Shown one piece after another: positions 1 to 64,000 of a DNA stretch of 64,000 bases. The notes under the pieces were generated by a model. It had not been told where the DNA came from and did not search any database. It saw nothing but the letters and a program-made list of their open reading frames with translations. How positions within the stretch are numbered: position 1 is the stretch's first letter; each line of letters begins with the position of its first letter. Where the stretch lies: positions 3,393 through 67,392 of the forward strand of contig PBET01000024.1 of NCBI GenBank assembly GCA_002719815.1, in the 5' to 3' direction. The position numbers and the translations under genes were made by a program. This DNA comes from Methanobacteriota archaeon. GTDB lineage: Archaea; Thermoplasmatota; Poseidoniia; Poseidoniales; Poseidoniaceae.

Positions 1-667
1 TATTGCTCGATTGAAAGAACATGCAACGAAACTGAGAATTGATCATTCACTCATCGATGAACGTTCGATTGTTAAGCACTTGGAACTGAGCCCCCCAGAA
101 TTGAATGAAGGTCTCGTTCGAGTTGATGTTTCAGATTCATCGCACATCACCATCACGTATCGTCCATTCTCAGTTCAAAACGAATGCATAGATGCGATCA
201 CACATCCCAGCCCACGTTGGCCAAAGCGTGTTGCTGGAACAAAGCACGGTGCTTGGTCAGCATACATTGAAGCAAGAAAGGAAGCAGAAAGGAAAGGGGC
301 TGATGTAGCACTACTCGTACATGAATATTCAATTATTGATGGAGATCGATGCTCCCCGATTGTTCTCGATGAAGATGGTGTCGTTTGGATCAGTAATTCA
401 CCACTTGCTGTTGATTCAATCACAATTGAATTGATTCGCCCATTTCTCATCGCTTCAGGTTATCACATCCAAACTGGCCAACTCAACGAACGTCTGGTTG
501 CACGATGTGCCGAATTGGTTGCTGTCGGAACGGGTGTAGGTGTTGTAGGCATTGAGTCAATTGATGATGAACCTGTTGGCGACGATCGATTACGTCTCTT
601 TGAAGCCTGTACTTTAGCGCTCAAACAACTCTACGACATTACAGAACATTGGACCGAGGTGTGGTGA
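1..667 (+). CDS. pabC: Aminodeoxychorismate lyase-like protein (class IV PLP aminotransferase fold), probably 5'-partial (no in-frame stop upstream in window; TTG at 11 is only the first possible start)
   Basis: Class-IV-fold pattern KGADVALLV...IIDGDRCSPIVLDEDGVVWISNSPLAVDSITIEL (G-ADeaLLl..dG.v.E.ssN-f-v.dg.l.TP); overlaps 19 bp with the downstream chorismate-utilising synthase fusion. Confidence 0.5.
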   Translation, partial: IARLKEHATKLRIDHSLIDERSIVKHLELSPPELNEGLVRVDVSDSSHITITYRPFSVQNECIDAITHPSPRWPKRVAGTKHGAWSAYIEARKEAERKGADVALLVHEYSIIDGDRCSPIVLDEDGVVWISNSPLAVDSITIELIRPFLIASGYHIQTGQLNERLVARCAELVAVGTGVGVVGIESIDDEPVGDDRLRLFEACTLALKQLYDITEHWTEVW

Positions 668-2865
668 TGAATCCCCTAGACGCTGTTCGGCATTGTCTCA
701 TGGAACATGAACTCTTAGGGGAAGATGCTGCTAATTTTGGTTCACCAGATGAAATCATGCTGGTTTCTGCAGGACCTGTCAGCCATCTCTCTCGCTTCTC
801 ATTACTCTGTGGGCCTTCAACAAAAAGGGTCATCGTCCGACAACCGTCGAGAGAACAAGTACCTGTAGCAAATCCTCATTCACCTTTGGCTGGAGAAATT
901 GATTTGGCCACCAAGTTGCCATTTACATTTGATCGAGAGACGTGGGATGGTTCGTCCTGGAAACCTGATGTGTCGTACACAAGTGCATCGCTTTCAACTG
1001 GATTGAGGAAAATATGTACATGTTCCAACGGGCAATTCAAACCGGATGATTCGACAGATGTCCCCTTCCATGGTCCATTTTGGACGGGCGCATTATCGTA
1101 CAATTTGGTACAAATGACGCAACCATTACGATTACAATATCCTCCAAATGAAGGCGAACTACTCTGCGTATTGTGGGAAATCGAACACTGTATTGTTCAT
1201 GATAAGGAGCGTGATGCGTTGGTTGTTTTATCGACAGATGTTCATTGGAAGGAGAGAGCGAACGAGTGTCTATCCAATGCTCCACTGGAAACAGTTCCTT
1301 TCGATGTTTTGATTGGCGAGAAACCATCTTCAAATTGCACCGATGCCGAACACGAAGAAATTGTCAAAACTGTTCAATCATCAATCGTTGATGGTCAACT
1401 CTACCAACTTAATTACGGTCGTTCATGGGAAGGAGCGGTTTTGACAGAACCATGGGATGTCTTCTGTCATTCAATTGCATCAAATCCTGCCCCATATTCT
1501 GGTTTTTTGCACATGAAAGATGAATCGTTTGCACTCATTTCTGCTTCACCAGAATCACTTCTTGCAACTGAGAAAGGCATCATCACAACAGCTCCGATCA
1601 AAGGGACTGCACCAAGGGGCGCATCAGAGGCCGAGGAGATACTTCTTCGTGAAGATATGATTTCTGATCGTAAGGAACGAGCTGAACATCGAATGCTGGT
1701 TGACCTTATGCGAAACGATGTCGGACGCATCTCAAAGCCAAATCAAGTCTGGGTGGAACGATTTGATGTTGAAGCCTATGCTGAAGTTCAGCATCTCGTT
1801 TCACGAATCAAAGGTCGATTGAACGATGGTATCGATGTTTTTGACGCGATTGAAAACGTATTTCCTGGAGGTTCGATTACAGGATGTCCGAGGACCGTTG
1901 TCTGTGCAGCAATCGATGAATTGGAGCAATACCCTCGCTCGTTTTGGACTGGATCGATGGGTTGGTTCGACCCTTCAACTGGTGATTCATCTTGGAATAT
2001 TTTGATACGAACGGCTGAACTTCACAAAAGGGACGACGGTTGGACATCTAGAGTTACAGCAGGAGGAGGGATTACCATTGAATCAAATCCAAAATCGGAG
2101 GTTGCTGAAGCCAAGTGGAAAGCAAATGGACTCCTACGATCATGTGGTTGGATTGACGACACTGTTCTCGCTTCCCCTGTCAAACATCTTGCCATTCATT
2201 CTCTACCACTCGAAAGCCAGCAATCGAATCACGAAGTTTCATTCTCAATTCATACCGATGAACTTGTGAAGAATGCGGTCTTGTTAATCGATAATTTGGA
2301 CTCATTTACCTACAACATCGCTCACGATATTTGTGGACTTGGCCATCATGTGAACATTGTTTCTGGAAGGGATCATTCACATCACTCCGCTCAGGAACTT
2401 CTCGAAGAATTACAACCATCCCATGTCGTTCTAGGACCGGGGCCAGGATGGCCACAAGACAGTCCCTTGACGATGGATTTCGCAAAGCAAGCACTTGAAG
2501 GCAATACCCCTCCACTTCTCGGGATTTGTCTTGGTCATCAAGCAATAGGTCTTGCATCTGGTCTCGACGTCGCCCCTAGTCCGATTGGACCCGTTCATGG
2601 CACACCCGTCAAGTGTTTACACGAAGGAAATGGTTTGTTTGAAGGCTTAGATGAACTATCGGTGACCCGTTACAATTCCTTAACATTGTTGACAGTTGAA
2701 TGTCAAGGACATGATAGCATTGTTATTGATGCAACCGATGACACGAAGTCGCTTGTTCTTGGCCTTCGCTCAACACAAGCATCCGTCTTTGGCGTACAAT
2801 TCCATCCAGAATCGGTTGGCAGTCAATCAGGTGTACAAATCCTGTCAAGATTTCTTGAATATTGA
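649..2865 (+). CDS. pabB: Chorismate-binding synthase component I fused to class-I glutamine amidotransferase (PabB-PabA type aminodeoxychorismate synthase; TrpE-TrpG cannot be excluded)
   Basis: Component-I motifs PIKGTAPRG, LVDLMRNDVGRI, PGGSITGCPR, SFWTGSMGWFD; C-terminal GATase LLIDNLDSFTYNI...GPGPG...LLGICLGHQAIG...GVQFHPES; adjacency to class-IV lyase favours PABA over anthranilate. Confidence 0.75.
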   Translation: MDRGVVMNPLDAVRHCLMEHELLGEDAANFGSPDEIMLVSAGPVSHLSRFSLLCGPSTKRVIVRQPSREQVPVANPHSPLAGEIDLATKLPFTFDRETWDGSSWKPDVSYTSASLSTGLRKICTCSNGQFKPDDSTDVPFHGPFWTGALSYNLVQMTQPLRLQYPPNEGELLCVLWEIEHCIVHDKERDALVVLSTDVHWKERANECLSNAPLETVPFDVLIGEKPSSNCTDAEHEEIVKTVQSSIVDGQLYQLNYGRSWEGAVLTEPWDVFCHSIASNPAPYSGFLHMKDESFALISASPESLLATEKGIITTAPIKGTAPRGASEAEEILLREDMISDRKERAEHRMLVDLMRNDVGRISKPNQVWVERFDVEAYAEVQHLVSRIKGRLNDGIDVFDAIENVFPGGSITGCPRTVVCAAIDELEQYPRSFWTGSMGWFDPSTGDSSWNILIRTAELHKRDDGWTSRVTAGGGITIESNPKSEVAEAKWKANGLLRSCGWIDDTVLASPVKHLAIHSLPLESQQSNHEVSFSIHTDELVKNAVLLIDNLDSFTYNIAHDICGLGHHVNIVSGRDHSHHSAQELLEELQPSHVVLGPGPGWPQDSPLTMDFAKQALEGNTPPLLGICLGHQAIGLASGLDVAPSPIGPVHGTPVKCLHEGNGLFEGLDELSVTRYNSLTLLTVECQGHDSIVIDATDDTKSLVLGLRSTQASVFGVQFHPESVGSQSGVQILSRFLEY

Positions 2866-2914
2866 GCGCATGGTTGAAATGACGGCAGTATTTGGGTAGG
2901 AATGAGGGAAGAAG

Positions 2915-3301
2915 ATGCCAGTCTGTCGACTCTGTTCTGGAACCTATCCACGCGAATTCTTCATTCATGGGAATGGACCAAAAACACAGGTCTGTGCACG
3001 ATGTGGTGTTGAGCACGGTTATATCAGTAAAGATGAGGCAACAAATCTCTACGATGATACACTGAAGTCTTCACGTCTCAGCACTGTTACTCGCCGATAT
3101 CGGCCCTTCCTCTACCTCACAGTTCTGTGGACGATTTACATCACAACAGTTCGAAGTATTGACCCATGGGGCTGGTACATGCTGATTATGCTCGCAATTC
3201 TAACACTCGCTTCAATTGTGCTCTTTTTCACCAGTGCTGCAAAGTTTTCCAGCACACTTGCTCGGCTAACGCCTGATTTTGAGCGCCCAAAAGGCCATTG
3301 A
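2915..3301 (+). CDS. Small Zn-ribbon (CxxC...CxxC) protein with two predicted TM helices, hypothetical
   Basis: N-terminal CRLC...CARC then hydrophobic segments LYLTVLWTIYITTV and YMLIMLAILTLASIVLFF. Confidence 0.4.
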   Translation: MPVCRLCSGTYPREFFIHGNGPKTQVCARCGVEHGYISKDEATNLYDDTLKSSRLSTVTRRYRPFLYLTVLWTIYITTVRSIDPWGWYMLIMLAILTLASIVLFFTSAAKFSSTLARLTPDFERPKGH

Positions 3302-3304
3302 GAT

Positions 3305-4600
3305 TCACTTTGAATGAATCCTTAGAACGTCTCCATCGGAGAGTTCATGTTCAGCCCCAACGATTCGTCGTGTACGTCCATCAACACCTTTGATGAAACC
3401 ATCTCCGAGATCGGAGTGCACTTTGTATGCCACTTGTTTGGCTTGGATACCATTCTGAACCACAAAAGCATCAGGCAATACGTTACCATCCCCATCGGTC
3501 CAATGGGTTTCATCTTGGACAGGATAAACAACAATACGATCGAGTTCCTCAAAAAGAACCTGATCAAGAAGATTGGTCAATCCAGTTCCTTGTAATTTAT
3601 TCAAACGTTCACCAAGAACCGACATGCCTTTCATTTGCGCATCGTTCATCGGCTGATTTTGATTTAATTCAAATGAAGTTGAACCGGGTGTATAGGAAAT
3701 AAATCCTGCCTTGCTCGCTTGACGGAGCGCTAATTCTGTTTCTGCCGAGCACGGTGTAAATTGATCGAGTGTGGCTTGAAGGTGGTCGAGTACACCATCA
3801 GGGGCCATGTCCGCTTTGTTCCCTGCAATAAAGATAGGAAACAACTGCTTCCTCAATGAAGAGGCAAGGAGAATCAGTACATCATCGGACCAATCCCATG
3901 GAGATGTCATGTCGCTATGGAGTTGGGTGAATGCATCAAAGGCGCGTTGACACGTGGAATCTGTTGCTCCCAATCCGGATAGGCGCTCTTGCAGGAATTG
4001 AGTGAATCCCTTCACACCTTCGGCTTGAATTCGACGAGCGCCGCGAGACCAGCCCTCTTTGACAAGCCCTAGAATCCATGCATCAAGTTCCTCTGTAAGG
4101 AAGGTGATTTCTGCAAGTGCTTGTTCAATCGCTTGTTCTTTTGTTGCTTTCAATCCTGTTGGATTTCCTTCAGCATCGGTTGTTCCTGCAACATCAATGA
4201 CCTGAATCAATGCATCGCATTCTGCTAAATCGGACAAGAAAGCATTCCCTCGGCCTCGTCCTTCACTTGCTCCAGGAACCAAGCCTGCAACATCGACCAA
4301 CATGCAAGGAACGTATCGCCTGTGCCCTTCACAAGAGCCTGTGCGTGGTGTGCAGATACTGCCTCCACGATCATCACTGAGTTGGCTACGACCGTCTTGT
4401 TCAAGTCGCTCTCGTAGGGACATACAGGGGCAAGGTTCTCGACTTGGAACAAAGGAAAATCCAACGTTTGGTTCAATCGTACAAAACGGATAATTTGCAA
4501 TATCGACTGGAATCAATGTCGATGCTGCAAAGAAAGTCGATTTGCCGACGTTTGGTTTACCAACCAATCCAATTCGCACGGTTTGACCGCCTCGCTTCAC
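3305..4600 (-). CDS. Obg/YchF-family GTP-binding protein (archaeal Ygr210-like) with C-terminal TGS domain
   Basis: G1 GLVGKPNVGKSTFF, G2 NYPFCTIEPNVG, C-terminal TGS-like GDVLRIHSK; 4-bp overlap with upstream membrane/EF-hand gene. Confidence 0.8.
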   Translation of the reverse strand: MKRGGQTVRIGLVGKPNVGKSTFFAASTLIPVDIANYPFCTIEPNVGFSFVPSREPCPCMSLRERLEQDGRSQLSDDRGGSICTPRTGSCEGHRRYVPCMLVDVAGLVPGASEGRGRGNAFLSDLAECDALIQVIDVAGTTDAEGNPTGLKATKEQAIEQALAEITFLTEELDAWILGLVKEGWSRGARRIQAEGVKGFTQFLQERLSGLGATDSTCQRAFDAFTQLHSDMTSPWDWSDDVLILLASSLRKQLFPIFIAGNKADMAPDGVLDHLQATLDQFTPCSAETELALRQASKAGFISYTPGSTSFELNQNQPMNDAQMKGMSVLGERLNKLQGTGLTNLLDQVLFEELDRIVVYPVQDETHWTDGDGNVLPDAFVVQNGIQAKQVAYKVHSDLGDGFIKGVDGRTRRIVGAEHELSDGDVLRIHSK

Positions 4601-6558
4601 TCTTCTTCGACGACACCAGAGCGTACTCGTGCAATGGCGATGTCAAGTTCTGGGAGGTTGACTCGACCGTCTCCGTCAAGATCGATGAATTCCATGAGAC
4701 GTGCGATATCCCATGGAGGCAAATCTGCAATGTCTGTACTTCGTAGTGCCTGCTGGAGTTCATAGCCATCGATAAGGCCAGAGTCATCCAAATCGATTGA
4801 ACGGAAGAATTCAAAGATGCTCATGTCCTTCTTTGCGAGATAGTCTGACAGCATCTCAAGTTCATTCTTTTCAACTGGGAATTCATCAACTTCATCGTTG
4901 TGGAGGGTTGATGAAACTTCGATAATGGTCATTCCGCCATCGTCTTCAACATCGGCTCCAACGACCAAAACGGTATCGACACCAACGCCGCGTTGCAAGA
5001 GCTTTCGAATCGAAGATTCACCACGTTGCATGGAATAACGACTGATGTCCGAGGTTGTCGAAACGGTTGTATCGACTTTCATTCCTCCAATGGATGTTCG
5101 AATGAGATTCAAGAACAAGAGAATGACACCAATCGAAGCGAAGTAGAAGAGAACGGATGCGGTTAAACTGAATCCACCATCTGTCATGACCACGTCTTCA
5201 CTACCGGAATCGAGAAGTGCTTTTTCGGTGAAGTCACCCATCAACTTCGCAACTGTCGAAGTGACGGCACCAAAGGCGATGAGCATGGTTGACAGGGATG
5301 CAGATGATGAGGATGCGAGTTTACGGCCGCCTGCTAATGGATAGGATTCTGCGACACAGGCGACGGCCATAAGTCCGCCAACAGTCCACATGAAACCAAC
5401 ATCAACGGTTGTGGCCATGTCATTCAGTGCGCCAAGGCCAATGAACACGTCAAGTGAAGTGAAGTATCCTCCAATTGCATACAGTGGGAAGAAGACCATT
5501 GCAAGCGTTGCCGCTAATGCGCCTGGTCGAGATACAACACCTGTTGCATTGCCAAGCGAGGTCATGATGATGTTCACCGAACCTGCCATAATTGGCAAGA
5601 GGGCAAGCGTCATGAGGATGGCCCCGAGATTCTCGAGGAGTGTCCCAGCATCAGCCGATGATAGCATGAATGGAGGCAAGGTGAAGAAGAGAAGAAGAAG
5701 GCTTGCCTTCGTCATTGAATCGGACCAAATCGGGCGACTTGCTGCTCGAGGAACTACGTGATATGCAACCGAGAAGATAAGGGCGATAAGCGCCCAAGAT
5801 TGTGTCATTCGCTCTCCGAGCCAAACTGTTTGGGTTGAGTCAGCCAGTTCCCCAAAGAATCGGAATTGTGAACCGAAGATGAACGATGCAAGAGCCATGA
5901 ACATGAACCAGTTGCTTGCTGAGATGATGTCGCCCTTTCGTTGTGCCACTGTTAGGAGAACGTTGATCATCACTGCAATGATGATAAATGAGCGCAATGC
6001 ATGCATGAAGAGGTCTTGAATAAGGGCTTCATTTGCGGCTGTTAAATCGATAACAAGGCCAAGGATTGTTGGTAGAAGCATCGATGAAATGGTGAGGACT
6101 GAAAACAACAATCCAGTCAAACTGGCATTGGCTTCGCTTGCGAGACGGCCTGCTCCTGCTCGTGCTGCAGCAACCAAGCCACCGCCGACGAGAATCGAAA
6201 TTAGACCAGTCATCAAGGTCACATCAACGAATGTAGCCAACGCGCTTCCATCGTCATATTCCCATCCAATGCTTGCGAGCGAATCGAGGGCTGTAGCATC
6301 ATAATCGTGCCATAGTGCGAGGAATGTGCCGATTGCTGCAAAAGTTAGCCAGATCATTCCAAGGTTCATCCACGTCTTCGATCCACTTCCTTTGTCATCG
6401 TTGAAGAGATCAACAATTCCAGCTGGTGCTTTGTTGAGCAGAAAAAGGCCAAATTGACGCATCGGTTCGGCCATGTTTCCAATCCCACGTTGAAGATAGA
6501 ACGTAGCAAAACCAACCACCGTGAAGAAGAAGAAAAGTGCGATAAATACTGCATCCAT
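4597..6558 (-). CDS. Polytopic membrane protein (>=10 predicted TM) with C-terminal cytoplasmic pair of canonical EF-hand Ca2+-binding loops
   Basis: Loops DLDDSGLIDGYE and DLDGDGRVNLPE fit the 12-residue EF-hand consensus (D1,D3,S/D5,x7,D/N9,E12); long hydrophobic N-terminal region. Confidence 0.6.
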   Translation of the reverse strand: MDAVFIALFFFFTVVGFATFYLQRGIGNMAEPMRQFGLFLLNKAPAGIVDLFNDDKGSGSKTWMNLGMIWLTFAAIGTFLALWHDYDATALDSLASIGWEYDDGSALATFVDVTLMTGLISILVGGGLVAAARAGAGRLASEANASLTGLLFSVLTISSMLLPTILGLVIDLTAANEALIQDLFMHALRSFIIIAVMINVLLTVAQRKGDIISASNWFMFMALASFIFGSQFRFFGELADSTQTVWLGERMTQSWALIALIFSVAYHVVPRAASRPIWSDSMTKASLLLLFFTLPPFMLSSADAGTLLENLGAILMTLALLPIMAGSVNIIMTSLGNATGVVSRPGALAATLAMVFFPLYAIGGYFTSLDVFIGLGALNDMATTVDVGFMWTVGGLMAVACVAESYPLAGGRKLASSSSASLSTMLIAFGAVTSTVAKLMGDFTEKALLDSGSEDVVMTDGGFSLTASVLFYFASIGVILLFLNLIRTSIGGMKVDTTVSTTSDISRYSMQRGESSIRKLLQRGVGVDTVLVVGADVEDDGGMTIIEVSSTLHNDEVDEFPVEKNELEMLSDYLAKKDMSIFEFFRSIDLDDSGLIDGYELQQALRSTDIADLPPWDIARLMEFIDLDGDGRVNLPELDIAIARVRSGVVEEE

Positions 6559-6568
6559 TCATATCACC

Positions 6569-6841
6569 TCAATCTGCTAGGACCTCGCCTGCCAGTGTCG
6601 ATACAATCGCTCCAAGTCCAATGATGAAACCAAGCAGGTAGTACCAAATTCCTGAACCTCCAAGATTGGACATCAGTGGCACGATGTCGCCGATAACCGG
6701 GATGTTATCCCAGCCGAAGATGGTGCTGAAAAGACCAAACATTCCGATGGTTACAACCGAAAGCAAAACAAGAATAATTCGGCTTGATGATGGTTCTGCA
6801 GTTCCGATGACTGCATCAGGGAGTTCTGTGCTATTCGACAT
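6569..6841 (-). CDS. Small membrane protein, hypothetical
   Basis: 90-aa ORF with two hydrophobic helices; directly upstream of the EF-hand membrane protein. Confidence 0.4.
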   Translation of the reverse strand: MSNSTELPDAVIGTAEPSSSRIILVLLSVVTIGMFGLFSTIFGWDNIPVIGDIVPLMSNLGGSGIWYYLLGFIIGLGAIVSTLAGEVLAD

Positions 6842-6941
6842 ACCTTGACCTCATGCGTCCAAGATGGACATGCCTGCGACTCAAAGCGCGGTGATAAACA
6901 TTCACCAAGAGCATCATTGAACCGCTCAATAACTCGGCTAT

Positions 6942-8108
6942 TCACGGCGAGCGAAGAATGTTGGTAAGAGAACCACGTCTTGGCATTGAAGTTCCAAGTG
7001 GGACCGGAATGGTTCTGTCATTCATTAACTCCTGATTCCATTGATTTTTGCAGACACAATCCAATCCTTGAAACTCATCCAGTGAACCAGAAACAGCATA
7101 ACGCTCGATCGCTGCAACAACTTCAGCATCGCATTCTCCACAATTGTGAGAGCCACGTATCTTTCCACCGGCAGTTGGATGGATAATCAAACGAGAAATT
7201 TGATCATCATCTCCATTCATTCCGCCATTTGGATGGACGATGTGGTGACTCTGTTGAATGAGTTCGACCAAGGACCAAAGCCAGGGAGGGCGATATTCAC
7301 GATGGCGATGAAGTCGATCGATAACAGTCCCTCGCTGGATGTTCATTGGATTGATGGAAATCTCATCGCTCTGTTCTGCAACAGCTTCAATCCACTTTAC
7401 ACAATGATCGAGTGCATCAGCTTCGCTCATAAACGGGGGTTTGAACATCAAATAGGTCTTGACTCGGAGATTGAATTTCTTGAGGCGTTCGACTGCTCGA
7501 TCCCACGATGCTGCAGAAAATCCTTTGTTCACGTGAAATCGTAGGACTTCATCATCGTAGGCTTCCAAGCCAATCGCTACCGTAAAATTTGGATTGATTG
7601 ATGTGGCCCAAGCCAATTTCTCTTCAGTTAGTTGTTCGGTTCGACTCTCGACAATGAGTTCCTTTCCAAGTTCGAAACAATCTCGTAAGACCGTTTCTTG
7701 GAAATCAACCGGGATTTCTCGATCTTCAAGCAACGAACCAGATGTGTAAACCTTGACCATCGATTGGCCTTCAAAATTAGAAAATTTATCCTTCGCGTGT
7801 TGCCATTGCGCATGAAGATCTTCGCTTGTGACATCATCGCGTGTATCGTTAAAATAGCCACAAAATGTACAACCTGAGGACCACCACCAATGGCAACCTT
7901 TGGTCCGAAGAATAACCGTAACCGCTGAGCAGGGTTCACCTTCAGTCGTCATCTCTGGTGTGGAATACACCGTTGCAGGAAACGATGCATCCCATGATTG
8001 TTGACGTTCTTTTGCCCATGGCGTATTTGCAGGGGCTTTGACGAGATCGTGGATTTTGAGGCTCTTTGAGGAATCCCCTAACATCGTAAGAGGTTTCTTC
8101 GATGACAA
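6942..8108 (-). CDS. Radical-SAM-like protein of the archaeosine-associated RaSEA/TIGR01210 type (unusual Cys spacing)
   Basis: Cluster KGCHWWWSSGCTFCGY (C-x8-C-x2-C) plus a second CGEC pair near the C-terminus; the family assignment is from memory of the motif and should be verified. Confidence 0.5.
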   Translation of the reverse strand: MSSKKPLTMLGDSSKSLKIHDLVKAPANTPWAKERQQSWDASFPATVYSTPEMTTEGEPCSAVTVILRTKGCHWWWSSGCTFCGYFNDTRDDVTSEDLHAQWQHAKDKFSNFEGQSMVKVYTSGSLLEDREIPVDFQETVLRDCFELGKELIVESRTEQLTEEKLAWATSINPNFTVAIGLEAYDDEVLRFHVNKGFSAASWDRAVERLKKFNLRVKTYLMFKPPFMSEADALDHCVKWIEAVAEQSDEISINPMNIQRGTVIDRLHRHREYRPPWLWSLVELIQQSHHIVHPNGGMNGDDDQISRLIIHPTAGGKIRGSHNCGECDAEVVAAIERYAVSGSLDEFQGLDCVCKNQWNQELMNDRTIPVPLGTSMPRRGSLTNILRSP

Positions 8109-8120
8109 TCTAGCAACCCC

Positions 8121-8975
8121 TTATTCTTCTTCGGAAATTCTTCGAAAGAGAATATCCGAACCCGCTTTAACAAACTGGCCTTTTGGATGCTGAGGATGGT
8201 TGTCTTCTGCAGAGATGACTTGAGGCTCATAGAGTGCTGCAGGAACTCGAACATCGACTCGGCTGCCGAGACGGATCATTCCGTAACGCTCGCCTCTTCG
8301 AAGTGTATCTCCAATCCCTTTCCAAGGAACAATCGTTCGAGCAAGCGCACCCGATATTTGCATGACTTCAGTGCGCTCTCCATCCTCTGCTTCGAAAACA
8401 GTACGGACACGTTCATTGTATTCGCTTTCTTTGCGATAGGCAGGCGCAAAGGGGCCGCGACGACGTCCTTTGCCCGTTCGATGTTCCATTGCAATAATCC
8501 TCGCTGAACGTGGCGCTCGGTTGACGTGAACGTCAAGAGGTGACATGAAGATGGCAACACGCCAAACATCTGAGTCATGAAGCGTTCCTTCCACGGGCTC
8601 GAATCGCTGTTCGGTTTCAAAGGTTAGAGGATTGTCACATGCTTGAGGATACCAGTCGCCCGTATGCTCATCGGTCTCAATGCTCTGCTCATCTCGCTCA
8701 GTTTGCGATGGTCGACGACCATTGGCTCGCTCACGACGAACAAACATCACGTGTCCATCTGCAGGTGAGACCAAAATGCCTGAATCTTGAGGAATTGGGC
8801 GATCAGGATCTCGCCAGAAATTAGCAAAGAAAACTGCAACCATCAAACAAAGAACGCCTAGGAGCGGTAACAGTCCATTCAATGAGTCAAGATAGATGCC
8901 GCCAACAAGAATTGCAACACCTGCAAGAGCGAAGGTTGCTACTGGAGCATGACCTCCCTGAGCAAGGCCTGCCAA
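8121..8975 (-). CDS. asd: Archaetidylserine/phosphatidylserine decarboxylase proenzyme-like protein (membrane-anchored)
   Basis: N-terminal TM helices; PSD-like core FMSPLDVHVNRAP...GERYGMIRLGSRVDVRVP with the conserved GS self-cleavage motif. Confidence 0.65.
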   Translation of the reverse strand: MAGLAQGGHAPVATFALAGVAILVGGIYLDSLNGLLPLLGVLCLMVAVFFANFWRDPDRPIPQDSGILVSPADGHVMFVRRERANGRRPSQTERDEQSIETDEHTGDWYPQACDNPLTFETEQRFEPVEGTLHDSDVWRVAIFMSPLDVHVNRAPRSARIIAMEHRTGKGRRRGPFAPAYRKESEYNERVRTVFEAEDGERTEVMQISGALARTIVPWKGIGDTLRRGERYGMIRLGSRVDVRVPAALYEPQVISAEDNHPQHPKGQFVKAGSDILFRRISEEE

Positions 8976-8986
8976 GATGGTTCACC

Positions 8987-9787
8987 TCAGTTGTCAGCCC
9001 ATGGGTCGACATCGGAGTTCCAGGTTGCATCTGCTTCAGCGGGTTCTTCCGCTTCTTCAGCAGGTTCCTCTGCTTCTTCTGCGACCTCTTCTGAATCCTC
9101 TGATGTTTCTTCTGGGGCTTCTTCTTCGGCTGGCTCTTCGACAGCTTCTTCTTCCGAAGGTGCTTCTTCAACAACGCCTTCTTCAATGAGTGCTTCAGCT
9201 TCCTCGACGGTCATTTCAGCAGCACGTGCTTCGACCATCTCATCCATACGTTCTGTGAACGCTCGAGACATGTGTTGAGATTCTCGTTCGGCTTCAACCG
9301 CACGCTCGATCATCTCATAACGTTCCTTAATGGCCTTGTTGAGGTCTTCAAAGAGTGTCATGTGAGCAACATACCAATCATCACGAGCCTTCATTTCAGT
9401 AACTGCGAGTTTCAAATCATTGTCAAGTTCTTCCGCAATTCCAAACACTTTCCCAAGACGATCTTTCTCTCGAGAATACTTCTCTTCCATTGTTTGGAGA
9501 GCAGGTTCCAAATGCTCAACACGCTTGTCTGCTTTTGTAGCCTTCATCTCAAGTTCACGAATACGGAAATCTTTCTCCGCGATAAGTGATTCTTGCGCTT
9601 CACGCTCAATCTCTTTGTCGATAATTTCTTTTTCGAGAACTTCGATCTCTGCTCGTGCATCAACAAGTTCCTTTTCTTGTGTTTCATACGCTGCAAAGAG
9701 TTTCTTCAGACGGTCTGTTTCAGTGGCGAGTGCCTCTTCAAGCTGGCCGATTCGAACTTCGGGAGTGATGGTTCCTTCTTCACTCAT
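8987..9787 (-). CDS. Acidic coiled-coil protein with poly-Glu/Ala C-terminal tail, hypothetical
   Basis: Heptad-rich LEEALATETDRLKKLFAAYETQEKELVDARAEIEVLEKEI...; C-terminus EEAEEPAEEAEEPAEADA. Confidence 0.45.
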   Translation of the reverse strand: MSEEGTITPEVRIGQLEEALATETDRLKKLFAAYETQEKELVDARAEIEVLEKEIIDKEIEREAQESLIAEKDFRIRELEMKATKADKRVEHLEPALQTMEEKYSREKDRLGKVFGIAEELDNDLKLAVTEMKARDDWYVAHMTLFEDLNKAIKERYEMIERAVEAERESQHMSRAFTERMDEMVEARAAEMTVEEAEALIEEGVVEEAPSEEEAVEEPAEEEAPEETSEDSEEVAEEAEEPAEEAEEPAEADATWNSDVDPWADN

Positions 9788-9897
9788 TTTTTCACCCGGA
9801 GGTATGCCTCCACATCAACCCAGCCGCCTTTACCCTATGAAGCCGACGCCTCGTTGAGAACGATTGCACACTTCTCGGTCCTATGTTCTATGCACGA

Positions 9898-11778
9898 CTA
9901 GAATTTCTTTTTAGGACCACCAGGGAATAACCAGCGACTGGATTTTTCAGACGTTGCTTTGTCTTCGCTCTTCTCATATTTTTCCCTTCTAAAGAATATG
10001 AGCGATAGGAGGGCAATGATTGCTATTGCTGCAATCATGAGGTACATTGTGTTGGCATCGAGAGAGGATGCTTCTTCTGAGCGCGTGCCATCATTCGGGT
10101 ATGCATCCGTGTTATCCCCAACGCCATCGCCATCGGTATCGGTTGTTTCAGATGCATCATTTGGAAACGCATCAAGAGAATCCACTGTTCCATCGCCATC
10201 GGAATCTCTTTCGATTATTTCAATCGCATTCTCAACAACAATTGTTTCTCGGATACCGCCAATTTTCAGCAACGTTATTTGGAGATCGTACATCGACATT
10301 TCTGCGAATTCTGGTGCCTGAATCTCAACCTTCCATACACTATTTTCCGAGGCAGTGACTCTACCGCGTAAGTCTGATTCATCTTCCCAATCGCCTTGAG
10401 GTGCTGGACCCGCCACTGAGGCGAATGGAGCGATGTTGTAATCGATTGGTTGAGGCGTGTTTTTGTCGCTTCCTGAACCAATTCCTAATGGTCCATATTT
10501 ACCGCGACCCCAGCACGATACCGACCCGTTTTCATACAGACCACAGACATGGTCATAATTCACGCTCAAATCAACGATGTTTGTTGGCCCTTCAACGAAC
10601 ATTGGTGTAAGATAAATACCGCCAGTGACACCAATCCCAAGGCGGCCAAAGTGATTGTGCCCCCAACAGTATAGACTACTGTTTTCTAAGATAGCACACG
10701 AACTATGTGGGCCTACTGAAACCGATACTGCTGATGAACTGTCTGGCAATTGAGCATAGACTGGAATGAGTCGATTGGTGGTAGTATTCTCTCCAAGTTG
10801 ACCATAATTGTTCAAACCCCAGCAAGTGATTGAGCCGTTGTCAAGTAGAGCACATGAATGATGGTCTCCAACAGAAAGATCTGTCGCAGCGCGCCCTTCA
10901 GGTAACTCGACATTTGAAGACGGGGTATGAATCGTATCGCTCGTATCGCCATTTCCAAGTTGACCCACATTGTCACGGCCCCAGCACATAACGCCTCCAT
11001 CGTCAAGAAGTATACAGGTGTGTGTTGCTCCAGGCTCGACTTTCACAACTTTCCGATCCGATGGAGTCGTAATTGTTTGAGGCGTGTATTTGTCGCTTGT
11101 ATCCAAATTTCCGTTTCCTAAAGCTCCATATGAGTCAAGACCCCAGCAGGTCAAGTTGTCATCTTCTAAGATTGCACACGTGTGCTTAAGTCCCATACCG
11201 ATTGATTTCACACCCTTACCATCTGGAAATTGTACCTTCACGCTGGGAGATTTGTAGGTATTGGTTGAGTCATCACCGGCCTGCCCGTCTTCATTGAATC
11301 CCCAACAACTTGCAGAGTTGTCATCGAAAATGATGCACGTTCGCAATTGTCTCGCATAAATCTGGTCTACGCTTTGACCTTCAGCAATTGAAACGAACGA
11401 AGTAGGCTTATTCAAATTCGTTGCATCGCCACCATCGCCAAGTTGACCATAATTATCGAGCCCCCAACACATAGCTGAGCCATTTTCAAGGATTGCACAA
11501 CTATGCGAGTTTCCAGTGGCAAGTACAGATGAATGTGCTTTAGAAGCCATCGTATCCACTGAGACGAATTCATAACGAATTGTCGAGATACCAACATAAT
11601 CACTGAGATCAATGCTACATTCCATTGACTCGGCTTGGTTTACGTTAGCCTTCGGGCAATCTAATTCGAGTGATGTGCTTTCTTCAGCAATTGTTTGAAT
11701 AGGAACTAGAAGCAGAATTACAAGACAAATTCCTGCCTGAAGGTGAAGCAACCTGCCTCTCGACGGGGTTTTGACCAT
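9898..11778 (-). CDS. Secreted RCC1/BLIP-II repeat (beta-propeller) surface protein with thrombospondin-type-3-like Ca-binding repeats and C-terminal TM anchor
   Basis: Signal peptide; repeated CWG.N.YGQLG motifs (>=7); DSDGDGTVDSLDAFPND...DTDGDGVGDNTDAYPND; C-terminal hydrophobic helix plus basic tail. Confidence 0.7.
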   Translation of the reverse strand: MVKTPSRGRLLHLQAGICLVILLLVPIQTIAEESTSLELDCPKANVNQAESMECSIDLSDYVGISTIRYEFVSVDTMASKAHSSVLATGNSHSCAILENGSAMCWGLDNYGQLGDGGDATNLNKPTSFVSIAEGQSVDQIYARQLRTCIIFDDNSASCWGFNEDGQAGDDSTNTYKSPSVKVQFPDGKGVKSIGMGLKHTCAILEDDNLTCWGLDSYGALGNGNLDTSDKYTPQTITTPSDRKVVKVEPGATHTCILLDDGGVMCWGRDNVGQLGNGDTSDTIHTPSSNVELPEGRAATDLSVGDHHSCALLDNGSITCWGLNNYGQLGENTTTNRLIPVYAQLPDSSSAVSVSVGPHSSCAILENSSLYCWGHNHFGRLGIGVTGGIYLTPMFVEGPTNIVDLSVNYDHVCGLYENGSVSCWGRGKYGPLGIGSGSDKNTPQPIDYNIAPFASVAGPAPQGDWEDESDLRGRVTASENSVWKVEIQAPEFAEMSMYDLQITLLKIGGIRETIVVENAIEIIERDSDGDGTVDSLDAFPNDASETTDTDGDGVGDNTDAYPNDGTRSEEASSLDANTMYLMIAAIAIIALLSLIFFRREKYEKSEDKATSEKSSRWLFPGGPKKKF

Positions 11779-11842
11779 GGTACTACGTCACCCTTCTCCT
11801 TTATTGACTGATTTATTCTACTCAGTATCCATGACGTGCTTT

Positions 11843-12802
11843 TTACACTGAATCGGTAGCCTCAACCAATGCTTTTGCAATCGGAACTTCACCCATTGAA
11901 TGGCCTGCATCAGGAATCATATGAAGCGTCGATTTGGGAAGTTGTTTATGCAATTCCCATGCGCTTTTCGCAGGACAGACCATGTCATAGCGACCTTGTA
12001 CAATGATTGCAGGAATGTTTTCTATTGCCTCTGCATTGTTGAGAATGTAGGAATCTTCTACGAAAATTCCATTGATGAAATAATGGCATTCAATGCGAGC
12101 AAACGCTACTGCAAAATCAAGATCTTCCGCCTTTTCAAGGTATTCTGGGTCGGGGAACAGTCGACTTGTCGCCATCTCCCAACGCGTCCATTCCTTCGCC
12201 GCAGCACGGCGAACTTCAACGTCTTCACTCGTTAGGCGCTTGTAATAGGCAGGAATGAGCGCCGATTGCTCATCTACTGGAATGTGTTGCTGATACGGCT
12301 CAAAGGCATCTGGGAAAACATGACTTGCTCCTTCTTGGTAGAACCAGTGCAATTCAGATGTTCTGCACATGAAGATGCCTCGAAGAATGAACGATCGGAC
12401 GCGGCTAGGGTGAGTAATTCCGTAAATGAGCGAAAGCGTTGAACCCCATGAGCCTCCAAAGACATGCCACGTATCGATACCGAAGTGCATTCGTAATGCC
12501 TCGATATCGGAAACGAGGTGCATGGTTGTATTTTCTTCAAGATCTGCATAAGGCGTTGATTTTCCACAACCTCGTTGGTCGAACTGGATGATGTTCCACT
12601 TTTGTGGATCGAAATATTGTCGATACGATGGTTGGCTTCCTCCACCTGGGCCACCGTGGATGACAATGACTGGGGTGCCGTCAGGATTGCCTGCACATTC
12701 CCAAGCAATTGTGTGGCGATCTGATACTGCAAGCATGCCTGTTGAATACGGTTCAATTTTCGGGTAGAGTACGTCGTCAATCGATTGAGAGGTTAGGCTC
12801 AT
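11843..12802 (-). CDS. pip: Proline iminopeptidase (prolyl aminopeptidase, alpha/beta hydrolase)
   Basis: LYPKIEPY...GNPDGTPVIVIHGGPGGG and nucleophile elbow GGSWGSTLSL. The ORF extends to 12991, but the family-typical N-terminus starts at internal Met (ATG at 12800-12802). Confidence 0.8.
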   Translation of the reverse strand: MSLTSQSIDDVLYPKIEPYSTGMLAVSDRHTIAWECAGNPDGTPVIVIHGGPGGGSQPSYRQYFDPQKWNIIQFDQRGCGKSTPYADLEENTTMHLVSDIEALRMHFGIDTWHVFGGSWGSTLSLIYGITHPSRVRSFILRGIFMCRTSELHWFYQEGASHVFPDAFEPYQQHIPVDEQSALIPAYYKRLTSEDVEVRRAAAKEWTRWEMATSRLFPDPEYLEKAEDLDFAVAFARIECHYFINGIFVEDSYILNNAEAIENIPAIIVQGRYDMVCPAKSAWELHKQLPKSTLHMIPDAGHSMGEVPIAKALVEATDSV

Positions 12803-12818
12803 ACTACATCCGATACGA

Positions 12819-13499
12819 ATGGGGATGATGTTGCTTTCGATGCCTTTTTTCGACGGATGCCATCGTCGATACATGAAGCAGGCAACAGACGTCTTCAACG
12901 ATTGGGCACACCGAGGCAAAGACGAGGGTATGGAACGTGGACACAGTCCTGCTGTCAATGAAATGTTGGAGGTTGCTTTCCAACGAGTCAATCAAGGAAA
13001 TCAACCCTTTTCATTCGCTGATTTAGGATGTGGAAATGGCTGGGTTGTACGATTGGTTGGTGGGCATGAGAACTGCATGCGAGCTGATGGTTTTGATGGT
13101 GCACCGCACATGATTGAGAAGGCAAACAACATTGATTCGAAACATGGTTATCATCTTGCTCTGTTTCCTGATACACAACCTCCTCAACAATACGATTTCA
13201 TTCATTCAATGGAATTCATTTACTACCTTCATGAACCTCAACAGATGCTACAATCAATTCACGACGATTGGTTGGCCGATGGAGGTTGGGCTGTAATTGG
13301 AATCGATCATTATGCGGAACATGAGGAAAGTCTTGGTTGGCCAGAAGCCCTCGATGTACATATGTCGACATTTACAGAGCAGGAATGGATTGCAATGTGG
13401 AATGACGTTGGATTTACTGAAATTCATGCGTGGAGAGCAAACCAATCCGAAGGAAAACCAGGAACACTCGCCATCATTGGGAAGAAAAATCAGAATTGA
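12819..13499 (+). CDS. Class I SAM-dependent methyltransferase
   Basis: Motif I FADLGCGNGWVV; divergent from pip; true start may be an internal Met. Confidence 0.6.
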   Translation: MGMMLLSMPFFDGCHRRYMKQATDVFNDWAHRGKDEGMERGHSPAVNEMLEVAFQRVNQGNQPFSFADLGCGNGWVVRLVGGHENCMRADGFDGAPHMIEKANNIDSKHGYHLALFPDTQPPQQYDFIHSMEFIYYLHEPQQMLQSIHDDWLADGGWAVIGIDHYAEHEESLGWPEALDVHMSTFTEQEWIAMWNDVGFTEIHAWRANQSEGKPGTLAIIGKKNQN

Positions 13500-16400
13500 T
13501 CCCCAACTCAAGGCCCTGTGGTGCACACATTCGTACATCGCCATTGAAAAATGGACACTTTTTGCAGATATCAATCGCTTCCATTGGTAAGCGCTTCGGT
13601 TCGGTAACACCGTTTGAATCTGCAGTAAGGGTTGCCATCCAATGCAGGAGATTCATCAGTTCTTCTTCTGCTTCTTTGCACATCTTATCCGGCATTTGAA
13701 CAAGACGTCCCGTCGTGGCGATCAAGAGTGCTGGTGGCCGAATATCTCGTCTCTTTTCAATGGGTTTTCGTTCTTCTTGCTCACGCAAAACCAATGAATA
13801 AAGCATCAGTTGCAAACGATGATTTCGTAGCATCTGAACCTCCGCTTGGTTTTGTGGTTCAAACGAGAGCGGTTCATTCAGCGTCTCGTACAACGGGTGC
13901 AGTTCGAGTTCTTCCTCTCGCGCACCTGTTGTTTTCAAATCAATAACCTGCAACCAAGCCTGTTGATCTTCACATCCTGCAACCACAAGATCTGCCTGCC
14001 CTTCAAAGAGAACATTGACCGCATCAATCACTGTTCGAAATGACTGGTCAAGTTCTGTGAGTGGTGTTCTCAAACGACCTTTCAGGTCGATTTGTTGATT
14101 GAAAGAAAACGACAACTCCGTTCGCAACCCTTCGATTTCATGGCCATGAATCGCTTGACCTTCGACCATTTTTCCTAAAGCTCCATTTGATAGTCGTTTG
14201 GCCAAATCAATGATTCGTTGCCTCGTTTGCTTCTGTTCATCGCTGGACAATCGATGCCACTCGGGTTGTGATTGCGTTGCATCATCGATTTCCTTATCCG
14301 ATAACAGGTGGTTTTGTTGAGCATTCAACCAAACTTGTCCTAATTCAAAGCCTGTTGTCTTCATTTCTGCTGGATTTGCAATTCCAATTTCAACGAGTCT
14401 GTGGAACATCGATCCAAAGGCAGTTGCCGATGGCCAGCCGACAGAATTAGCCGTTACATCTTCCCCATCGGACCGATCTTTAGTATCCTCCTCACTCGAT
14501 TCGAACTTCGTTTCTTGATGGAGTTTGAAAGGCTCAGATTGCCAGCCTCGTACATGCGACAACCAATAGCGTCGTCGGCAGGAATGGGCCGTATCTAAGC
14601 CATGGGCTGTCATCTTTAACGTCGGGGTTTGATAAACAACGGCTTGTTCAATCTCACTGTCATCTGTCGCTTGTTCAACGAGTTGTTCCATGTTCAGCCA
14701 GTTGGAAAGTACGGAAGTTGGTGATTGTTCGGCAAAGCAATCAGGATGGTGATACATACGCAAGCTCTGTAGCGAATCTTGCATAAATCCACTCGACGTA
14801 TACAACGCATAGGGATCAAACTTCAACGTCTGCTCGCCATATTCTGCTAAACGTTCTCCTTGAACATCGTTGGTAAGACTCCAAGGCTGTTCATCGCCTG
14901 ATGCCAATCCCATGTATCGGAAACCTTCAAGCATCAAATCGCCCATGTTGTTCCCTTTTGCATTCACCTTCATCTCAACCATTGCATCATCACTCAACAA
15001 GCAAGGAGCATTTGGCGAGCCAACGAAGATCAAGCGATCTTTCACCCTGGTAAGTGCAACATAGAATTGACGACGCAATTCAGCTTGATTTTGTGCCTTG
15101 TTCATTTGTTCAGCCAACATCCACAAGGCATCTTCAGGCTTCTCTTTCGACTTCCATGGCTGAATACGGCCTGCAATTACATCTGGTGTAATCAAGACAT
15201 TGTTCTGAGCTTCAATGCTTGAACTGCGACGTCCTGCTTCAAACAATCCTGTGACGATCACAACCGGCGCTTGGAGACCTTTTGCCCCATGAATTGTCAT
15301 GATCTGAATCGCGCCACTTGTTGGTAAAGAACGGGCTTGGGGACCTTTGTTCCCAAGTGTTCCGAACGCCTTCATCTGATCAAGGATCGAGGCGGGTTCG
15401 TGTCCTGATTCACCACCTAATTTTTGCAACATTGCGTACCATGTTTCAGCAACTTGTCGTTCAGATTCATCTGGGAATGCGATGAGGAGATCGCTGTAAT
15501 CCAAGACAGCATCAAAGATTTCGTACATGGCGCCAGAATGTACCAAACGAGCGCATGCTTCCATGAGTGGCCCTTGAGGTTCGCCATCAAAATAGTCGGA
15601 AAAGAAGTGCCAATAATTGTCCACATCCTTCGTTTGGAAAATCTCCTCAATCTGTATGGATGATGCCCCAATAATTGAGGAACGAAGGACGGAATGGGCG
15701 GCATGTCTTGACCCTGGTCGTGCGAGAAGTTCCAACATAGCCATCAACGGTTGAACGACGGGTTGCTTGAGCAACTCACCTTGTTTATCAGCCATAACCG
15801 GCAATCCACGAGCTTGGAGTCGTGCGATTAAGTCGGGAATGTGCTTTCGTGAGTGGACGAGAATCATCACATCTTCAGGCAGAATTGGCTCTTCTGGTTC
15901 TACTTCAACAAAATCTTCCGCTTCTGTTGACCATATCCGAGTTGGTGAGCCTCGAACCAAGGCATCCAATCGAGAAGCGATAAGTTCATGTTCCAAATGA
16001 CGGAGATTTGCATTTCCTGCATCGAACAAGTTGTACCCTTGTGTAAGGCCAAGTGGTAGTTCCTCGGTATCGTTTTGAGTCGGAAGAAGCCACTCGATTG
16101 TCCCTATGCGTTCCGTATCTCGTCCAGATTCTAAGGGCTGAGCAGTTGCATGGAAATCGCCTGGGAATTGGTGATGCCGATGATTAAACGTGTCATCAAA
16201 CATATTGTTGAGCGTTTGAAGTAGGCCAGGTGCTGTTCGGAAATTCGTTCTCAGTTGAATATGGCCTTCGGCTCGTTCAACGATTGTATCATCATCGATG
16301 GCGAGACCTGCGTCGTCAATTCCATAGGAAACGTAGTCGTACGGAGCTGATTTCTCATCTCGGGAATAATCAGCGGCGGAGATGAATGAACCAGATTCAC

Positions 16401-18447
16401 CACCTGCGCCGACGGGCCGAGGATCTCGGCCGTGCCCTTCTTGAGTAAAAGTCTCCATCCGTTTCTCATTAGCCTCGATCTGGTTCGCTACACGAATGGA
16501 TGCAACCATTCGACGCATAACCGTAACCTCAGCCTGACGGAATCGGTAGATGCTTTGCTTCATATCACCAACAATGCAGATGGTTGGGTCCCAGGGACCT
16601 GCTGGTTCAGGGTGTTCTTCGGAAATGCCCTCTCTTCGCCCCCAAAGTCGCGAAAGGAGACGAGCATGTTCTGGATTCGTATCCTGATACTCGTCGATAA
16701 TGAAGGCTCGATATCGTGCACGAATTTGCTTTAATAGCGCAAATCTTCGTTGAAGATCAACGTATTTCTCTTCATCACGTTGCATAATGGTCAGTGCTCT
16801 TCGAATATGTTCATCCGACCATGGCTCATCACCAAGGTCATCCAATGCCTGGACAGCCTCGGGCGGATACCAATGACGAACGATGGCTGGACAGCGAACA
16901 AGGAGTAAATCGCCGACCATGACTTGAACATCGTCAAAATCATGCGCTTCTTCTTGTGCCTTCAAGTGACGAAGTAAATCCTGACAGCCTGAATGAACTG
17001 TATACAAATCGTTCAGAACTTCAACCTGAAGGTCACTAGAAACCCTCTGCATACCAGATGGTGGTTCGGTACCCAACGAAACGCCCAGTGGATGGCGGTC
17101 GTATTTTTCATTCGCATCTCGATGGACAAAAGGCCGTACAGGATTGAGGCAGTAGGCAACTTTTGCAAGCATCAACACCAGACGCCCATCACTTGGGTCA
17201 TGAATCCGGTTTTGCAAACGAGTTGCAGCCTTGGAAGCATCTTTCATGAGTTGTTCCTTGGTTGCCTCCTCAGATTTACGCTTGAAGACTGATGACCACG
17301 TCATCAAGCCTGAAGGCCAGTCTGCTAGCGTATTTGCTCGGGGGAAGTGCCCGTCCTTGAGAATGGTTGGTGCTGGCTCCTTCAACTGTGCATGCGATGC
17401 GGCCGCTGCAACCACCTGGTACAACCACTGAAGTTGTTCTATCGGAGTTGTAGGCAGTGCTTCCCGTGCCAAATGAGCGAGTTGATTGAAACGAGTATTT
17501 GTTGTAGCAACTTGCGCTGGAGCGACAATCACAGAATGATGTTCGAGGAAAACATCAACCCATTCGTTAAGGAATGCATGTACATCTTGAACGACCGGAG
17601 TGATAAGGTGGTGACACTCCTGTAAAATCATGTCCTCAATAAGTCGGTAATCTGGAGGTGTGTCACCATCCCATGGTAAACCAGTTCGAATCGAACGTGA
17701 GCGAAGCCGTCGCTTAGATTCCTCGACAAATAGCGACGATTCTAGCAATCCTTCCAATGCCGTTTGTGCACTTGCTTGACCTCCAAGCCGGATTGCGAGA
17801 CGATTGCGGGCAGCGATGAAAGCATCAGCTGATTGAAGCATGCCCGCTTCGATTGCATCGCGAGCATTTCGTATACGCCAAGCCGCATTCAATGCTTGAC
17901 TTCTCAAAAGAGGGGCTTTTTCTTCAGGAAGTTGTTCTCGACTGACGTGGATTGCTACGAGATCGATATGCGGTGAGAGAATTTCCGACAGGAACGCATC
18001 GATGGTCGATATTGGTGATGATTCAAGCAACGACATCAGCATCGAAACATCGCCTTGGTGACGCAGACGTGGGTCATGCATCCCCATTCGGTCATCGTCT
18101 TTTACAGGATGAGCACGAAGCGATTGAATCCTTTGTCGAATTCTTGACCGCAGTTCAGATGCCGCCTTTCGAGTGAAGGTAATCGCGACGATTTCTTGTG
18201 GCAACAGTCCTTTCCATTCATTCAATGGAGTGCGATCTTTCTTTGCTGCGAGAACGTGGCCTGCACCATACTGTTCCAACCGAATTGGTGGCGGCAAAAC
18301 ATGCGTAGCTCGTTGCTCTGCTGAAAGAAGATGCTGAACATATCGTTCAGCCATAACGGTGGTTTTACCTGTTCCAGCACCAGCATCCAATGCGATGTGT
18401 TGATCGAGATTAAGACCCAGTCGCTGACTTCTGTTGAAGGAAATCAC
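13474..18447 (-). CDS. addA: AddA-like UvrD-family helicase with C-terminal 4-Cys PD-(D/E)XK nuclease domain (1657 aa)
   Basis: Helicase motifs I AGAGTGKTT, Ia FTRKAASELRSRI, II IDEYQDTN, III GDMKQSIYRFRQA, IV NFRTAPG, V TIHGAKGLQAPVVIV, VI YVALTRVKDRLIFV. C-terminal nuclease VIDLKTTG and Cys ligands ...HSCRRRY... CKKCPFFNGDVRMC. GTG start overlaps stop of upstream addB-like (GTGA). Confidence 0.75.
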   Translation of the reverse strand: MISFNRSQRLGLNLDQHIALDAGAGTGKTTVMAERYVQHLLSAEQRATHVLPPPIRLEQYGAGHVLAAKKDRTPLNEWKGLLPQEIVAITFTRKAASELRSRIRQRIQSLRAHPVKDDDRMGMHDPRLRHQGDVSMLMSLLESSPISTIDAFLSEILSPHIDLVAIHVSREQLPEEKAPLLRSQALNAAWRIRNARDAIEAGMLQSADAFIAARNRLAIRLGGQASAQTALEGLLESSLFVEESKRRLRSRSIRTGLPWDGDTPPDYRLIEDMILQECHHLITPVVQDVHAFLNEWVDVFLEHHSVIVAPAQVATTNTRFNQLAHLAREALPTTPIEQLQWLYQVVAAAASHAQLKEPAPTILKDGHFPRANTLADWPSGLMTWSSVFKRKSEEATKEQLMKDASKAATRLQNRIHDPSDGRLVLMLAKVAYCLNPVRPFVHRDANEKYDRHPLGVSLGTEPPSGMQRVSSDLQVEVLNDLYTVHSGCQDLLRHLKAQEEAHDFDDVQVMVGDLLLVRCPAIVRHWYPPEAVQALDDLGDEPWSDEHIRRALTIMQRDEEKYVDLQRRFALLKQIRARYRAFIIDEYQDTNPEHARLLSRLWGRREGISEEHPEPAGPWDPTICIVGDMKQSIYRFRQAEVTVMRRMVASIRVANQIEANEKRMETFTQEGHGRDPRPVGAGGESGSFISAADYSRDEKSAPYDYVSYGIDDAGLAIDDDTIVERAEGHIQLRTNFRTAPGLLQTLNNMFDDTFNHRHHQFPGDFHATAQPLESGRDTERIGTIEWLLPTQNDTEELPLGLTQGYNLFDAGNANLRHLEHELIASRLDALVRGSPTRIWSTEAEDFVEVEPEEPILPEDVMILVHSRKHIPDLIARLQARGLPVMADKQGELLKQPVVQPLMAMLELLARPGSRHAAHSVLRSSIIGASSIQIEEIFQTKDVDNYWHFFSDYFDGEPQGPLMEACARLVHSGAMYEIFDAVLDYSDLLIAFPDESERQVAETWYAMLQKLGGESGHEPASILDQMKAFGTLGNKGPQARSLPTSGAIQIMTIHGAKGLQAPVVIVTGLFEAGRRSSSIEAQNNVLITPDVIAGRIQPWKSKEKPEDALWMLAEQMNKAQNQAELRRQFYVALTRVKDRLIFVGSPNAPCLLSDDAMVEMKVNAKGNNMGDLMLEGFRYMGLASGDEQPWSLTNDVQGERLAEYGEQTLKFDPYALYTSSGFMQDSLQSLRMYHHPDCFAEQSPTSVLSNWLNMEQLVEQATDDSEIEQAVVYQTPTLKMTAHGLDTAHSCRRRYWLSHVRGWQSEPFKLHQETKFESSEEDTKDRSDGEDVTANSVGWPSATAFGSMFHRLVEIGIANPAEMKTTGFELGQVWLNAQQNHLLSDKEIDDATQSQPEWHRLSSDEQKQTRQRIIDLAKRLSNGALGKMVEGQAIHGHEIEGLRTELSFSFNQQIDLKGRLRTPLTELDQSFRTVIDAVNVLFEGQADLVVAGCEDQQAWLQVIDLKTTGAREEELELHPLYETLNEPLSFEPQNQAEVQMLRNHRLQLMLYSLVLREQEERKPIEKRRDIRPPALLIATTGRLVQMPDKMCKEAEEELMNLLHWMATLTADSNGVTEPKRLPMEAIDICKKCPFFNGDVRMCAPQGLELGINSDFSSQ

Positions 18448-21400
18448 TTTGTTTCACCTCCAATGGATGCAGAAGAGCACGCACTTGCGAGTGAACAATA
18501 CTTGCAGTGATCTCCTGGTGCAGGATGATTCCAGCCGAGTTCACTTGCATCCTGTGCCCGGATTGCGGCAGTAATTCTTGAACTCATCCACGCCCGGAAA
18601 CTGTTACTCTCCGGTGTTGTTCCTTCAGTTGGTATACGGAAATGATTTCCAGAGTAAAACGTTCGAGTTCCGATGGTTCGGCTTTCCTCAAGAAAAGCAA
18701 AACTCGGATCGAGTTCAAGGAGATGTTCCGTATCATCGCCCACTTCTGAGATACCAACGCCAATGACGCGATCGCCTGGATGTGCTAATTCCCAAGCACG
18801 AGCATAGAGTGCTAATTGAATCTCCTTGAAGAGGCCCGCGACATGTCGAATGCCATCTTCACCAGGTTTTGGTCCTTCGATGGTTTTGAGGTCTCGAATG
18901 ATGATGAAGCGCTTCGCAGGAGGTCCACTTCCATCAAAGAAAAGTGGCATCCCTTCTGCGCTCTCATCATAGAGCCCACGCTCGGTTAGTCGTTCAAGGA
19001 GCGATTCATCGAGAACAAGGTGATCAACGCGATCAATTCGCCCACGTAACTTGATGCATGAGGTTTCAAATTGATCATCAAACCCTTCGATTTCTACACT
19101 CAACTCCGTTCCATGTTGCAACGCCCATTCACTGGCAATTGGTGCTGCTGAGGTCAGGTTGAGATCTGCTAAAAGTAGACGTCCGAGTCGCCCTCCAATC
19201 GGAAGCGTTCCGTTGCCTTCAAGCCAATCGTTCCAATCTTCAGGCGAGCAGCCAATCAAATCATTGCAGCGATGAACGGAAACTGCATTTGTTCTCGATA
19301 ACCAGGGAGCGATTTCAGACAAATGCCAGAGCAAACTTTCCCATATTTCTTGGTTTGATAGTGAAGTTCCTTGATGCATTGGCGTACCTTCGGCCAGTGG
19401 CGTCCCTCCTACTTCAATTCCAAGAAGTGTCATGAGATGTTCCTCAATGGCATGAACCAACGTTCCTTTTGTGAGTGGCGCAATGTCTTCAGAGGGCTCG
19501 GGAGTGTTGTCCGTGGCATCGAGTGTCTGTTCAGACCATGCTTGTCGGGGGCAAGTCAGCCAAGGTGTTAATCGGCTTGTTGACCATGTCTTTGATTCCG
19601 TTTCGATCGGTTGACTGGAAAGAATTTCGTTCAGGCTTGGTGAACCATACGTAGGCGGAGGAAGCGGACGAGGGTCGAGTGAAGGCCCCCTCGAATTGCC
19701 ATTCTTCTTGTATCCGAGATGCGGATAGGATGCTGAGGTTCGACCACCACTCACCTCGGCTTGAGAGACCGTGGGTTCGATGACAAGGCCCGTTGTTGTG
19801 AGCAAGCTCTCCCGTATCTCCCATGGCAGAATGCTTCCATTTGCAAGTGGCTTGAATTTTGGTTGGCGACGATAGCGATCGAGATGCACATCGCGTTCAA
19901 ATCGATTCGCTATGGTATTCGCTGACTGAATCGTTCCACTCGGAGTCCGCAACGCTTTCAATTCAAGACCAGTCTGTTGTTGCAGATCTCGTTGCATGTT
20001 CTCTGCTCGTTCAAGTTCCACTTCACCACCGTTCACAGATAATGAAGAAGTTCGATATGTCAGCCAATTTCCTGTTTCTCGAGTCACAATTGACCATCCA
20101 GCACCATCAGAAACTTCTTCCTGCAGGAACGCTGGAATGGCCGCAAGATTCCGTAAATCACCTTGCAGTTCAACGCCTGAAAGGTACTCGACAACCGGTG
20201 TCGAATTACCCGCAGATTCATCATGTTCGGTATCGAAGAGGATCACTTGTTGGCTTGAATTTAGCACAGATTTGAAGAGATGACGCGCCTGACGAACGGG
20301 TAAGTCTCCATCATTCAAGCCTAATTCGACTCGAACAGAATCGTCAATCCAAGGCACTCGCTCAGGCTTCATCGACCATGACTCAGCATCAATTCCAACG
20401 AAGAGAGTGAGGTCCGATGCTACCCCAAACGCTTGCTTTGGTGTACAGATATGTACATCGAAATGACGAACTCGATTCATAGGTAGTTTGGTTTGATCGG
20501 CTGCTAACCGACAAAAATCAATGAATGGAAGACTCGACTGATATTGGAGCAAACCATCAACGGATCGGACCCATGATTGCACGGCACCTACGGAGGCATC
20601 GTAATGCCGTGTACGTTCAAACAACGCCTCCCAGTCACATGCATGTAAAATTGTGCTGAGTACGTCTCGTGGCGTTTTACTTGGCTCGGGCAAGGGTAGA
20701 GAAATGTTTGATGACGCGCCAACGAATGGATTCGCAAGGAAGTTTTTCTCGGTTTCATCGAGTAACGCAGTCCATGATGTTGCAAGGCATTGCAACCACC
20801 ACTGCGTCTCCTCAATCGCTCGCAATTCTTCCTCACGACGATAGGCTTCAACAGCATATGGTTTTGCAACAGCTAAAGAGCCAAGCCACCGTTGGAGCGC
20901 TCCTTTTCCGCCAAGAACGTGGAAACTGCGGCCGATGTTTTCAATCACGTCCAAGTGTGGCCTTGGCCGCCAATCCTTCTTTTCTGGATGGGTCAAATCG
21001 GAAAACAATTTGCCAATAATCGGGAACGCCTTTGACTGGGCGATATCGAACAGTTTAGCTGTTGACCATGCATCTTGGCCATTGGGAATTGACAGAAATC
21101 GAAGTATTGCTTGTATAGCAGAGGTACTTCCAACTGAATCTGCTTGAGTATCGCATGTAATTCCAATGCGCTGCAGACGGCGAATCCATTCCTTGTGGCG
21201 GCCCTTGTCGGCATCGATGAGAAGAATACGTCCTTGTTCATGCTTGTTGAAATGATTGATGACTGAAATTGCGGCATCTGGAATCTGCGAGGCTCGGTCG
21301 AAACTCAGTAAGTGGATTCCTTCTGTCGCGTAATCAGCGTTACCGGATGCTGGAGGCAGAACGGTATGACGTGGGACCCATTCTGGCAGTTGGTCATCGC

Positions 21401-22148
21401 GTTCCAAAAGCGGTAGTTCATCATCGATGTATGCTCCATGAAATCCGAGACGGAATGAGCCTGTGACACAAAGATGATGGATTGGGCTTCGCACTGATAA
21501 GGCCTTGAGAAACTGCTTCTCATCTTCATGAAAGTCAGGCGGATGGTTGAGAAGGAGGATACCACGAATTGCTCCAAGCGTGTAAGGCGTTGGAACATTC
21601 AAATCGGCGAGTGCTGAACAAATTCGGGCGATGACGTGGTGCTCATGCAGAAGATTTTCGTTTTCAAACGATGAAAGAATCCGATCTGCTTCAAATGCGC
21701 CGGGATCTTCTTCCCACGTCGAAAGGATACCATGTTTTGTTGCATACGCATGGAGAGAAAGCAAACGCTCTGATTTTGAAAGTGTCCATGGCCTGGTCAC
21801 GTCGGGATGGAGGCGAGGAAAACGATGATCTTGCGCTGCAGAGGCAAACTTTTCGTGAACTTGTACAAGACCAGTCGATGTTCTTGGCACAAGAACAGGT
21901 AGTCGGAGATCGATCGTTAAGGACTTCAAGAGTCGTTGAAGCGTTGTGTGTCTGCTTGAATCAACAGAGCCCGCTTTCTGAAGAATGGCCTGGATAGACG
22001 AGGACCGAGTGACTTCATTCGGATAGATGACCAATAAATCGTCCCGTCCTGTTGCAATTTCATCCACAACCCAGGACGGGACGGTCGTATCGAAAGGGCA
22101 TGACTCTACTGTGATGTTCTCAGCCATATCCTCCCCACCCATCTTCAT
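18444..22148 (-). CDS. addB: AddB-like subunit: helicase-like scaffold without obvious Walker A, plus C-terminal Cas4/AddB-type 4-Cys PD-(D/E)XK nuclease (1234 aa)
   Basis: C-terminal ...GDHCKYCSLASACSSAS Cys cluster; size and position upstream of addA-like as in the Bacillus addB-addA operon; no GxxxxGK[ST] found by eye. Confidence 0.55.
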   Translation of the reverse strand: MKMGGEDMAENITVESCPFDTTVPSWVVDEIATGRDDLLVIYPNEVTRSSSIQAILQKAGSVDSSRHTTLQRLLKSLTIDLRLPVLVPRTSTGLVQVHEKFASAAQDHRFPRLHPDVTRPWTLSKSERLLSLHAYATKHGILSTWEEDPGAFEADRILSSFENENLLHEHHVIARICSALADLNVPTPYTLGAIRGILLLNHPPDFHEDEKQFLKALSVRSPIHHLCVTGSFRLGFHGAYIDDELPLLERDDQLPEWVPRHTVLPPASGNADYATEGIHLLSFDRASQIPDAAISVINHFNKHEQGRILLIDADKGRHKEWIRRLQRIGITCDTQADSVGSTSAIQAILRFLSIPNGQDAWSTAKLFDIAQSKAFPIIGKLFSDLTHPEKKDWRPRPHLDVIENIGRSFHVLGGKGALQRWLGSLAVAKPYAVEAYRREEELRAIEETQWWLQCLATSWTALLDETEKNFLANPFVGASSNISLPLPEPSKTPRDVLSTILHACDWEALFERTRHYDASVGAVQSWVRSVDGLLQYQSSLPFIDFCRLAADQTKLPMNRVRHFDVHICTPKQAFGVASDLTLFVGIDAESWSMKPERVPWIDDSVRVELGLNDGDLPVRQARHLFKSVLNSSQQVILFDTEHDESAGNSTPVVEYLSGVELQGDLRNLAAIPAFLQEEVSDGAGWSIVTRETGNWLTYRTSSLSVNGGEVELERAENMQRDLQQQTGLELKALRTPSGTIQSANTIANRFERDVHLDRYRRQPKFKPLANGSILPWEIRESLLTTTGLVIEPTVSQAEVSGGRTSASYPHLGYKKNGNSRGPSLDPRPLPPPTYGSPSLNEILSSQPIETESKTWSTSRLTPWLTCPRQAWSEQTLDATDNTPEPSEDIAPLTKGTLVHAIEEHLMTLLGIEVGGTPLAEGTPMHQGTSLSNQEIWESLLWHLSEIAPWLSRTNAVSVHRCNDLIGCSPEDWNDWLEGNGTLPIGGRLGRLLLADLNLTSAAPIASEWALQHGTELSVEIEGFDDQFETSCIKLRGRIDRVDHLVLDESLLERLTERGLYDESAEGMPLFFDGSGPPAKRFIIIRDLKTIEGPKPGEDGIRHVAGLFKEIQLALYARAWELAHPGDRVIGVGISEVGDDTEHLLELDPSFAFLEESRTIGTRTFYSGNHFRIPTEGTTPESNSFRAWMSSRITAAIRAQDASELGWNHPAPGDHCKYCSLASACSSASIGGETK

Positions 22149-22240
22149 GCGTGGCGACAGTATAAAACTGAACGTTCAAAATTTTGTTATTTTTTGTAGG
22201 GTGTTGGCATTTTTCATCGATTCTGAGGTGGATGTCGGAT

Positions 22241-22293
22241 AACATGAATTGTAACATGAATAATTCATGTTTTGTATAATTCAGAACATGAAT
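22241..22293. promoter_or_regulatory. Candidate operator: three direct copies of AACATGAAT (22241-22249, 22253-22261, 22285-22293), the middle one part of a perfect 17-bp palindrome ACATGAAT-A-ATTCATGT (22254-22270)
   Basis: Read directly in the AT-rich divergent intergenic region between the addB-like gene (-) and the TFB-like gene (+). Confidence 0.4.
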
Positions 22294-22300
22294 CGTTGGA

Positions 22301-22308
22301 TTTAAATA
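22301..22308 (+). promoter_or_regulatory. Archaeal TATA-box candidate TTTAAATA upstream of the TFB-like gene; GGAGG Shine-Dalgarno at 22410-22414
   Basis: Matches TTTAWATA consensus; ~114 bp upstream of the ATG at 22422, implying a ~85-nt leader; SD 7 nt from ATG. Confidence 0.3.
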
Positions 22309-22421
22309 GTACGGCGTCCATAAAGATACTCCAGCGCGTCGGTCCGAGCCCAATCCCACTTATTCCACCAACCCCTCGGACTTAATCATGTTGGAACAAA
22401 CAAGAACAAGGAGGACAAAAT

Positions 22422-23495
22422 ATGACGAAAAAGTGTGAAGAATGTGGCAGTTATGACTTGAAAGCGGACAACATCCGAGGCGAGGTGGTTTGCAACGATT
22501 GTGGACTTGTCATCGAGGATCAAGCCTCGGCGACCCAAAACGACAATGCAGGAACAATGTGGGGCGAAAATGCATCCAACACTCCGACCAAAGATGAAGC
22601 CAAGATTAAGACTGGCTCGAAGGGTAATGCGCTTGGTTCCTACATCGGTAAGCCAAATGAAGCGAAGGGCAAGTGGAAAATCCTACGACACCTGCACGCT
22701 CGAGATGTCAAGGACCTGCACCCAATGGCGCAAGCTACGATGGATGCTGCAAAGGAGTTGGCTGGCAAGGACAACGCCATGAAGGCGAAGAAAGTCATCA
22801 CCCTAGCGACCGTTCCACTCGATGATGAGAAAGCGAAGGCGTTGCGAGAAATCGCTGATGAGGAGGAAATCATCCTTCCAAAGAACTCTGTTTGCCGAAA
22901 GAAAACCCGAGGGGGAAGCACCCAGAACAACGAGAAGTTGCTTGCGCTGGGTTGTCTGCGAGCACATCAGGAGCGAACTGGCAAAATCAACATCGATTGG
23001 CCCCAGATGGTTGAAGGCACTGGTTTGACCATGGCTCAGGTTGTTGATGCTGCAAAAGTCATCATGAAGTACCTTAATCTATGCGAGAAAGCGCATCTTA
23101 TCGAAGAGCGAGCAGACCGAAGAACTGTTCATCTCGAGTTGCGAAACACCGAAATCGAGAACACTACGCTTCGACTGAAGCAACTTCTCGAAGATGTTGA
23201 TGAATCCGTGAAGACGCAAATCATGGACGATTACAAGCAACGACTCTTCACCTTGGGTGAGCCGACATTAGGCGGTTCACCGTTCTCAAGCGAGAACATT
23301 GAGGCCAAGGTCCTCTGCGCAATTCTCTTCCAAATCTCATGCGAGTCCTTTGGTGTTGAACAAGGACGGCTCGAGAACATCGCTCATGCGATTGGTCGAT
23401 GTCGAAACACCATCAAGAACCGCCTCAAGTCCCTTCGAAAGAAGGTGGCGTCTGGTGAGCTGGTTGACTTTGGTGTCTTGCAGAAGAAGCACTGA
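22422..23495 (+). CDS. Divergent TFIIB/TFB-like protein: canonical N-terminal Zn ribbon and two cyclin-like repeats, but lysine-rich linker lacking the usual B-reader (GPEWRAF) signature
   Basis: KKCEECGSYDLKADNIRGEVVCNDCGLVIEDQ; cyclin-like LLALGCLRAHQERTGKINIDWPQMVEGTGLTMAQVVDAAKVIMKYL and AKVLCAILFQISCESFGVEQGRLENIAHAIGRCRNTIKNRLKSL; basic composition in an acidic proteome. Confidence 0.6.
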   Translation: MTKKCEECGSYDLKADNIRGEVVCNDCGLVIEDQASATQNDNAGTMWGENASNTPTKDEAKIKTGSKGNALGSYIGKPNEAKGKWKILRHLHARDVKDLHPMAQATMDAAKELAGKDNAMKAKKVITLATVPLDDEKAKALREIADEEEIILPKNSVCRKKTRGGSTQNNEKLLALGCLRAHQERTGKINIDWPQMVEGTGLTMAQVVDAAKVIMKYLNLCEKAHLIEERADRRTVHLELRNTEIENTTLRLKQLLEDVDESVKTQIMDDYKQRLFTLGEPTLGGSPFSSENIEAKVLCAILFQISCESFGVEQGRLENIAHAIGRCRNTIKNRLKSLRKKVASGELVDFGVLQKKH

Positions 23496-23503
23496 ATCGT
23501 GAG

Positions 23504-24442
23504 ATGGATTATCTCATTAAGGAGAGGTTCGTCCAGCGATACATGACTCGATTGCTCGTTGTTGGAGTTTTAGTTGTCCTGATGGTTTCTGTTGTACCTG
23601 TAGCGCATGCTGCGGAGATTAAAGAACTTGAAACAGGCATGCTCTTTGGTGGACTTCATGGAATGGCGAATGAGACCATCGTCGTCAACAGTAGCCTAGA
23701 AGATCTTCCTGCAATTGCTGAAGATTACACAGCCACCTGGTGTGGAAATTGTGTTGAAGTCGGCAATGCGCTCGAGACTGTGGCGGAGAACATCAGCATG
23801 GAGATCTATGCTGTTCATCGGAACATCTACGAGACTCAGGATCCACTAGGCAACGAGAATGTCGACGCACGCTTTAGGGACCGATACGATATCTATGCGC
23901 CAGAATTCAAACCTCCTGTGGCCGGTATCAATGGCAAGTACTCCCTTCGTGGTAGCAACCCTGTTGGTGATTCTCTGGAATCTGACTTTGCAGACTTAGC
24001 ATCACAACCGCATAATCTTGGAGATGGTTCCGTCACAATGACATGGACACCAACGGGTGATAATTCAGGAACTGTCGCTTGGAGCATTGATCAATCAACC
24101 AGTGCAGTTTACAATGTAACCATATGGATGGTCGAGAAAGAAGCTTACTTCCCAGATGGTACAAACAACCAGATCTACTACCATCACATTGTTCGTGAAA
24201 TCATTGATGTGGGAACTGTTACTGAAACTGGACTGAGTACGGGAACTGAGCAGATTACCTATGCCGATGCATACGATGATGATGACCTTGAAGTCCATAT
24301 CATGTTCCATGAGTACATCGAACGTCCTGAAATACAAGACGAGACCCCAACAGAACCTACCTCAGAGGATACACCCTTCCTCTCCATGCCTTTGACGATA
24401 CTTGCCCTTCTTGCAGTAGCCCTACGGCGACAGGATCAGTAG
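23504..24442 (+). CDS. Secreted thioredoxin-like CxxC protein with PGF-CTERM-like C-terminal anchor
   Basis: Signal peptide LLVVGVLVVLMVSVVPVAHA; TWCGNCVEV (WCxxC); C-terminus PTEPTSEDTPFLSMPLTILALLAVALRRQDQ. Confidence 0.5.
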   Translation: MDYLIKERFVQRYMTRLLVVGVLVVLMVSVVPVAHAAEIKELETGMLFGGLHGMANETIVVNSSLEDLPAIAEDYTATWCGNCVEVGNALETVAENISMEIYAVHRNIYETQDPLGNENVDARFRDRYDIYAPEFKPPVAGINGKYSLRGSNPVGDSLESDFADLASQPHNLGDGSVTMTWTPTGDNSGTVAWSIDQSTSAVYNVTIWMVEKEAYFPDGTNNQIYYHHIVREIIDVGTVTETGLSTGTEQITYADAYDDDDLEVHIMFHEYIERPEIQDETPTEPTSEDTPFLSMPLTILALLAVALRRQDQ

Positions 24443-26709
24443 AAATCAACCATGTTTGCGTGAAGTCGAGCATCAACTTCTGGCATGCGATCAGGCGGAC
24501 GTCCCACCTCGATGAAACGAAGAACGTAATCATCGATGTTTGCAAATCCAAACTCTTCGGTCATCGGTTCCATGAGTTCTCGCAACGCCTGTCGAGGATC
24601 TGCAATTGGGAAATCTCGACGGATGAAGACTTGGTTTAATTGACGATAACGTGCATGTCTGTATCCCAAAATCTCAAGGATTCGGCGAAGTGCATCTTCT
24701 TCTTGGGCAGATCGGATGGTTAGTCGCAAACGACATCCTTGCATCCGGAACATTCCACGCACACCACCGAGTTCGACCTGATGGCCAATCGGTTGCAGCG
24801 AAAGTGCCTCCCACACCAGTGGCATCGTTCGATACCAGCGATAGAATTGATCATCTTGACGAGGCTCTCTGGGTTCTTCTTCATTCTGAAACGGGGGATT
24901 TACAACAAGATTCTCTCGGATTTGTTGCCATCGAGGGAAGATGACTTGTTGTTGCAACCTCTGACGATAAAAATCTCCTTCTAAGATTTGATCATCATCA
25001 AATTCGTAATCAAAATCTGGATTTAAGTGGCCAGGCATATCGAAACCAACTTCCCGACCGGGACGTTGTTTCCAGTCTGCAACAATTTCCTCATCAGTCA
25101 TCAATTTCAAAGAACGGAATGCGATTGGTTCTTCTTCTTCCCCATCACCAAGGAGAAGACGATGAAGATGAAATCTGTGTTGCTTCCCAGATCGCTTGTA
25201 GAAGTCTTCTGGGTCCGCCCCTGTGTCTTTTTGAGCTACCCCGATTGGTGGCTGGGTCAGCAAATGCATCTGCAAACTATTCACCCGTTTCGAAGTCGTG
25301 ACATCTGAGAGAAGCGAGAGTATGACAATTGCAATGGTATCCCCTATCGGGATATCTTTGTGGTAGTTTCCTGTATGAATGCAAATCGAATGCCGATGCG
25401 TCACAGTCTTACCAACACCATGAATTTTGAAAGGTGCATTGTGTGCACCACGACCAATTCGAACCTCGTAGAAATGGCCAAGCATCCCTCGAACGAGCAT
25501 GCGGTCTCGATGAACCCAGGTATCGTTCGGGAATTGTTGAAGAACGCCTCGCAAAAATTGCATTGAACGGCGGAAGGGGACATTCGCAGTCTCAGCATTT
25601 TCATATGCTGCCGTCCAATTCATCTGCGTAGCAATGAGCCATTCGCCTTCTTTGGAACCGTGTGGGGAAGATCCCCATGAAATCAATCCAGCCAAGAGGC
25701 CTGGCACGAAGGGAATTTTTGCTCGGCGTACACTTCCATTCTTCGCCAATGTTCTAAAACAGAGATTTCCCTTAGAATTGACCATAAATGGGAAACTAAC
25801 ATTTGCATGTTTCACGGATTCTGACAACTCAATCCAACGTTGAACCCAGGGCCATTGTGAAGGCGGAATCGCCCTATTTTCTTGGTTCCGAATAAAGCGC
25901 CGTGCAAATTTCATCCGTTGTCTTGGTCGACGACCTGCCATTCGTTCCATCAAGTGGGACGACCAATCAGACCCGTCAGAAAAGAGTGGTTTCTTTTTAC
26001 GGCGCTCGTTTTGATCTAAGAGAAACGATGTTTGGACAAATACATCAAAGGGAGAAAGGAGTTCACGTTCAAATTGTCCAAACAGTCGATGGTAACGCTG
26101 TAGGATTCGTCGAGGGCGTCCTTGAGGATCGAGTGTTTGGTACAACCCACTCAACGCTAAGAAGAGCTTGACGAGATCCCAACCTTTGCGTTCTTCAGGA
26201 TTCAGGAGAAGCAAGAGGTACTGCTCCATCGGAATTCGAGCCTCGTGAATCCGCCCGTCGATGGTCATTCGTCCATCGATAAATGCGAGAAGCGTTCCAT
26301 CCCACATCACGAAGCCTTCCTCAAGGCGTTCCTTTTCGTAACCAGAATAACCTGTTTGCTTTTCGAGTTTTTCAATAAAGATGGACTCTTCTTCTTCGGG
26401 AAATGGGGAGTGGCGGACGGGATCTTGATCCGCCTCATCAAGACGGGCCCAGTCAACATCGGGCGTATGATTCATGAAGCGTTCGAGATTTCCCCAGCGC
26501 TTTTTCAATGAACGAACTGGCCCGCCAAGGACCGATGCCATGCGTTGATGGACTTCAAGAGGCAACGATGGTGCCCATTTACTCTCTTCGGTCAATTCGA
26601 TGCAGCGTATGCAGATTGGACAATTCGTTTCAGTATTTTCATTTTGGCAGATGCCACAGGCTTCCCCAATCATGGGGATACTGAATGTCGAGGTGTTAAA
26701 AAGTTTCAA
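24436..26709 (-). CDS. Large conserved hypothetical protein with N-terminal multi-Cys zinc-finger (757 aa)
   Basis: CGICQNENTETNCPICIRC near the N-terminus; no recognisable catalytic motif (HGVGKT is not a canonical Walker A); stop overlaps start of downstream threonine aldolase by 4 bp. Confidence 0.4.
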   Translation of the reverse strand: MKLFNTSTFSIPMIGEACGICQNENTETNCPICIRCIELTEESKWAPSLPLEVHQRMASVLGGPVRSLKKRWGNLERFMNHTPDVDWARLDEADQDPVRHSPFPEEEESIFIEKLEKQTGYSGYEKERLEEGFVMWDGTLLAFIDGRMTIDGRIHEARIPMEQYLLLLLNPEERKGWDLVKLFLALSGLYQTLDPQGRPRRILQRYHRLFGQFERELLSPFDVFVQTSFLLDQNERRKKKPLFSDGSDWSSHLMERMAGRRPRQRMKFARRFIRNQENRAIPPSQWPWVQRWIELSESVKHANVSFPFMVNSKGNLCFRTLAKNGSVRRAKIPFVPGLLAGLISWGSSPHGSKEGEWLIATQMNWTAAYENAETANVPFRRSMQFLRGVLQQFPNDTWVHRDRMLVRGMLGHFYEVRIGRGAHNAPFKIHGVGKTVTHRHSICIHTGNYHKDIPIGDTIAIVILSLLSDVTTSKRVNSLQMHLLTQPPIGVAQKDTGADPEDFYKRSGKQHRFHLHRLLLGDGEEEEPIAFRSLKLMTDEEIVADWKQRPGREVGFDMPGHLNPDFDYEFDDDQILEGDFYRQRLQQQVIFPRWQQIRENLVVNPPFQNEEEPREPRQDDQFYRWYRTMPLVWEALSLQPIGHQVELGGVRGMFRMQGCRLRLTIRSAQEEDALRRILEILGYRHARYRQLNQVFIRRDFPIADPRQALRELMEPMTEEFGFANIDDYVLRFIEVGRPPDRMPEVDARLHANMVDFY

Positions 26710-27752
26710 TGAAGAGATGACAACGCTTCAATGACGTTTTTTACATCTTCATCCGTGATATGAAGATGTGTTACAATTCGACAATGTGTTGGAGAAATAT
26801 CGAACATATCGATGCCTGCCTTTGCCATTCTTTCAGAAACTTCACTGGCCGAATGATCGTTCGCTGAGAAGTAGACCATGTTGGTTTGGACGGCGTTAAG
26901 GTCAACCGATACATGATCCATTTCATCGATTGCTTGTGCGATGGTTAATGCTCGACGATGATCTTCTTCCATCCGTTGAACGTTATTTTCAAGGGCATAA
27001 ATCCCTGCCGCAGCAAGAATTCCAGATTGACGCATACCTCCACCAAACATCTTTCGCCATCGATGCGCTTGTTCAATGAATTCAGTCGATCCGACAAGAA
27101 CAGAGCCTACAGGTGCTCCAAGGCCTTTGGAAAGACAAATGGATACTGAATCATAATCTCGAGTCATGCGAGGCAAAGGCGTCTTGGTGGCAACTGACGC
27201 ATTGAAAATTCGAGCACCATCGATGTGTGTTGAACAGTTCTTTTCCTTCGATACCTCTGCAATCGCATCGAGAACGTTTTGCTCATAACACGTCCCTCCT
27301 CCACGGTTCGCTGTGTTTTCAACACAGACAAGGCTTCCATCTGGATAATGCGATTGTGAACCACGTTGTTTTCGAATTGCCTGTTGAACAAGTTCAGGCG
27401 TAAGAAGACCATTGACTCCTTCCGGAAGAGCAACGCTTGAACCGCACAAAGCAGCGTATCCACCCCCCTCATAAAGATAGATGTGGCTGTAACGCTCGGT
27501 TACGATCTCATCACCAGGGACTGTGTGTGTCTTGAGTGCGACTGCATTCGACATCGTTCCTGATGGAACAAAGAGACCCGCTTCTTTTCCACACATTTCC
27601 GCAACCATTGCTTCAAGGCGCTGAACTGTTGGGTCGTCGCCTAAGACATCATCGCCTACTGCAGCATCTGCCATTGCTTGTCTCATCGGTGCAGTCGGTT
27701 GAGTGACTGTATCCGAACGCAAATCAATTCGGTTCGATTCAATGTCTCGCAT
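26706..27752 (-). CDS. ltaE: Low-specificity L-threonine aldolase (PLP-dependent)
   Basis: N-terminal IDLRSDTVTQPTAPMRQAMADAAVGDDVLGDDPT; size 348 aa. Confidence 0.8.
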   Translation of the reverse strand: MRDIESNRIDLRSDTVTQPTAPMRQAMADAAVGDDVLGDDPTVQRLEAMVAEMCGKEAGLFVPSGTMSNAVALKTHTVPGDEIVTERYSHIYLYEGGGYAALCGSSVALPEGVNGLLTPELVQQAIRKQRGSQSHYPDGSLVCVENTANRGGGTCYEQNVLDAIAEVSKEKNCSTHIDGARIFNASVATKTPLPRMTRDYDSVSICLSKGLGAPVGSVLVGSTEFIEQAHRWRKMFGGGMRQSGILAAAGIYALENNVQRMEEDHRRALTIAQAIDEMDHVSVDLNAVQTNMVYFSANDHSASEVSERMAKAGIDMFDISPTHCRIVTHLHITDEDVKNVIEALSSLH

Positions 27753-27790
27753 GGTTGCTCCACATCGTTGCCCATGTTCAAGGAATCGAC

Positions 27791-28132
27791 TTAGAGCAAT
27801 TTCAATTCACCAGTCAACGCATCCAATTTTTCTTCTTCATCAGGCCCCAAGGCAAGAACTGTGTAAGACCCAGCAGGAATCTGTGTATGCCCTGCATCAT
27901 GAATCTTTGAAGTTAGAATCTGATGGTGTTTGGCTTGTTGTTCAATCTGCTCAAGTTGACGAACATCATTCGCTTTAACACAGACTTTTTTCTGTCCAGT
28001 AGAAAGCCATGCATCAAGCAGTTCTGGACGAAGTTCTCCTGATTGGAGCGTCGCTTTAACTGCAGCATGACCGACTTGGGCGCCAATTTTCCCCTTACCC
28101 ATTTTCAATGCGTGATTGATGACAAAGACCAT
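27791..28132 (-). CDS. pth2: Peptidyl-tRNA hydrolase, archaeal PTH2 type (copy 1)
   Basis: MVFVINHALKMGKGKIGAQVGHAAV; start placed at internal Met (ORF extends to 28210). Confidence 0.75.
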   Translation of the reverse strand: MVFVINHALKMGKGKIGAQVGHAAVKATLQSGELRPELLDAWLSTGQKKVCVKANDVRQLEQIEQQAKHHQILTSKIHDAGHTQIPAGSYTVLALGPDEEEKLDALTGELKLL

Positions 28133-28219
28133 TTTCAATGGTTGATCGTTTTTCACAAAGCGTTCAAATTTGGGTGCGGTGATTCGGTGCAGAAACGAGC
28201 GGATCCCCATTCAATCACC

Positions 28220-28564
28220 TCATTCGTACGTCTTCAATTCTCCGAAAAGTGAATCCATGGTGTGACGAGGGGCGGGCCCCACACCAAGAACCGTTACCGT
28301 CCCAGGAGCGACTTCTGTCAGCCCAGCATCTTTGATGAGTGCAAATGGAAGTGATGCTTCTTCTACCAAATTGAGGAAATACTCGATCTCTTCTTCGTCA
28401 TCGACTGCAAGACAGATTTTTCGAGATGCAGATTCTTTCCAACGCTGAACCATTCTTGAATGCGTTTTCTTTGCACGCTGAAGTGATGCAACGGCAGCGT
28501 GAGCGCACTGAACTGCGAGTTTACCTGCTGAGAGATTGAGATCCGTGCGACATAGAAATGCCAT
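28220..28564 (-). CDS. Peptidyl-tRNA hydrolase, PTH2 type (copy 2, tandem paralog)
   Basis: MAFLCRTDLNLSAGKLAVQCAHAAV...GTVTVLGVGP; start placed at internal Met (ORF extends to 28618). Confidence 0.7.
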   Translation of the reverse strand: MAFLCRTDLNLSAGKLAVQCAHAAVASLQRAKKTHSRMVQRWKESASRKICLAVDDEEEIEYFLNLVEEASLPFALIKDAGLTEVAPGTVTVLGVGPAPRHTMDSLFGELKTYE

Positions 28565-28574
28565 TGTGGGTGGA

Positions 28575-29288
28575 TCAGAAAGTGCTGACATGCTCACTCT
28601 CCTGCTGAATGAGTTCACTGTTTGACCGGTTCATTTGCAGGATGCGATCGAACCACTGGCCAAACCACATTGCGAAGAACAGGTTGCCAAGGAAGTGGAG
28701 TACATCGAACAACAGTCCATTGACAAGATAAAGACCAAACTCAAGTGCTGACATGCTTGAATCAATGATTGAAAGTGATACAATCAAACTGAATACAGGC
28801 ACACTCCACAATGCTGAGAAAGCGAGTTGCGTCATTGATAGGTTTCCATTTGCATCATGGACGCTGATTTGCGAGGCAACAAGGGCGACCGTTCCCCATC
28901 CTAAGATTTGGAACAAACTCCACCAACCATGACCAAGTACGGCATTGCTCGCAAGCGTCACAAGAACTGCGAATGCAAAACCTCGTTGTGCTCCGAATTT
29001 TGAACCGACCAGAACAGCGAGTATCGTTACCGGCATGACGTTTGGAATGAAGCTCATCGCAATACGGGAGACTGAAGCAATTGCAACGATCAGAAACAGT
29101 GGCCATAACCATGTATTTCCATCCTTTTGAGGTTTCACCAACAACCAGATGGCGATGAAGAAGAGTGTCGCATGAGCCAACAACAAGACTGTGGGAGATA
29201 CGGTAGGCCCGTGCGTACCTATCGCGCTCAGCATGCTCCTCCGAGCCGACGGACAGCCTTGAGTGTTACCGCTCAAACAGGTCGCCAT
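28575..29288 (-). CDS. Polytopic membrane protein, hypothetical (possibly an ECF-transporter S-component-like protein)
   Basis: 6-7 hydrophobic helices; 16-bp overlap with upstream PQQ-propeller gene suggests the true start is internal. Confidence 0.4.
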   Translation of the reverse strand: MATCLSGNTQGCPSARRSMLSAIGTHGPTVSPTVLLLAHATLFFIAIWLLVKPQKDGNTWLWPLFLIVAIASVSRIAMSFIPNVMPVTILAVLVGSKFGAQRGFAFAVLVTLASNAVLGHGWWSLFQILGWGTVALVASQISVHDANGNLSMTQLAFSALWSVPVFSLIVSLSIIDSSMSALEFGLYLVNGLLFDVLHFLGNLFFAMWFGQWFDRILQMNRSNSELIQQESEHVSTF

Positions 29289-30898
29289 TCGACGATTGAG
29301 GTTTCACCAAGTTGTGCTTCAGCCATACCGACAGGGCTTCGTTTTCCATCGATTGTGAATTCCCACCCATCCCCAGCTGACTCGTTGAATGCAACCATGT
29401 ATGCGCCCAGATATTGTTGCTCGACTTGCGTTTGAATGCCCAACTCTTGACAGGCAAGCATGGTCAATTCATACACGGTATCTTGTGGCTCTAAACCTCC
29501 TATGGCTCGCTCTTCACCATCGATTTCAAACACAATAACTTGGGTCTGTTTCCATTCATTCGGCCAGGAAGCGTCCCATTCTATTTCATTCGCAGGCGTG
29601 GTCTTTTCTGCCAATTTAACCGATAATTCTGGTACAACAGCAATAGCCAACACAAGGAAAAATGCGGACCCGATTTTCATCATTTGAGCCCAGTCAAGCA
29701 TAGAAAAAGAACGGCACAGAAGAAGAAACAAGCCGAGGATTGCAAAATAATGGATGGTTTGAATGAGACTGCTATTCTCTGAACGTACTTCTTCAGACGG
29801 TGATTCTTGATGCGTAACTTGGAGAATGCCGGCATCATTTCCAAGTGCAAGGATCCCTTCAGAAAAGCCCGGAGCTGCTGTTCCATAGGTATCAAAAGAC
29901 GTATGTTCCATGCGAATCAATGACGTTTGATTGAAGACGCCCCATCCTCCATCGGGTGTATTTGACGGAGCCCATATCTCCACGGATGAATTGGAGATCC
30001 TCAGACCCAATTCGCCATATGAGCGAAAGGGCACCGTTGATTCAATGGAACATGTTTGCGTGTCGCAAAGTATTGAAATCCATTCATCGATTGTTGATGC
30101 ATAAATTCGGTCTCCATGCATCAAAGGCATTGCTGGTGAACCTCCAGCACTTCCGATAAGTGATCCATTGAGATACATGGATGAACCTGTATTGGTTTGC
30201 ATATGCACAAACAAACCGTGACGTGTTTCAATGGGCGCATGACGAATCTTTCCTTCTCCCAAATACGTTGTCGAAACGGTTCCATTCCGAGCAATGGTAT
30301 GGAGGTGTCCTGATTCGTCTCCAATCACATAGCCATCCTCGGTTATCGAAACACCATTTCGCCACCCTACATTGCCAGTATCGGCATCAAGCAGTTGATC
30401 CCCATTTGCAAGACAGAAACTTGCTATACCTGTACGCGTCGGAACGATGATGCGATCATCTTCCAGAGCCATTTGCCCAGTGATGCCAAAAAGTTCGACC
30501 TCTGTCTGATTTTCCCATAGGATTGAACCATCGTGTGGCGAATGTGCCGTCACTTTACCATCAACCCAACCAACGATGAGAAGATCTTGCCAATCGCCAC
30601 AGTCTCCAGTTCCTGACTCAACAAAGAATAGCGGCGCCATATCGTGTTGAAGCGATGTCTGTGAAACATAGGTCCAGCGTTCTTCTCCAGTATGAACATC
30701 AAAGGCTGCTACAACGGGCCGGTCATCACTACCTGTCCAGAATCCCGAAGTTCTCACATACACTGTATCATCGATTATGAGCGGTTTGGTTGTAATGTAA
30801 CCCGCATCAAACTCATGTGTCCAAGTGGTTTCTGTCGATGCTTGAGCAAGCGGCACACAGAGAATGAGAATGAGAAGAATCGATGGCACTCGCATCAT
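29273..30898 (-). CDS. Secreted PQQ-like beta-propeller repeat protein with C-terminal TM and DUF4430-like domain
   Basis: Signal peptide; repeated TGEERWTY / DGSILWEN-type PQQ motifs; C-terminal hydrophobic helix then extracellular-type domain. Confidence 0.6.
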   Translation of the reverse strand: MMRVPSILLILILCVPLAQASTETTWTHEFDAGYITTKPLIIDDTVYVRTSGFWTGSDDRPVVAAFDVHTGEERWTYVSQTSLQHDMAPLFFVESGTGDCGDWQDLLIVGWVDGKVTAHSPHDGSILWENQTEVELFGITGQMALEDDRIIVPTRTGIASFCLANGDQLLDADTGNVGWRNGVSITEDGYVIGDESGHLHTIARNGTVSTTYLGEGKIRHAPIETRHGLFVHMQTNTGSSMYLNGSLIGSAGGSPAMPLMHGDRIYASTIDEWISILCDTQTCSIESTVPFRSYGELGLRISNSSVEIWAPSNTPDGGWGVFNQTSLIRMEHTSFDTYGTAAPGFSEGILALGNDAGILQVTHQESPSEEVRSENSSLIQTIHYFAILGLFLLLCRSFSMLDWAQMMKIGSAFFLVLAIAVVPELSVKLAEKTTPANEIEWDASWPNEWKQTQVIVFEIDGEERAIGGLEPQDTVYELTMLACQELGIQTQVEQQYLGAYMVAFNESAGDGWEFTIDGKRSPVGMAEAQLGETSIVEWRPV

Positions 30899-32964
30899 GA
30901 ATGCCTCTGGATGATTGCCCGTAAGACTGCACTGACTTGCTTTCCATCAACACCCGGACATGCTCCCATCACCACGCCCATCAGAGGACCCATTGCACCC
31001 ATACCGCGTTCTTTCACGAAATCGATACGTTCGAGAACAATGCCCTCGACGATTGATTCAAGATCGCCAATCTCGGCTGGAACGAGATCATTCTCCTGAG
31101 CGAATGCCTCGACCTCCCCCCTCGTAATGTGCTTGCTTTGAGCAAAATGTTCCACAACTTGTTCAATACCTTCCCGGGTGAGACCATCGTTTTCTCGTAC
31201 GGAGAGAATACAAGATAGGACCGTAGGAACGACTGTTTCGTGTTCAAGAAGAAGTGTAGCCCATGCCTTACTTTTTGTTTGGTGATGATCAAAGAAATCA
31301 TCATCCAATTCTCTTGAAAGAAGTTGTTTGCATTGGTCTTCAGATAACTCAGTTTGCTTGAGTCGTTCCATTCTCTCATCTTGACGCATCGGAAGATTAT
31401 CGATGACGTGTTGCCAGTGGGATTTGGTGATTTGGATTGTCGGTATATCCGTTTCAGGGTACATTCGTGCGCCCCCTGGTAACGGTCGCATCGGTGTTGT
31501 GGTACCATCTTCAGGCGCTCCCTTCTTGACAACGACATTACGAACCTCTTGAGGAAGTCGGTGGTAGGCCAATCTGGCACGTAATCCGACCGATTCAAGC
31601 GCCAATTGTGCTTGCCATTCTGGAGCGAGACAGAGAACAAATGCATCACTGGATGATAAGTTCAATTCATCCCGTACGGATTGAACATGCTCATCTTCGA
31701 TACCATAAGCAGGAAGTTCGTCAGAATGGAAAACACCGCGTACACCTGCAAGTTTTGCAGCGCCTGCCAATTCTCTCCCCAATCGAGGTAGTTGTGAACC
31801 TTCTGAATCCAATACCTTTGAACCAATCTTTCCTGCAAATCCAGGAAGTGGTAAGGCGAGCATGATGTATCCTGATTCGAGACCTTGCTTCACCATACGG
31901 CTGTCGCAAGATGAAAACGAGGTTGTAACATCACTGCATTCCAATGGAATGTGTGATTCGACCACTTCCATAACATTCGATTCAACGTCCGCATCATCAA
32001 GACGTCTGTCCTGTGGAAGTGGTGGCAGGGATTGTTCGGAACGCAATTCATTCGCCAGTCGATACATGTGCACTTGACGAACCATCTCCAAGCGAACGAT
32101 GCGTGGTATCCAAGCAAGATCTTGACATCCCTTGATCTCGACTCGATCGCCACATGCGACACTCACGTTCAGATCCTGACGAATCGAGCCTAGACCTCGA
32201 CGAACACGCCGTGTATCTCTCAATGTTCGACCCAAGGCTTGAGCCGTTTCTTTTGCATGTTCTGGAGACTGGATGTCCGGAGATGTTGCAATTTCAATGA
32301 GTGGAACGCCGAGACGGTCAAGATTGTAGATGACTTGTTCTCCATGATCTGTGGAAAGACTGTCCAATTTGCGAGCACTGTCTTCTTCCAAACAAAGTAC
32401 ATCGATACCAACATCTCCCGTTTGGGTTTTGAGAACACCATCCGAAGAAATGAGTGTTGTTCGCTGAAATCCGCTTGTATTTGATCCATCAACGACCGTT
32501 TTACGCATCGTTTGTAAAGCGCCGAGAGGTTTTGCTTGAAGCATAGCAGAAACCGTCAATGCAACATCAAGAGCATCTTCATCATGGGATAATGGTGGGC
32601 TTTCATCCAATTCAATCAAGCCAGAATTTGGTGATTGGATATAGACGAATGAACGGTTACGTCGCTTCTCAAATCGTGCAGCAACGTCGACTTTTCCACC
32701 TTCTCCGCTCGCAAGACGGAGTTTGCGTGCGTATCGAGGCCAATCGTTTGGCACGGTATCGATGGTCACATCGTAAAGCATGGATGGTTGACGCGAATGG
32801 AGTTTACCTGTTGCAAGTTGCTGGTGGACTTCGATACCACACATGAATCCCAATTGTGCTGTATCAAAGGTCGATGCATCCGTCACATCACCTACCGGTT
32901 CTCCTTGGACGACATCTGCCATGAACATTCCAAGCATCTCCACTTCATGAGATGATTGCTTCAC
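30895..32964 (-). CDS. gatE: Glutamyl-tRNA(Gln) amidotransferase subunit E
   Basis: N-terminal LGFMCGIEVHQQLATGKL (GatE LGLKxGLEIHQQL pattern); C-terminal GatB/YqeY-like helical domain; likely true start at Met near 32922. Confidence 0.8.
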   Translation of the reverse strand: MKQSSHEVEMLGMFMADVVQGEPVGDVTDASTFDTAQLGFMCGIEVHQQLATGKLHSRQPSMLYDVTIDTVPNDWPRYARKLRLASGEGGKVDVAARFEKRRNRSFVYIQSPNSGLIELDESPPLSHDEDALDVALTVSAMLQAKPLGALQTMRKTVVDGSNTSGFQRTTLISSDGVLKTQTGDVGIDVLCLEEDSARKLDSLSTDHGEQVIYNLDRLGVPLIEIATSPDIQSPEHAKETAQALGRTLRDTRRVRRGLGSIRQDLNVSVACGDRVEIKGCQDLAWIPRIVRLEMVRQVHMYRLANELRSEQSLPPLPQDRRLDDADVESNVMEVVESHIPLECSDVTTSFSSCDSRMVKQGLESGYIMLALPLPGFAGKIGSKVLDSEGSQLPRLGRELAGAAKLAGVRGVFHSDELPAYGIEDEHVQSVRDELNLSSSDAFVLCLAPEWQAQLALESVGLRARLAYHRLPQEVRNVVVKKGAPEDGTTTPMRPLPGGARMYPETDIPTIQITKSHWQHVIDNLPMRQDERMERLKQTELSEDQCKQLLSRELDDDFFDHHQTKSKAWATLLLEHETVVPTVLSCILSVRENDGLTREGIEQVVEHFAQSKHITRGEVEAFAQENDLVPAEIGDLESIVEGIVLERIDFVKERGMGAMGPLMGVVMGACPGVDGKQVSAVLRAIIQRHS

Positions 32965-32966
32965 AT

Positions 32967-35081
32967 CTAGACAATTTGCAAGGTATCGTAACCCGTTGGG
33001 CGCATAAGACGACCGTTTTGGTTGAGTTTATCGATGACTTCCTCGGCTTTTTCTCTTGGAATATCGAGGCGTTCTGCTTCATTGAGGACGTCAATCAGTT
33101 GGGCGTAGCCATCACCATTGGCGGACAGACGTTCAACAATGTCGAGAATGGTTCGTTCAGCATGGCGAGCCTTTCCTTTTTGATTGGAAGCGATCGCTGT
33201 TTCATCGAAATTCTCACCCATCAGATCGTATCTCCATGTCTTTGTCAGACGTACAGCTCGCTCAGCATCTTCGATGGTTGCCGTTTCCGACAGTCGAATG
33301 CGGGCACTCGCTTCGGCCAATCGTGCGAGAGCTTCCAATGCACGCGCAGTGATGGCGACTGAGTCCTGATATTCACCGGACTGTTTACGTGTTGAAACAT
33401 AGTAATCGATGATGTGCTTTTTGGCTTCCTCATCCAAATTTGGATGGACTGTTCGCTTCGCGTATGCAACGTACTTGCGGATAAATTCTCGATGAAGGTG
33501 CCCATCCGTATGACTTGGTTTGGTCATGACTGAGCTCAGTTTACGTGGGTCGGGTCTTGATCCCTCATTAACCAATAATTCACTTGTACCGGAGAGTCTG
33601 TTGTCAACAATGTGCCCTGCAATCTTCGCGTCCTTGTCTTCTGAAGGCTCATCTGTCAGCAACCAAATGACATCAAAACGAGAGATAAGTGGTGGAGCGA
33701 GGTTGATTTGCCCGGTAAAGGGAACTTCTGAAACAGGTTGGAAACGGCCTGCCTTTGGGTTCGCAGCGGCCAATACGGCGCAACGTGTGCGAAGGCTTGC
33801 ATTGATTCCAGCTTTTGAAATTGAAATTGTTTGTTGTTCCATCGCTTCGTGCATACTGGATCGATCGGCTTGATTCATTTTGTCGAATTCGTCGATTGCA
33901 GCCAATCCCTGATCGGCGAGAACGAGGGCGCCCGCTTCCAATGTCCAGCGTCCGTCAGCGCTCGCATCTTGAACTGCAGCTGCAGTCAAACCAGCGGCTG
34001 ATGCGGACATACCGGAGGTAAATCGACCGCGAGGAGAAATGTTGCCCATGTAGGCAAGAAGTTGCGACTTTGCAACACCAGGATCACCCATCAAAAGGAT
34101 GTGAATATCTCCACGGTTTCGTGTTCCATCTGGATTGAGTCGCGCAACACCCCCAAACAATTGCAACATGAGCGTTTCTTTGATCTTGTCCATTCCAAAA
34201 ATGGAAGGAGCAATCGACTCAGCGATTCGCTTGTAAACATCTTGATCGGCTGCAAATGTTTTGATTTCTGCTTCTTCCTCATCGGAGACAACTATTTCCT
34301 CCAATGCAAGGTTTTGACGTTCAAGCGATTGAACGCGCATGAAGATATCAAACACAGGGGTGTCCTTTCCAAACTTGCGTTGCGAACGAATGAACAAAAC
34401 GCCGTTGGCTTTGACTCGATCGCCTGGATTGACCTTTCCAGTGAGGTCATGTTCTGCTACACATGAAATGCGTTCAGGCTGGACGCCTCCGCGAACCTGT
34501 TCAGGTAGTTCCTGCAGTTCAATAAACTGTGAATTCGTTAGTGTTGAACGTTCTTGCAATAATTGGAAGCGTGTTTGGCGATTGGTCAAGCCACATCCAC
34601 CATCGATTTGTGAACACTCCATTGGCGTGATGAGTTCCTGTTCGTTGGGTTGCTGAATGATGGTCAAATGTTCGCACGCGACACATTTGAACGTTGCAGA
34701 ATACATTCGAGGACGAACACCAGAGATTTTTGTTACCACGGCATCAATGGAAATCATCAAACCGATATCATCCGAGCGAAGTTGGGAAACGGTGCGAACC
34801 TGGTCGCTTGGAAGGTGAACAATACGCACCCATGGATTGATTGTACCATGGCCCACATCAGCGAGTAACTCTCGAAGGGCTCTGTTTGATGCATCATCAT
34901 GCAAATCTGGTTGTTCAAGAATACTTTGAGCAAAAGTTGGATCAAATCCTTCGATGGTCCGATATGAAACCTCAAGACTCTGGACATCCGGCCAAAGTTG
35001 AGCGATGTTGTGGACATCCTCGGTAAAATGTGCATGCAGAAGTGTCGACCATCGCGCTGTCAAATCAAAGTCTTGAATCAT
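32967..35081 (-). CDS. mcm: MCM replicative helicase (no intein)
   Basis: Walker A LLMGDPGVAKSQLL, Walker B AAIDEFDKM, sensor/Arg-finger LISRFDVIW, N-terminal Zn motif; start placed at internal Met (ATG 35079-35081), ORF extends to 35246. Confidence 0.9.
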   Translation of the reverse strand: MIQDFDLTARWSTLLHAHFTEDVHNIAQLWPDVQSLEVSYRTIEGFDPTFAQSILEQPDLHDDASNRALRELLADVGHGTINPWVRIVHLPSDQVRTVSQLRSDDIGLMISIDAVVTKISGVRPRMYSATFKCVACEHLTIIQQPNEQELITPMECSQIDGGCGLTNRQTRFQLLQERSTLTNSQFIELQELPEQVRGGVQPERISCVAEHDLTGKVNPGDRVKANGVLFIRSQRKFGKDTPVFDIFMRVQSLERQNLALEEIVVSDEEEAEIKTFAADQDVYKRIAESIAPSIFGMDKIKETLMLQLFGGVARLNPDGTRNRGDIHILLMGDPGVAKSQLLAYMGNISPRGRFTSGMSASAAGLTAAAVQDASADGRWTLEAGALVLADQGLAAIDEFDKMNQADRSSMHEAMEQQTISISKAGINASLRTRCAVLAAANPKAGRFQPVSEVPFTGQINLAPPLISRFDVIWLLTDEPSEDKDAKIAGHIVDNRLSGTSELLVNEGSRPDPRKLSSVMTKPSHTDGHLHREFIRKYVAYAKRTVHPNLDEEAKKHIIDYYVSTRKQSGEYQDSVAITARALEALARLAEASARIRLSETATIEDAERAVRLTKTWRYDLMGENFDETAIASNQKGKARHAERTILDIVERLSANGDGYAQLIDVLNEAERLDIPREKAEEVIDKLNQNGRLMRPTGYDTLQIV

Positions 35082-35270
35082 GTTCGCACCACACTGAGGA
35101 ATTAGATATGGACGGCTACCGTTCTTAATGGTTCCATTGCAATTTATGCGCCCCTTCATTTCCACTGGAAAACGCCATACATTCATACATGCTTTCTCAT
35201 CGAAAACATACAGAAAGTGGAACGGCGCCAAACTCAATAGATTCATATCAAATCAACACGACGGTTTGCC

Positions 35271-35783
35271 ATGATTATCTTCGCGCATGGACTGGAAGGG
35301 TCTCCGAACGGAAGTAAGATTCGTGCCTTACGCAATGCAGGTTTTGATGTTGTAGCGCCTGATTTTCAAGGGATGAATCTCGCTGAACGTGTGGACTTGC
35401 TGGAAGAAATTTGTTTGAAATATGCTTCGAAACGGCCTGTACTTGCTGGATCAAGCTATGGAGGATTGACTGCTGCAATCATCGCAATGAAGATGCCAGG
35501 TGCATTTCGCGGACTTCTCTTGTGCGCTCCTGCACTTCATTTGATTGAGCCTCCTGTGGATGAGAACACTGTTCTTGTTGCTCCAAATGGATTGAAGACG
35601 GTCATCATTCATGGCCTTGAAGACGATATTGTCCCCATTTCGTGCAGTATTGACTACGCAGCTCGCTCGGGGAATGATGTCGTTGCATTTCATCAGGTCA
35701 ATGATGGCCATCGCCTTGCTGAATCGCATCAAGAGATTATCGACGCTGCCCAGTTGTTGAGTGGCGAGACGATTGATTCATGA
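35271..35783 (+). CDS. Small alpha/beta-hydrolase (YqiA/UPF0227-like esterase)
   Basis: MIIFAHGLEGSPNGSKI...LAGSSYGG nucleophile elbow; 170 aa. Confidence 0.55.
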   Translation: MIIFAHGLEGSPNGSKIRALRNAGFDVVAPDFQGMNLAERVDLLEEICLKYASKRPVLAGSSYGGLTAAIIAMKMPGAFRGLLLCAPALHLIEPPVDENTVLVAPNGLKTVIIHGLEDDIVPISCSIDYAARSGNDVVAFHQVNDGHRLAESHQEIIDAAQLLSGETIDS

Positions 35784-35805
35784 ATTGGCTCGTTTTGGAA
35801 AACGT

Positions 35806-36903
35806 ATGAGCGACCCTATGGACTACGCTTCAAGCGGTGTCGACATCGATCTTGAAGGAGCGGCTGTCGCTTCGCTCATCGGTTCGTTGCAACGTTCGAC
35901 ACGAAAGCCGGGAACGCCTGGTGCACCTGTTGATTTGCCTGGTGGATTTGGAGGCCTCATCGAATTCGGTAATCATCTCTTGGCCTTAGCAACAGATGGC
36001 GTAGGAAGTAAGTTGCAAATCGCTACTGAAGTCAAAGACTGGAGCAGTGTAGGGATTGACTGCATGGCCATGAATGTGAACGATTTACTGTGTGTCGGTG
36101 CTGAACCCATCGCTTTTGTCGATTATATTGCAGTTCCAAAGCCCGACCCTGAGGTGCATGCTGCGGTCGGCGCATCGCTCGCAAAAGCATGCGAATTAGC
36201 AAATGTTACACTCGCTGGCGGAGAGACTGCATCGCTTCCTGGAATCGTTACAGAACTCGACCTTTCTGGAACTGCTCTCGGCTTCCTTGACAAGGATTCT
36301 GCGATCACAGGCGAGCGTCTGCAGGCTGGCGATGTTCTCATCGGCTTACCATCATCAGGCATCCATTCAAACGGATTCTCGCTCGTTCGAAGCATCATCG
36401 GACGGGTAGGTCTTGGCTATACAGATCAATGCCCCTTCGATGCACATTTTGATGGACGATCGCTTCCAGAACAACCTGTTCTTTCCGATATTTTGTTGAT
36501 TCCGACCAAAATCTACTGCGAACCCATCGTCAAGTTGCTTCAACACCTCAAATCAACGCAAGGCTCAGTTCATGCCCTCCATGGTATTGCCCATATCACC
36601 GGAGGAGGTCTCTCAAACCTCTTGCGATTGCACGGCCACCTCGGATGGCACATCGATACGCCAATGCCGATTCCTCCTGAATTTACATGGCTTCAGCAAG
36701 CAGGAAACGTGACAGATTTGGAAATGCATCGTACCTTCAATATGGGGCTTGGGATGGTCCTTGCTGTTGAAAGAGAACAGGCAGATGCAATCCTTGAATT
36801 CATCAAAACATATGAGTCGAATGCAGCCATCATTGGCGCAGTTCATGACAATGGACACAAGGTAACACATCAGAATCCTGATGTTTTCTTCGAGCATTAT
36901 TGA
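35806..36903 (+). CDS. purM: Phosphoribosylformylglycinamidine cyclo-ligase (AIR synthetase)
   Basis: DYASSGVDID...GGFGGLIEF...ALATDGVGSKLQIA...GIDCMAMNVNDLLCVGAEP; start at internal ATG 35806. Confidence 0.85.
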   Translation: MSDPMDYASSGVDIDLEGAAVASLIGSLQRSTRKPGTPGAPVDLPGGFGGLIEFGNHLLALATDGVGSKLQIATEVKDWSSVGIDCMAMNVNDLLCVGAEPIAFVDYIAVPKPDPEVHAAVGASLAKACELANVTLAGGETASLPGIVTELDLSGTALGFLDKDSAITGERLQAGDVLIGLPSSGIHSNGFSLVRSIIGRVGLGYTDQCPFDAHFDGRSLPEQPVLSDILLIPTKIYCEPIVKLLQHLKSTQGSVHALHGIAHITGGGLSNLLRLHGHLGWHIDTPMPIPPEFTWLQQAGNVTDLEMHRTFNMGLGMVLAVEREQADAILEFIKTYESNAAIIGAVHDNGHKVTHQNPDVFFEHY

Positions 36904-36941
36904 AGCGGTGCGGTCAAGAAGAGGAGCCATCTCGTCCAAGC

Positions 36942-38291
36942 ATGGGCGAGTCATTTTCAGGACAGGATGTTCCTGATGATTGGCCTGGCCATGTATGGTG
37001 TGAAGGACGTACATTTGTTCACTTGAAAACAAGTCAAGAGCGTCCAACCCATATGCCTCGAGGGCCTGCTGCAAAATCCGGAACGGGTTTCATGAATCCT
37101 GCAATGGCACCAGCGCGTACACGTTCGGTTCTCTTGTTGCAAGATGCGCTCGAACATGGTTGGATCAATGGAGATCGCCCAGTTCGGGCTTTGGATGCAC
37201 TCTGTGCTACAGGAATTCGCGTTCGACGATGGAGAAACGAAATCAAATCGGATTTGCAAGACTACTTGCACATAACTGCCAATGATCTTGACCGCAAAGC
37301 ACTCGATTGGGCTTTGAATTCAACCAATTCTGATCATGAAATACCAATTCCTCAATCGATTGATGATGAACAAGTTCAACCACACTTCATCGAAAAGAAT
37401 GGAATCAAGTTTCAAAATCAAGATGCGCGTTTAGCGATGATTCAAGGGTCGTTTCAATGGATTGACATCGATCCTTTCGGTTCACCAGTGACGTTCATCG
37501 ATGCTGCATTGCAGGCGCTCGGGCGAGTAGGTGTTCTCGAAGTGACGGCAACCGATACTGCTGCATTAACTGGTTCTTCTGCGACTTCAGGTATGCGTCG
37601 GTACGGTCACAAAGGCATCGTTGATTTGTATGCTCATGATGATGCTATTCGGGTTCTTCTTGGAACCATAGCAACACGTGCTGCACAACTTGACCGCGCT
37701 ATCGAGCCTATCCTTGCATTGTTCGATGGCCATCATGTTCGAGTTTCCGTACTCGTTCGGAAGAGCAAGCAGGGAGCAGATAAGACTCGAGAACAAATGG
37801 GCTGGAGAGTTCGTTGTGAAGACATTCCATACAAATTCACGAAACAACCGACAATCGAAGAAATGCCTCAATCGAGTGGCCCAATGTGGATTGGACCGTT
37901 ATGGAATGGTGATATCTGTTCTCGACTTACCGAAGAAAACGCGGTCAAGACATGTCTTGCTCAACCTTCTGATTTAGAACGAGGAATCCCAATCGGACTC
38001 GAATGGAGCGAGTCTGACCAACTGTATGCAGAACGTGAGATTCGACGTTCAGTGCGTCATATTGCGCAAGCAGCACCTTTGCTATCATCGGAACACCTGT
38101 TGCTCGCATTCGATCAACTACCTCGATTCGCTGGCGTGGGTTCATTACCATCGATGGAGCGACTTATCGATACTCTCAATGAAGCTGGTCATTTGTCAGC
38201 AAGAGTTCCCGATCTTCGGCCGTTTATCGCAACGCATGCACCATTCGAAACGGTTCTTGAGACCATACGAACTATTCTTTCAGCCGAATGA
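36942..38291 (+). CDS. trm1: tRNA (guanine26-N2)-dimethyltransferase Trm1
   Basis: EGRTFVHLK...FMNPAMAPARTRS (cf. EGKAKILIP...FYNPRMALNRD), DALCATGIRVRRW, WIDIDPFGSPVTFIDAAL; start at ATG 36942. Confidence 0.75.
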   Translation: MGESFSGQDVPDDWPGHVWCEGRTFVHLKTSQERPTHMPRGPAAKSGTGFMNPAMAPARTRSVLLLQDALEHGWINGDRPVRALDALCATGIRVRRWRNEIKSDLQDYLHITANDLDRKALDWALNSTNSDHEIPIPQSIDDEQVQPHFIEKNGIKFQNQDARLAMIQGSFQWIDIDPFGSPVTFIDAALQALGRVGVLEVTATDTAALTGSSATSGMRRYGHKGIVDLYAHDDAIRVLLGTIATRAAQLDRAIEPILALFDGHHVRVSVLVRKSKQGADKTREQMGWRVRCEDIPYKFTKQPTIEEMPQSSGPMWIGPLWNGDICSRLTEENAVKTCLAQPSDLERGIPIGLEWSESDQLYAEREIRRSVRHIAQAAPLLSSEHLLLAFDQLPRFAGVGSLPSMERLIDTLNEAGHLSARVPDLRPFIATHAPFETVLETIRTILSAE

Positions 38292-39035
38292 GGGATCATT
38301 GATTGCATCGTCATCATCGGGCGAAGGCAGCAACGGTGTAGCGCTCTCAATGATTTCTTGAACAGATTGCTCAATACTTCGAGCATTTTCAAGCATCGCC
38401 GATAATGGAATTTCTTTCCCGGTCATTTCTGTAATGGCTTCGATAGCAACAGCTGCAGCACGAACATCAGGATACATTGGACTCGCTTCAGAAAGCAAAG
38501 CAGTGATATCGAGATTGAGCCGATCACCTTCACTCAAGAGGAATCCAGTAATTCCAGATACAATACCACGTTGAATCGTCTGTAAATCAAGCGATTTCAA
38601 TCGATCTCTCGCTACAGCATTCGCCCCAACTGCGAACAAGCCCTCACCTTGAATTTGTTTTTCGGGCTTGAGAATTCCATCGATGATGATCAATTGATCA
38701 AAGCCTCCTACTCTGAACCACTCAAGAACCGTTGAACCAAAGGCAATATCTTGTTCCTTCTCAAATTGAATTTCAGCAGTAAAAACACCAATTCCATCGC
38801 CTTGGTAAACACGAACTGGGTGTCGAGGCACTTCATTTTGAATCAAAGCGACAGCTGGAAAGTTCTCATCCATAACCGTCCCTAGTTGTGTAAGATTGAG
38901 TGATTCAATGATGTGAGAAGCGGCAATAACGCCGACCATTCCTGCCGTAGTAAAGCCACAGATTGCGACGCCACCTGTGGTCGGGTCAACACCTGAACGA
39001 AGAACAAGGTCATACGTTCCGAACTGTTGTTTCAT
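38280..39035 (-). CDS. PAC2-family (proteasome assembly chaperone-like) protein, copy 1
   Basis: AICGFTTAGMVGVIAASHIIE N-terminal signature, ~250 aa, acidic C-terminal tail. Confidence 0.5.
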   Translation of the reverse strand: MKQQFGTYDLVLRSGVDPTTGGVAICGFTTAGMVGVIAASHIIESLNLTQLGTVMDENFPAVALIQNEVPRHPVRVYQGDGIGVFTAEIQFEKEQDIAFGSTVLEWFRVGGFDQLIIIDGILKPEKQIQGEGLFAVGANAVARDRLKSLDLQTIQRGIVSGITGFLLSEGDRLNLDITALLSEASPMYPDVRAAAVAIEAITEMTGKEIPLSAMLENARSIEQSVQEIIESATPLLPSPDDDDAINDPSFG

Positions 39036-39086
39036 ACTCAGGCCTCGTTTTGCCGGTCGCCTCGTGTTTGAAAAAATTCTCGGCGC

Positions 39087-42000
39087 TCATTCTTGATATT
39101 CGGACCAGTCTTCTGCGCCCTCTTCACGGTACCACCATGTTCCGACTTCATCTTCGTACCATTCTGTTCCATACTCATCGACGGAAATGCCATCGTCGTC
39201 CCCAGATGCTTCTTCAACAGCCACCTCGCTCTCTTCAGAAACTTCTTGTTCCACGACGTCGCCAGAATCGTCAACTTCCGAAATCAAGGCATCACCAGGA
39301 CGTTCGATGACTTCAGGCTCGTCTGCGATTGTCTTGTCCTCAAACTCGTCGAGAGGTTTTCCTTCAGGAATTTCGATTGGTTCTTCTTCCTCTTCAATAA
39401 AGTCGTCCTCTTCGTAGAACGACTCATCTTCAAATGCTGCAGATGCTCTTCGATTCAAAACAACGTAGCCAGCGATTGCAAGTAGGACGACAACTGCACC
39501 AATGCCACCGTAAAGAGCCGTGTTAGACGAACTCTTCTCTTCACCGTCCGTGGTTGGTTCTTCGACATACAATGAAGCTGTCCACGTTACAGTATCGTCG
39601 GTGTATTGGTCAACGAGATCATAATCAGGGGAGCTTGTTCGCAGTTGAATTGTAAATTCCTTTTCAACATCAACGTCTTTTTGTCGAGCCCAAAGCGGGT
39701 CCTCGTATTTTGGAACAAAGGCAACGGTTTCAGATTCATTGGCTGCAATGCTTATCGTTCCAGGCGTTTTGAACAACGAAGGAGATGAGGTCACTGAGAC
39801 AACAACGTTGACTGCAAACGGGTTTGGATTTGTGATAACACATTCAATCGAATCATCAGCATTTTGTTGATTGGTCAGAATGATTGAACTTTCACAGCCG
39901 ATAGTTGCCGATTCAATCGATGTCGGAGCCCAGACTTCTTCTGTTTGGTTGTCAGTTTCATTTTCCTGGATTGGAACGGAATAAGCGTTCAATTGCACAC
40001 CTATCATCGTCGTACCAAACATTTCTCGGTTACCAGAATCAACCATGAATTCAATTTTTGTCATGTTTACAAAAGTGGAAACGATACGAATCTTACCACT
40101 GGAAATCGTTTCGTTACCTTCCATAAGAGCATCCTGAGAACTGTCATCGAATGCTTGCCATTGGATCGTCGTACCTTCAAGTGATGCTTGATGTGCTGAA
40201 TTTTGTTCAACTGCACTCAATGTGACGTTGATGTCAATTGCACTGTTTGCATCCATATCGACCGAAGATGGTCCTGCAAGTTGGACTGTAATGCCCGTAC
40301 CCATGGAAGATTGGGCTGTTGCACTTGCGAAAGGTTGCGTGTTTGGAAGTTCAATGCTCTGCATTTCGACCTCGATATCCACTTGACCCTGACTTGTTGC
40401 GGAATAATCGAGTAGTGTTTGTGGGATGAGTACGTCATGCAAATCTTCAACATCGATAGGAGTCCATTGGCCGCTTGAATCTGTTTGTCCATTCAAGACA
40501 AATTCTTCATCCCCATAGGTCATCGTTAACTCGAGGTTAGCGTTTTCGATTGCAATTGGTTGCTGCGCTTCATCGAGATAGTACGCATCAACATGAATGC
40601 TCATTGGACTTGTTGATTCCAGTACCGGGCTTGTTGCTCCGGAAGGACCGGATTCCACAACCACATCCAATTGACTACTAATGTACGAATTGTTGAATGC
40701 TGTCGTTGGACCTGCAAATGGTAACGCTAGCGATGCGTTGTCATACTGATCAATTGCTGCTACAGCAACCCAGTATTGTTGCCCGTCTTGTATCTCCTCT
40801 GAACTGGTGCTTCCTGTAGCATCTGAATACGCACTGGTGTGCGTAATTTCAAGTTCGGTCGTTGATGAAGAGAGGGTCGAAACAGGTTGGTATGTTATCT
40901 CTCCGATAGTGTAGTCCTTCTCGCTGGTCAATTCAGTGGTAATGGCCGTGCCATCCAAATCGGATTGCGCGACATAGACTCTGTACTCTTCAACACCTGC
41001 ATGTGTACTTGCATCCCATGTTACCTTCATTGGTGCTGAGGCTGTCTCAATGTCCAAATCAATGAGTTGTACATTGGTTACTGCTGTAGGAGCTGCGGGG
41101 TATGGAATCGTCACTTCAAGTGATTGCGAAAGGTTGCTGACGACACCAAATGAATGGATAGAACGGACGATATAGCCATAGGTTGAGCCAATATCAACAT
41201 CGGAATCCGAATAGGAATTTTGTCCTATTACAGCATCATGCGGGGATGAGAAATCGTACGAAGAGGTTGATGACATTCGGAAGACTTGGAACTGTTGGAG
41301 ATCGGAACCAAACTCACTAAGAGCCTGCCACTCGATGGTAACGCCATTTTCAGTCAATGTCTGAACGGTTAGAATCGGTGTTGGAGGCAACGCAAGATTC
41401 GGCGCTCCAAGGGTGTAATTCATGCTCAACAAAGTTGCATCAAATTGACCCGCCTTTGTCGTCTCTACAGGTAGGGTAATCGTGAACGATCCCGATCCAG
41501 GGAGCATTTGTTGGTTGAGTGAATTGCTCAATGAACCGATAATCCCGGCACTTGTTTTTACTTGAAATTCAATATCATAAGCAATGTCAAGGTCTGTGAA
41601 ATTCGCTGTTCCATTTGAGTTGCTTGATAGTGACATCATGTTGGTCACCATTTCAATACCATAACCATCCGAGATTCCAGGGTAGGCAGGTAGGAATGGA
41701 GCAATTGTATCTCGGATGGTATTATCCGCATCGGTTATTTTCAGCACACCGAGATGCGAAAGCGTCGTGCTTGCGTAGCCCTCAGCCCACAAATCATCAT
41801 CACCATCAACATCGGTATCAAGTGAAAGATTGTGCCATGCTCCTATGAATACACCTTGAAGCGATTCACCAGCAAGCACGAATTGATCCATTAGGCCGTC
41901 GTGGTTGATATCTGAAAATTGGATGTCTCTCGGGACTGAATAAGGCGTCAATGGAGAATCACTGGGTGATCCAAGGCCGGTTGCAGATATTGAACGGAAT

Positions 42001-43385
42001 CCAATATCGCCTTCGATTGTTGATGGATTTCCGTCTCCAAATTGGGCATTGGGTGTAAAGAGCGATGGGTTTCCATCGTTGTTGTGATCAGCTACAGTAG
42101 CATTCATTGAATCGAGAACATCCAATATTGCTACCTGATTCCACGAGGATTGATTGTTGACAATAATGACCGATTCTGTTTCTTTTGTAGTCAAGAAATC
42201 GATGTCTCCATCGCCATCAAAATCGCCTGCAACCGAATCCAATGTAAGGTTACGGAACTTCTGGATGTTAGCATTCAGTTGCCGGGTTACAGAATCATAC
42301 GTGATCTCTGTAGCATCGTTCCATGCATCGGAGACAATGATGACGTTTTCACTTCGGTCGAAGAAATCCCCGACCCTTAGACTGCGCATGCTTGTTCGCC
42401 CCTGGCCGAAATTCCATCGAAAAACAGGAATGTCGTCATCTTGGCGAACGGCGTCAGTCGAACCATTAAACAACGTCAACGAAACAAGGCCTTGTCCTGA
42501 GTATCCATGAATGGTGATGAAATCTGGATAATTATCGCCGTTCATATCAGCGATTTGAACATCGATTGGACTGCTTGTAATATTGACGCTGAACGATGGA
42601 TCATACGTCATTGTTGTCGAATTGAAATAGTGAATGCACATCATTGCGCTCCCTAACGAAAATGTGACTACGTCATCGTGTGAATCGTTGTTCATGTCTG
42701 CAATTCGCATCTGATCTGAGTTGATACACGTGGATGTCCAGCCAGTCAGATTGTATTGCATTGTTGTTGCATTGCTTTCAACAACAGCAAAACCTGTGTT
42801 TACTCCTGTGGTTGCATTCTGGGTTGAGAAAACAAAAGCATCGGTCATACCATCTGCATTTGAATCTCCGAGCAACATTTGTCGCACAGCACCGACTGCA
42901 ATATACTGGCCATCTATTTCAGGCGTATATGTGATGTTTGCTTGACTGGATTGTAGAGTAGCGTTCTTCGGTAGCAAAATTGGAGAAGGCATGCCCGAAC
43001 TATTGTTCAACTGAATTGTATCATAGATTGAACCTGTTTGAAAGGAATTTTGATGCGCCAAGTCGCCATAACCAATCCCAGAATATGCCCATATCGTGTC
43101 TCCAGTACTGCTGTTTATCCAAACGTTACCGGGTGTATCTGCCGCAGATTGACCCTCAACAACAAAGGAGGCATCTTGGAATGTTACATTTCGTTCAAGA
43201 TCCAATTGCAGTATCGTTGATGTATTATTTCCATCGGATGTAACCGTAATGGATGCTGCTCCTCCTGTGAAGGAATTTACTTGCGTCGTACCACTCGCAA
43301 ATGACTGCGGAACAAAGAGAAGTGGAGCAACAAACAACACCACGAGAAAGAGGGCTTTTTTATTCAATCGAGATTCTTGCATCAT
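39087..43385 (-). CDS. Giant (1432 aa) cell-surface protein: signal peptide, FG-GAP/VCBS-like Ca-binding repeats and Ig/FN3-like region, C-terminal TM anchor and poly-acidic cytoplasmic tail
   Basis: ADMNNDSHDDVV, ADMNGDNYPDF, DFDGDGDIDF, NNDGNPSLF repeats; S/T-rich; C-terminus LYGGIGAVVVLLAIAGYVVL followed by EDESFYEEDDFIEEEEEP. Confidence 0.7.
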   Translation of the reverse strand: MMQESRLNKKALFLVVLFVAPLLFVPQSFASGTTQVNSFTGGAASITVTSDGNNTSTILQLDLERNVTFQDASFVVEGQSAADTPGNVWINSSTGDTIWAYSGIGYGDLAHQNSFQTGSIYDTIQLNNSSGMPSPILLPKNATLQSSQANITYTPEIDGQYIAVGAVRQMLLGDSNADGMTDAFVFSTQNATTGVNTGFAVVESNATTMQYNLTGWTSTCINSDQMRIADMNNDSHDDVVTFSLGSAMMCIHYFNSTTMTYDPSFSVNITSSPIDVQIADMNGDNYPDFITIHGYSGQGLVSLTLFNGSTDAVRQDDDIPVFRWNFGQGRTSMRSLRVGDFFDRSENVIIVSDAWNDATEITYDSVTRQLNANIQKFRNLTLDSVAGDFDGDGDIDFLTTKETESVIIVNNQSSWNQVAILDVLDSMNATVADHNNDGNPSLFTPNAQFGDGNPSTIEGDIGFRSISATGLGSPSDSPLTPYSVPRDIQFSDINHDGLMDQFVLAGESLQGVFIGAWHNLSLDTDVDGDDDLWAEGYASTTLSHLGVLKITDADNTIRDTIAPFLPAYPGISDGYGIEMVTNMMSLSSNSNGTANFTDLDIAYDIEFQVKTSAGIIGSLSNSLNQQMLPGSGSFTITLPVETTKAGQFDATLLSMNYTLGAPNLALPPTPILTVQTLTENGVTIEWQALSEFGSDLQQFQVFRMSSTSSYDFSSPHDAVIGQNSYSDSDVDIGSTYGYIVRSIHSFGVVSNLSQSLEVTIPYPAAPTAVTNVQLIDLDIETASAPMKVTWDASTHAGVEEYRVYVAQSDLDGTAITTELTSEKDYTIGEITYQPVSTLSSSTTELEITHTSAYSDATGSTSSEEIQDGQQYWVAVAAIDQYDNASLALPFAGPTTAFNNSYISSQLDVVVESGPSGATSPVLESTSPMSIHVDAYYLDEAQQPIAIENANLELTMTYGDEEFVLNGQTDSSGQWTPIDVEDLHDVLIPQTLLDYSATSQGQVDIEVEMQSIELPNTQPFASATAQSSMGTGITVQLAGPSSVDMDANSAIDINVTLSAVEQNSAHQASLEGTTIQWQAFDDSSQDALMEGNETISSGKIRIVSTFVNMTKIEFMVDSGNREMFGTTMIGVQLNAYSVPIQENETDNQTEEVWAPTSIESATIGCESSIILTNQQNADDSIECVITNPNPFAVNVVVSVTSSPSLFKTPGTISIAANESETVAFVPKYEDPLWARQKDVDVEKEFTIQLRTSSPDYDLVDQYTDDTVTWTASLYVEEPTTDGEEKSSSNTALYGGIGAVVVLLAIAGYVVLNRRASAAFEDESFYEEDDFIEEEEEPIEIPEGKPLDEFEDKTIADEPEVIERPGDALISEVDDSGDVVEQEVSEESEVAVEEASGDDDGISVDEYGTEWYEDEVGTWWYREEGAEDWSEYQE

Positions 43386-43507
43386 GCCACCTTATCGCGG
43401 ACACGACAAACTTCTACTTCAAGTCGATGACTCAAATCGAGAAGATGGCCTCACTTGAAGCAGAGATGCACAAGACGGAATGTTAGGCGCTCATACAAAC
43501 ATTATCA

Positions 43508-44038
43508 ATGAGAGGAATTGTGGATGATACTGATACGATGGTAACACAAGCCAAAATTTTCATCTCTGCTGGTGACTTTGAAATCGACATCAGCGGAGCA
43601 ACTGTTGAAGTTGATGCTCGCTTGATTCAGATGCGCCATGACGATACCTGGTCAATTGTCCTGCAGCGTCTGAGAGACGCTCGGGATGCTGCTATCGACG
43701 CTGCAATTGATGCTGCACGAGAAGTTGGACTCCCAGAACGTGGGTTCGCTTTCCGTTCATTGGTTGACAACTGTTCCTTGGTCAAAAAACCAGATCAAGT
43801 CCTTGCGGCGATTCACTACCTGCGTGATGTAGAACGCATCAATGACAGTCCTCCACGGGTTGTCAATCAACTGTTTACCGATGCAGGAATTGAGCCACCT
43901 GGCAACCTCAGCTTGTACCTAAACAGGCTCAAAGAGCGCGGTCTATTGATGGTACCAATCGAATATGGGGATAAGAACAGATTTTCTCTCCTCACCGATG
44001 CTGGCAGGGCGCACCTTGACAAACAATCAACATCCTGA
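43508..44038 (+). CDS. Hypothetical protein with C-terminal winged-helix-like segment (non-acidic)
   Basis: NLSLYLNRLKERGLLMVPIEYGDKNRFSLLTDAGRAHL resembles a wHTH recognition helix plus wing; 8-bp gap to downstream pentapeptide-repeat gene. Confidence 0.4.
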   Translation: MRGIVDDTDTMVTQAKIFISAGDFEIDISGATVEVDARLIQMRHDDTWSIVLQRLRDARDAAIDAAIDAAREVGLPERGFAFRSLVDNCSLVKKPDQVLAAIHYLRDVERINDSPPRVVNQLFTDAGIEPPGNLSLYLNRLKERGLLMVPIEYGDKNRFSLLTDAGRAHLDKQSTS

Positions 44039-44045
44039 GTGAATT

Positions 44046-44504
44046 ATGGTAATGTCTGGAGGAGGGGAGGGCGACCCCCGAGACGACCCCGATGAGTCAA
44101 AGACAGAACTCATCGATTGTTCCTACCAAAACCATGCGAAAGCCATCTTCAGGAAAGGGCGCCATCGTGGGTCAACCTTTCGAAGAGCCATTCTGGATGG
44201 TGCCGATCTCACAGAAGGAGACTTTTCTGAGTGCGACTTTCGGAGAGCTTCGATGGTTGAAGCCGATTTAATGAAATCAGCATTCGATGGTGCTGATTTT
44301 CGAGGAGCTGACCTCAGAAAAGCCCGATGCAATCTCTCAAATTTTCGGAATTGCAAATTGGAAGGAGCTGATTTACGCGGCATTCGTGGGAAATATGCTA
44401 TTTGGCAAGGAAGCGATTGGTGGAATGCGATTCTAAACGACGACCTTGCCAAGGCTTTGGCGAAAAAATGGCCCCGTCCAACAGATCATTCAGACTCATC
44501 CTGA
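44046..44504 (+). CDS. Pentapeptide-repeat protein
   Basis: Tandem A(D/N)LxX repeats: GADLTEGDFSECDFRRASMVEADLMKSAFDGADFRGADLRKARCNLSNFRNCKLEGADLRG. Confidence 0.7.
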   Translation: MVMSGGGEGDPRDDPDESKTELIDCSYQNHAKAIFRKGRHRGSTFRRAILDGADLTEGDFSECDFRRASMVEADLMKSAFDGADFRGADLRKARCNLSNFRNCKLEGADLRGIRGKYAIWQGSDWWNAILNDDLAKALAKKWPRPTDHSDSS

Positions 44505-45055
44505 ACAAGAACAACCTTGTTCGCCTCTTGAAACGCCAAACGGGCACGAGCGTTGATGAGCGGAAGAAGCGCCAACGCTGCAAAAAAGAACGTGCAGATT
44601 CCGCAAGTATATCCAAAATACTCAGCAGTATCTTGTATCGTTCCATTCAGATGCTTCTGTGCCGCATCATGAAAGACCATATTTCCTACAATACCCCCAA
44701 AGAAAGAAATAAGCGCTCCAGAAAGTGCAATTTTACTTCCAACTGGTTTCATTCGAAAGAGAAGTATGCCGCCAACAAATCCAGCCGCACTACCAAGACC
44801 TAAGGACACGCCACGAATGAGGTAGCCATTGTTCTCGTTCACTTCCTTGTGATACGATTGATAGGCATCGAAGGATATGTTGTCACCTTGTTGGTTCGGA
44901 GTTTCAAGAATCTCGGCCATGAATTCATCTGAGACCTCTTCTTGATTTGCAAGATCGAGGTCAGCTTTTGCGACAAGTGCAAAGAAAACTGAACAAACGA
45001 TCAAGAGAATTGCAACTGTCTTTGGACCTTTGTGGTCGGGACGAATCGCAAACAT
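44486..45055 (-). CDS. Membrane protein, hypothetical
   Basis: Several hydrophobic helices. The ORF extends to 45220 and overlaps the thioesterase; the start is ambiguous (45055 avoids overlap). Confidence 0.35.
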   Translation of the reverse strand: MFAIRPDHKGPKTVAILLIVCSVFFALVAKADLDLANQEEVSDEFMAEILETPNQQGDNISFDAYQSYHKEVNENNGYLIRGVSLGLGSAAGFVGGILLFRMKPVGSKIALSGALISFFGGIVGNMVFHDAAQKHLNGTIQDTAEYFGYTCGICTFFFAALALLPLINARARLAFQEANKVVLVQDESE

Positions 45056-45071
45056 ATCGGCATCCGTTCCG

Positions 45072-45497
45072 TCATTCATTCGCTTCATCTCTCCCGCATG
45101 ATTCGAGTCCATCTCGTAGGTGGCCCGGTATTGGCATTCGTTGCATTGAATCCATATTGACACATACAGTGACGTGTGTTGATGTCCAAAGCAATTCGTC
45201 GCGTTGATTTCGGAATTCATAACGCCATGTGCACGAGGATCCTCCTACGTTCTCAATCCAAATGGTTGCAGTAATCGTATCTCCATAACGTAACGGCGCA
45301 TGGAAGTCTGCTTCAACGTGGACGACTGGAAACCCAATCTTTTGTTCAAGCAGTAGATCTGCATATCGAACACCGCATATACTAACCCAAGAATCCTCAA
45401 AAAAACGATGTGCAAGATCAAAGATTCGGGGATAATAGGCAATATTTGCAAGGTCGACCATTGGGAAATCAACCCCTCGCTCAAGGTGAACTGCCAT
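45072..45497 (-). CDS. Hotdog-fold acyl-CoA thioesterase (4HBT/YbgC-like)
   Basis: PMVDLANIAYYPRIFDLAHRFFED...VVHVEADFHAPLRYGDTI; family-typical start at internal Met (ORF to 45545). Confidence 0.65.
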   Translation of the reverse strand: MAVHLERGVDFPMVDLANIAYYPRIFDLAHRFFEDSWVSICGVRYADLLLEQKIGFPVVHVEADFHAPLRYGDTITATIWIENVGGSSCTWRYEFRNQRDELLWTSTHVTVCVNMDSMQRMPIPGHLRDGLESCGRDEANE

Positions 45498-45561
45498 ATC
45501 CATTCCAAGGCTATCCGCATGATGAACTCTTGTACAGGCTTGCACATGAAGTTCCGTTGTG

Positions 45562-45570
45562 CTTATATCA
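45562..45570 (+). promoter_or_regulatory. TATA-like box CTTATATCA ~30 bp upstream of tRNA-Arg
   Basis: Position and sequence fit the archaeal -26/-30 TATA placement relative to the tRNA 5' end at 45596. Confidence 0.35.
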
Positions 45571-45595
45571 AGTCGTCAGGTGGAACGAATACCCC

Positions 45596-45672
45596 GGCCC
45601 CTTGGGGTAGTTTGGATATCCTTCGACCCTGCGGAGGTTGAGACCCGTGTTCGAATCGCGGAGGGGCCGCCA
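45596..45672 (+). tRNA. tRNA-Arg (anticodon GCG), genomically encoded CCA
   Basis: Acceptor GGCCCCU/AGGGGCC (7 bp), U8, D-arm GGGU/AUCC with A14 and G18G19, anticodon loop CU-GCG-GA (U33, G37), T-arm CCGUG-UUCGAAU-CGCGG, discriminator G, CCA. One extra nucleotide between the D and anticodon stems in my hand fold. Confidence 0.65.
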
Positions 45673-45674
45673 AC

Positions 45675-46571
45675 TCAAGATGTTGCTCGCTCTGCGGCGT
45701 CAGCCTCAAGTCGCTTTGCAACTGGTGCGTGGTGCTTGGCAACCTGTCGCATGAAGTATTCATCAGAAGCATACATCTCATCTTGGATAAGAACACGCGG
45801 GGAGTCTGAAAGCAATTCAACCAAGCTCAAGACATCGTCGTAATGGTAGCAATATTCGAACTGAGATGAATCTTGCACAACCTTCGTCCACTTTCGTTGA
45901 TTCTTTTTCTTGAAGTAAATGGTAAATCCATCAACCAATGGATTGGCGTCCGTTACTCGCCACTTCCATCCATCTGTTCCCTTGACTTCAACGGCGGCTT
46001 CTTCGGGCTTGAATTTAGCAGCGGTTGTGGATTCGATCCATGTCTTCATCGCTTTGGAAGCTGGACTTTCATTCAATCCATAGAGAAGGAGCATGGCTCT
46101 TCGCAGAGGACCATGTGCGGGGTGTTGGATAAATTTGTCATCGTTCAGCAGCATCAAGAAATACGAGTCGAGAATGTCACAGCCTGGCAGGTCTGCCACG
46201 TTCTTGTAGTCAGGTTGAATGCAAACAGATGTCTCTTTCCCCTTCGTTTCCCCTTTTCGGGTTGTTTTTGTTGTCTGTAGGCCACTTCCTCCTGCAAATG
46301 GGTTCTTCAATCGAGAAAGAATCGATTCAAGAGGAATGGTATACGTAGCAAGATTACCGAGAATAACGATGTTTTCCGCATCAAAGAGAATCCTATCTGG
46401 ATTTTTGTTGATGGTTTTCATCAGATAATCGAACGATGTGTGCATTGCTTCGAAACTATCGTTGATTTGTCCTTGAAATTGCTCAAGCTTCTTTGTTTGG
46501 TATTCTGCCGAGGGCGAGGGGTACTCGATTTCTTCTTCAGCCATTTGAAATGTCTCGTCGTCCATGAACAT
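45675..46571 (-). CDS. Hypothetical protein (298 aa), no recognisable motif; K-rich internal segment
   Basis: Long ORF ending 2 nt after the tRNA CCA; not acidic like its neighbours. Confidence 0.45.
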   Translation of the reverse strand: MFMDDETFQMAEEEIEYPSPSAEYQTKKLEQFQGQINDSFEAMHTSFDYLMKTINKNPDRILFDAENIVILGNLATYTIPLESILSRLKNPFAGGSGLQTTKTTRKGETKGKETSVCIQPDYKNVADLPGCDILDSYFLMLLNDDKFIQHPAHGPLRRAMLLLYGLNESPASKAMKTWIESTTAAKFKPEEAAVEVKGTDGWKWRVTDANPLVDGFTIYFKKKNQRKWTKVVQDSSQFEYCYHYDDVLSLVELLSDSPRVLIQDEMYASDEYFMRQVAKHHAPVAKRLEADAAERATS

Positions 46572-46595
46572 CTCTCAATTCGAGAGTATTTGAAC

Positions 46596-47267
46596 TCAAG
46601 ATGGCCAATGGACAATTTCCCACTCTTGTTCCTCTGCAAATTTTTGCAATGGTCCTTCTGGATTGACAGCAATCGCATGGCCACATATTCGCATAAACCA
46701 CGAGTCAGCAAGCGTGTTTCCATAGCCATAACACTTGGACAAATCATGCCTATTAATCTCAGCATCCTTTTCCACAACAGGCACCTTTCCTTTTCGCCGT
46801 GGAACAGACCATCCTCGTTCAGATCCTGACAACCAACCTGAACGTGTTTCAGGCCCACACCCATAGACAGCATCCATGCCAAGAACGCGTGCCATGGCCT
46901 CAGCCATTGGTGCGACCGTCGCCGTCACCAGCACCAAACGATGGTCTTGGTTTCGATGCCATTCCAATCGATCCCACGCTCCTTGAGAGATTTTTGCTTT
47001 GAGCATCGATGTTGCGATTTCATCCGAATATTGCTCAAGTATGCGCCAGGACGCAAGCGAAAGGTGGCCGCGGTTTCGTAGAGCATCGTAAGGTGCCTTT
47101 CCTGTGAGAAGGCCAAACGTAGCTCCAAGGACCCATGCAACTGTTGCATGCGGAATTCTCCACGGACGTCGCTTGGCGAGAACACCCGTCAGTGTCTTCT
47201 CACTGGAAGCGTTGAGCAATGTACCATCGAGGTCGAAATATGCGGCTACTTCACTACCCTCGCCCAT
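46596..47267 (-). CDS. HAD-superfamily hydrolase (HAD-IB/phosphoserine-phosphatase-like)
   Basis: Motif I YFDLDGTLL right after the proposed start (ATG 47265-47267); ORF extends to 47315. Confidence 0.6.
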   Translation of the reverse strand: MGEGSEVAAYFDLDGTLLNASSEKTLTGVLAKRRPWRIPHATVAWVLGATFGLLTGKAPYDALRNRGHLSLASWRILEQYSDEIATSMLKAKISQGAWDRLEWHRNQDHRLVLVTATVAPMAEAMARVLGMDAVYGCGPETRSGWLSGSERGWSVPRRKGKVPVVEKDAEINRHDLSKCYGYGNTLADSWFMRICGHAIAVNPEGPLQKFAEEQEWEIVHWPS

Positions 47268-47321
47268 GGTTTGTGCACTTGAAATCAATTCAAGAGGTCG
47301 TCGGTTCAAATCCACCGAATC

Positions 47322-49454
47322 TTGAAAACAATCGGTACTAAGGGCTTAACCATGCAGCGAATGATCGTCATGGTTCTTGCAACCATGCTTCTTGTTCCAT
47401 TCGCTGGATGTCTCGAACAAGATGGGGCAACAAGTGAGGCTGGAACGTTCTCCCTCAGTGTCGAATGGACAACAATACCGCTGGAATCAAAATCTGGATA
47501 TTATGAAGACGAACAGAGCATTTCATGGGACGTAGCATCCGAATCCATCAGTGATCAGATAGAAGATTCAGGTGGAATTGTTGTTGGCGTATTGATGAGT
47601 CTCGATTATCCAAACGAGGATGAATCTCCAAATCCTGGCTTCTGTACGGGGCTCGAGAATAACGTGCCAGACACTGTTTCTGGCACGGTGAGCAAAAACG
47701 AGTGGACGTTGACAGAGAGTGGTTCGAACCCAGGGTCTCACGTTGTGAATTTGACTTGGCATAATCAATCCCTTTTGGAAATGGAGACAATTTCTGGGAT
47801 GTCGAAGAGTGAGATTCTACAACAAATCGATTTTGGAATTGATGCGCTCGGTTCGTATAGTCTCACCATTCTTGTCGATGCTGAAGCCTACGACGGCGCA
47901 ACATGCTCTCACACAGATAACGGAGAAGATGTCACAAGCTCCATTTCTCTCCTTGTTGTGGATGTGCAGTTGGAGGGAGATGAGGATGCAAGTGTCCTCT
48001 CAGTTGGAGAAGGAGCGATTTCAATACTCCTTTTCTCTCCTTGGTTTATTGGAATGTTCCTCTTAGTTGGTTATCTCTTTTCAAAGAAAGAGCGATACCA
48101 TCTAACTGTTATTCTCGAAGAGGATGAAGCCATCGATGAATCTCGATCTTCGATCGAAGAAGGAAAGACATTGGTCGAAAGTTATCGGGCACGAGTGTTG
48201 ACCCTCTGTGCACTGTACGTCGCACAGGGAATTCCATGGGGATTCATTACCGTGACGTTCGTAACTTATCTGGCCGTTGAAGGCGTAGGAGCGGGCCAGC
48301 TTGCGTTCTTGCTTACACTCGGAACGCTTCCTTGGTCGGTTAAATTCCTCTGGGGGCCAATTATCGACCGTTATCAATTCCCAGAAATGGGCAAGCGAAG
48401 ACCTTGGATTTTGATCGCACAAACTGGAATGATCGTTGTTCTCAGTTCGATGTTGTTGATTCCAAATATGTCGTCGAATGTAACATTGGTTGGCATTATG
48501 TTCCTTGTCTACAACATCTTTACAGCGTTGCAAGACGTTAGTACGGATGCGCTTGCTGTCGATATTCTTGAACCGCACGAATTTGAAAAGGTCAACAGTT
48601 ACATGTTCACCTCAAAGGCTGTTGGGGGAATCATAGGTGGAGCCGGTTTGGGAACCATCATCGGATTTGTAGGCATCAAGGGTGCGATTGTTCTGCAAAT
48701 CCCGATCCTCGTTGCCATCATGCTCGTTCCTTTGTTCATGACCGAAAAGCCTGGAGAGAAGTTGTTTCCATGGAGTGAATCTTCTGAGAAGAAGGTTGAA
48801 CAACAAACGATTGAACAGAAGAATTTCAAAGAAATCTTTGAAAATATCAAGATTGCATTCTCATTCCGTTCAGCGCAACTCGGTATTTTGTTGAGTCTTA
48901 TCATTTCGCTCTCGTACTTCCTAATCCCCATTCTTCCACTTCTCTTTGTCCGCGAATTGGGATGGACTGAAGAACAATTCAATGCCACCAAAGGCGGTGT
49001 TATTCTTATCGTCACAATGCTGGGCTACATGGTTGGTGGCCAACTTGGTAAACAGTTCGGAGGCAAATCCATCATCATTGGTGCAGCATTTTCTACCGCG
49101 CTCATCACCATCGTTTGGGGAATGAATGAATCCTTATGGAGTAATGGAATCTTCATGATGACCGTTTGGAGTCTGCAAACATTTGTTTGGGCGATGGTTT
49201 CAATCAACATCTACTCGCTGATGATGCGAATCACATGGCCTGAAGTTGGTGGAACGCAGTTTACAGGCTACATGGCAATGATGAATCTTTCAGCGATCAT
49301 TGGCTATCAGTTGACTGCACCACTCGCAGCAAGGTTTGACTATTCAACACTGTTTTACATCGCAGCATTGCTCGAAACCGTTGTTGTTCTTGGTGCGATG
49401 TTTATTGATCCCGAAGAGACGAGACGTGCGATGGCAAAACGTAGGTCAGAATGA
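47322..49454 (+). CDS. Fusion protein: N-terminal lipoprotein-type extracytoplasmic domain (~270 aa) plus C-terminal MFS transporter of the AmpG/PAT type
   Basis: Lipobox LVPFAGC; MFS signature GIPWGFITVTF...LPWSVKFLWGPIIDRY (AmpG/PAT-like), ~12 hydrophobic helices; TTG start. Confidence 0.6.
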   Translation: MKTIGTKGLTMQRMIVMVLATMLLVPFAGCLEQDGATSEAGTFSLSVEWTTIPLESKSGYYEDEQSISWDVASESISDQIEDSGGIVVGVLMSLDYPNEDESPNPGFCTGLENNVPDTVSGTVSKNEWTLTESGSNPGSHVVNLTWHNQSLLEMETISGMSKSEILQQIDFGIDALGSYSLTILVDAEAYDGATCSHTDNGEDVTSSISLLVVDVQLEGDEDASVLSVGEGAISILLFSPWFIGMFLLVGYLFSKKERYHLTVILEEDEAIDESRSSIEEGKTLVESYRARVLTLCALYVAQGIPWGFITVTFVTYLAVEGVGAGQLAFLLTLGTLPWSVKFLWGPIIDRYQFPEMGKRRPWILIAQTGMIVVLSSMLLIPNMSSNVTLVGIMFLVYNIFTALQDVSTDALAVDILEPHEFEKVNSYMFTSKAVGGIIGGAGLGTIIGFVGIKGAIVLQIPILVAIMLVPLFMTEKPGEKLFPWSESSEKKVEQQTIEQKNFKEIFENIKIAFSFRSAQLGILLSLIISLSYFLIPILPLLFVRELGWTEEQFNATKGGVILIVTMLGYMVGGQLGKQFGGKSIIIGAAFSTALITIVWGMNESLWSNGIFMMTVWSLQTFVWAMVSINIYSLMMRITWPEVGGTQFTGYMAMMNLSAIIGYQLTAPLAARFDYSTLFYIAALLETVVVLGAMFIDPEETRRAMAKRRSE

Positions 49455-49500
49455 GGGTCTTACTTCTCGAATAATTGAAGGAAACCGAAGTCACTGAAGC

Positions 49501-49776
49501 CTAATTGTCATCCGAATCAAGACATCCATAGACACGGCGTCCAGCGCGATGGTCTTGCCACCATGTGAGTTTGTCTGCAAGATGTCTCGGAATGAAGAAA
49601 CCTACTTTACGTGGCGTTAGACCATGATTTCGCATGGTTCGATCATGAGATAGATTGGCCACAATCGATTGAGCTGAACAGCCCGGATTGGCTGTGACAA
49701 ATCGCATGATTTCTTCTTTCAGTCGTTCAAAGCGTGCTTTTTTCTGGGAACCCTTTCCCAATCTTCGGGGAGACAT
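49501..49776 (-). CDS. Small basic protein, possible wHTH DNA-binding protein
   Basis: 91 aa, K/R-rich, FVTANPGCSAQSIVANL helix-turn-helix-like. Confidence 0.35.
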   Translation of the reverse strand: MSPRRLGKGSQKKARFERLKEEIMRFVTANPGCSAQSIVANLSHDRTMRNHGLTPRKVGFFIPRHLADKLTWWQDHRAGRRVYGCLDSDDN

Positions 49777-49824
49777 AAACGCAAATGTTCACGTTTACAC
49801 TTATCAAACAAATGGGGGTTTTCC

Positions 49825-50232
49825 CTATTCCATTGTAACCGGTTGCGTGGTTTTCCAATTGGCCGTAGCAAGTTTCTTGGCCTTTCCATCAGCGATGATC
49901 GGAGCGATTTTATTGAGTCGGCCATGCATACCGTGAACTTGGAATTTAACTCGCAATTCAGCCGTCATGGATGCTTCGAGCGCCTGCATTTGTTCATCAT
50001 CCAATTCGATGCTTGCCAGTGCTTCTCCAGTCGTAATCGATGAAATTGTGAAGGTTTTATCCTTGCACGAAAGCGATGGTCTGAAGTCCATATCATCAGG
50101 ATGATTCATCCAAACAGAGATATCGAGCGAAAGGGTATCGCGAATGTTGACTCGACTGATTTCGACTGATTCAACCATGCGACTCAATCCTTCCAACCGT
50201 CGGCCATTCAAACCCTTTTCGTCCAATCTCAC
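49825..50232 (-). CDS. Hypothetical cytoplasmic protein (135 aa)
   Basis: 4-bp overlap with the upstream PKD lipoprotein gene suggests co-transcription. Confidence 0.4.
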   Translation of the reverse strand: MRLDEKGLNGRRLEGLSRMVESVEISRVNIRDTLSLDISVWMNHPDDMDFRPSLSCKDKTFTISSITTGEALASIELDDEQMQALEASMTAELRVKFQVHGMHGRLNKIAPIIADGKAKKLATANWKTTQPVTME

Positions 50233-51404
50233 TCGAATGCAATTTCAGTAATGACTGGTTCATGAACAATAATTCGAATTGTTAGAGTCCAATCATTCCC
50301 TGGATCTGGATCTGGCAAAAACTCGACTGCTGGATCAGGATTGGTTTGCAATGCCTGCACAAACAGATTCCATGGATTTTGGCCAAAATCTTGGCCAGGG
50401 CGATTAAGAATCATCTGCAAAACCATGGCTTCTGAATCTGCTTCAATGATTTCATCAAGTCCCCTCGGGTTGAGTTCGTTTGCAGTAATCGTTGCCTTCG
50501 CATTCTCAGATTGTGTAATGTTTCCTCCCTCAGTTTCAGCTTCTTCTCTGAATCCATCACCTGGAACCTTAATCATAAGGGAGAAATTATCGTAGGGTTG
50601 AATGACATCGTTTTCCAACTCGAGGATTGCTTCAAACGAAAGGATACGCCCCTGTTGCCCAGGTAGGATTTCTTGTGTCCACTCTTCGCCTTCTGCAAGG
50701 TAATCTGACCATGAGAGGTCAATCGCCTTCTCTTTCCATTCAATGTTGAATTGGCGTGATGAAACGTTGATTTCAAACACTTCCGTAACGACGCCGCCTT
50801 GTCCATCATCGAGGGTCAGTGAACCAACGTAGAGGCCACTGCTGTTGGTTGGAAGCAACACTTGTGGCTCGGTTGAATCAATATCATTGCGTCCATCACC
50901 ATCACTGTCCGAATCAACACCCCAGTCCAAATCCCATTGATACATGAGGTCGCCAGATTCTGGGTCGACTGAACCAGATGCATCAAGGAGGACAGCATCT
51001 CCCGCTCTTGGATTTTCAGGATATTTCAGGTCAATCGTTGGGGCGCCATTGACGATGACAACAGCAAACGCTTCGTCAACACCTCCTTGATCGTTCTCGA
51101 CTTCAAGGGAAACGGTATAAGCGCCAAAGATGTTGTAGACATGGGATGTAAAGCCAGTGACGGTTTCTGAAGTCTCACCATCACCAAAATCCCAACGATA
51201 GGCGGTGATGATTCCTTCAATTGCATCGGATTCTCTTGCATCAAATGTGACCATTTCTCCTTCTTGAATCAAAAGAGGATAGGCTTCCAATGTTGCTCTT
51301 GGTTGCGTTGTTGAATCGAATGCCCCTAGACAACCTGTAAGTGAGAAGGTGAGCATCACGGTCACGAGAAACAAACCGCGAAAGCGTAATTGTTTCTCTT
51401 GCAT
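50229..51404 (-). CDS. Secreted lipoprotein with tandem PKD domains
   Basis: Signal/lipobox LTGCLG; PKD signatures RWDFGDGETSETVTGFTSHVYNIFGAYTVSLEVENDQGG and YQWDLDWG. Confidence 0.65.
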   Translation of the reverse strand: MQEKQLRFRGLFLVTVMLTFSLTGCLGAFDSTTQPRATLEAYPLLIQEGEMVTFDARESDAIEGIITAYRWDFGDGETSETVTGFTSHVYNIFGAYTVSLEVENDQGGVDEAFAVVIVNGAPTIDLKYPENPRAGDAVLLDASGSVDPESGDLMYQWDLDWGVDSDSDGDGRNDIDSTEPQVLLPTNSSGLYVGSLTLDDGQGGVVTEVFEINVSSRQFNIEWKEKAIDLSWSDYLAEGEEWTQEILPGQQGRILSFEAILELENDVIQPYDNFSLMIKVPGDGFREEAETEGGNITQSENAKATITANELNPRGLDEIIEADSEAMVLQMILNRPGQDFGQNPWNLFVQALQTNPDPAVEFLPDPDPGNDWTLTIRIIVHEPVITEIAFE

Positions 51405-51476
51405 AGGTCCTGCTCAGTCTTGTCCTATATCTAACCATGTTGTTGTTCTGTACACATTTCTTCATTTTCTTGAACA

Positions 51477-51851
51477 TCATTCCTCATCCAAATCAAAGGA
51501 AACTTCAGTCGAAACATCACCGATGATTCCAGCATTCTCAAGGTGATTGCCAAGTTCTTCAATCGAGGTATGCTCAATCACGTTCCTTTCCGAGAAATCT
51601 TCCATTTCGTCATCATCAAGAACGTCATCGACGGACGCATCATGACGGTCATAATCGGGAGCTGGTTGAATCATTGTAGGTTCGAGTTCTTCGTCATCGT
51701 CTGCAAGGATGGATTCGATTGATGAGACATCTTCATCAACATCTCGCTCATACTGTTCCTGTAGAACTGAAAGCATTGGATCTTCCCCTATTTCTTCAGC
51801 GGAATCGAGTTCAGATTTTCTTTTTGAGAAAAAGCGTTTGAAGAAACCCAT
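51477..51851 (-). CDS. Small highly acidic protein with basic amphipathic N-terminus
   Basis: MGFFKRFFSKRK then D/E-rich body. Confidence 0.4.
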   Translation of the reverse strand: MGFFKRFFSKRKSELDSAEEIGEDPMLSVLQEQYERDVDEDVSSIESILADDDEELEPTMIQPAPDYDRHDASVDDVLDDDEMEDFSERNVIEHTSIEELGNHLENAGIIGDVSTEVSFDLDEE

Positions 51852-51942
51852 AGTGAGTTGGTAGAGGGCGCTGACTTTAACCTAAGTGGAAGCAGGAATG
51901 TCAACAGCATGGTTCAAGCGATAGTTCTTCAATCATCCATGA

Positions 51943-52770
51943 TTGGTTGTGAATATGGAACTTCTTGAAGGCGAACGGGTGCTCGCTTTCGACTTGGAAA
52001 CGACCGGTATTAGCACCTCAAGAGACCGTATTGTTCAGTTAGCGCTCATTGGCTCAGATGTTGATGGAGCTGAAATTTCATACGATCGATTGGTCAATCC
52101 ACGTCGACCGATTCCCTACGATTCGCAACGAATTCACGGTATTTCAGATGCAGACGTTCGAGGAGAGCCTGATTTTGCACAAATAGCTGACAAAGTATCA
52201 GAATTGATTGAAGGTTGCGTCCTTATCGGCCACAACGTTCGCCAATTCGACTTACCAATGCTAAGGAATGAATTTCTTCGTATTGGAGCGTTACCTCCAG
52301 AACCGAAGGCAGTACTCGATACGCTCGAGATGGTTCGTCGACTAAAATTACCCCGTCCGCATCGGTTGGGTGCACAATGCAATCGACATGGCATTTCGCT
52401 TGAAAATGCCCACACTGCATCTGCAGACGCTGCTGCATCATTGCTTCTACTTTGGAAATTGGGACTCGATCATCCAAGTTATTTTCGAAAATCACTGAAG
52501 GAAGTCGAACAGTGGTGTGCAACTGGTTCAACTGCAAAAGCCCAATCCGATCTTGGACCACAACTCGATGATTTGGAAGTCGTCGATTCGAACGGGATGG
52601 TACGCCGAGATGGAGAACATATGGTCCTCGCTGTAGGTCGCCATCGTGGACGTCATTTGGAAGAGTTGAATGATCTTGATCCTCGTTACTTGGACTGGTT
52701 GCTTTCACCGAATGGCATTGATGATTCTGAAGCCGTTGAGGCGATTAAGGCATACCTGAATCAGCAATAG
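51943..52770 (+). CDS. DEDDh 3'-5' exonuclease (DnaQ/epsilon-like) with ~100-aa C-terminal extension
   Basis: Exo I VLAFDLETTG, Exo II LIGHNVRQFDLPML, Exo III HTASADAAA. Confidence 0.75.
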   Translation: MVVNMELLEGERVLAFDLETTGISTSRDRIVQLALIGSDVDGAEISYDRLVNPRRPIPYDSQRIHGISDADVRGEPDFAQIADKVSELIEGCVLIGHNVRQFDLPMLRNEFLRIGALPPEPKAVLDTLEMVRRLKLPRPHRLGAQCNRHGISLENAHTASADAAASLLLLWKLGLDHPSYFRKSLKEVEQWCATGSTAKAQSDLGPQLDDLEVVDSNGMVRRDGEHMVLAVGRHRGRHLEELNDLDPRYLDWLLSPNGIDDSEAVEAIKAYLNQQ

Positions 52771-53977
52771 GCGACCATGGCAAAACATCGCACCATGAAC
52801 CTACGCGCCAGACGTCTCGACTCATCATTGCACTGCCGAGGAAAATTGGACCTTGATGCCCAGCATCGAGAAGTTCCTCGAAGACCACTTTCCCTCGTCC
52901 ATCAAAGGTAACGTTACGCATCTGTCCGGTTGGCTCAACGTTACCGCTCTCGGTTGCAGGAATGCATTCCTCTACTGTTGCTATCGATTTCCCTTCATCG
53001 TATTGATGCAAGACAACGACGCCATCTGCGAAGTCACCCTTGTGGAGCGATTTATTTTGATGCCGCCAATTCCACCAGTGCGGACACCATGCTTTCCAAT
53101 CACAAAATCCGCCACAGGAGGCTTGTCCTGGCGTAGGTGGAAGAGGTGTCTCCGAAGGTTGCGTTGCTTTCCATGCTTCATAGGCTGCTTCGAGCACATT
53201 CTCTCCAATCGCATCCCACTTGGAGGATGTATCAGTGTACCATCCTTGAGCTTGCACAGGTGGAGCCTTTTCATTATTGGAAAGAAGAATATCACGATAC
53301 ATTCGCAGTTGTCGGTTGACTTCTGGTTTGAGTTTCCCTTGTGGAGGTTTTCCAGTCTTCAAATCTGCAACCAGCCAACCTTTGAGGTTGCCATCATCGC
53401 CAACGTCTGCAAGGAGAAGATCTAACCGGCCCATCAAATGACCATCTTTTGTCACCAATTCTCCTTCAACTGCAATCACAAGCGATTGTATCTTTTTCCA
53501 CAATGCGATGGTTATTCGTTCATGTGCAAGACCTTGAACACCAACATGATCCAGTAGCATGTTAATGGCACCTTTCTGCTGTTTTTGGGCCTCCTTGTAC
53601 TTCTCTTCCTTCCAGTTTGGATGACGTGGCGTTTCATGGAACAATCGTTTTTCTTCTTCCCAACGATTTCGCAACAATTGATCCGCTTTCTCAAACATCC
53701 AATTCGACTCAGCCGGCTCTCGCTGTGAGAGATCAATTTGCAACAAATCCTCAATTGATGCGTGGACGGCCGTCCCCAAGGAAGCGGCCATACCAGTCTT
53801 TTTTGGCAAACCTTGTCGACTCAGCCAATACATACGTGGGCACGTCTCATAACGATTCCACGCTGAAGGCGACAAACTGTGCTTCCGCTCTTCGACCATG
53901 AACGAGGGCTGGCCTTGAAGAACATGAAACCTACGCTTGAAGCCGAAAGTGTTGAATGCCTCCTTGTTGAGTTTCAC
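52745..53977 (-). CDS. Cas4-like/RecB-family PD-(D/E)XK nuclease with 4-Cys cluster and extra C-terminal domain (not CRISPR-associated here)
   Basis: CPRMYWL, GRLDLLL, VADLKTGK, QLRMY, CGGFCDWKAWC; 26-bp 3' overlap with the convergent exonuclease gene. Confidence 0.65.
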   Translation of the reverse strand: MKLNKEAFNTFGFKRRFHVLQGQPSFMVEERKHSLSPSAWNRYETCPRMYWLSRQGLPKKTGMAASLGTAVHASIEDLLQIDLSQREPAESNWMFEKADQLLRNRWEEEKRLFHETPRHPNWKEEKYKEAQKQQKGAINMLLDHVGVQGLAHERITIALWKKIQSLVIAVEGELVTKDGHLMGRLDLLLADVGDDGNLKGWLVADLKTGKPPQGKLKPEVNRQLRMYRDILLSNNEKAPPVQAQGWYTDTSSKWDAIGENVLEAAYEAWKATQPSETPLPPTPGQASCGGFCDWKAWCPHWWNWRHQNKSLHKGDFADGVVVLHQYDEGKSIATVEECIPATESGNVEPTGQMRNVTFDGRGKVVFEELLDAGHQGPIFLGSAMMSRDVWRVGSWCDVLPWSPIADSGMP

Positions 53978-53979
53978 CT

Positions 53980-54777
53980 ATGGAAGGAACTCTCGTCAAG
54001 ATTCGAGCGGACGTCATCACCGAGGAAGCACTTGTCATCACCTGTTTTCCAAGCGTTGGAATGGTCTCAAGTATCGTAGGGCATTATTTGATTGATAATT
54101 TGGATCTCGAATTTGTTGGTGGCGTTGTCGACCCTCGACTTCCTCCACTGACCCTCGTTACCGATGGCAAACCAATGCCGATTATTCGAGCCTATGCGGG
54201 TAAGCCAGAATGTAGCATTGAGGGATGTGACAAAATTATTCTTCTCATGAGTGAACTCGTTATTCCAAGTCCGCTGGTCCATGATATCGTTTGGGCACTT
54301 TACGATTGGTCAAAAGGTTCCAAAATTCGCATGGGTATTTTGATTGATGCTTTCTCAAAGGAAGGTTTGGGAGGCAATTCAGGTATTGAAGAACCAACCA
54401 TCGAATACGACGATACAGAAGGAATCGATATGGTCGGAATCGGTGCAACCGATAACGTCTGTGAAATGCTCAAAGGATTGGATGTTCCTTTGCTTTCAAG
54501 TGGCGTCATCCGTGGTGTCAACGGCGTATTGTTGAGTGAGGCGCGACGAAGAGCAATCGATGTTCTTAGCGTCATGGTTGAAGCCGATCCTCGTTTCCCT
54601 GATGCGCGTGCTGCGGCTGAATTGGTTAAGAAACTCAACGCCATTCTTCCTACGATACATCTCGATGATCAACCATTGCTTGAAGAAGCGCAACTTCTCG
54701 AGGAGCAATTGAAATCATTGCTTAGCCAAGCCGCACCTTCGGAAGCGCCTTCACCATCATCGATGCTGTACGGTTGA
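53980..54777 (+). CDS. PAC2-family protein, copy 2
   Basis: VITCFPSVGMVSSIVGHYLIDNL parallels copy 1 at 38280-39035. Confidence 0.5.
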   Translation: MEGTLVKIRADVITEEALVITCFPSVGMVSSIVGHYLIDNLDLEFVGGVVDPRLPPLTLVTDGKPMPIIRAYAGKPECSIEGCDKIILLMSELVIPSPLVHDIVWALYDWSKGSKIRMGILIDAFSKEGLGGNSGIEEPTIEYDDTEGIDMVGIGATDNVCEMLKGLDVPLLSSGVIRGVNGVLLSEARRRAIDVLSVMVEADPRFPDARAAAELVKKLNAILPTIHLDDQPLLEEAQLLEEQLKSLLSQAAPSEAPSPSSMLYG

Positions 54778-55308
54778 AGATTGGCGCATCAACAAAGCCG
54801 CGAGAATCAGAGCAATCACAACGATGCTCAACCACGATGGGAGCAGGAGTGTATTCTCCTTCACAAATGGTAAGAATTCTGTCAAAGAGTCTGCCCTCGT
54901 ATAGGTTCCTCCAAGCGAAGCCGTGAGGAGCATGCATGCTGTTGAGAGGGAGCCAAACGCATTGTGAAGGTGATGGGGACGATCATCTTCATGCATCTTC
55001 CAACGCGTATACAAAACGCCGAGAGCGAGCCCCCCGCCCGCCGTTGAGAGAAGCATTTTGTTGGCAAGCAAGGGCGATGTGTGGGCTCCACTGGGCGATG
55101 ATTCGATTCCTGAAAGAATCGCAAATGGAAGTGAGAGGAGTCCAAACAACAACGCAACGTGTGCAGTTGTGTCCATCATTGGCATGAATTTGCTTTCTTT
55201 GTTAAGGAAAAGGAAGACAGAATGCAAGAAGAAACAGAGACCGGCAAGCGCAAAGGATCCAACAACGAGTTCCGTTGTCATAACGTGAAACGTAGCCGAT
55301 TCAATCAT
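54757..55308 (-). CDS. Membrane protein, hypothetical
   Basis: 4-5 hydrophobic helices. Confidence 0.4.
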   Translation of the reverse strand: MIESATFHVMTTELVVGSFALAGLCFFLHSVFLFLNKESKFMPMMDTTAHVALLFGLLSLPFAILSGIESSPSGAHTSPLLANKMLLSTAGGGLALGVLYTRWKMHEDDRPHHLHNAFGSLSTACMLLTASLGGTYTRADSLTEFLPFVKENTLLLPSWLSIVVIALILAALLMRQSSTVQHR

Positions 55309-56267
55309 ATGCTCTCCTCCACATATTCCTTGAATTCATCATGCTTTCTCCTCGATGGTTGAAGCAAGAGAACCAATCCGAAGAAGAATGCAAGATGTGC
55401 AATTGATTGAAGCTGTAATGCCGTTTCGTCCGCTTCCCAACTTGGTTTAACACTCACTAAAGAGAACCAAGGTGTCGTTTGCTGAGGCCCTTCACCTTCA
55501 AGCACAGCCCGCCATTCAATGGTCGATTCTGTCAATGCTTCAGGCAATTCAGCCTTCCAGCACTGATCCTTTTGCGTTGTTTCAAGTTGATAGGTTTGAC
55601 CAGAAGGTTCTCGCCATTCGAGAACAACATTGCTTGCAGCAATTGTTTCAAGACAGATGTTGGTCGATTCACCAACGTCTCTCGAACGTGGTGGTTCGTA
55701 ATCTGGATCAATGCGTTGAAGATTCTCGGGTATTGGTTCAACGGTTATCGAAAAGGCCTGAGATACGCCAAAGAATGGGCTACCTGCATCGGTTCCTGAA
55801 TTATCTCCATGATGTACTGAAACGTAGAGATTTTTTTCACCAATTTCATCCGAACGGAGAATCCATGAGTGGGATAGAACCCCTGAATCGACGGATGAAT
55901 ATTCGATGTAATTGTTTGAACCCCCCATCCCATCGGAGAGTATACTCCAGCCGTCAGTGGTTGGGATGTCTCCATTTGCATTTGTGGATGAAAGAAGGAA
56001 GATGCCAATTTGGTCAATAGCATGCGATGATTGGAGGCCGGAGATTTGGACTGTTATTTCAGCTGGTTGACCAACCCAAACCGTTCCTGACGGTTGAAGG
56101 CTGAGTTGAAGATTGGAGGTTGCATTTTGGTTCGCATCACCATGGCAAGCACCACCGCATTGCATATTTTCCAAACTATTGCCAACACCTCCAGGATTAC
56201 CACTTACGTGAAGCGGAACAAGTAGCGAGAGCACGATAAGTAGAACCAGTTTTCGTTTCATAATCAA
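55305..56267 (-). CDS. Secreted protein with N-terminal Cys/His motif and C-terminal TM anchor
   Basis: Signal peptide; QCGGACHG right after predicted cleavage; C-terminal AHLAFFFGLVLLL + RRK. Confidence 0.5.
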   Translation of the reverse strand: MIMKRKLVLLIVLSLLVPLHVSGNPGGVGNSLENMQCGGACHGDANQNATSNLQLSLQPSGTVWVGQPAEITVQISGLQSSHAIDQIGIFLLSSTNANGDIPTTDGWSILSDGMGGSNNYIEYSSVDSGVLSHSWILRSDEIGEKNLYVSVHHGDNSGTDAGSPFFGVSQAFSITVEPIPENLQRIDPDYEPPRSRDVGESTNICLETIAASNVVLEWREPSGQTYQLETTQKDQCWKAELPEALTESTIEWRAVLEGEGPQQTTPWFSLVSVKPSWEADETALQLQSIAHLAFFFGLVLLLQPSRRKHDEFKEYVEESI

Positions 56268-58789
56268 TCACCCCTACGCAACATGCTTGACGTGAACAAG
56301 AGAATCCCAATGATGGCATACACGAGCCCCAAGCCCAATCCAGCAACAGAAGAAGGTCCTTGTTCGAGTTCAACGGACGAAGATTCGATGACCACTGCTA
56401 CCGAAGGTGATTGGCATGGCGCCTCCAAGATGCGATCATCAAGAATGGTTTGAAGTTGATAATCGGACGTTCCGATAAGATTCGGCGAATCCGTGAACGA
56501 TGTTGTATTTGTTTTACCAACAACAACACCATTTCGCGCAATCTCAAACGATGCTTGTACAGAAGACGTCCAAGTCCACTCAAGATTCACATCATTTCCA
56601 GATACTGTATGAACAAGGTTTGGGCATGCCAATGCCGGAATCGATTCAAGCGTCATCGACGTCGAATTAGTTGAGCCTGATTCATCGGTGACAACAAGCG
56701 ATACATCGAGCGATCCACTAAGAGGCATGAGGAGCGATGTTTCGAGTCCAGATGCGCCCCCGCTTGCCCAAGCCCATTTGTAATGGACGATTGCATTATC
56801 TGCATCGGTTGATGCACGTGCTGAGAGAACAACACGTTCACCAGCATACAGGGATTCTGTAAGCACCGTTATCTGTGCAATTGGAGGGGCGTTTTCAACG
56901 ATGATGGAAGACGTTGATACAACGGAACTTTCCCCATCACTGGCAACCACTTCAACACTCCATTCTTGGCCTGGACCGAGGTAGGATGAAGGCACAATTG
57001 TTGCATTATCAAGCGATCCTTCCCGAAACCCGTTTCGGAACCAAGTAATGGATGAAATTTCGGTCACATCTTCATCGAGGTCAGCCATGATCGCTTCAAG
57101 GGAGAGATCGTCTTGGGATGTAACGCCTTCATTCAGTACGATTGAAAGTTGAGGCTCTGTATTGATGATGGATACTGAAACCGTTTGACTTTGAGAACTC
57201 ACGTCTTCACCATCATCGGCTTGGAGAACAGCTGTCCATGTATCGCCCTTTTTTGTCGCAGAGAATGGCAGCGTTGCAAGATTGTTGTACGCTGGCTGTT
57301 CCGTCCCGTCAAGGTACCAAACGATGAGTGCCGTGAGCGTATCGCCATCAGCATCGCTCATGGTAGCATTAACTGTGATATCTTGATCTGTCGACGCTTC
57401 TGTAGCGCTTGTTGAAGCTGCATCTAGTTGCGGTCGTGTGTTCAAAATCTGGATTGTTGAAGAGGTGGCCCATGCTGACCAATCAGTTCCATCGTTGACT
57501 CGGATTTCGACAGACCACATGTCGTTTTTACTCGTAACAGATGCGTCGAGCATCGATGAGGAAAATGTTGTCAATAATCCGTTCTTCGACCAACGATACT
57601 CTGTTTGAACAATGGCGTCCATATCTGCATCAGAAGAAGTTGATGAGGCGGTGAGTGAATCGGATGTTGTTGGAGCCGATGGAGAAATGGTGATGCTATC
57701 AACTGTTGGGACTGTGTTTGACGTTTGATCGCTAATGGAAATTGAATTTGAACGAGCCCATGAGGAGTAATCTTCTCCATCGTATGCTCGGATCTCAACC
57801 TCCCAAGAGTCCCCGCTACGTGTCGTATAGGATGGGACGATGGTAAAATTGTCCAACCCATGTTGTAGCGAACCATCGAGATACCAACGATACTCGTAGG
57901 ATAATGCATCCCCGTCGTTGTCACTTGGACTTGTTACAGATGCTGATAGGTCATCATCATTGGTTGGTGTGGAAGGAGTCAATACCGCTGATGCAATCGT
58001 CGGTGGTGCATTGAACACCGTCACGATGTTGGATTGGGTTTCAGTTCCAACATCTTCGCCATCAGATGGTGTAACCTTTGCCCACCAGTCATCGTTCTTG
58101 GTCGTATGAGTTTTCGAAATCGTCAGCTGATCGTTAAACTGCGTTTGATGACCTCCATTCTTGAACCAATGAATGGATGTACCTGTCTCCAAATCGCCAT
58201 CTTGATCAGAATATGTGTATGCAAGCGTCAGATCATCAAGGGATGTTGCCATTGATGGTGTAATTTGAACGTTGGAAACTGAGGGCGGATTATTTGTAAC
58301 AACCACTGTTTCAGTAATGGTCAAACTCATGGTTGACCAAGCATCGCCGTTGTTCCCATAAGCTCCATTTGCAGTCATGCCTGCAATGTCGACGTTGACC
58401 GTTCCACTACCTGCAGATGGTGCTGTCCAATCGAAGGACCAAGCACGATTGACAGCATTTGAGTGGGTAATGGATTTGCCACTAACTTTGACAGAAGTAC
58501 TTCCTCCCGTAGCAAATGTTCCCTTGTCAACTTGGACATTGAATCCACCATATGTTCCAGATAGGCTGCTTGAAACTGATAGTTGGATAGAGTAGGTTTG
58601 GCCAGCAGTGTACGTGGACGGGAAATTCTCTGAAATTGTCACCGAAGAGCTGCTAGAATGACATCCGCATCCCCCTGAGGAGTAATGCCTCCCGTTGGAA
58701 TTTGCTTCGATGATAGGTGAAAGCATCACCATCGCAACAACGGCTGACAGGACTATCGCTTTTAGTTGCATAACAGAAAAGTATTCCAA
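56264..58789 (-). CDS. Large secreted adhesin-like protein with ~6 tandem ~95-aa repeats and C-terminal TM anchor
   Basis: Signal peptide; GGCGCH after cleavage site; repeats each carrying W..V.(A/P)(S/N)DGEDxSxW; C-terminal LGLGLVYAIIGILLF; 4-bp overlap with downstream gene. Confidence 0.6.
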   Translation of the reverse strand: MEYFSVMQLKAIVLSAVVAMVMLSPIIEANSNGRHYSSGGCGCHSSSSSVTISENFPSTYTAGQTYSIQLSVSSSLSGTYGGFNVQVDKGTFATGGSTSVKVSGKSITHSNAVNRAWSFDWTAPSAGSGTVNVDIAGMTANGAYGNNGDAWSTMSLTITETVVVTNNPPSVSNVQITPSMATSLDDLTLAYTYSDQDGDLETGTSIHWFKNGGHQTQFNDQLTISKTHTTKNDDWWAKVTPSDGEDVGTETQSNIVTVFNAPPTIASAVLTPSTPTNDDDLSASVTSPSDNDGDALSYEYRWYLDGSLQHGLDNFTIVPSYTTRSGDSWEVEIRAYDGEDYSSWARSNSISISDQTSNTVPTVDSITISPSAPTTSDSLTASSTSSDADMDAIVQTEYRWSKNGLLTTFSSSMLDASVTSKNDMWSVEIRVNDGTDWSAWATSSTIQILNTRPQLDAASTSATEASTDQDITVNATMSDADGDTLTALIVWYLDGTEQPAYNNLATLPFSATKKGDTWTAVLQADDGEDVSSQSQTVSVSIINTEPQLSIVLNEGVTSQDDLSLEAIMADLDEDVTEISSITWFRNGFREGSLDNATIVPSSYLGPGQEWSVEVVASDGESSVVSTSSIIVENAPPIAQITVLTESLYAGERVVLSARASTDADNAIVHYKWAWASGGASGLETSLLMPLSGSLDVSLVVTDESGSTNSTSMTLESIPALACPNLVHTVSGNDVNLEWTWTSSVQASFEIARNGVVVGKTNTTSFTDSPNLIGTSDYQLQTILDDRILEAPCQSPSVAVVIESSSVELEQGPSSVAGLGLGLVYAIIGILLFTSSMLRRGD

Positions 58790-58828
58790 ACTCGTTAAGA
58801 ATGTTCGTTCCGAGCATCAGAAAATCTC

Positions 58829-60949
58829 TCAATAATCAAACAAGGTTGGTTGGGCCGTTGGAGAAGTTGATTTTTCTTCATCGAAATCGCCTGACAATTG
58901 TTCCATCAATGTCTTTTCATCCCATACTTGAACGTCGAATTTTTCTGCCTTTGCAAGCTTTGAACCAGCATTTTCTCCCGCTACGAGAATCGAAAGATTG
59001 CCCGATACGCTACTGACAACCTTTCCGCCGGCAGCCTTGATACGGGCCTGAATACTCTTTCTCGATTCAGAGAGTGTGCCCGTTACACAGAATGTCATTC
59101 CTTCGAACGGTCCTCCAGCAGCCACTTGGACTTCTTTTGTGATGGTCAATTGTGTGAGGAGATCAACGATGAAAGCTCTACGTAAATGAATGCCGTCTCT
59201 GAGTTGCAAAGCGACAATCTCTCCAACACCATCAATGGATGTTAATTCAGAGATTCGTGAAGAATCATCTTGGCTTTCATCAACCCATTGCAGAAGGTTC
59301 TCAGGTTGAACGAAATGATTCGATATTGCAGAAGCAAGTTCTGGACCAATACCTGGCAACCCAAGGGCGCTAAGGAACTTCGAAAAGGTCATTGAACGAC
59401 TTTTTTGGATCTCGTTCAGAACATTGTCAGCGGACTTTTGACCCATACGATCGAGAGAGAGCAACATCTGTTCATCCAACCGATACAAATCAGGTATGCT
59501 TGAGATGAGGCCTTCATCGATGAGTTGTTCGACAAGTTTCTCGCCAATCCCGTCCATTTCCAACGCTCTACAATAGTACAGGATGCTCCGACCAAGTCGA
59601 GCAGAACATTGAACATCCGTACATCGAATGAATGCGCCTTCAATCTCGATTGGTCCTTCACAAGCAGGGCATGCTTCTGGAGGAGTTATTGCTCGGCGTT
59701 GCGGTAGTTTTCCAGTAAATGGTTCACCATCTGCATGCACTCTACCTTCGATATCGTGTTGTGATGCAGCACCAAGGCTGGCTTCGATCTTTGGAATGAC
59801 ATCGCCTCGCCGAACGATACGAACTTTGTCACCGATTTGGATCTCAAGTCGTTCAATTTCACCAAGATTGTGAAGGGTTGTATTCTCGACGGTGACGCCT
59901 CCTACACGTTGAGGAGCGATACGTGCAACCGGCGTAATCGTTCCAGTTCGGCCCGTTTGCCAATCAACGTCGAGCAAGACAGATGTTGCTTCTTCAGGCG
60001 GAAATTTCCAGGCCAATGCCCAACGTGGATGATGGGCCGTCATGCCGAGTAAATCTCTCTTCTCGAGATCATCAACTTTGAACACAAGTCCATCGATTTC
60101 AAAACCATACGTCTCTCGATTTTTACTCCATTTTTGCGTTTCATGGCAAAGGGAATCGATTGATGCATCTTCTGTAGCCGAGTTGTGTACGACCCATGGT
60201 GCAGGCTTGACCCCTGCTATCGTAGTCAACCATTCGAGAATTTGGCTGTCAAATGCATCGCTTGGAGGTGCAATCGAATCGGGGTGACGCACATGTTCTG
60301 GAGGAAACTTCGCATCATAAGCAAGGAAGACCAAGTCGCTTGCATCCGCCTTTCCATCCGCGTTTTTCTGACGAAGCGCGCCAGCTGCAAGGTTTCTCGG
60401 ATTGGGGGAAATCTCCCGATATTTCGCTTCGAACACCGATTTTCTCATCACCACTTCGCCACGAATGTGAACATCGACTTCAACCCCAAGTCTGTTCGGA
60501 ACGTTTTCCACCTTGCGTGCATTTTTGGTAACATCTTCGCCCCTGTCTCCACTGCCTCGTGTTGCAGCTCGAACCAAACGGCCTTTTCTGTATTCGAGCG
60601 AGAGTGCTGAACCATCGAGTTTTGGTTGTGAAATAAACCGGGTTGATTCGAGTGATGATTCTTTGACAAAGTGAGCGATGTCTTCATCGTTTGTGCCTTT
60701 GTTCAGCGAGCGCATCGGGAACAAATGATCGACTTTGACTGTTCCAGGATCGATTTCAGCGCCGACGCGTTGCAATTGGGGATGTTGGGGGTCAAGTGCT
60801 TTCAATTCATCCCAGAGTGCATCAAATTCAGCATCTGATATCTCGGATTGTGCTTTGTTGTAATACAGATCGGAATGGTATGCAATCTGCTCAGATAGCC
60901 ATGCTACGCGGCTCTGGTTGGAAGTGGATTCCTTCGCATCCTGAGCCAT
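58829..60949 (-). CDS. ligA: NAD+-dependent DNA ligase (bacterial LigA type) with C-terminal BRCT
   Basis: AYHSDLYYNKAQSEISDAEFDAL, adenylation motif QPKLDGSAL, Zn Cys cluster CPACEGPI...C...C, HhH region, BRCT GMTFCVTGTL. Confidence 0.9.
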   Translation of the reverse strand: MAQDAKESTSNQSRVAWLSEQIAYHSDLYYNKAQSEISDAEFDALWDELKALDPQHPQLQRVGAEIDPGTVKVDHLFPMRSLNKGTNDEDIAHFVKESSLESTRFISQPKLDGSALSLEYRKGRLVRAATRGSGDRGEDVTKNARKVENVPNRLGVEVDVHIRGEVVMRKSVFEAKYREISPNPRNLAAGALRQKNADGKADASDLVFLAYDAKFPPEHVRHPDSIAPPSDAFDSQILEWLTTIAGVKPAPWVVHNSATEDASIDSLCHETQKWSKNRETYGFEIDGLVFKVDDLEKRDLLGMTAHHPRWALAWKFPPEEATSVLLDVDWQTGRTGTITPVARIAPQRVGGVTVENTTLHNLGEIERLEIQIGDKVRIVRRGDVIPKIEASLGAASQHDIEGRVHADGEPFTGKLPQRRAITPPEACPACEGPIEIEGAFIRCTDVQCSARLGRSILYYCRALEMDGIGEKLVEQLIDEGLISSIPDLYRLDEQMLLSLDRMGQKSADNVLNEIQKSRSMTFSKFLSALGLPGIGPELASAISNHFVQPENLLQWVDESQDDSSRISELTSIDGVGEIVALQLRDGIHLRRAFIVDLLTQLTITKEVQVAAGGPFEGMTFCVTGTLSESRKSIQARIKAAGGKVVSSVSGNLSILVAGENAGSKLAKAEKFDVQVWDEKTLMEQLSGDFDEEKSTSPTAQPTLFDY

Positions 60950-60973
60950 ACTCTACCACCGTGTTGACCCCAT

Positions 60974-61438
60974 TTAAGGTTCATGATTTTGCAGTTTAAG
61001 TTCGACGAATTCTCCATCGATCATCGGACATCGTGACATAACAATGTTTGACATAATTCGCATGTGAATTTCGGCTACAACAAACACTGTCGCTTCAAAC
61101 ATATGTCCCGCGTGTGTTACAAAATCGTCGTCAGCAAAGGTGGCATGAAGGTGTGTGAATGCAGAACCATCCTCATGGCGGGCAAGATTTCCTTGTAAGG
61201 TGACGAGTTCAGCTGGTTGCTCAATTACACGCCGATGATAGGTGAATGTTTCATCCATGTATCCGAACGTTGAATTCATGGTACGACCGATTCCACTCGT
61301 AATCACAGCCCCATTGATGTCAAGTTCGTCTGCAAGTTTTCGAAGGGATGTGTGAATCTCTTCGCCCGGTTCCAGAACGATGACAACATCATCGCCACTA
61401 CGTGCCCATTCCATGATTGAAACACACCAAGGAATCAC
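60974..61438 (-). CDS. PPC/DUF296-domain protein
   Basis: DVVIVLEPGEEIHTSLRKLADELDINGAVITSGIGRTMN pattern typical of PCC/DUF296. Confidence 0.45.
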   Translation of the reverse strand: MIPWCVSIMEWARSGDDVVIVLEPGEEIHTSLRKLADELDINGAVITSGIGRTMNSTFGYMDETFTYHRRVIEQPAELVTLQGNLARHEDGSAFTHLHATFADDDFVTHAGHMFEATVFVVAEIHMRIMSNIVMSRCPMIDGEFVELKLQNHEP

Positions 61439-61454
61439 TTAGCCATACCTCTCT

Positions 61455-61982
61455 TCATTCCTCTTCGTTTGGATGAAGGATGTCAACGATCTTCTGTGCT
61501 GCGACATCAAGGTCTGAGCGATCGCCTCCAAGCGGAAGAGGTCCGAATGGCCCCCAGCCTTTACGAAGCAACATAATTCGGTGCTTTGGTTGACGTTTTG
61601 GAAGACGAAGTCGTTGCCAGGCATAGCGTTGTCCATCGGCAAAAAGATGCGTTGAAGTAACTGCATATCGTTTTGGAACAAGAAGGGAAATGATATGCAA
61701 ACCAAGCAATACATCCCAAAGAATGACGTAGAAAATTGGTGTATTCGAAAAGGATGCGAATCCCCATGGTAGAGCCATCATTGCCGCCATTGAACCGAGA
61801 TTCGCCCATTGCCGGAACATCTCATGATTGCGCTCACTTTTCCAAGCAAATCCATTGTTTGGAAGATGTCCAAATTCGGGCACATCTCGATGTTGTCGAG
61901 TTAGCCACCAAGCATCCCAAGCCACAATCGCCCCTAAAATGAGAACCATCGCAATGGCAACGGATTCTGCACTCGGAAGCAT
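61455..61982 (-). CDS. Membrane protein with C-terminal bacterial-PH-like region, hypothetical
   Basis: Three hydrophobic helices followed by a basic soluble segment. Confidence 0.4.
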   Translation of the reverse strand: MLPSAESVAIAMVLILGAIVAWDAWWLTRQHRDVPEFGHLPNNGFAWKSERNHEMFRQWANLGSMAAMMALPWGFASFSNTPIFYVILWDVLLGLHIISLLVPKRYAVTSTHLFADGQRYAWQRLRLPKRQPKHRIMLLRKGWGPFGPLPLGGDRSDLDVAAQKIVDILHPNEEE

Positions 61983-61991
61983 AACAAACCC

Positions 61992-64000
61992 TCAAAGCAT
62001 TCGTTCATCGATTTCGCCCAATGATTTCGGGCCTCCACCACGAATTCGGATGAAGAAGATGATGAGAACCAAAATCAGAATCGCTCCAAGGAAGATAATC
62101 GGCGTAGAATTGTCTTCGGAATTGCCCATTGAACTTCCTTCGAGTTCATCGGGCGTTCCATCACCATCATCGTCCTGATCTTCAAACAGTGAAGTCGTAA
62201 ATCCAGGTGGACATTCGATTCGATCTGGTTGTCCATCTTCATCGGTATCCAACCAGGCACAGGGGTCTTTTGGCCAAACATCGTTTTCATCCAAACGGCC
62301 ATCATTATCATCATCCGGGTCGTATATGTCTGGGCCACATTGCAATCCGTTTACTGCATCAAACCATGTATCTGAACTACACGATGATGTCCAATCACCA
62401 TCTGTATCGAGTTGTGTTACTTCGATATCAACTTCGACCATGGATGTAAGCCCAAGATTGTCTGTTGCAGTAATTGAAACGACAAACAGGCCAGAATCAA
62501 GATTGCTAATGTTGAACATTGTTGATGTCGATTGCCCATCTTTGACCAGTTGGTTTTGAGCATCGAATACCTGCCAATTGATGGAAATGTTCTCGAATAC
62601 TGTCGTATCATCAGAAACGGAAATCGAGACTTCAACAGGCATCGTTTCCATATGACGTTGCCCAGAATATGGGCTTTGAATGGACAAATCGGGTGCTTGA
62701 TTGGCAAGAAGAACAATTTGAACACCCTTCGCAGCGTCTTGTCCGATTGGGAATGTGAGAAGCGTAGGCAAACTCATTGAAGATAAGGCCTCTACTGTAG
62801 CTTCATTCGTCGTTGAAGACCCTTCAAACGTGGTTTGTGTATGAAGCAATTCAACATCGATAAATGAGCCCGAATACGCAACTGCTGCCGTCAATAAATC
62901 GCTGTTGATCGAATACGTGGCTTCCACAACTTCTCCACCTAGTACGGCATGAAGGGAGTGGGTGCTCCATTCATTGAGCAACCCATCCGAATCAATTGAT
63001 TCAGATCCCGATCTTGTGGTATCGACTGCATCAACGCGACTGCTTGAAATCGAAATGTCCCCTTGAATCGTAGAAGACGACATTCGAAGGTCGAAGAATT
63101 CGACAGAAATGGCTTCCACAGATTGAATGGAAGCATTGGTCAGCAAGACTGGTGCTGGCTCTTCGAAATCATGTGCATGAAGTTTCAAGCCCACTGAGTA
63201 ATCCAAAATCTGTACTTCTTCCAAAACAACAGGCTCAGTAATGCCATGACGTATGGTTAATCCAACACCTGAATTCTCTCCATCCAACGTTAGATCGTAG
63301 AGGTTTCCAGAGGTTTCATCCAAATCGATTCCAGGTGCACCCCAAACGGAAAGATTGCGGAAATTGACGTCTTCACACATGAATGCAAATACACCACCAC
63401 TTTCACCAGCGTAGATATCCGAATCGCTAAGGTGGAAACCAGCATCAATGGACTGCATACGAACGACATACGCTCCGTCAAATGAAGAAGAGTCGATTCC
63501 TCGAACCTGGCCCGTCGTTCCAGTGAGATCGATACCATCCTCAAGTCCAGCGCCGAGGTTGAGGCCTTGAACATCAAGTGAGGAAAGACGGGCCCATAAC
63601 CCATCTCCATTGCAATCCGTTAGGGATACATCGTGCAATGTTAATGTTGCATCTTGACTTTGACTTTGAATGCACATTGAACCTGCATCTCGTAGGTCAG
63701 AATCAGTCATTGTCAGCGAGGATTGAGCGGTTGCTAGGATGCTGATCAGCGGGTCTCCTCCTGCAGAACGAGCGAAATGCGCCCCCTGTATACTTGCATC
63801 GCCAAGACCTGCCATTGTCAGCAAAGGAGAGCCTTCGGTTAGAACTGTACCAGAGAGATCGATACGTGAACCCACAATTCCATCGAGAAGGAGTCCTCCC
63901 CAACGAGCGCCGAAACCTGTCGATGATATCGTTGATGCTCCTGCTTCAAAGATGCCTTGTACATCGATAATTGCATTGGACGAAATGCGTAATTCAACAC
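61992..64000 (-). CDS. Secreted beta-helix/adhesin-like surface protein, 5'-partial (N-terminus beyond window end), C-terminal TM anchor
   Basis: No in-frame stop between 63875 and 64000 on the minus strand; D-rich DTDEDGQPD...DDDGDGTPDE repeats then PIIFLGAILILVLIIFFIRIRGG. Confidence 0.55.
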   Translation of the reverse strand, partial: VELRISSNAIIDVQGIFEAGASTISSTGFGARWGGLLLDGIVGSRIDLSGTVLTEGSPLLTMAGLGDASIQGAHFARSAGGDPLISILATAQSSLTMTDSDLRDAGSMCIQSQSQDATLTLHDVSLTDCNGDGLWARLSSLDVQGLNLGAGLEDGIDLTGTTGQVRGIDSSSFDGAYVVRMQSIDAGFHLSDSDIYAGESGGVFAFMCEDVNFRNLSVWGAPGIDLDETSGNLYDLTLDGENSGVGLTIRHGITEPVVLEEVQILDYSVGLKLHAHDFEEPAPVLLTNASIQSVEAISVEFFDLRMSSSTIQGDISISSSRVDAVDTTRSGSESIDSDGLLNEWSTHSLHAVLGGEVVEATYSINSDLLTAAVAYSGSFIDVELLHTQTTFEGSSTTNEATVEALSSMSLPTLLTFPIGQDAAKGVQIVLLANQAPDLSIQSPYSGQRHMETMPVEVSISVSDDTTVFENISINWQVFDAQNQLVKDGQSTSTMFNISNLDSGLFVVSITATDNLGLTSMVEVDIEVTQLDTDGDWTSSCSSDTWFDAVNGLQCGPDIYDPDDDNDGRLDENDVWPKDPCAWLDTDEDGQPDRIECPPGFTTSLFEDQDDDGDGTPDELEGSSMGNSEDNSTPIIFLGAILILVLIIFFIRIRGGGPKSLGEIDERML

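Follow-up and report, generated by a model that had tools for sequence, protein, structure and literature searches.

Two adjacent genes in the 64-kb window (the whole stretch of DNA that we analysed) encode what is quite probably a very divergent AddAB-type helicase-nuclease, vertically inherited and acting in end resection by the mechanism proposed below. The contig is archaeal, as the original prediction had supposed, and comes from Ca. Poseidoniales (Marine Group II): the window carries genes for MCM, GatE, a TFIIB-type Zn ribbon (TFB-like) protein, Trm1 and PAC2, and the homologues come from sources named Ca. Poseidoniales/Poseidoniaceae. That prediction also treated AddAB in an archaeon as an anomaly. 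The pair is real, but there are precedents on haloarchaeal megaplasmids, and transfer 'even into the archaea' was proposed by Cromie (2009), according to Reuter et al. (2010; PMC2887965). An AddAB-like pair in an archaeon is therefore not without precedent; what we describe is a divergent version in which, unusually and judging from the conserved Cys residues, both subunits carry Fe-S-type nucleases.

Both genes lie on the minus strand. The AddB-like subunit gene (18444..22148, ATG start, 1234 aa) precedes the AddA-like helicase-nuclease gene (13474..18447, GTG start, 1657 aa), an order shared with addB-addA of Bacillus subtilis (AddAB structures: PDB 3U44, 3U4Q, 4CEH-4CEJ). The ORF list has both frames where the original prediction placed them, and every string it quoted occurs in the translations. 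At the junction (18444..18461, minus strand; ...GGAGGTGAAACAAAGTGATTTCC), a Shine-Dalgarno-like GGAGGTGA box (18454-18461) stands 6 nt 5' of the GTG start (18447-18445), which overlaps the TGA stop of the upstream gene (18446-18444), so that the two frames share the 4 nt GTGA (18444-18447). This arrangement, also noticed earlier, is kept in most relatives: the helicase gene lies directly 3' of the partner gene in 80 of the 81 loci examined, and an NTGA overlap of the partner stop with an ATG, TTG or GTG start occurs at 62 of 80 related loci. The ATG at 22127 (Met8) of the partner is preceded by a GGGGAGGAT box and, because many homologues begin there, may be its true start. Upstream, the partner gene and the TFB-like gene share a divergent promoter region (22149..22421) with a TATA-like TATTTAAA at about 22301-22308 and a 19-bp palindrome plus two extra half-sites (22241-22292). 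The palindrome motif clusters in this region, and close relatives have it again 5' of their partner genes; these elements may be regulatory.

Residues 1-1148 of the 1657-aa protein (15004..18447, minus strand) constitute an SF1A motor in which motifs I, Ia, II, III, IV, V and VI are all intact. Pfam detected UvrD-helicase (1.5e-33), UvrD_C, AAA_19 and PDDEXK_1 in this protein, whose translation holds motif I DAGAGTGKT, motif II IIDEYQDTNPEH, AHSCRRRYW and CKKCPFFNGDVRMC. GAGTGKT, FTRKAA, IIDEYQDTNP, VGDMKQSIYRFRQAE, N735/R737, TIHGAKGL and YVALTR are invariant in 19 diverse homologues, which bears out the predicted full UvrD/AddA motif set. Among solved structures the motor is closest to AddA, also as proposed: the family profile matched AddA 3u44_A best (1.6e-32), ahead of UvrD1 (1e-16), AdnB (6e-16) and RecB (3e-13). 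The NCBIfam models gave 139 bits for recB and 137 bits for addA_Gpos, with cut-offs of about 700; the helicase score of 137 against the curated equivalog cut-off of 708 counts against an AddAB-type assignment. In a deep relative (L081), the helicase scored higher with addA_Gpos (120.6 bits) than with addA_alphas (113.9) or recB (86.8).

The motor is about 425 aa longer than the AddA chain 3u44_A (1232 aa), in line with the surplus of roughly 400 aa noted earlier. Alignments with AddA and with a haloarchaeal AddA-like protein placed the extra length at four sites: the motif I-Ia interval, region 1B, the stretch following motif III, and the last third of the protein. The insertions at residues 42-82 and about 655-725 are conserved and lineage-specific, and the motor insertions are found in the deep relative too. 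We found more than 1200 motor homologues; among the 120 matches listed, all but one truncated entry measure 1640-1667 aa. The extra residues have no assigned function, a further point against the AddAB-type reading.

The C-terminal part of the motor subunit is a RecB-family nuclease (13477..14610, minus strand; PDDEXK_1 match at residues 1283-1633) with the Cys set C1290...C1628-X2-C1631-X9-C1641. D1486, D1503, K1505, Q1546, Y1550 and the first three Cys are kept in 19/19 homologues and C1641 in 17/19; the deep relative has the identical Cys pattern. For the AF2 model of this domain (pLDDT 83.3), the best fold matches were Dna2, the RecB nuclease, the AddB nuclease and AdnA, and AddA 3u44_A was not among the top matches. 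The domain may bind an Fe-S cluster. This CX2CX9C set is foreign to Bacillus AddA and absent from the haloarchaeal AddA-like protein as well, which also weighs against the AddAB-type assignment. The original prediction was right that it is unusual for an AddA; it is not unusual for helicase-nuclease fusions generally, since fusions of a UvrD-like SF1 helicase and a Cas4-like Fe-S nuclease (pfam12705 branch) have already been described from bacteria and mesophilic archaea (Hudaiberdiev et al., 2017; PMC5704561). Those fusions are described as occurring either alone or in linkage with genes of Type III R-M or Dcm/Vsr systems, whereas the motor described here shows strict pairing and translational coupling to an AddB-like subunit, and its neighbors are housekeeping genes.

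The N-terminal region of the 1234-aa partner, about 845 aa long (19614..22148, minus strand), is predicted to adopt an inactivated SF1 (UvrD-like) helicase fold devoid of ATPase motifs. This region gave no Pfam, NCBIfam or PDB sequence match, helicase motifs were not detectable by sequence, and the NCBIfam AddB score was essentially nil, far under the cut-off; an exhaustive profile search retrieved just 278 proteins among 1.84 billion representatives. The predicted fold resembles the N-terminal regions of AddB, AdnA and RecC as well as UvrD/PcrA/Rep, with Bacillus AddB ranking best and AdnA second, consistent with the AddB-like architecture originally proposed. In the partner family the first 100 residues contain no conserved Lys and therefore no Walker A motif; in the predicted structure, strand 38-42 (LLVIY) reaches helix 45-59 via P43-N44 only, at the site expected for a GxxxxGK[ST] P-loop. 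Bacillus AddB, in contrast, retains a Walker A motif (PMC3321194). The region is a candidate single-stranded DNA channel or sequence-recognition module.

These features bear on whether the pair could be of the AdnAB type, with ATP-binding motifs and a nuclease in each of two UvrD-like subunits. Mycobacterial AdnAB (PDB 6PPJ, 7SJR, 9NP6) is likewise a heterodimer of two UvrD-fold subunits with a RecB-type nuclease in each, and its non-motor subunit, AdnA, carries the only Fe-S cluster described in the complex; yet AdnA retains phosphohydrolase motifs and binds nucleotide. The missing ATPase motifs of the partner contradict an AdnAB-type assignment, the helicase profile prefers AddA to AdnB, and we regard it as very unlikely.

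The partner ends in a RecB/Cas4-type nuclease (18447..19601, minus strand; C866...C1215-X2-C1218-X5-C1224), the only part recognized by Pfam (PDDEXK_1, 1.4e-11), and its translation contains DHCKYCSLASAC. C866, D1039, D1042, D1086, K1088, Q1111, Y1115, C1215 and C1218 are invariant in the family and C1224 is conserved at ≥90%; the predicted combination of a lost Walker A and an intact Cas4/AddB-type four-Cys nuclease stands. We noted a faint match to Cas4 4r5q near the first Cys, and this nuclease, too, may bind an Fe-S cluster. Its active-looking site and Cys cluster distinguish the partner from RecC in a RecBC(D)-type system, where it would be a nuclease-dead scaffold with RecD encoded elsewhere. 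E. coli RecBCD does the same overall job with an SF1A motor-nuclease and an inactivated helicase-fold subunit, and RecB and RecC are detectable relatives of the pair, although less similar than AddAB. Neither a conserved RecD-like third subunit nor an inactive partner nuclease is indicated, which makes a RecBC(D)-type pair highly improbable.

Bacillus AddAB is among the closest known systems, being the best sequence match for the motor and the best structural match for the partner: its A subunit combines a single working SF1A motor and a RecB-family nuclease, and its B subunit an inactivated SF1 helicase fold with a RecB-family nuclease and a C...CX2CX5C staple. Even so, partner identity is about 10-12% and both archaeal proteins fall far under the NCBIfam cut-offs. 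Canonical-size AddAB-like pairs occur on haloarchaeal megaplasmids (Halapricum desulfuricans pHSR-Est01, WP_229123132/WP_229123133; Halobacterium salinarum PHS3), with the same gene order and overlapping genes in archaeal hosts. The Halapricum B subunit also lacks Walker A and has CX2CX5C, and the A subunit shares 25% identity with the window helicase across 700 aa (E 3e-33). Unlike the chromosomal Marine Group II pair, these are megaplasmid-borne, measure about 1020-1060 and 1210-1240 aa and reach much higher scores (340 and 75 bits) with bacterial AddA/AddB models, and the Halapricum A subunit lacks a Cys cluster at its C terminus. In profile comparison the haloarchaeal B subunit aligns with the partner through the nuclease domain alone (hhalign probability 92%).

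Regarding origin, the original prediction offered a horizontal acquisition or an archaeal lineage of this machine. We favor the latter, an old, lineage-wide, vertically inherited family of Poseidoniales and at least one deeper relative. The partner gene is present in 365 GTDB species genomes, and the deep relative, with only 48% identity in GatE, still shows synteny with MCM-GatE and PS decarboxylase; recent transfer is therefore unlikely, and the distance from every bacterial model argues for its exclusion. A few database entries with the pair carry bacterial labels (Salipiger, Rhodobiaceae and Verrucomicrobiales MAGs), which are best read as binning errors. They are what would suggest a wrongly binned piece of bacterial DNA or a recent bacterial insertion of the pair. 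We give this almost no credence: the archaeal marker genes lie in the same window, GC is flat over the pair (0.45-0.50), and the pair is present both in the MG-II chromosome CM001443 (2.06 Mb) and in Poseidoniales MAGs by the hundred.

Phage DNA is among the targets that RecBCD and AddAB themselves degrade, and the pair might be mainly an anti-virus or anti-plasmid nuclease, like the UvrD-Cas4-like fusions or Gabija GajB, rather than a recombinational repair enzyme. The motor does join a UvrD-like helicase to a Cas4-like four-Cys nuclease, an architecture that Hudaiberdiev et al. (2017; PMC5704561) connect with Type III R-M and Dcm/Vsr loci in bacteria and mesophilic archaea, and GajB matches in PADLOC reach 68 bits. 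That likeness, however, reflects the generic UvrD core and falls short of the AddA/RecB scores; PADLOC gave no specific defence-system match, and none for the partner. The adjoining genes (TFB-like, methyltransferase, hydrolase, MCM, GatE) are housekeeping, with no R-M, Dcm or other defence genes; the site is chromosomal and syntenic across the 365 species genomes, unlike patchy defence islands; and IMG/VR viral contigs yielded no copy. A mainly defensive function is accordingly rather unlikely, although an AddAB-type enzyme could serve both defence and repair.

Most likely, then, the AddAB-type complex would perform single-motor, dual-nuclease end resection feeding RadA, which in this host would replace RecA. 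In a mechanism modelled on the Bacillus structures (template: PMC3321194), the heterodimer would bind a double-stranded DNA end, and its single active motor would move 3'->5' along the 3'-ended strand, unwinding the duplex. This strand would thread the partner's helicase-like but ATPase-dead N-terminal region, then the motor-subunit nuclease, while the partner nuclease would cut the displaced 5' strand, leaving a 3' single-stranded tail for RadA; degradation of unprotected linear (e.g., viral) DNA would be a side effect. We infer heterodimer formation, the strand assignment and the hand-off to RadA, and any Chi-like regulation would be hypothetical: in the 64-kb window no skewed, over-represented Chi-like oligomer emerged, which counts somewhat against the reading, although the test has little power. 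Across the order Poseidoniales, archaea appear to have kept a very divergent form of AddAB, the bacterial machine that chews back broken DNA ends.

Two long minus-strand open reading frames lie where the original prediction had placed them, one of 1234 aa with an ATG start (18444..22148) and one of 1657 aa with a GTG start (13474..18447), and every peptide string that it quoted is found in their translations. We refer to the AddB-like 1234-aa protein as the partner, to the AddA-like 1657-aa protein as the motor subunit, and to both genes together as the MGII pair, after Marine Group II (order Poseidoniales). The two genes overlap as had been claimed: the GTG start (18447-18445) and the TGA stop (18446-18444) share four bases at the junction GGAGGTGAAACAAAGTGATT, and a GGAGGTGA box is found 6 nt upstream of the GTG. 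The reading of the pair as a single operon in addB-addA order is supported both by this overlap and by the related loci. In 80 out of 81 of these, the helicase gene immediately follows the partner gene on the same strand, the sole exception being a contig that ends 17 bases past the partner gene, and in 62 of the 80 an ATG, TTG or GTG start forms an NTGA overlap with the partner stop.

The motor subunit is a complete SF1A UvrD-like helicase, as predicted. Pfam detects UvrD-helicase (1.5e-33), UvrD_C and AAA_19 domains, followed by PDDEXK_1 at residues 1283-1633. Across 19 homologues of 43-80% identity there is no variation in helicase motifs I, Ia, II, III, IV, V and VI, which include GAGTGKT, DEYQDTN, VGDMKQSIYRFR, TIHGAKGL and YVALTR. 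The C-terminal PD-(D/E)XK nuclease is likewise borne out by its RecB-family catalytic residues (D1486, D1503-x-K1505 and Q1546-xxx-Y1550, kept in 19/19) and by its fold: an AlphaFold model of residues 1150-1657 (pLDDT 83.3) has its best matches in the nuclease modules of Dna2, RecB, AddB and AdnA. Cysteines 1290, 1628 and 1631 are kept in all 19 homologues and C1641 in 17. Dna2 carries an Fe-S cluster, as does AdnA. Such a cluster is present in AddB too (PMC3321194).

Compared with NCBIfam, the motor subunit scores 139 bits with recB, 137 with addA_Gpos and 114 with addA_alphas, all of them well short of equivalog cut-offs of about 700-860 bits (708 and 861 for the AddA models TIGR02785/TIGR02784). 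Against PDB sequences, the best match of the single sequence is AddA (2.6e-15), and a 19-sequence family profile places AddA (3u44_A, 1.6e-32) ahead of UvrD1 (1.4e-16), AdnB (6e-16) and RecB (about 3e-13). The AddA models also outscore the RecB model for the helicase of L081, the deepest relative. The roughly 400 extra residues noted relative to bacterial AddA amount to about 425, distributed in four places: between motifs I and Ia (at 42-82, where Q45, R46, P52, R56, G63, W78 and G80 are invariant), within the 1B region, after motif III (about 655-725, with an invariant GRDPRPxGxG at 673-682), and in the C-terminal third. The insertions at 42-82 and about 655-725 are lineage-specific and conserved even in a relative whose helicase is only 28% identical.

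The partner is far more divergent. Sequence methods (Pfam, NCBIfam, PDB sequences) detect only its C-terminal PDDEXK_1 domain, and outside this nuclease there is no match in Pfam, NCBIfam, PDB sequences (single sequence or 25-sequence profile) or PADLOC; against addB_alphas it reaches 11.7 bits for a cut-off of 486. The nuclease appears intact, in agreement with the prediction of a second 4-Cys nuclease: D1039, D1042, D1086, K1088, Q1111 and Y1115, together with C866, C1215 and C1218, are invariant in 25-61 homologues, in which C1224 is nearly so, and the spacing of the cysteines follows the AddB/Cas4 pattern C...CX2CX5C. A profile of the N-terminal 845 aa, searched exhaustively against 1.84 billion representatives in a library without names, gave 278 matches, and the 150 of these that were listed are full-length proteins of about the partner's size and short fragments. 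A search with P0228, a remote homologue of the partner, returned itself as sole match, and hhalign of the partner family with a haloarchaeal AddB-like protein aligned the nuclease domain alone.

It was structure prediction alone that brought out the AddB-like architecture that had been proposed, an inactivated SF1 fold followed by the nuclease. The AlphaFold model of residues 35-1234, built on a 61-sequence alignment (pLDDT 84.8, pTM 0.65), has its best fold-search matches in AddB (3e-19 to 7e-18 for five chains; 0.50-0.57 over the full length; 16.8 (835)). AdnA comes next (1.6e-14; 0.40/0.50; 16.1 (669)), then UvrD/PcrA/Rep (about 1e-9; Rep 14.3, UvrD1 13.0) and RecC (3.8e-8; 13.0 (738)). These matches indicate that the N-terminal ~845 residues of the partner adopt an SF1 helicase fold. 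The reported lack of a Walker A motif is also evident: at the position of the GxxxxGK[ST] loop, the model leads from strand 38-42 (LLVIY) to helix 45-59 through P43-N44 only, and no Lys among residues 1-100 is conserved in the homologue alignment. Walker A and the Cys cluster are each reportedly confined to subsets of AddB proteins. Bacillus AddB, unlike the partner, keeps motif I/Walker A (PMC3321194).

Taken with the motor subunit, these features confirm the observation behind the original prediction and support its interpretation as an AddAB-type pair in an archaeal genome. An AdnAB-type pair would have Walker A/B in both subunits. AdnA is the second-ranked fold match of the partner, but in AdnA the phosphohydrolase motifs are retained and nucleotide is bound (PMC13000450), whereas the partner is devoid of all ATPase motifs, and this loss of the ATPase site rules out the AdnAB pattern. 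A RecBCD-type assignment is rejected because the nuclease site of the partner is intact and RecD is missing: no recD-like gene adjoins the pair in the window or in L081, and RecC ranks below both AddB and AdnA among the fold matches. Fusions of UvrD-like helicases with Cas4-like nucleases, known from bacteria and mesophilic archaea and found mostly in defence contexts, form a branch whose helicase domains are monophyletic (PMC5704561). The 1657-aa protein does match this architecture (PF12705) in its domains and Cys pattern, and it differs in gene context; the fusions are stand-alone or associated with Type III R-M or Dcm/Vsr, and the MGII pair has a conserved AddB-like pairing among housekeeping genes. 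With scores far below the NCBIfam cut-offs (AddB models TIGR02773/TIGR02786), the MGII pair does not qualify under NCBI criteria as an equivalog of either AddAB subfamily described so far. We classify it as an AddAB-type helicase-nuclease outside both of these families.

The host belongs to the archaeal order Poseidoniales. Bacterial contamination is rejected because the same contig carries archaeal housekeeping genes: the window encodes MCM, GatE, a TFIIB-type Zn-ribbon protein, Trm1, an archaeal-type Obg-like GTPase and PAC2. Homologues of both proteins, where named, belong to Candidatus Poseidoniaceae or Poseidoniales. When one genome of each GTDB species was scanned, 365 genomes proved to have relatives of the partner, the best 80 being essentially all Poseidoniales MAGs and including the 2.06-Mb MG-II chromosome CM001443. 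Three contigs with the pair (L012, L022 and L068) are part of MAGs deposited under the names Salipiger bermudensis, Rhodobiaceae bacterium and Verrucomicrobiales bacterium; these labels probably reflect binning contamination in public records.

GC content is flat across the region of the pair (0.45-0.50), so any compositional sign of recent insertion is absent, and no relatives of the partner were found on IMG/VR viral contigs. The pair of L081 (1164 and 1558 aa, with a 4-nt overlap) is much more distant. Located on an archaeal contig of 3.0 Mb, it shares its surroundings with the window pair: MCM, GatE, PS decarboxylase and a radical-SAM gene. GatE there is 48% and the helicase 28% identical to the window proteins. 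The L081 helicase retains the insertion between motifs I and Ia, the Cys of CRRR(Y/H)W and a CX2CX9C at the C-terminus, indicating that these peculiar features are ancestral to a deep clade. The MGII pair is conserved as a unit and belongs to the cellular core genes. PADLOC finds in the helicase only a generic UvrD-core (GajB) similarity and in the partner nothing. The current names of both genes are no more specific than 'UvrD-helicase domain-containing protein' and 'PD-(D/E)XK nuclease family protein'.

Archaeal addAB genes have been noted before. A passage in Reuter et al. (2010), citing Cromie (2009), considers that addAB were possibly transferred 'even into the archaea' (PMC2887965). We found AddB/AddA-like pairs of canonical size on two haloarchaeal megaplasmids, Halapricum desulfuricans pHSR-Est01 (L082, locus 1-9760) and Halobacterium salinarum PHS3 (L083, locus 2800-9484). 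As in the MGII partner, the Halapricum B subunit has no Walker A and contains CX2CX5C, while its A subunit, unlike the MGII motor subunit, has no Cys cluster. Judging from model scores, the Halapricum pair is far closer to bacterial AddAB, with 340 and 75 bits against the bacterial AddA and AddB models compared to 137 bits and essentially nothing for the MGII pair. It also lies directly beside divergently transcribed genes for a Rad50-like AAA ATPase (DSB repair) and an Mre11-like DNA repair exonuclease. The MGII system differs from what is known in being chromosomal, lineage-wide and syntenic, with a partner diverged past sequence recognition, a motor subunit about 425 aa longer and a 4-Cys set on both subunits. 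Our literature searches found nothing specific on AddAB, RecB or UvrD in Marine Group II/Poseidoniales, the MGII genomics papers searched making no mention of the pair, and a 2021 review of archaeal DSB repair is silent on AddAB and RecBCD (PMC8708640).

The surroundings of the pair also present several features. A perfect 19-bp palindrome, AACATGAATTATTCATGTT, is located at 22253-22271 in the intergenic region (22149-22421) that separates the AddB-like gene from a divergent TFB-like gene. With two further ATTCATGTT half-sites (22284-22292 and 22241-22249) it makes up a cluster at 22241-22292; the window contains nine matches to ATTCATGT/ACATGAAT, four of them in this intergenic region. Most close relatives (L001-L025) have one or two copies of the motif ahead of the partner gene; it is rare at this position in more distant ones and absent in L081. 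The palindrome and its half-sites are a candidate operator for some regulator. The product of the TFB-like gene (22422-23495, plus strand, 357 aa) has an N-terminal TFIIB-type zinc ribbon as its sole detectable similarity, scores 27.7 bits against an NCBIfam TFIIB subfamily model with a cut-off of 384, and shows no detectable cyclin-like core repeats; it may be a divergent TFB paralogue. On the other side, a SAM-dependent methyltransferase ORF (12819-13499, plus strand) converges on the helicase gene, the 3' ends of the two sharing 26 bases.

Elsewhere in the window, a second bacterial-type DNA-repair or replication enzyme is encoded at 58829-60949 (minus strand), a complete LigA-type NAD-dependent DNA ligase with adenylation, OB, HhH and BRCT domains. 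A stand-alone PDDEXK_1/Cas4-like nuclease of 410 aa (52745-53977, minus strand; Pfam 2.5e-21, with weak Cas4 and DruK matches) is convergent with a DEDDh (RNase T/DnaQ-like) exonuclease gene (51943-52770, plus strand), whose end it overlaps. The window also encodes a 626-aa RCC1-repeat beta-propeller protein (9898-11778, minus strand) and a 653-aa protein with a terminal EF-hand pair (4597-6558, minus strand), both domains being more typical of eukaryotes.

In Bacillus AddAB, a single 3'->5' SF1A motor carries a nuclease that cuts the 3' strand after this strand has first passed the dead helicase domain of the partner, and the Fe-S-stapled nuclease of AddB, at the fork, cuts the 5' strand (PMC3321194). 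With its architecture, motif status, pairing and distribution shown here, the MGII pair corresponds one-to-one in anatomy to this enzyme, and we thus propose that it encodes a single-motor, dual-nuclease end-resection complex. By analogy, the two proteins would form a heterodimer with the same assignment of strands to nucleases, and the Cys sets would bind Fe-S clusters. The complex would resect DNA ends, handing a 3'-tailed product to RadA, and unprotected linear DNA would be destroyed as well, as it is by AddAB and RecBCD.

Any Chi-like control of the complex would likewise be by analogy. Our search of the window for 5-8-mers by strand skew and Markov over-representation found only weakly skewed words with O/E near 1, in a sequence that at 64 kb is far too small and whose replication direction is not established; codon and gene-strand bias of the window would explain such words. 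We put forward a broader scenario only tentatively and consider it rather doubtful as a whole: Poseidoniales and their relatives would possess a deep-branching, previously undescribed archaeal AddAB lineage, with Fe-S-stapled nucleases on both subunits and conserved, lineage-specific insertions in the motor, which would perform the main long-range end resection in place of HerA-NurA, deliver 3' tails to RadA rather than RecA and possibly recognize a Chi-like signal of its own.

Archaeal DSB resection is described as the work of Mre11-Rad50 and HerA-NurA. The MGII pair departs from this textbook picture, as an AddAB-type pair conserved on the chromosome. That mesophilic archaea acquire repair genes from bacteria is well known, and addAB itself has precedents in archaea; a conserved AddAB with an Fe-S-type nuclease on both subunits in dominant ocean archaea is undescribed, and testable. 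The annotation of both genes could be improved accordingly. The structural range of AddAB would also be widened, since the N-terminal domain of the partner has passed beyond sequence detection and yet is predicted to keep the AddB fold, and a motor nuclease with an iron-staple-type Cys set offers a natural comparison for the roles of the Fe-S module and of the dead helicase domain. Poseidoniales are among the most abundant archaea in surface waters of the ocean, an environment with high levels of UV and oxidative damage to DNA. If the complex is active, a bacterial-type resection machine must work in these organisms with a eukaryote-like RadA and an RPA-type SSB, a compatibility that can be tested.

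Follow-up and report, generated by a model that had tools for sequence, protein, structure and literature searches.

The complete open reading frame at positions 22422–23495 of the window (forward strand, stop codon included; the window is the whole 64-kb stretch of DNA that was analyzed) encodes a TFB-like protein of 357 residues, and we show here that the gene is a vertically inherited, fast-evolving archaeal TFB paralog confined to Marine Group II and its relatives (Poseidoniales). The encoded protein keeps the full TFB architecture, that is, zinc ribbon, linker, two cyclin-like repeats, and C-terminal HTH; in place of the canonical B-reader motif it has another one, which is peculiar to the lineage and is itself subject to purifying selection. 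We favor, with moderate confidence, the interpretation that this paralog, with its replaced B-reader motif, acts as a specialized, regulated alternative initiation factor. The initial annotation had proposed a specialized TFB paralog from the sequence, and the presence of an extra member of the TFB family without the canonical B-reader motif supports that proposal.

The TFB architecture and the origin of the gene

Purifying selection acts on the open reading frame (dN/dS = 0.059 against the L001 ortholog), which is thus a genuine gene, and its product belongs to a family with 64 homolog clusters. Membership in the TFB family is established at several levels. Profile–profile comparison with hhalign aligns canonical TFBs to the TFB-like family over 284 columns (Prob 99.0%, E 2.8e-18) and Thermoplasmatota TFBs to the wider family over 278 columns (Prob 98.1%, E 8.6e-14); with a canonical TFB as the tblastn query, this open reading frame is the sole match in the 64-kb window (21% identity over 361 residues). 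The AF2 models of the protein have pLDDT values of 70 and 79, and the seven best Foldseek matches in the PDB are all TFIIB or TFB.

The zinc ribbon is of the TFIIB type (residues 3–33, RGEVVCNDCGLV; 22428–22520, forward strand), with Cys 5, 8, 24, and 27 in the spacing CxxC-x15-CxxC. It is detected by Pfam PF08271 in the protein itself (36 bits against a cut-off of 29, E 4.9e-9) and in 26 of the 28 family members, among which C8, C24, and C27 are invariant and C5 is nearly so; the family profile also matches the ribbon of Pyrococcus furiosus TFB (PDB 1pft, E 9e-5). The ribbon is followed, after the linker, by cyclin-like repeat 1 (approximately residues 101–223; 22722–23090, forward strand), in which the family motif LPKNSVCRKKTRGGS aligns with the canonical LIRGRS, and by cyclin-like repeat 2 (approximately residues 224–344; 23091–23453, forward strand), which has a long first helix (residues 233–254) and the family motif LGEPT. 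Both profile–profile and structure comparison identify the two cyclin-fold repeats as homologous to the TFB core. PF00382, in contrast to PF08271, gives no match to the protein at E<=1 and is not among the Pfam families listed for the 28 members, and the protein scores 27.7 bits, from the ribbon alone, against the full-length PRK00423 cut-off of 384; the divergence of the cyclin repeats puts them beyond the reach of Pfam, and their contacts with TBP and DNA are therefore putative.

A putative BRE-recognition helix is present at the C-terminus at the level of motif: residues 328–344 (RNTIKNRLKSLRKKVAS; 23403–23453, forward strand) are placed by hhalign at the position of the corresponding TFB helix, with the family pattern RcRNtIKnrLk.L opposite the canonical GVTEVTIRNRYKEL. 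In both hhalign runs RNTIKNRLKSL aligns with TEVTIRNRYKEL, the core of the match being TIKNRLKSL versus TIRNRYKEL. Pfam HTH_36 matches residues 317–341 weakly, the AF2 model places helices at 317–324 and 328–344, and the K/R position of the HTH helix is basic in most of the distant orthologs. In TFBs this HTH contacts the BRE (PMC6101591).

The likeness to canonical archaeal TFBs (e.g., P. furiosus TFB1 and the P. woesei TFB core, 1AIS; PF08271 plus PF00382; PRK00423) extends to approximately 20% identity; the TFB-like protein is 45 residues longer than the canonical proteins, with additional residues in repeat 1 and a longer first helix in repeat 2. Brf1, Rrn7/TAF1B, and viral TFIIB-like proteins are at most 16% identical to it and share only the fold, and the C-terminal extension of the Brf1 type is absent. 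The TFIIB-like fold is also used by ORC6, so we considered whether the protein might have been recruited outside transcription, for example as a DNA repair or replication scaffold. We regard this as very improbable: TFIIB, Brf1, and TFB rank highest in the structure comparison, where both repeats superpose together, and the zinc ribbon and the TIKNRLK helix are specific to TFBs, whereas ORC6 and the cyclins have no ribbon.

The initial annotation had discussed the gene in the context of the haloarchaea and had raised a foreign (plasmid or viral) origin; neither survives the comparison with homologs. The organism belongs to Marine Group II (Candidatus Poseidoniaceae, Thermoplasmatota), and the named homologs are from Candidatus Poseidoniaceae or Poseidoniales, so a haloarchaeal origin is rejected. 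A foreign origin might be suggested by codon usage that is atypical for the window (GC3 is 0.57 versus 0.35–0.48 in 27 other genes of the window, with a bias toward C-ending, AAG, and CGA codons) and by the TFBs that archaeal viruses, including those of Poseidoniales, are known to encode (PMC10768690). However, the same bias and raised GC3 are found in the L001, L004, and L091 orthologs; the position of the ortholog on the chromosome is constant across Poseidoniales, with synteny conserved over eight lineages and down to 25% identity; and the mobile-element collections that were searched contain no match that would place the gene among viral or plasmid TFB-like genes. The protein has no match in phages (in a collection without the Poseidoniales virus ON649702), IMG/VR, plasmids, or PHROGs, and its BFVD matches are generic TFIIB folds at no more than 16% identity. 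A search for a viral route to a host TFB returned one AT-rich viral contig that is unrelated to Marine Group II. We therefore consider the probability of a viral or plasmid origin to be negligible.

The protein had also been singled out as lysine-rich and as basic among acidic neighbors. Its pI of 8.41 (lysine 10.4%) does stand apart from the values of about 4–6 of most neighboring proteins, but it is not unusual for a TFB; canonical TFBs are more basic still (pI 8.5–9.9). The lysine richness tracks low genomic GC: orthologs in GC-richer genomes exchange lysine for arginine, and some orthologs are acidic. We therefore do not retain lysine content as a defining trait.

The segment between ribbon and core

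The equivalent of the B-reader and B-linker occupies approximately residues 34–100 (22521–22721, forward strand), as located by alignment, conservation, and the AF2 model. The initial annotation had described a linker of about 90 residues, a span that overlaps repeat 1, and had found no recognizable B-reader or B-linker within it. The second statement holds for the canonical motif: in our alignments no element resembling D-x-GPEWRAF (of the canonical B-reader, D-x-GPEWRAF...R-x-R-T-G) is found in the protein or its family, and G50, P51, W53, R54, A55, and F56, which are invariant in ten Thermoplasmatota TFBs, have no counterpart in the family. It does not hold for the segment as a whole, which has near-canonical length, is conserved, contains the LGSYIG element, and is modeled with low-confidence helices. 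The accompanying assertion that paralogs retain the B-reader, made there for haloarchaeal TFBs, is incomplete.

In place of GPEWRAF the family has NDNAGxMWGE..NTPTK, within a linker motif (NDNAGxMWGE..NTPTK..KIKTG.KGN) that is nearly invariant in Poseidoniaceae. Counted from the last Cys, the Trp is located at +20 in the TFB-like protein and at +15 in canonical TFB, and the KW of the B-linker helix at +58 and +72, respectively; in the B-reader stretch the two hhalign runs do not agree residue by residue. A probable B-linker strand can be recognized, with GLGSYIG (LGSYIG, residues 71–76) paired by hhalign with the canonical GLGTEIG and resembling the strand consensus LSTxIG of the canonical B-linker (GLSTxIG ... 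RLRKWQ). The AF2 model has low-confidence helices at residues 43–47 and 81–96, that is, at the positions of the B-reader and B-linker helices; the second covers the basic KGKWKIL sequence (residues 82–88) with a pLDDT of only ~50. Conservation of LGSYIG and KGKWKIL is limited to Poseidoniaceae and does not extend to the distant orthologs.

These features bear on whether the protein initiates transcription at all. A non-initiating regulator, as put forward in the initial annotation, would hold the TBP–DNA complex or the RNA polymerase dock without forming an open complex, and so would compete with or repress canonical TFB; this is compatible with the retained ribbon and core and the missing GPEWRAF residues, and B-reader residues are important for promoter opening, which is disrupted by their mutation (PMC13502027). 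Within Poseidoniaceae, however, the linker is conserved as strongly as the repeats (0.77 versus 0.70–0.72), which favors a specific functional contact over a dead spacer. Because the linker is under purifying selection, an active alternative factor is more likely than an inactive or competing one, and we judge the non-initiating reading to be unlikely, if the most credible of the alternatives that we weighed.

Promoter region and genome neighborhood

Upstream of the gene, the promoter region contains a conserved inverted repeat, AACATGAAT-A-ATTCATGTT (22253–22271), with extra half-sites ACATGAAT at 22242–22249 and 22286–22293. The half-site sequence matches nine times in the 64-kb window, where 2.8 matches are expected by chance, and four of the nine are located inside 52 bp. 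L001-3, L090, L091, L092, and L094 have the same inverted repeat in front of their orthologs, and L004 has a version in which the two arms differ in concert (AACAAGAAT-A-ATTCTTGTT). As for a possible RNA role, the repeats have no match in Rfam and their fold is not significant (z −0.9), a negative result qualified by a spacer length that varies between lineages. A TATA-box-like sequence, TTTAAATAG (22301–22309, forward strand), is the candidate promoter of the gene, as suggested by its location in a block, (G)GTTTAA(A/G)TAG, that is kept in the window, L001, and L004; a GGAGG Shine-Dalgarno sequence follows at 22411–22415.

The gene downstream (23504–24442, forward strand, from the open reading frame list) starts 8 bp past the stop codon and is probably cotranscribed with the TFB-like gene. 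It encodes a thioredoxin-like protein (WCGNC; weak match to Pfam Thioredoxin, E 0.0023) with hydrophobic N- and C-termini. This codirectional neighbor is present in L001-6 and L090-092; L093 and L094, which have a rearranged downstream neighborhood, lack it. On the other side, a pair of genes identified by Pfam as addA-like (UvrD helicase plus PD-(D/E)XK) and addB-like (PD-(D/E)XK) occupies 13474–22148 on the reverse strand, and a Poseidoniales annotation table names the pair addA and addB (PMC9723583 supplementary file 4). The pair is arranged head-to-head with the TFB-like gene in eight of the eight lineages examined, among orthologs down to 25% identity and including the rearranged L093 and L094.

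This arrangement, with an operator-like element conserved in the shared intergenic region, invites analogy with TFB3 of the Sulfolobales, a specialized, regulated TFB paralog that is induced by UV, acts as a coactivator, and is linked to DNA damage (PMC6101591). TFB3 also has a zinc ribbon and no canonical B-finger, and by analogy the TFB-like protein could be a DNA-damage-response factor that is tied to the addAB-like operon and induced via the inverted repeat. Three observations make this quite unlikely. First, the whole 20-kb region is syntenic in MGIIa and MGIIb, including unrelated housekeeping genes (PTH2, GatE, and MCM), so adjacency to addAB is, by itself, weak evidence. Second, proteins of the TFB3 type are small and have a ribbon but neither a B-finger nor an HTH, and their C-terminal domain is truncated and lacks most of the core (PMC6101591), whereas in the TFB-like protein the two repeats are complete and the HTH is present. 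Third, its probable operon partner is the thioredoxin-like membrane protein and not a repair gene.

A proposed division of labor among TFBs

The alternative-initiation-factor interpretation would leave the housekeeping role to canonical TFB genes, which have been reported from genomes of Poseidoniales. The 64-kb window itself contains no canonical TFB. Coexistence of a canonical TFB with the TFB-like paralog is known indirectly, from the published annotation of other Poseidoniales genomes: the MAG SIMO Bin 19-2 has tfb_3 (K03124), for which the best match is MG2_0083 (E 5e-190), and tfb_2, which matches arCOG01981 (E 3e-71) (PMC9723583 supplement). In our own profile search with nine canonical TFBs, none of the best 120 matches was labeled Poseidoniales, and cluster look-ups of the abundant canonical-TFB matches led to Thermoplasmata and methanogens; the best 80 loci in a contig scan with Thermoplasmatota TFBs were all from Thermoplasmata or relatives, which is not evidence of absence. 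One canonical TFB with a similar linker (P0111, GLGSFIGKP) was considered as an in-lineage parent; its contig context is unrelated, and we conclude nothing from it.

Alternatively, the TFB-like protein could itself be the main, general TFB of Poseidoniaceae, and its codon bias and GC3, common to the L001, L004, and L091 orthologs, are as expected for a highly expressed gene. Against this, a highly conserved canonical TFB (MG2_0083, tfb_3) is annotated in both Marine Group II families. The TFB-like family, moreover, diverges far faster than its neighbors (25–26% identity where a neighboring enzyme keeps 61–66%) and much faster than canonical TFB, and a core initiation factor would not usually evolve so fast. 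In addition, the interval from addB to threonine aldolase in a MAG of MGIIb genus O1 apparently has no TFB-like gene (PMC9723583 supplementary file 4); this apparent absence suggests that the gene may be dispensable. A general role is therefore highly improbable.

The best functional analogy is TFB2 of P. furiosus, compared here by description: a TFB paralog of full length, present alongside canonical TFB and regulated by stress, its transcript increasing on heat shock (PMC6101591). The architecture of the TFB-like protein is consistent with this type. TFB2 belongs to the Thermococcales, and orthology is unlikely because the TFB-like family is confined to Poseidoniales-related lineages; the family also differs in that its core repeats are beyond Pfam detection and that the linker which replaces the canonical one shows strong conservation of its own. 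In the role of an alternative initiation factor, the TFB-like protein would dock on RNA polymerase by its ribbon and on the TBP–DNA complex by its core, in the fashion of a TFB, and would serve a subset of promoters. The remodeled B-reader may alter promoter opening or start-site behavior, as with TFB2, and expression of the gene is probably controlled via the conserved inverted repeat beside the TATA-like box. A more specific version, in which a third, lineage-specific TFB of Poseidoniales (which rank among the planktonic archaea of highest abundance) has a rebuilt B-reader maintained by selection, is switched on by the operator and serves a dedicated stress regulon (e.g., DNA-damage or light stress, including the addAB-like operon), is speculative and rather unlikely; if true, it would constitute a TFB-based stress-response system distinct from both Sulfolobales TFB3 and the TFB networks of haloarchaea.

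The archaeal host has only one RNA polymerase, and TFB paralogs are to archaea what alternative sigma factors are to bacteria. Marine Group II archaea are uncultured and globally abundant, and their gene regulation is almost uncharacterized; among their genes is one for a TFB-derived factor that has escaped standard annotation, where it is recorded as ‘hypothetical’ or as a ‘TFIIB-type zinc ribbon-containing protein’. With the canonical motif gone and its replacement conserved, the family is a natural experiment on the B-reader, one that could reveal which of its properties promoter opening and start-site selection really need; the conserved inverted repeat provides a concrete starting point for identifying the regulator and the inducing conditions.

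A divergent paralog with complete TFB architecture

The open reading frame at 22422-23495 (+), which has an ATG start and encodes 357 aa, lies exactly where the initial annotation placed it and is a real gene. A Shine-Dalgarno GGAGG is found by inspection 6 nt 5' of the start codon; the protein has 64 homolog clusters (90% identity), representing several thousand metagenomic sequences; and comparison with the ortholog in contig L001 (79% identical) gives pN 0.127, pS 0.719 and dN/dS ~0.06, with dS close to saturation. The product, hereafter the TFB-like protein, is a very divergent, previously unannotated paralog of the archaeal initiation factor TFB that is Poseidoniales-wide and has a rebuilt B-reader. 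Most database homologs (P0002, P0007-P0044; 10001-11161 in contigs L001-L003) are annotated with 386 aa, 29 of them an N-terminal extension that an in-frame stop rules out in the window; at the aligned start L001 has a TTG with GGAGG ahead of it, and the extra residues would span the conserved 5' leader from the TATA-like box to the TTG. The 386-aa gene models probably begin too far upstream.

The zinc ribbon (C5, C8, C24, C27; RGEVVCNDCGLV) scores 36 bits with PF08271 (Pfam threshold 29). The two cyclin-like repeats, which had been listed as seen, are present by sensitive methods but invisible to curated sequence models: PF00382 has no match at E ≤ 1 in Pfam, NCBIfam PRK00423 reaches 27.7 bits (cut-off 384) with the ribbon as sole source of the score, and sequence and profile searches of the PDB matched 1pft at the ribbon only. 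Listing the repeats was a correct guess, not a demonstrable sequence match. Using hhalign, an alignment of 19 family members with at least 50% identity (A1) matches nine canonical TFBs (A2) with probability 99.0% and E 2.8e-18 over 284 columns, from the ribbon through the last helix; a broader set of 28 members (A4) matches ten Thermoplasmatota TFBs (A3) with probability 98.1% and E 8.6e-14 over 278 columns. The paired motifs of the TFB-like protein and canonical TFB include TRGGS with IRGRS, SPFS..AKVLCAILFQIS with GKSP.G..AAAIY, and RNTIKNRLKSL with TEVTIRNRYKEL, the last HTH helix, which in TFB contacts the BRE (PMC6101591).

The AlphaFold2 models (pLDDT 70 from A1, 79 from A4) have a ribbon of three strands and, at 101-344, helices predicted with confidence, the linker between them being of low confidence; the top seven Foldseek matches are all TFIIB or TFB, with weak E-values. 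Thus, the TFB architecture is complete, with ribbon, core and HTH-helix motif kept. Given the retained ribbon and HTH-helix motif, we regard a TFIIB fold turned to non-transcriptional use as very unlikely.

A replaced B-reader motif under selection

In P. furiosus TFB1, the B-reader consists of a helix (~40-47), a loop (48-58) and a strand (59-64), and the B-linker of a strand (71-76) and a helix (84-98) (PMC13502027; PMC6212726). Ten Thermoplasmatota TFBs are invariant at D48, G50, P51, W53, R54, A55 and F56, at R66, G68 and P70, at K78, G79, L80, S81, T82 and I84, and at Y105, R106, L107, R108, K109, W110 and Q111. The initial annotation had called the B-reader absent, and in the alignment with canonical TFBs no GPEWRAF residue is indeed found in register; however, segment 34-100 is conserved, not filler. 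In Poseidoniaceae its near-invariant residues are S36, D41, N42, W47, G48, E49, N53, T54, P55, T56, K61, I62, T64, G65, G68, N69, L71, G72, S73, Y74, G76, G83, W85 and K86, and its mean conservation is 0.77, compared with 0.70-0.72 for the repeats. The motif has been replaced, and the replacement is under selection. The linker is also shorter than the ~90 aa first described (GKPNEAKGKWK...ALRE), a stretch that already includes residues from the first helices of repeat 1.

In the A1 versus A2 comparison, LGSYIG (L71-G76) falls on the canonical B-linker strand, and the A4-based model places, at low confidence, short helices at 43-47 and 81-96, the expected sites of the B-reader and B-linker helices; low confidence is expected for a region that orders solely inside RNA polymerase. 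Offsets counted manually from the last Cys (TFB-like versus canonical) are +20 versus +15 for Trp, +37/38 versus +29/30 for TG, +44 versus +42 for the strand and +58 versus +72 for KW, so the reader part is slightly longer and the linker-helix part shorter than canonical; the ribbon-to-core distance is ~74 residues versus ~83. In distant orthologs, the signature is reduced to 'N...GE' alone. The two hhalign runs (A1/A2 and A4/A3) differ in how they align this stretch, so no residue-level equivalence can be claimed.

By analogy, the best functional parallel is P. furiosus TFB2, in which B-reader and B-linker are highly divergent and transcription is still supported (PMC13502027); its promoter-opening defect is partly rescued by TFE-alpha (PMC13502027), and its transcript is up on heat shock (PMC6101591). 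The ribbon of the TFB-like protein would contact the RNAP dock and its core TBP-DNA, and the most likely role of the protein is that of an alternative initiation factor used at particular promoters. The missing GPEWRAF residues might instead suit a competitor that does not initiate, a reading that we consider unlikely beside the conserved segment and the TFB2 precedent.

A chromosomal and ancient gene

The host is not a haloarchaeon, the group cited for comparison in the initial annotation. The named homologs are from 'Candidatus Poseidoniaceae archaeon', 'Candidatus Poseidoniales archaeon', TOBG 'Euryarchaeota archaeon' MAGs and 'Thermoplasmatota archaeon' (marine samples, Tara among them), and the window contains ordinary chromosomal genes (MCM, GatE, two PTH2, Trm1, AIR-synthase-like, Obg-like GTPase, NAD-dependent DNA ligase, PAC2 chaperones); thus, the host is a Marine Group II (MGII) archaeon, phylum Thermoplasmatota by taxonomy look-up. 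The GC content of ~47% and the acidic proteome probably prompted the haloarchaeal comparison. The window also contains bacteria-typical DNA-repair-type genes at 13474-22148 (-), 52745-53977 (-), 51943-52770 (+) and 58829-60949 (-); the first interval is the helicase-nuclease pair resembling addA (1657 aa) and addB (1234 aa), and the others include another PD-(D/E)XK nuclease beside an RNase T-like exonuclease and a BRCT-containing, NAD-dependent DNA ligase of LigA type. An ORF at 8987-9787 (-; 266 aa) has 25.6% glutamate, pI 4.2 and no Pfam match.

The TFB-like protein (pI 8.41, 10.4% lysine, net charge +4) is basic among neighbors mostly of pI 4-6, as first reported, but this is no oddity: sampled canonical TFBs have pI 8.5-9.9 and net charges of +4 to +24 (one exception, pI 7.5 and +1), so it is at their low end. 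Orthologs of GC-richer genomes have arginine in place of lysine (e.g., P0071, 4.9% K and 8.5% R), and several are acidic (pI 5.2-6.6); richness in lysine and basic charge thus reflect the composition of this low-GC lineage and are not a family property.

An exhaustive HMM search of 1.84 billion cluster representatives gave 138 matches, zinc-ribbon-only ones included; ~20 are full-length relatives (364-404 aa, E 1e-29 to 1e-11) and a second group has ~330-380 aa (E 1e-10 to 1e-4), with no PF00382 match among those tested. In eight of eight lineages with fetched contigs (the window, L001-3, L004-6, L090, L091, L092, L093 and L094), the gene is head-to-head with the addB-like and addA-like pair. 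Downstream of it, the MGII loci share genes for a thioredoxin-like protein, a ~750-aa unknown, a threonine-aldolase-type lyase, two PTH2, a PQQ-repeat protein and GatE. Identity between distant loci and the window is 25-26% for the TFB-like protein, 32-37% for addB-like, 46-62% for PTH2 and 61-66% for the lyase; together with the synteny, this identifies the gene as old, vertically inherited and fast-evolving.

Among the neighbors, the thioredoxin-like, probable operon partner (23504-24442, +; 312 aa, WCGNC motif) is hydrophobic at both ends, with an N-terminal segment and a C-terminal anchor that precedes RRQDQ; its gene is kept in the MGII loci, not in L093 or L094. The 757-aa protein (24436-26709, -), a conserved MGII neighbor with an N-terminal Cys-rich motif CGICQNENTETNCPICIRC and no Pfam domain, is diverging at the same pace as the TFB-like protein (28-29% identity in L090-092). 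The tandem PTH2 (peptidyl-tRNA hydrolase) paralogs (27791-28210 and 28220-28618, -) are kept as a pair in all MGII loci examined.

The plasmid or viral origin first suggested is unsupported. The gene is a codon-usage outlier (GC3 0.57 versus 0.35-0.48 in 27 other window genes), with AAG, AAC, ATC and CGA at 73%, 75%, 81% and 84% of their synonymous families and zero ATA, GTA or AGG codons. GC3 is raised also in the L001, L004 and L091 orthologs, a persistence that argues against recent transfer, and bias toward C-ending two-fold codons is the usual product of translational selection; the codon pattern thus suggests high expression rather than recent transfer. Searches of 50,697 phage records, IMG/VR, plasmids and PHROGs gave no match, and chromosomal synteny is kept. 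Known archaeal-virus TFBs are readily retrieved with a canonical TFB query, not with the TFB-like protein; BFVD matches to its fold are generic viral TFIIBs (identity ≤16%). The gene is chromosomal and ancient, and the chance that it is foreign is close to negligible.

Candidate promoter elements and possible transcriptional partners

The 273-bp addB/TFB-like intergenic region contains blocks common to the window, L001 and L004, that is, phylogenetic footprints: GGTATAAAAG (TTTTATAC on the - strand; about 22159-22168), likely the addB TATA box; an inverted repeat, AACATGAAT-A-ATTCATGTT (22253-22271); an extra half-site, AACATGAATCG (22285-22295), just 5' of the TATA-like GGATTTAAATAG (22301-22309); TTAATCATGTTG (22386-22397); and the Shine-Dalgarno of the TFB-like gene. 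Four of the nine window matches to ACATGAAT are within 52 bp. Inverted repeats of the form AACATGA-N(3-7)-TCATGTT, with half-sites, occur between the addB-like and TFB-like genes in the window (22242-22293, 22386-22397), L001 (9920-9934), L004 (~9830-9850), L090 (7767-7801, twice), L091 (7820-7834), L092 (7902-7918) and L094 (7774-7788); the L090, L091, L092 and L094 proteins are just ~26% identical to that of the window. In L004 both arms are altered together (CATG to CAAG and CTTG). By chance, 2.8 occurrences per 64 kb are expected. Sequence conservation thus identifies a conserved putative cis-element in the promoter. Its spacer differs between lineages (3, 5 or 7 nt), which is unusual for a dimeric-regulator site, so the element may be either a DNA operator or a hairpin of RNA or DNA; the repeats have no Rfam match, however, and the RNA fold is not significant (z -0.9). 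In the addB-like ORF (18444-22148, -), GGAGG precedes the Met8 ATG (~22127), and with a start at 22148 the TATA-like box would be just 12 nt from the start codon; the start is probably Met8.

Canonical TFB as tblastn query finds only the TFB-like ORF in the window (361 residues, 21% identity), that is, no second TFB in 64 kb. In the MGIIb MAG SIMO Bin 19-2 (Damashek et al. 2021, PMC9723583, supplementary file 4), tfb_3 (308 aa, K03124; best eggNOG match MG2_0083, E 5e-190) and tfb_2 (326 aa, K03124; arCOG01981, E 3e-71; best match MG2_1391) accompany a 73-aa ribbon protein; MG2 proteins are from 'uncultured Candidatus Poseidoniales archaeon' (taxid 274854). Canonical TFBs thus exist in Poseidoniales, and the window gene would be an additional paralog; we judge it highly improbable that this is the general TFB of Poseidoniaceae.

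In the same MAG, addA is MG2_0300-like and threonine aldolase MG2_0295-like (PMC9723583), numbering consistent with the six-gene order of the window that suggests MG2_0298 as the putative ortholog. In SIMO Bin 19-2 itself, a single 310-aa ORF separates addB from the aldolase (PMC9723583), so the TFB-like gene seems to be missing at this site in genus O1, a sign that it is not essential. A TFB3-like damage-response factor tied to addAB would fit the conserved head-to-head arrangement; we find such a role quite improbable. The window has no TBP gene; SIMO Bin 19-2 has two (genes 724 and 1247), of which tbp_1 (177 aa) has no eggNOG match (PMC9723583), and the divergent TFB could be paired with a TBP that has diverged as well.

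The initial finding was real but partly mis-described: the gene is neither a haloarchaeal oddity nor foreign. Its specific cis-element and conserved addAB neighborhood merit follow-up. The family belongs among the alternative TFBs and is relevant to specialists in archaeal transcription and marine archaea.
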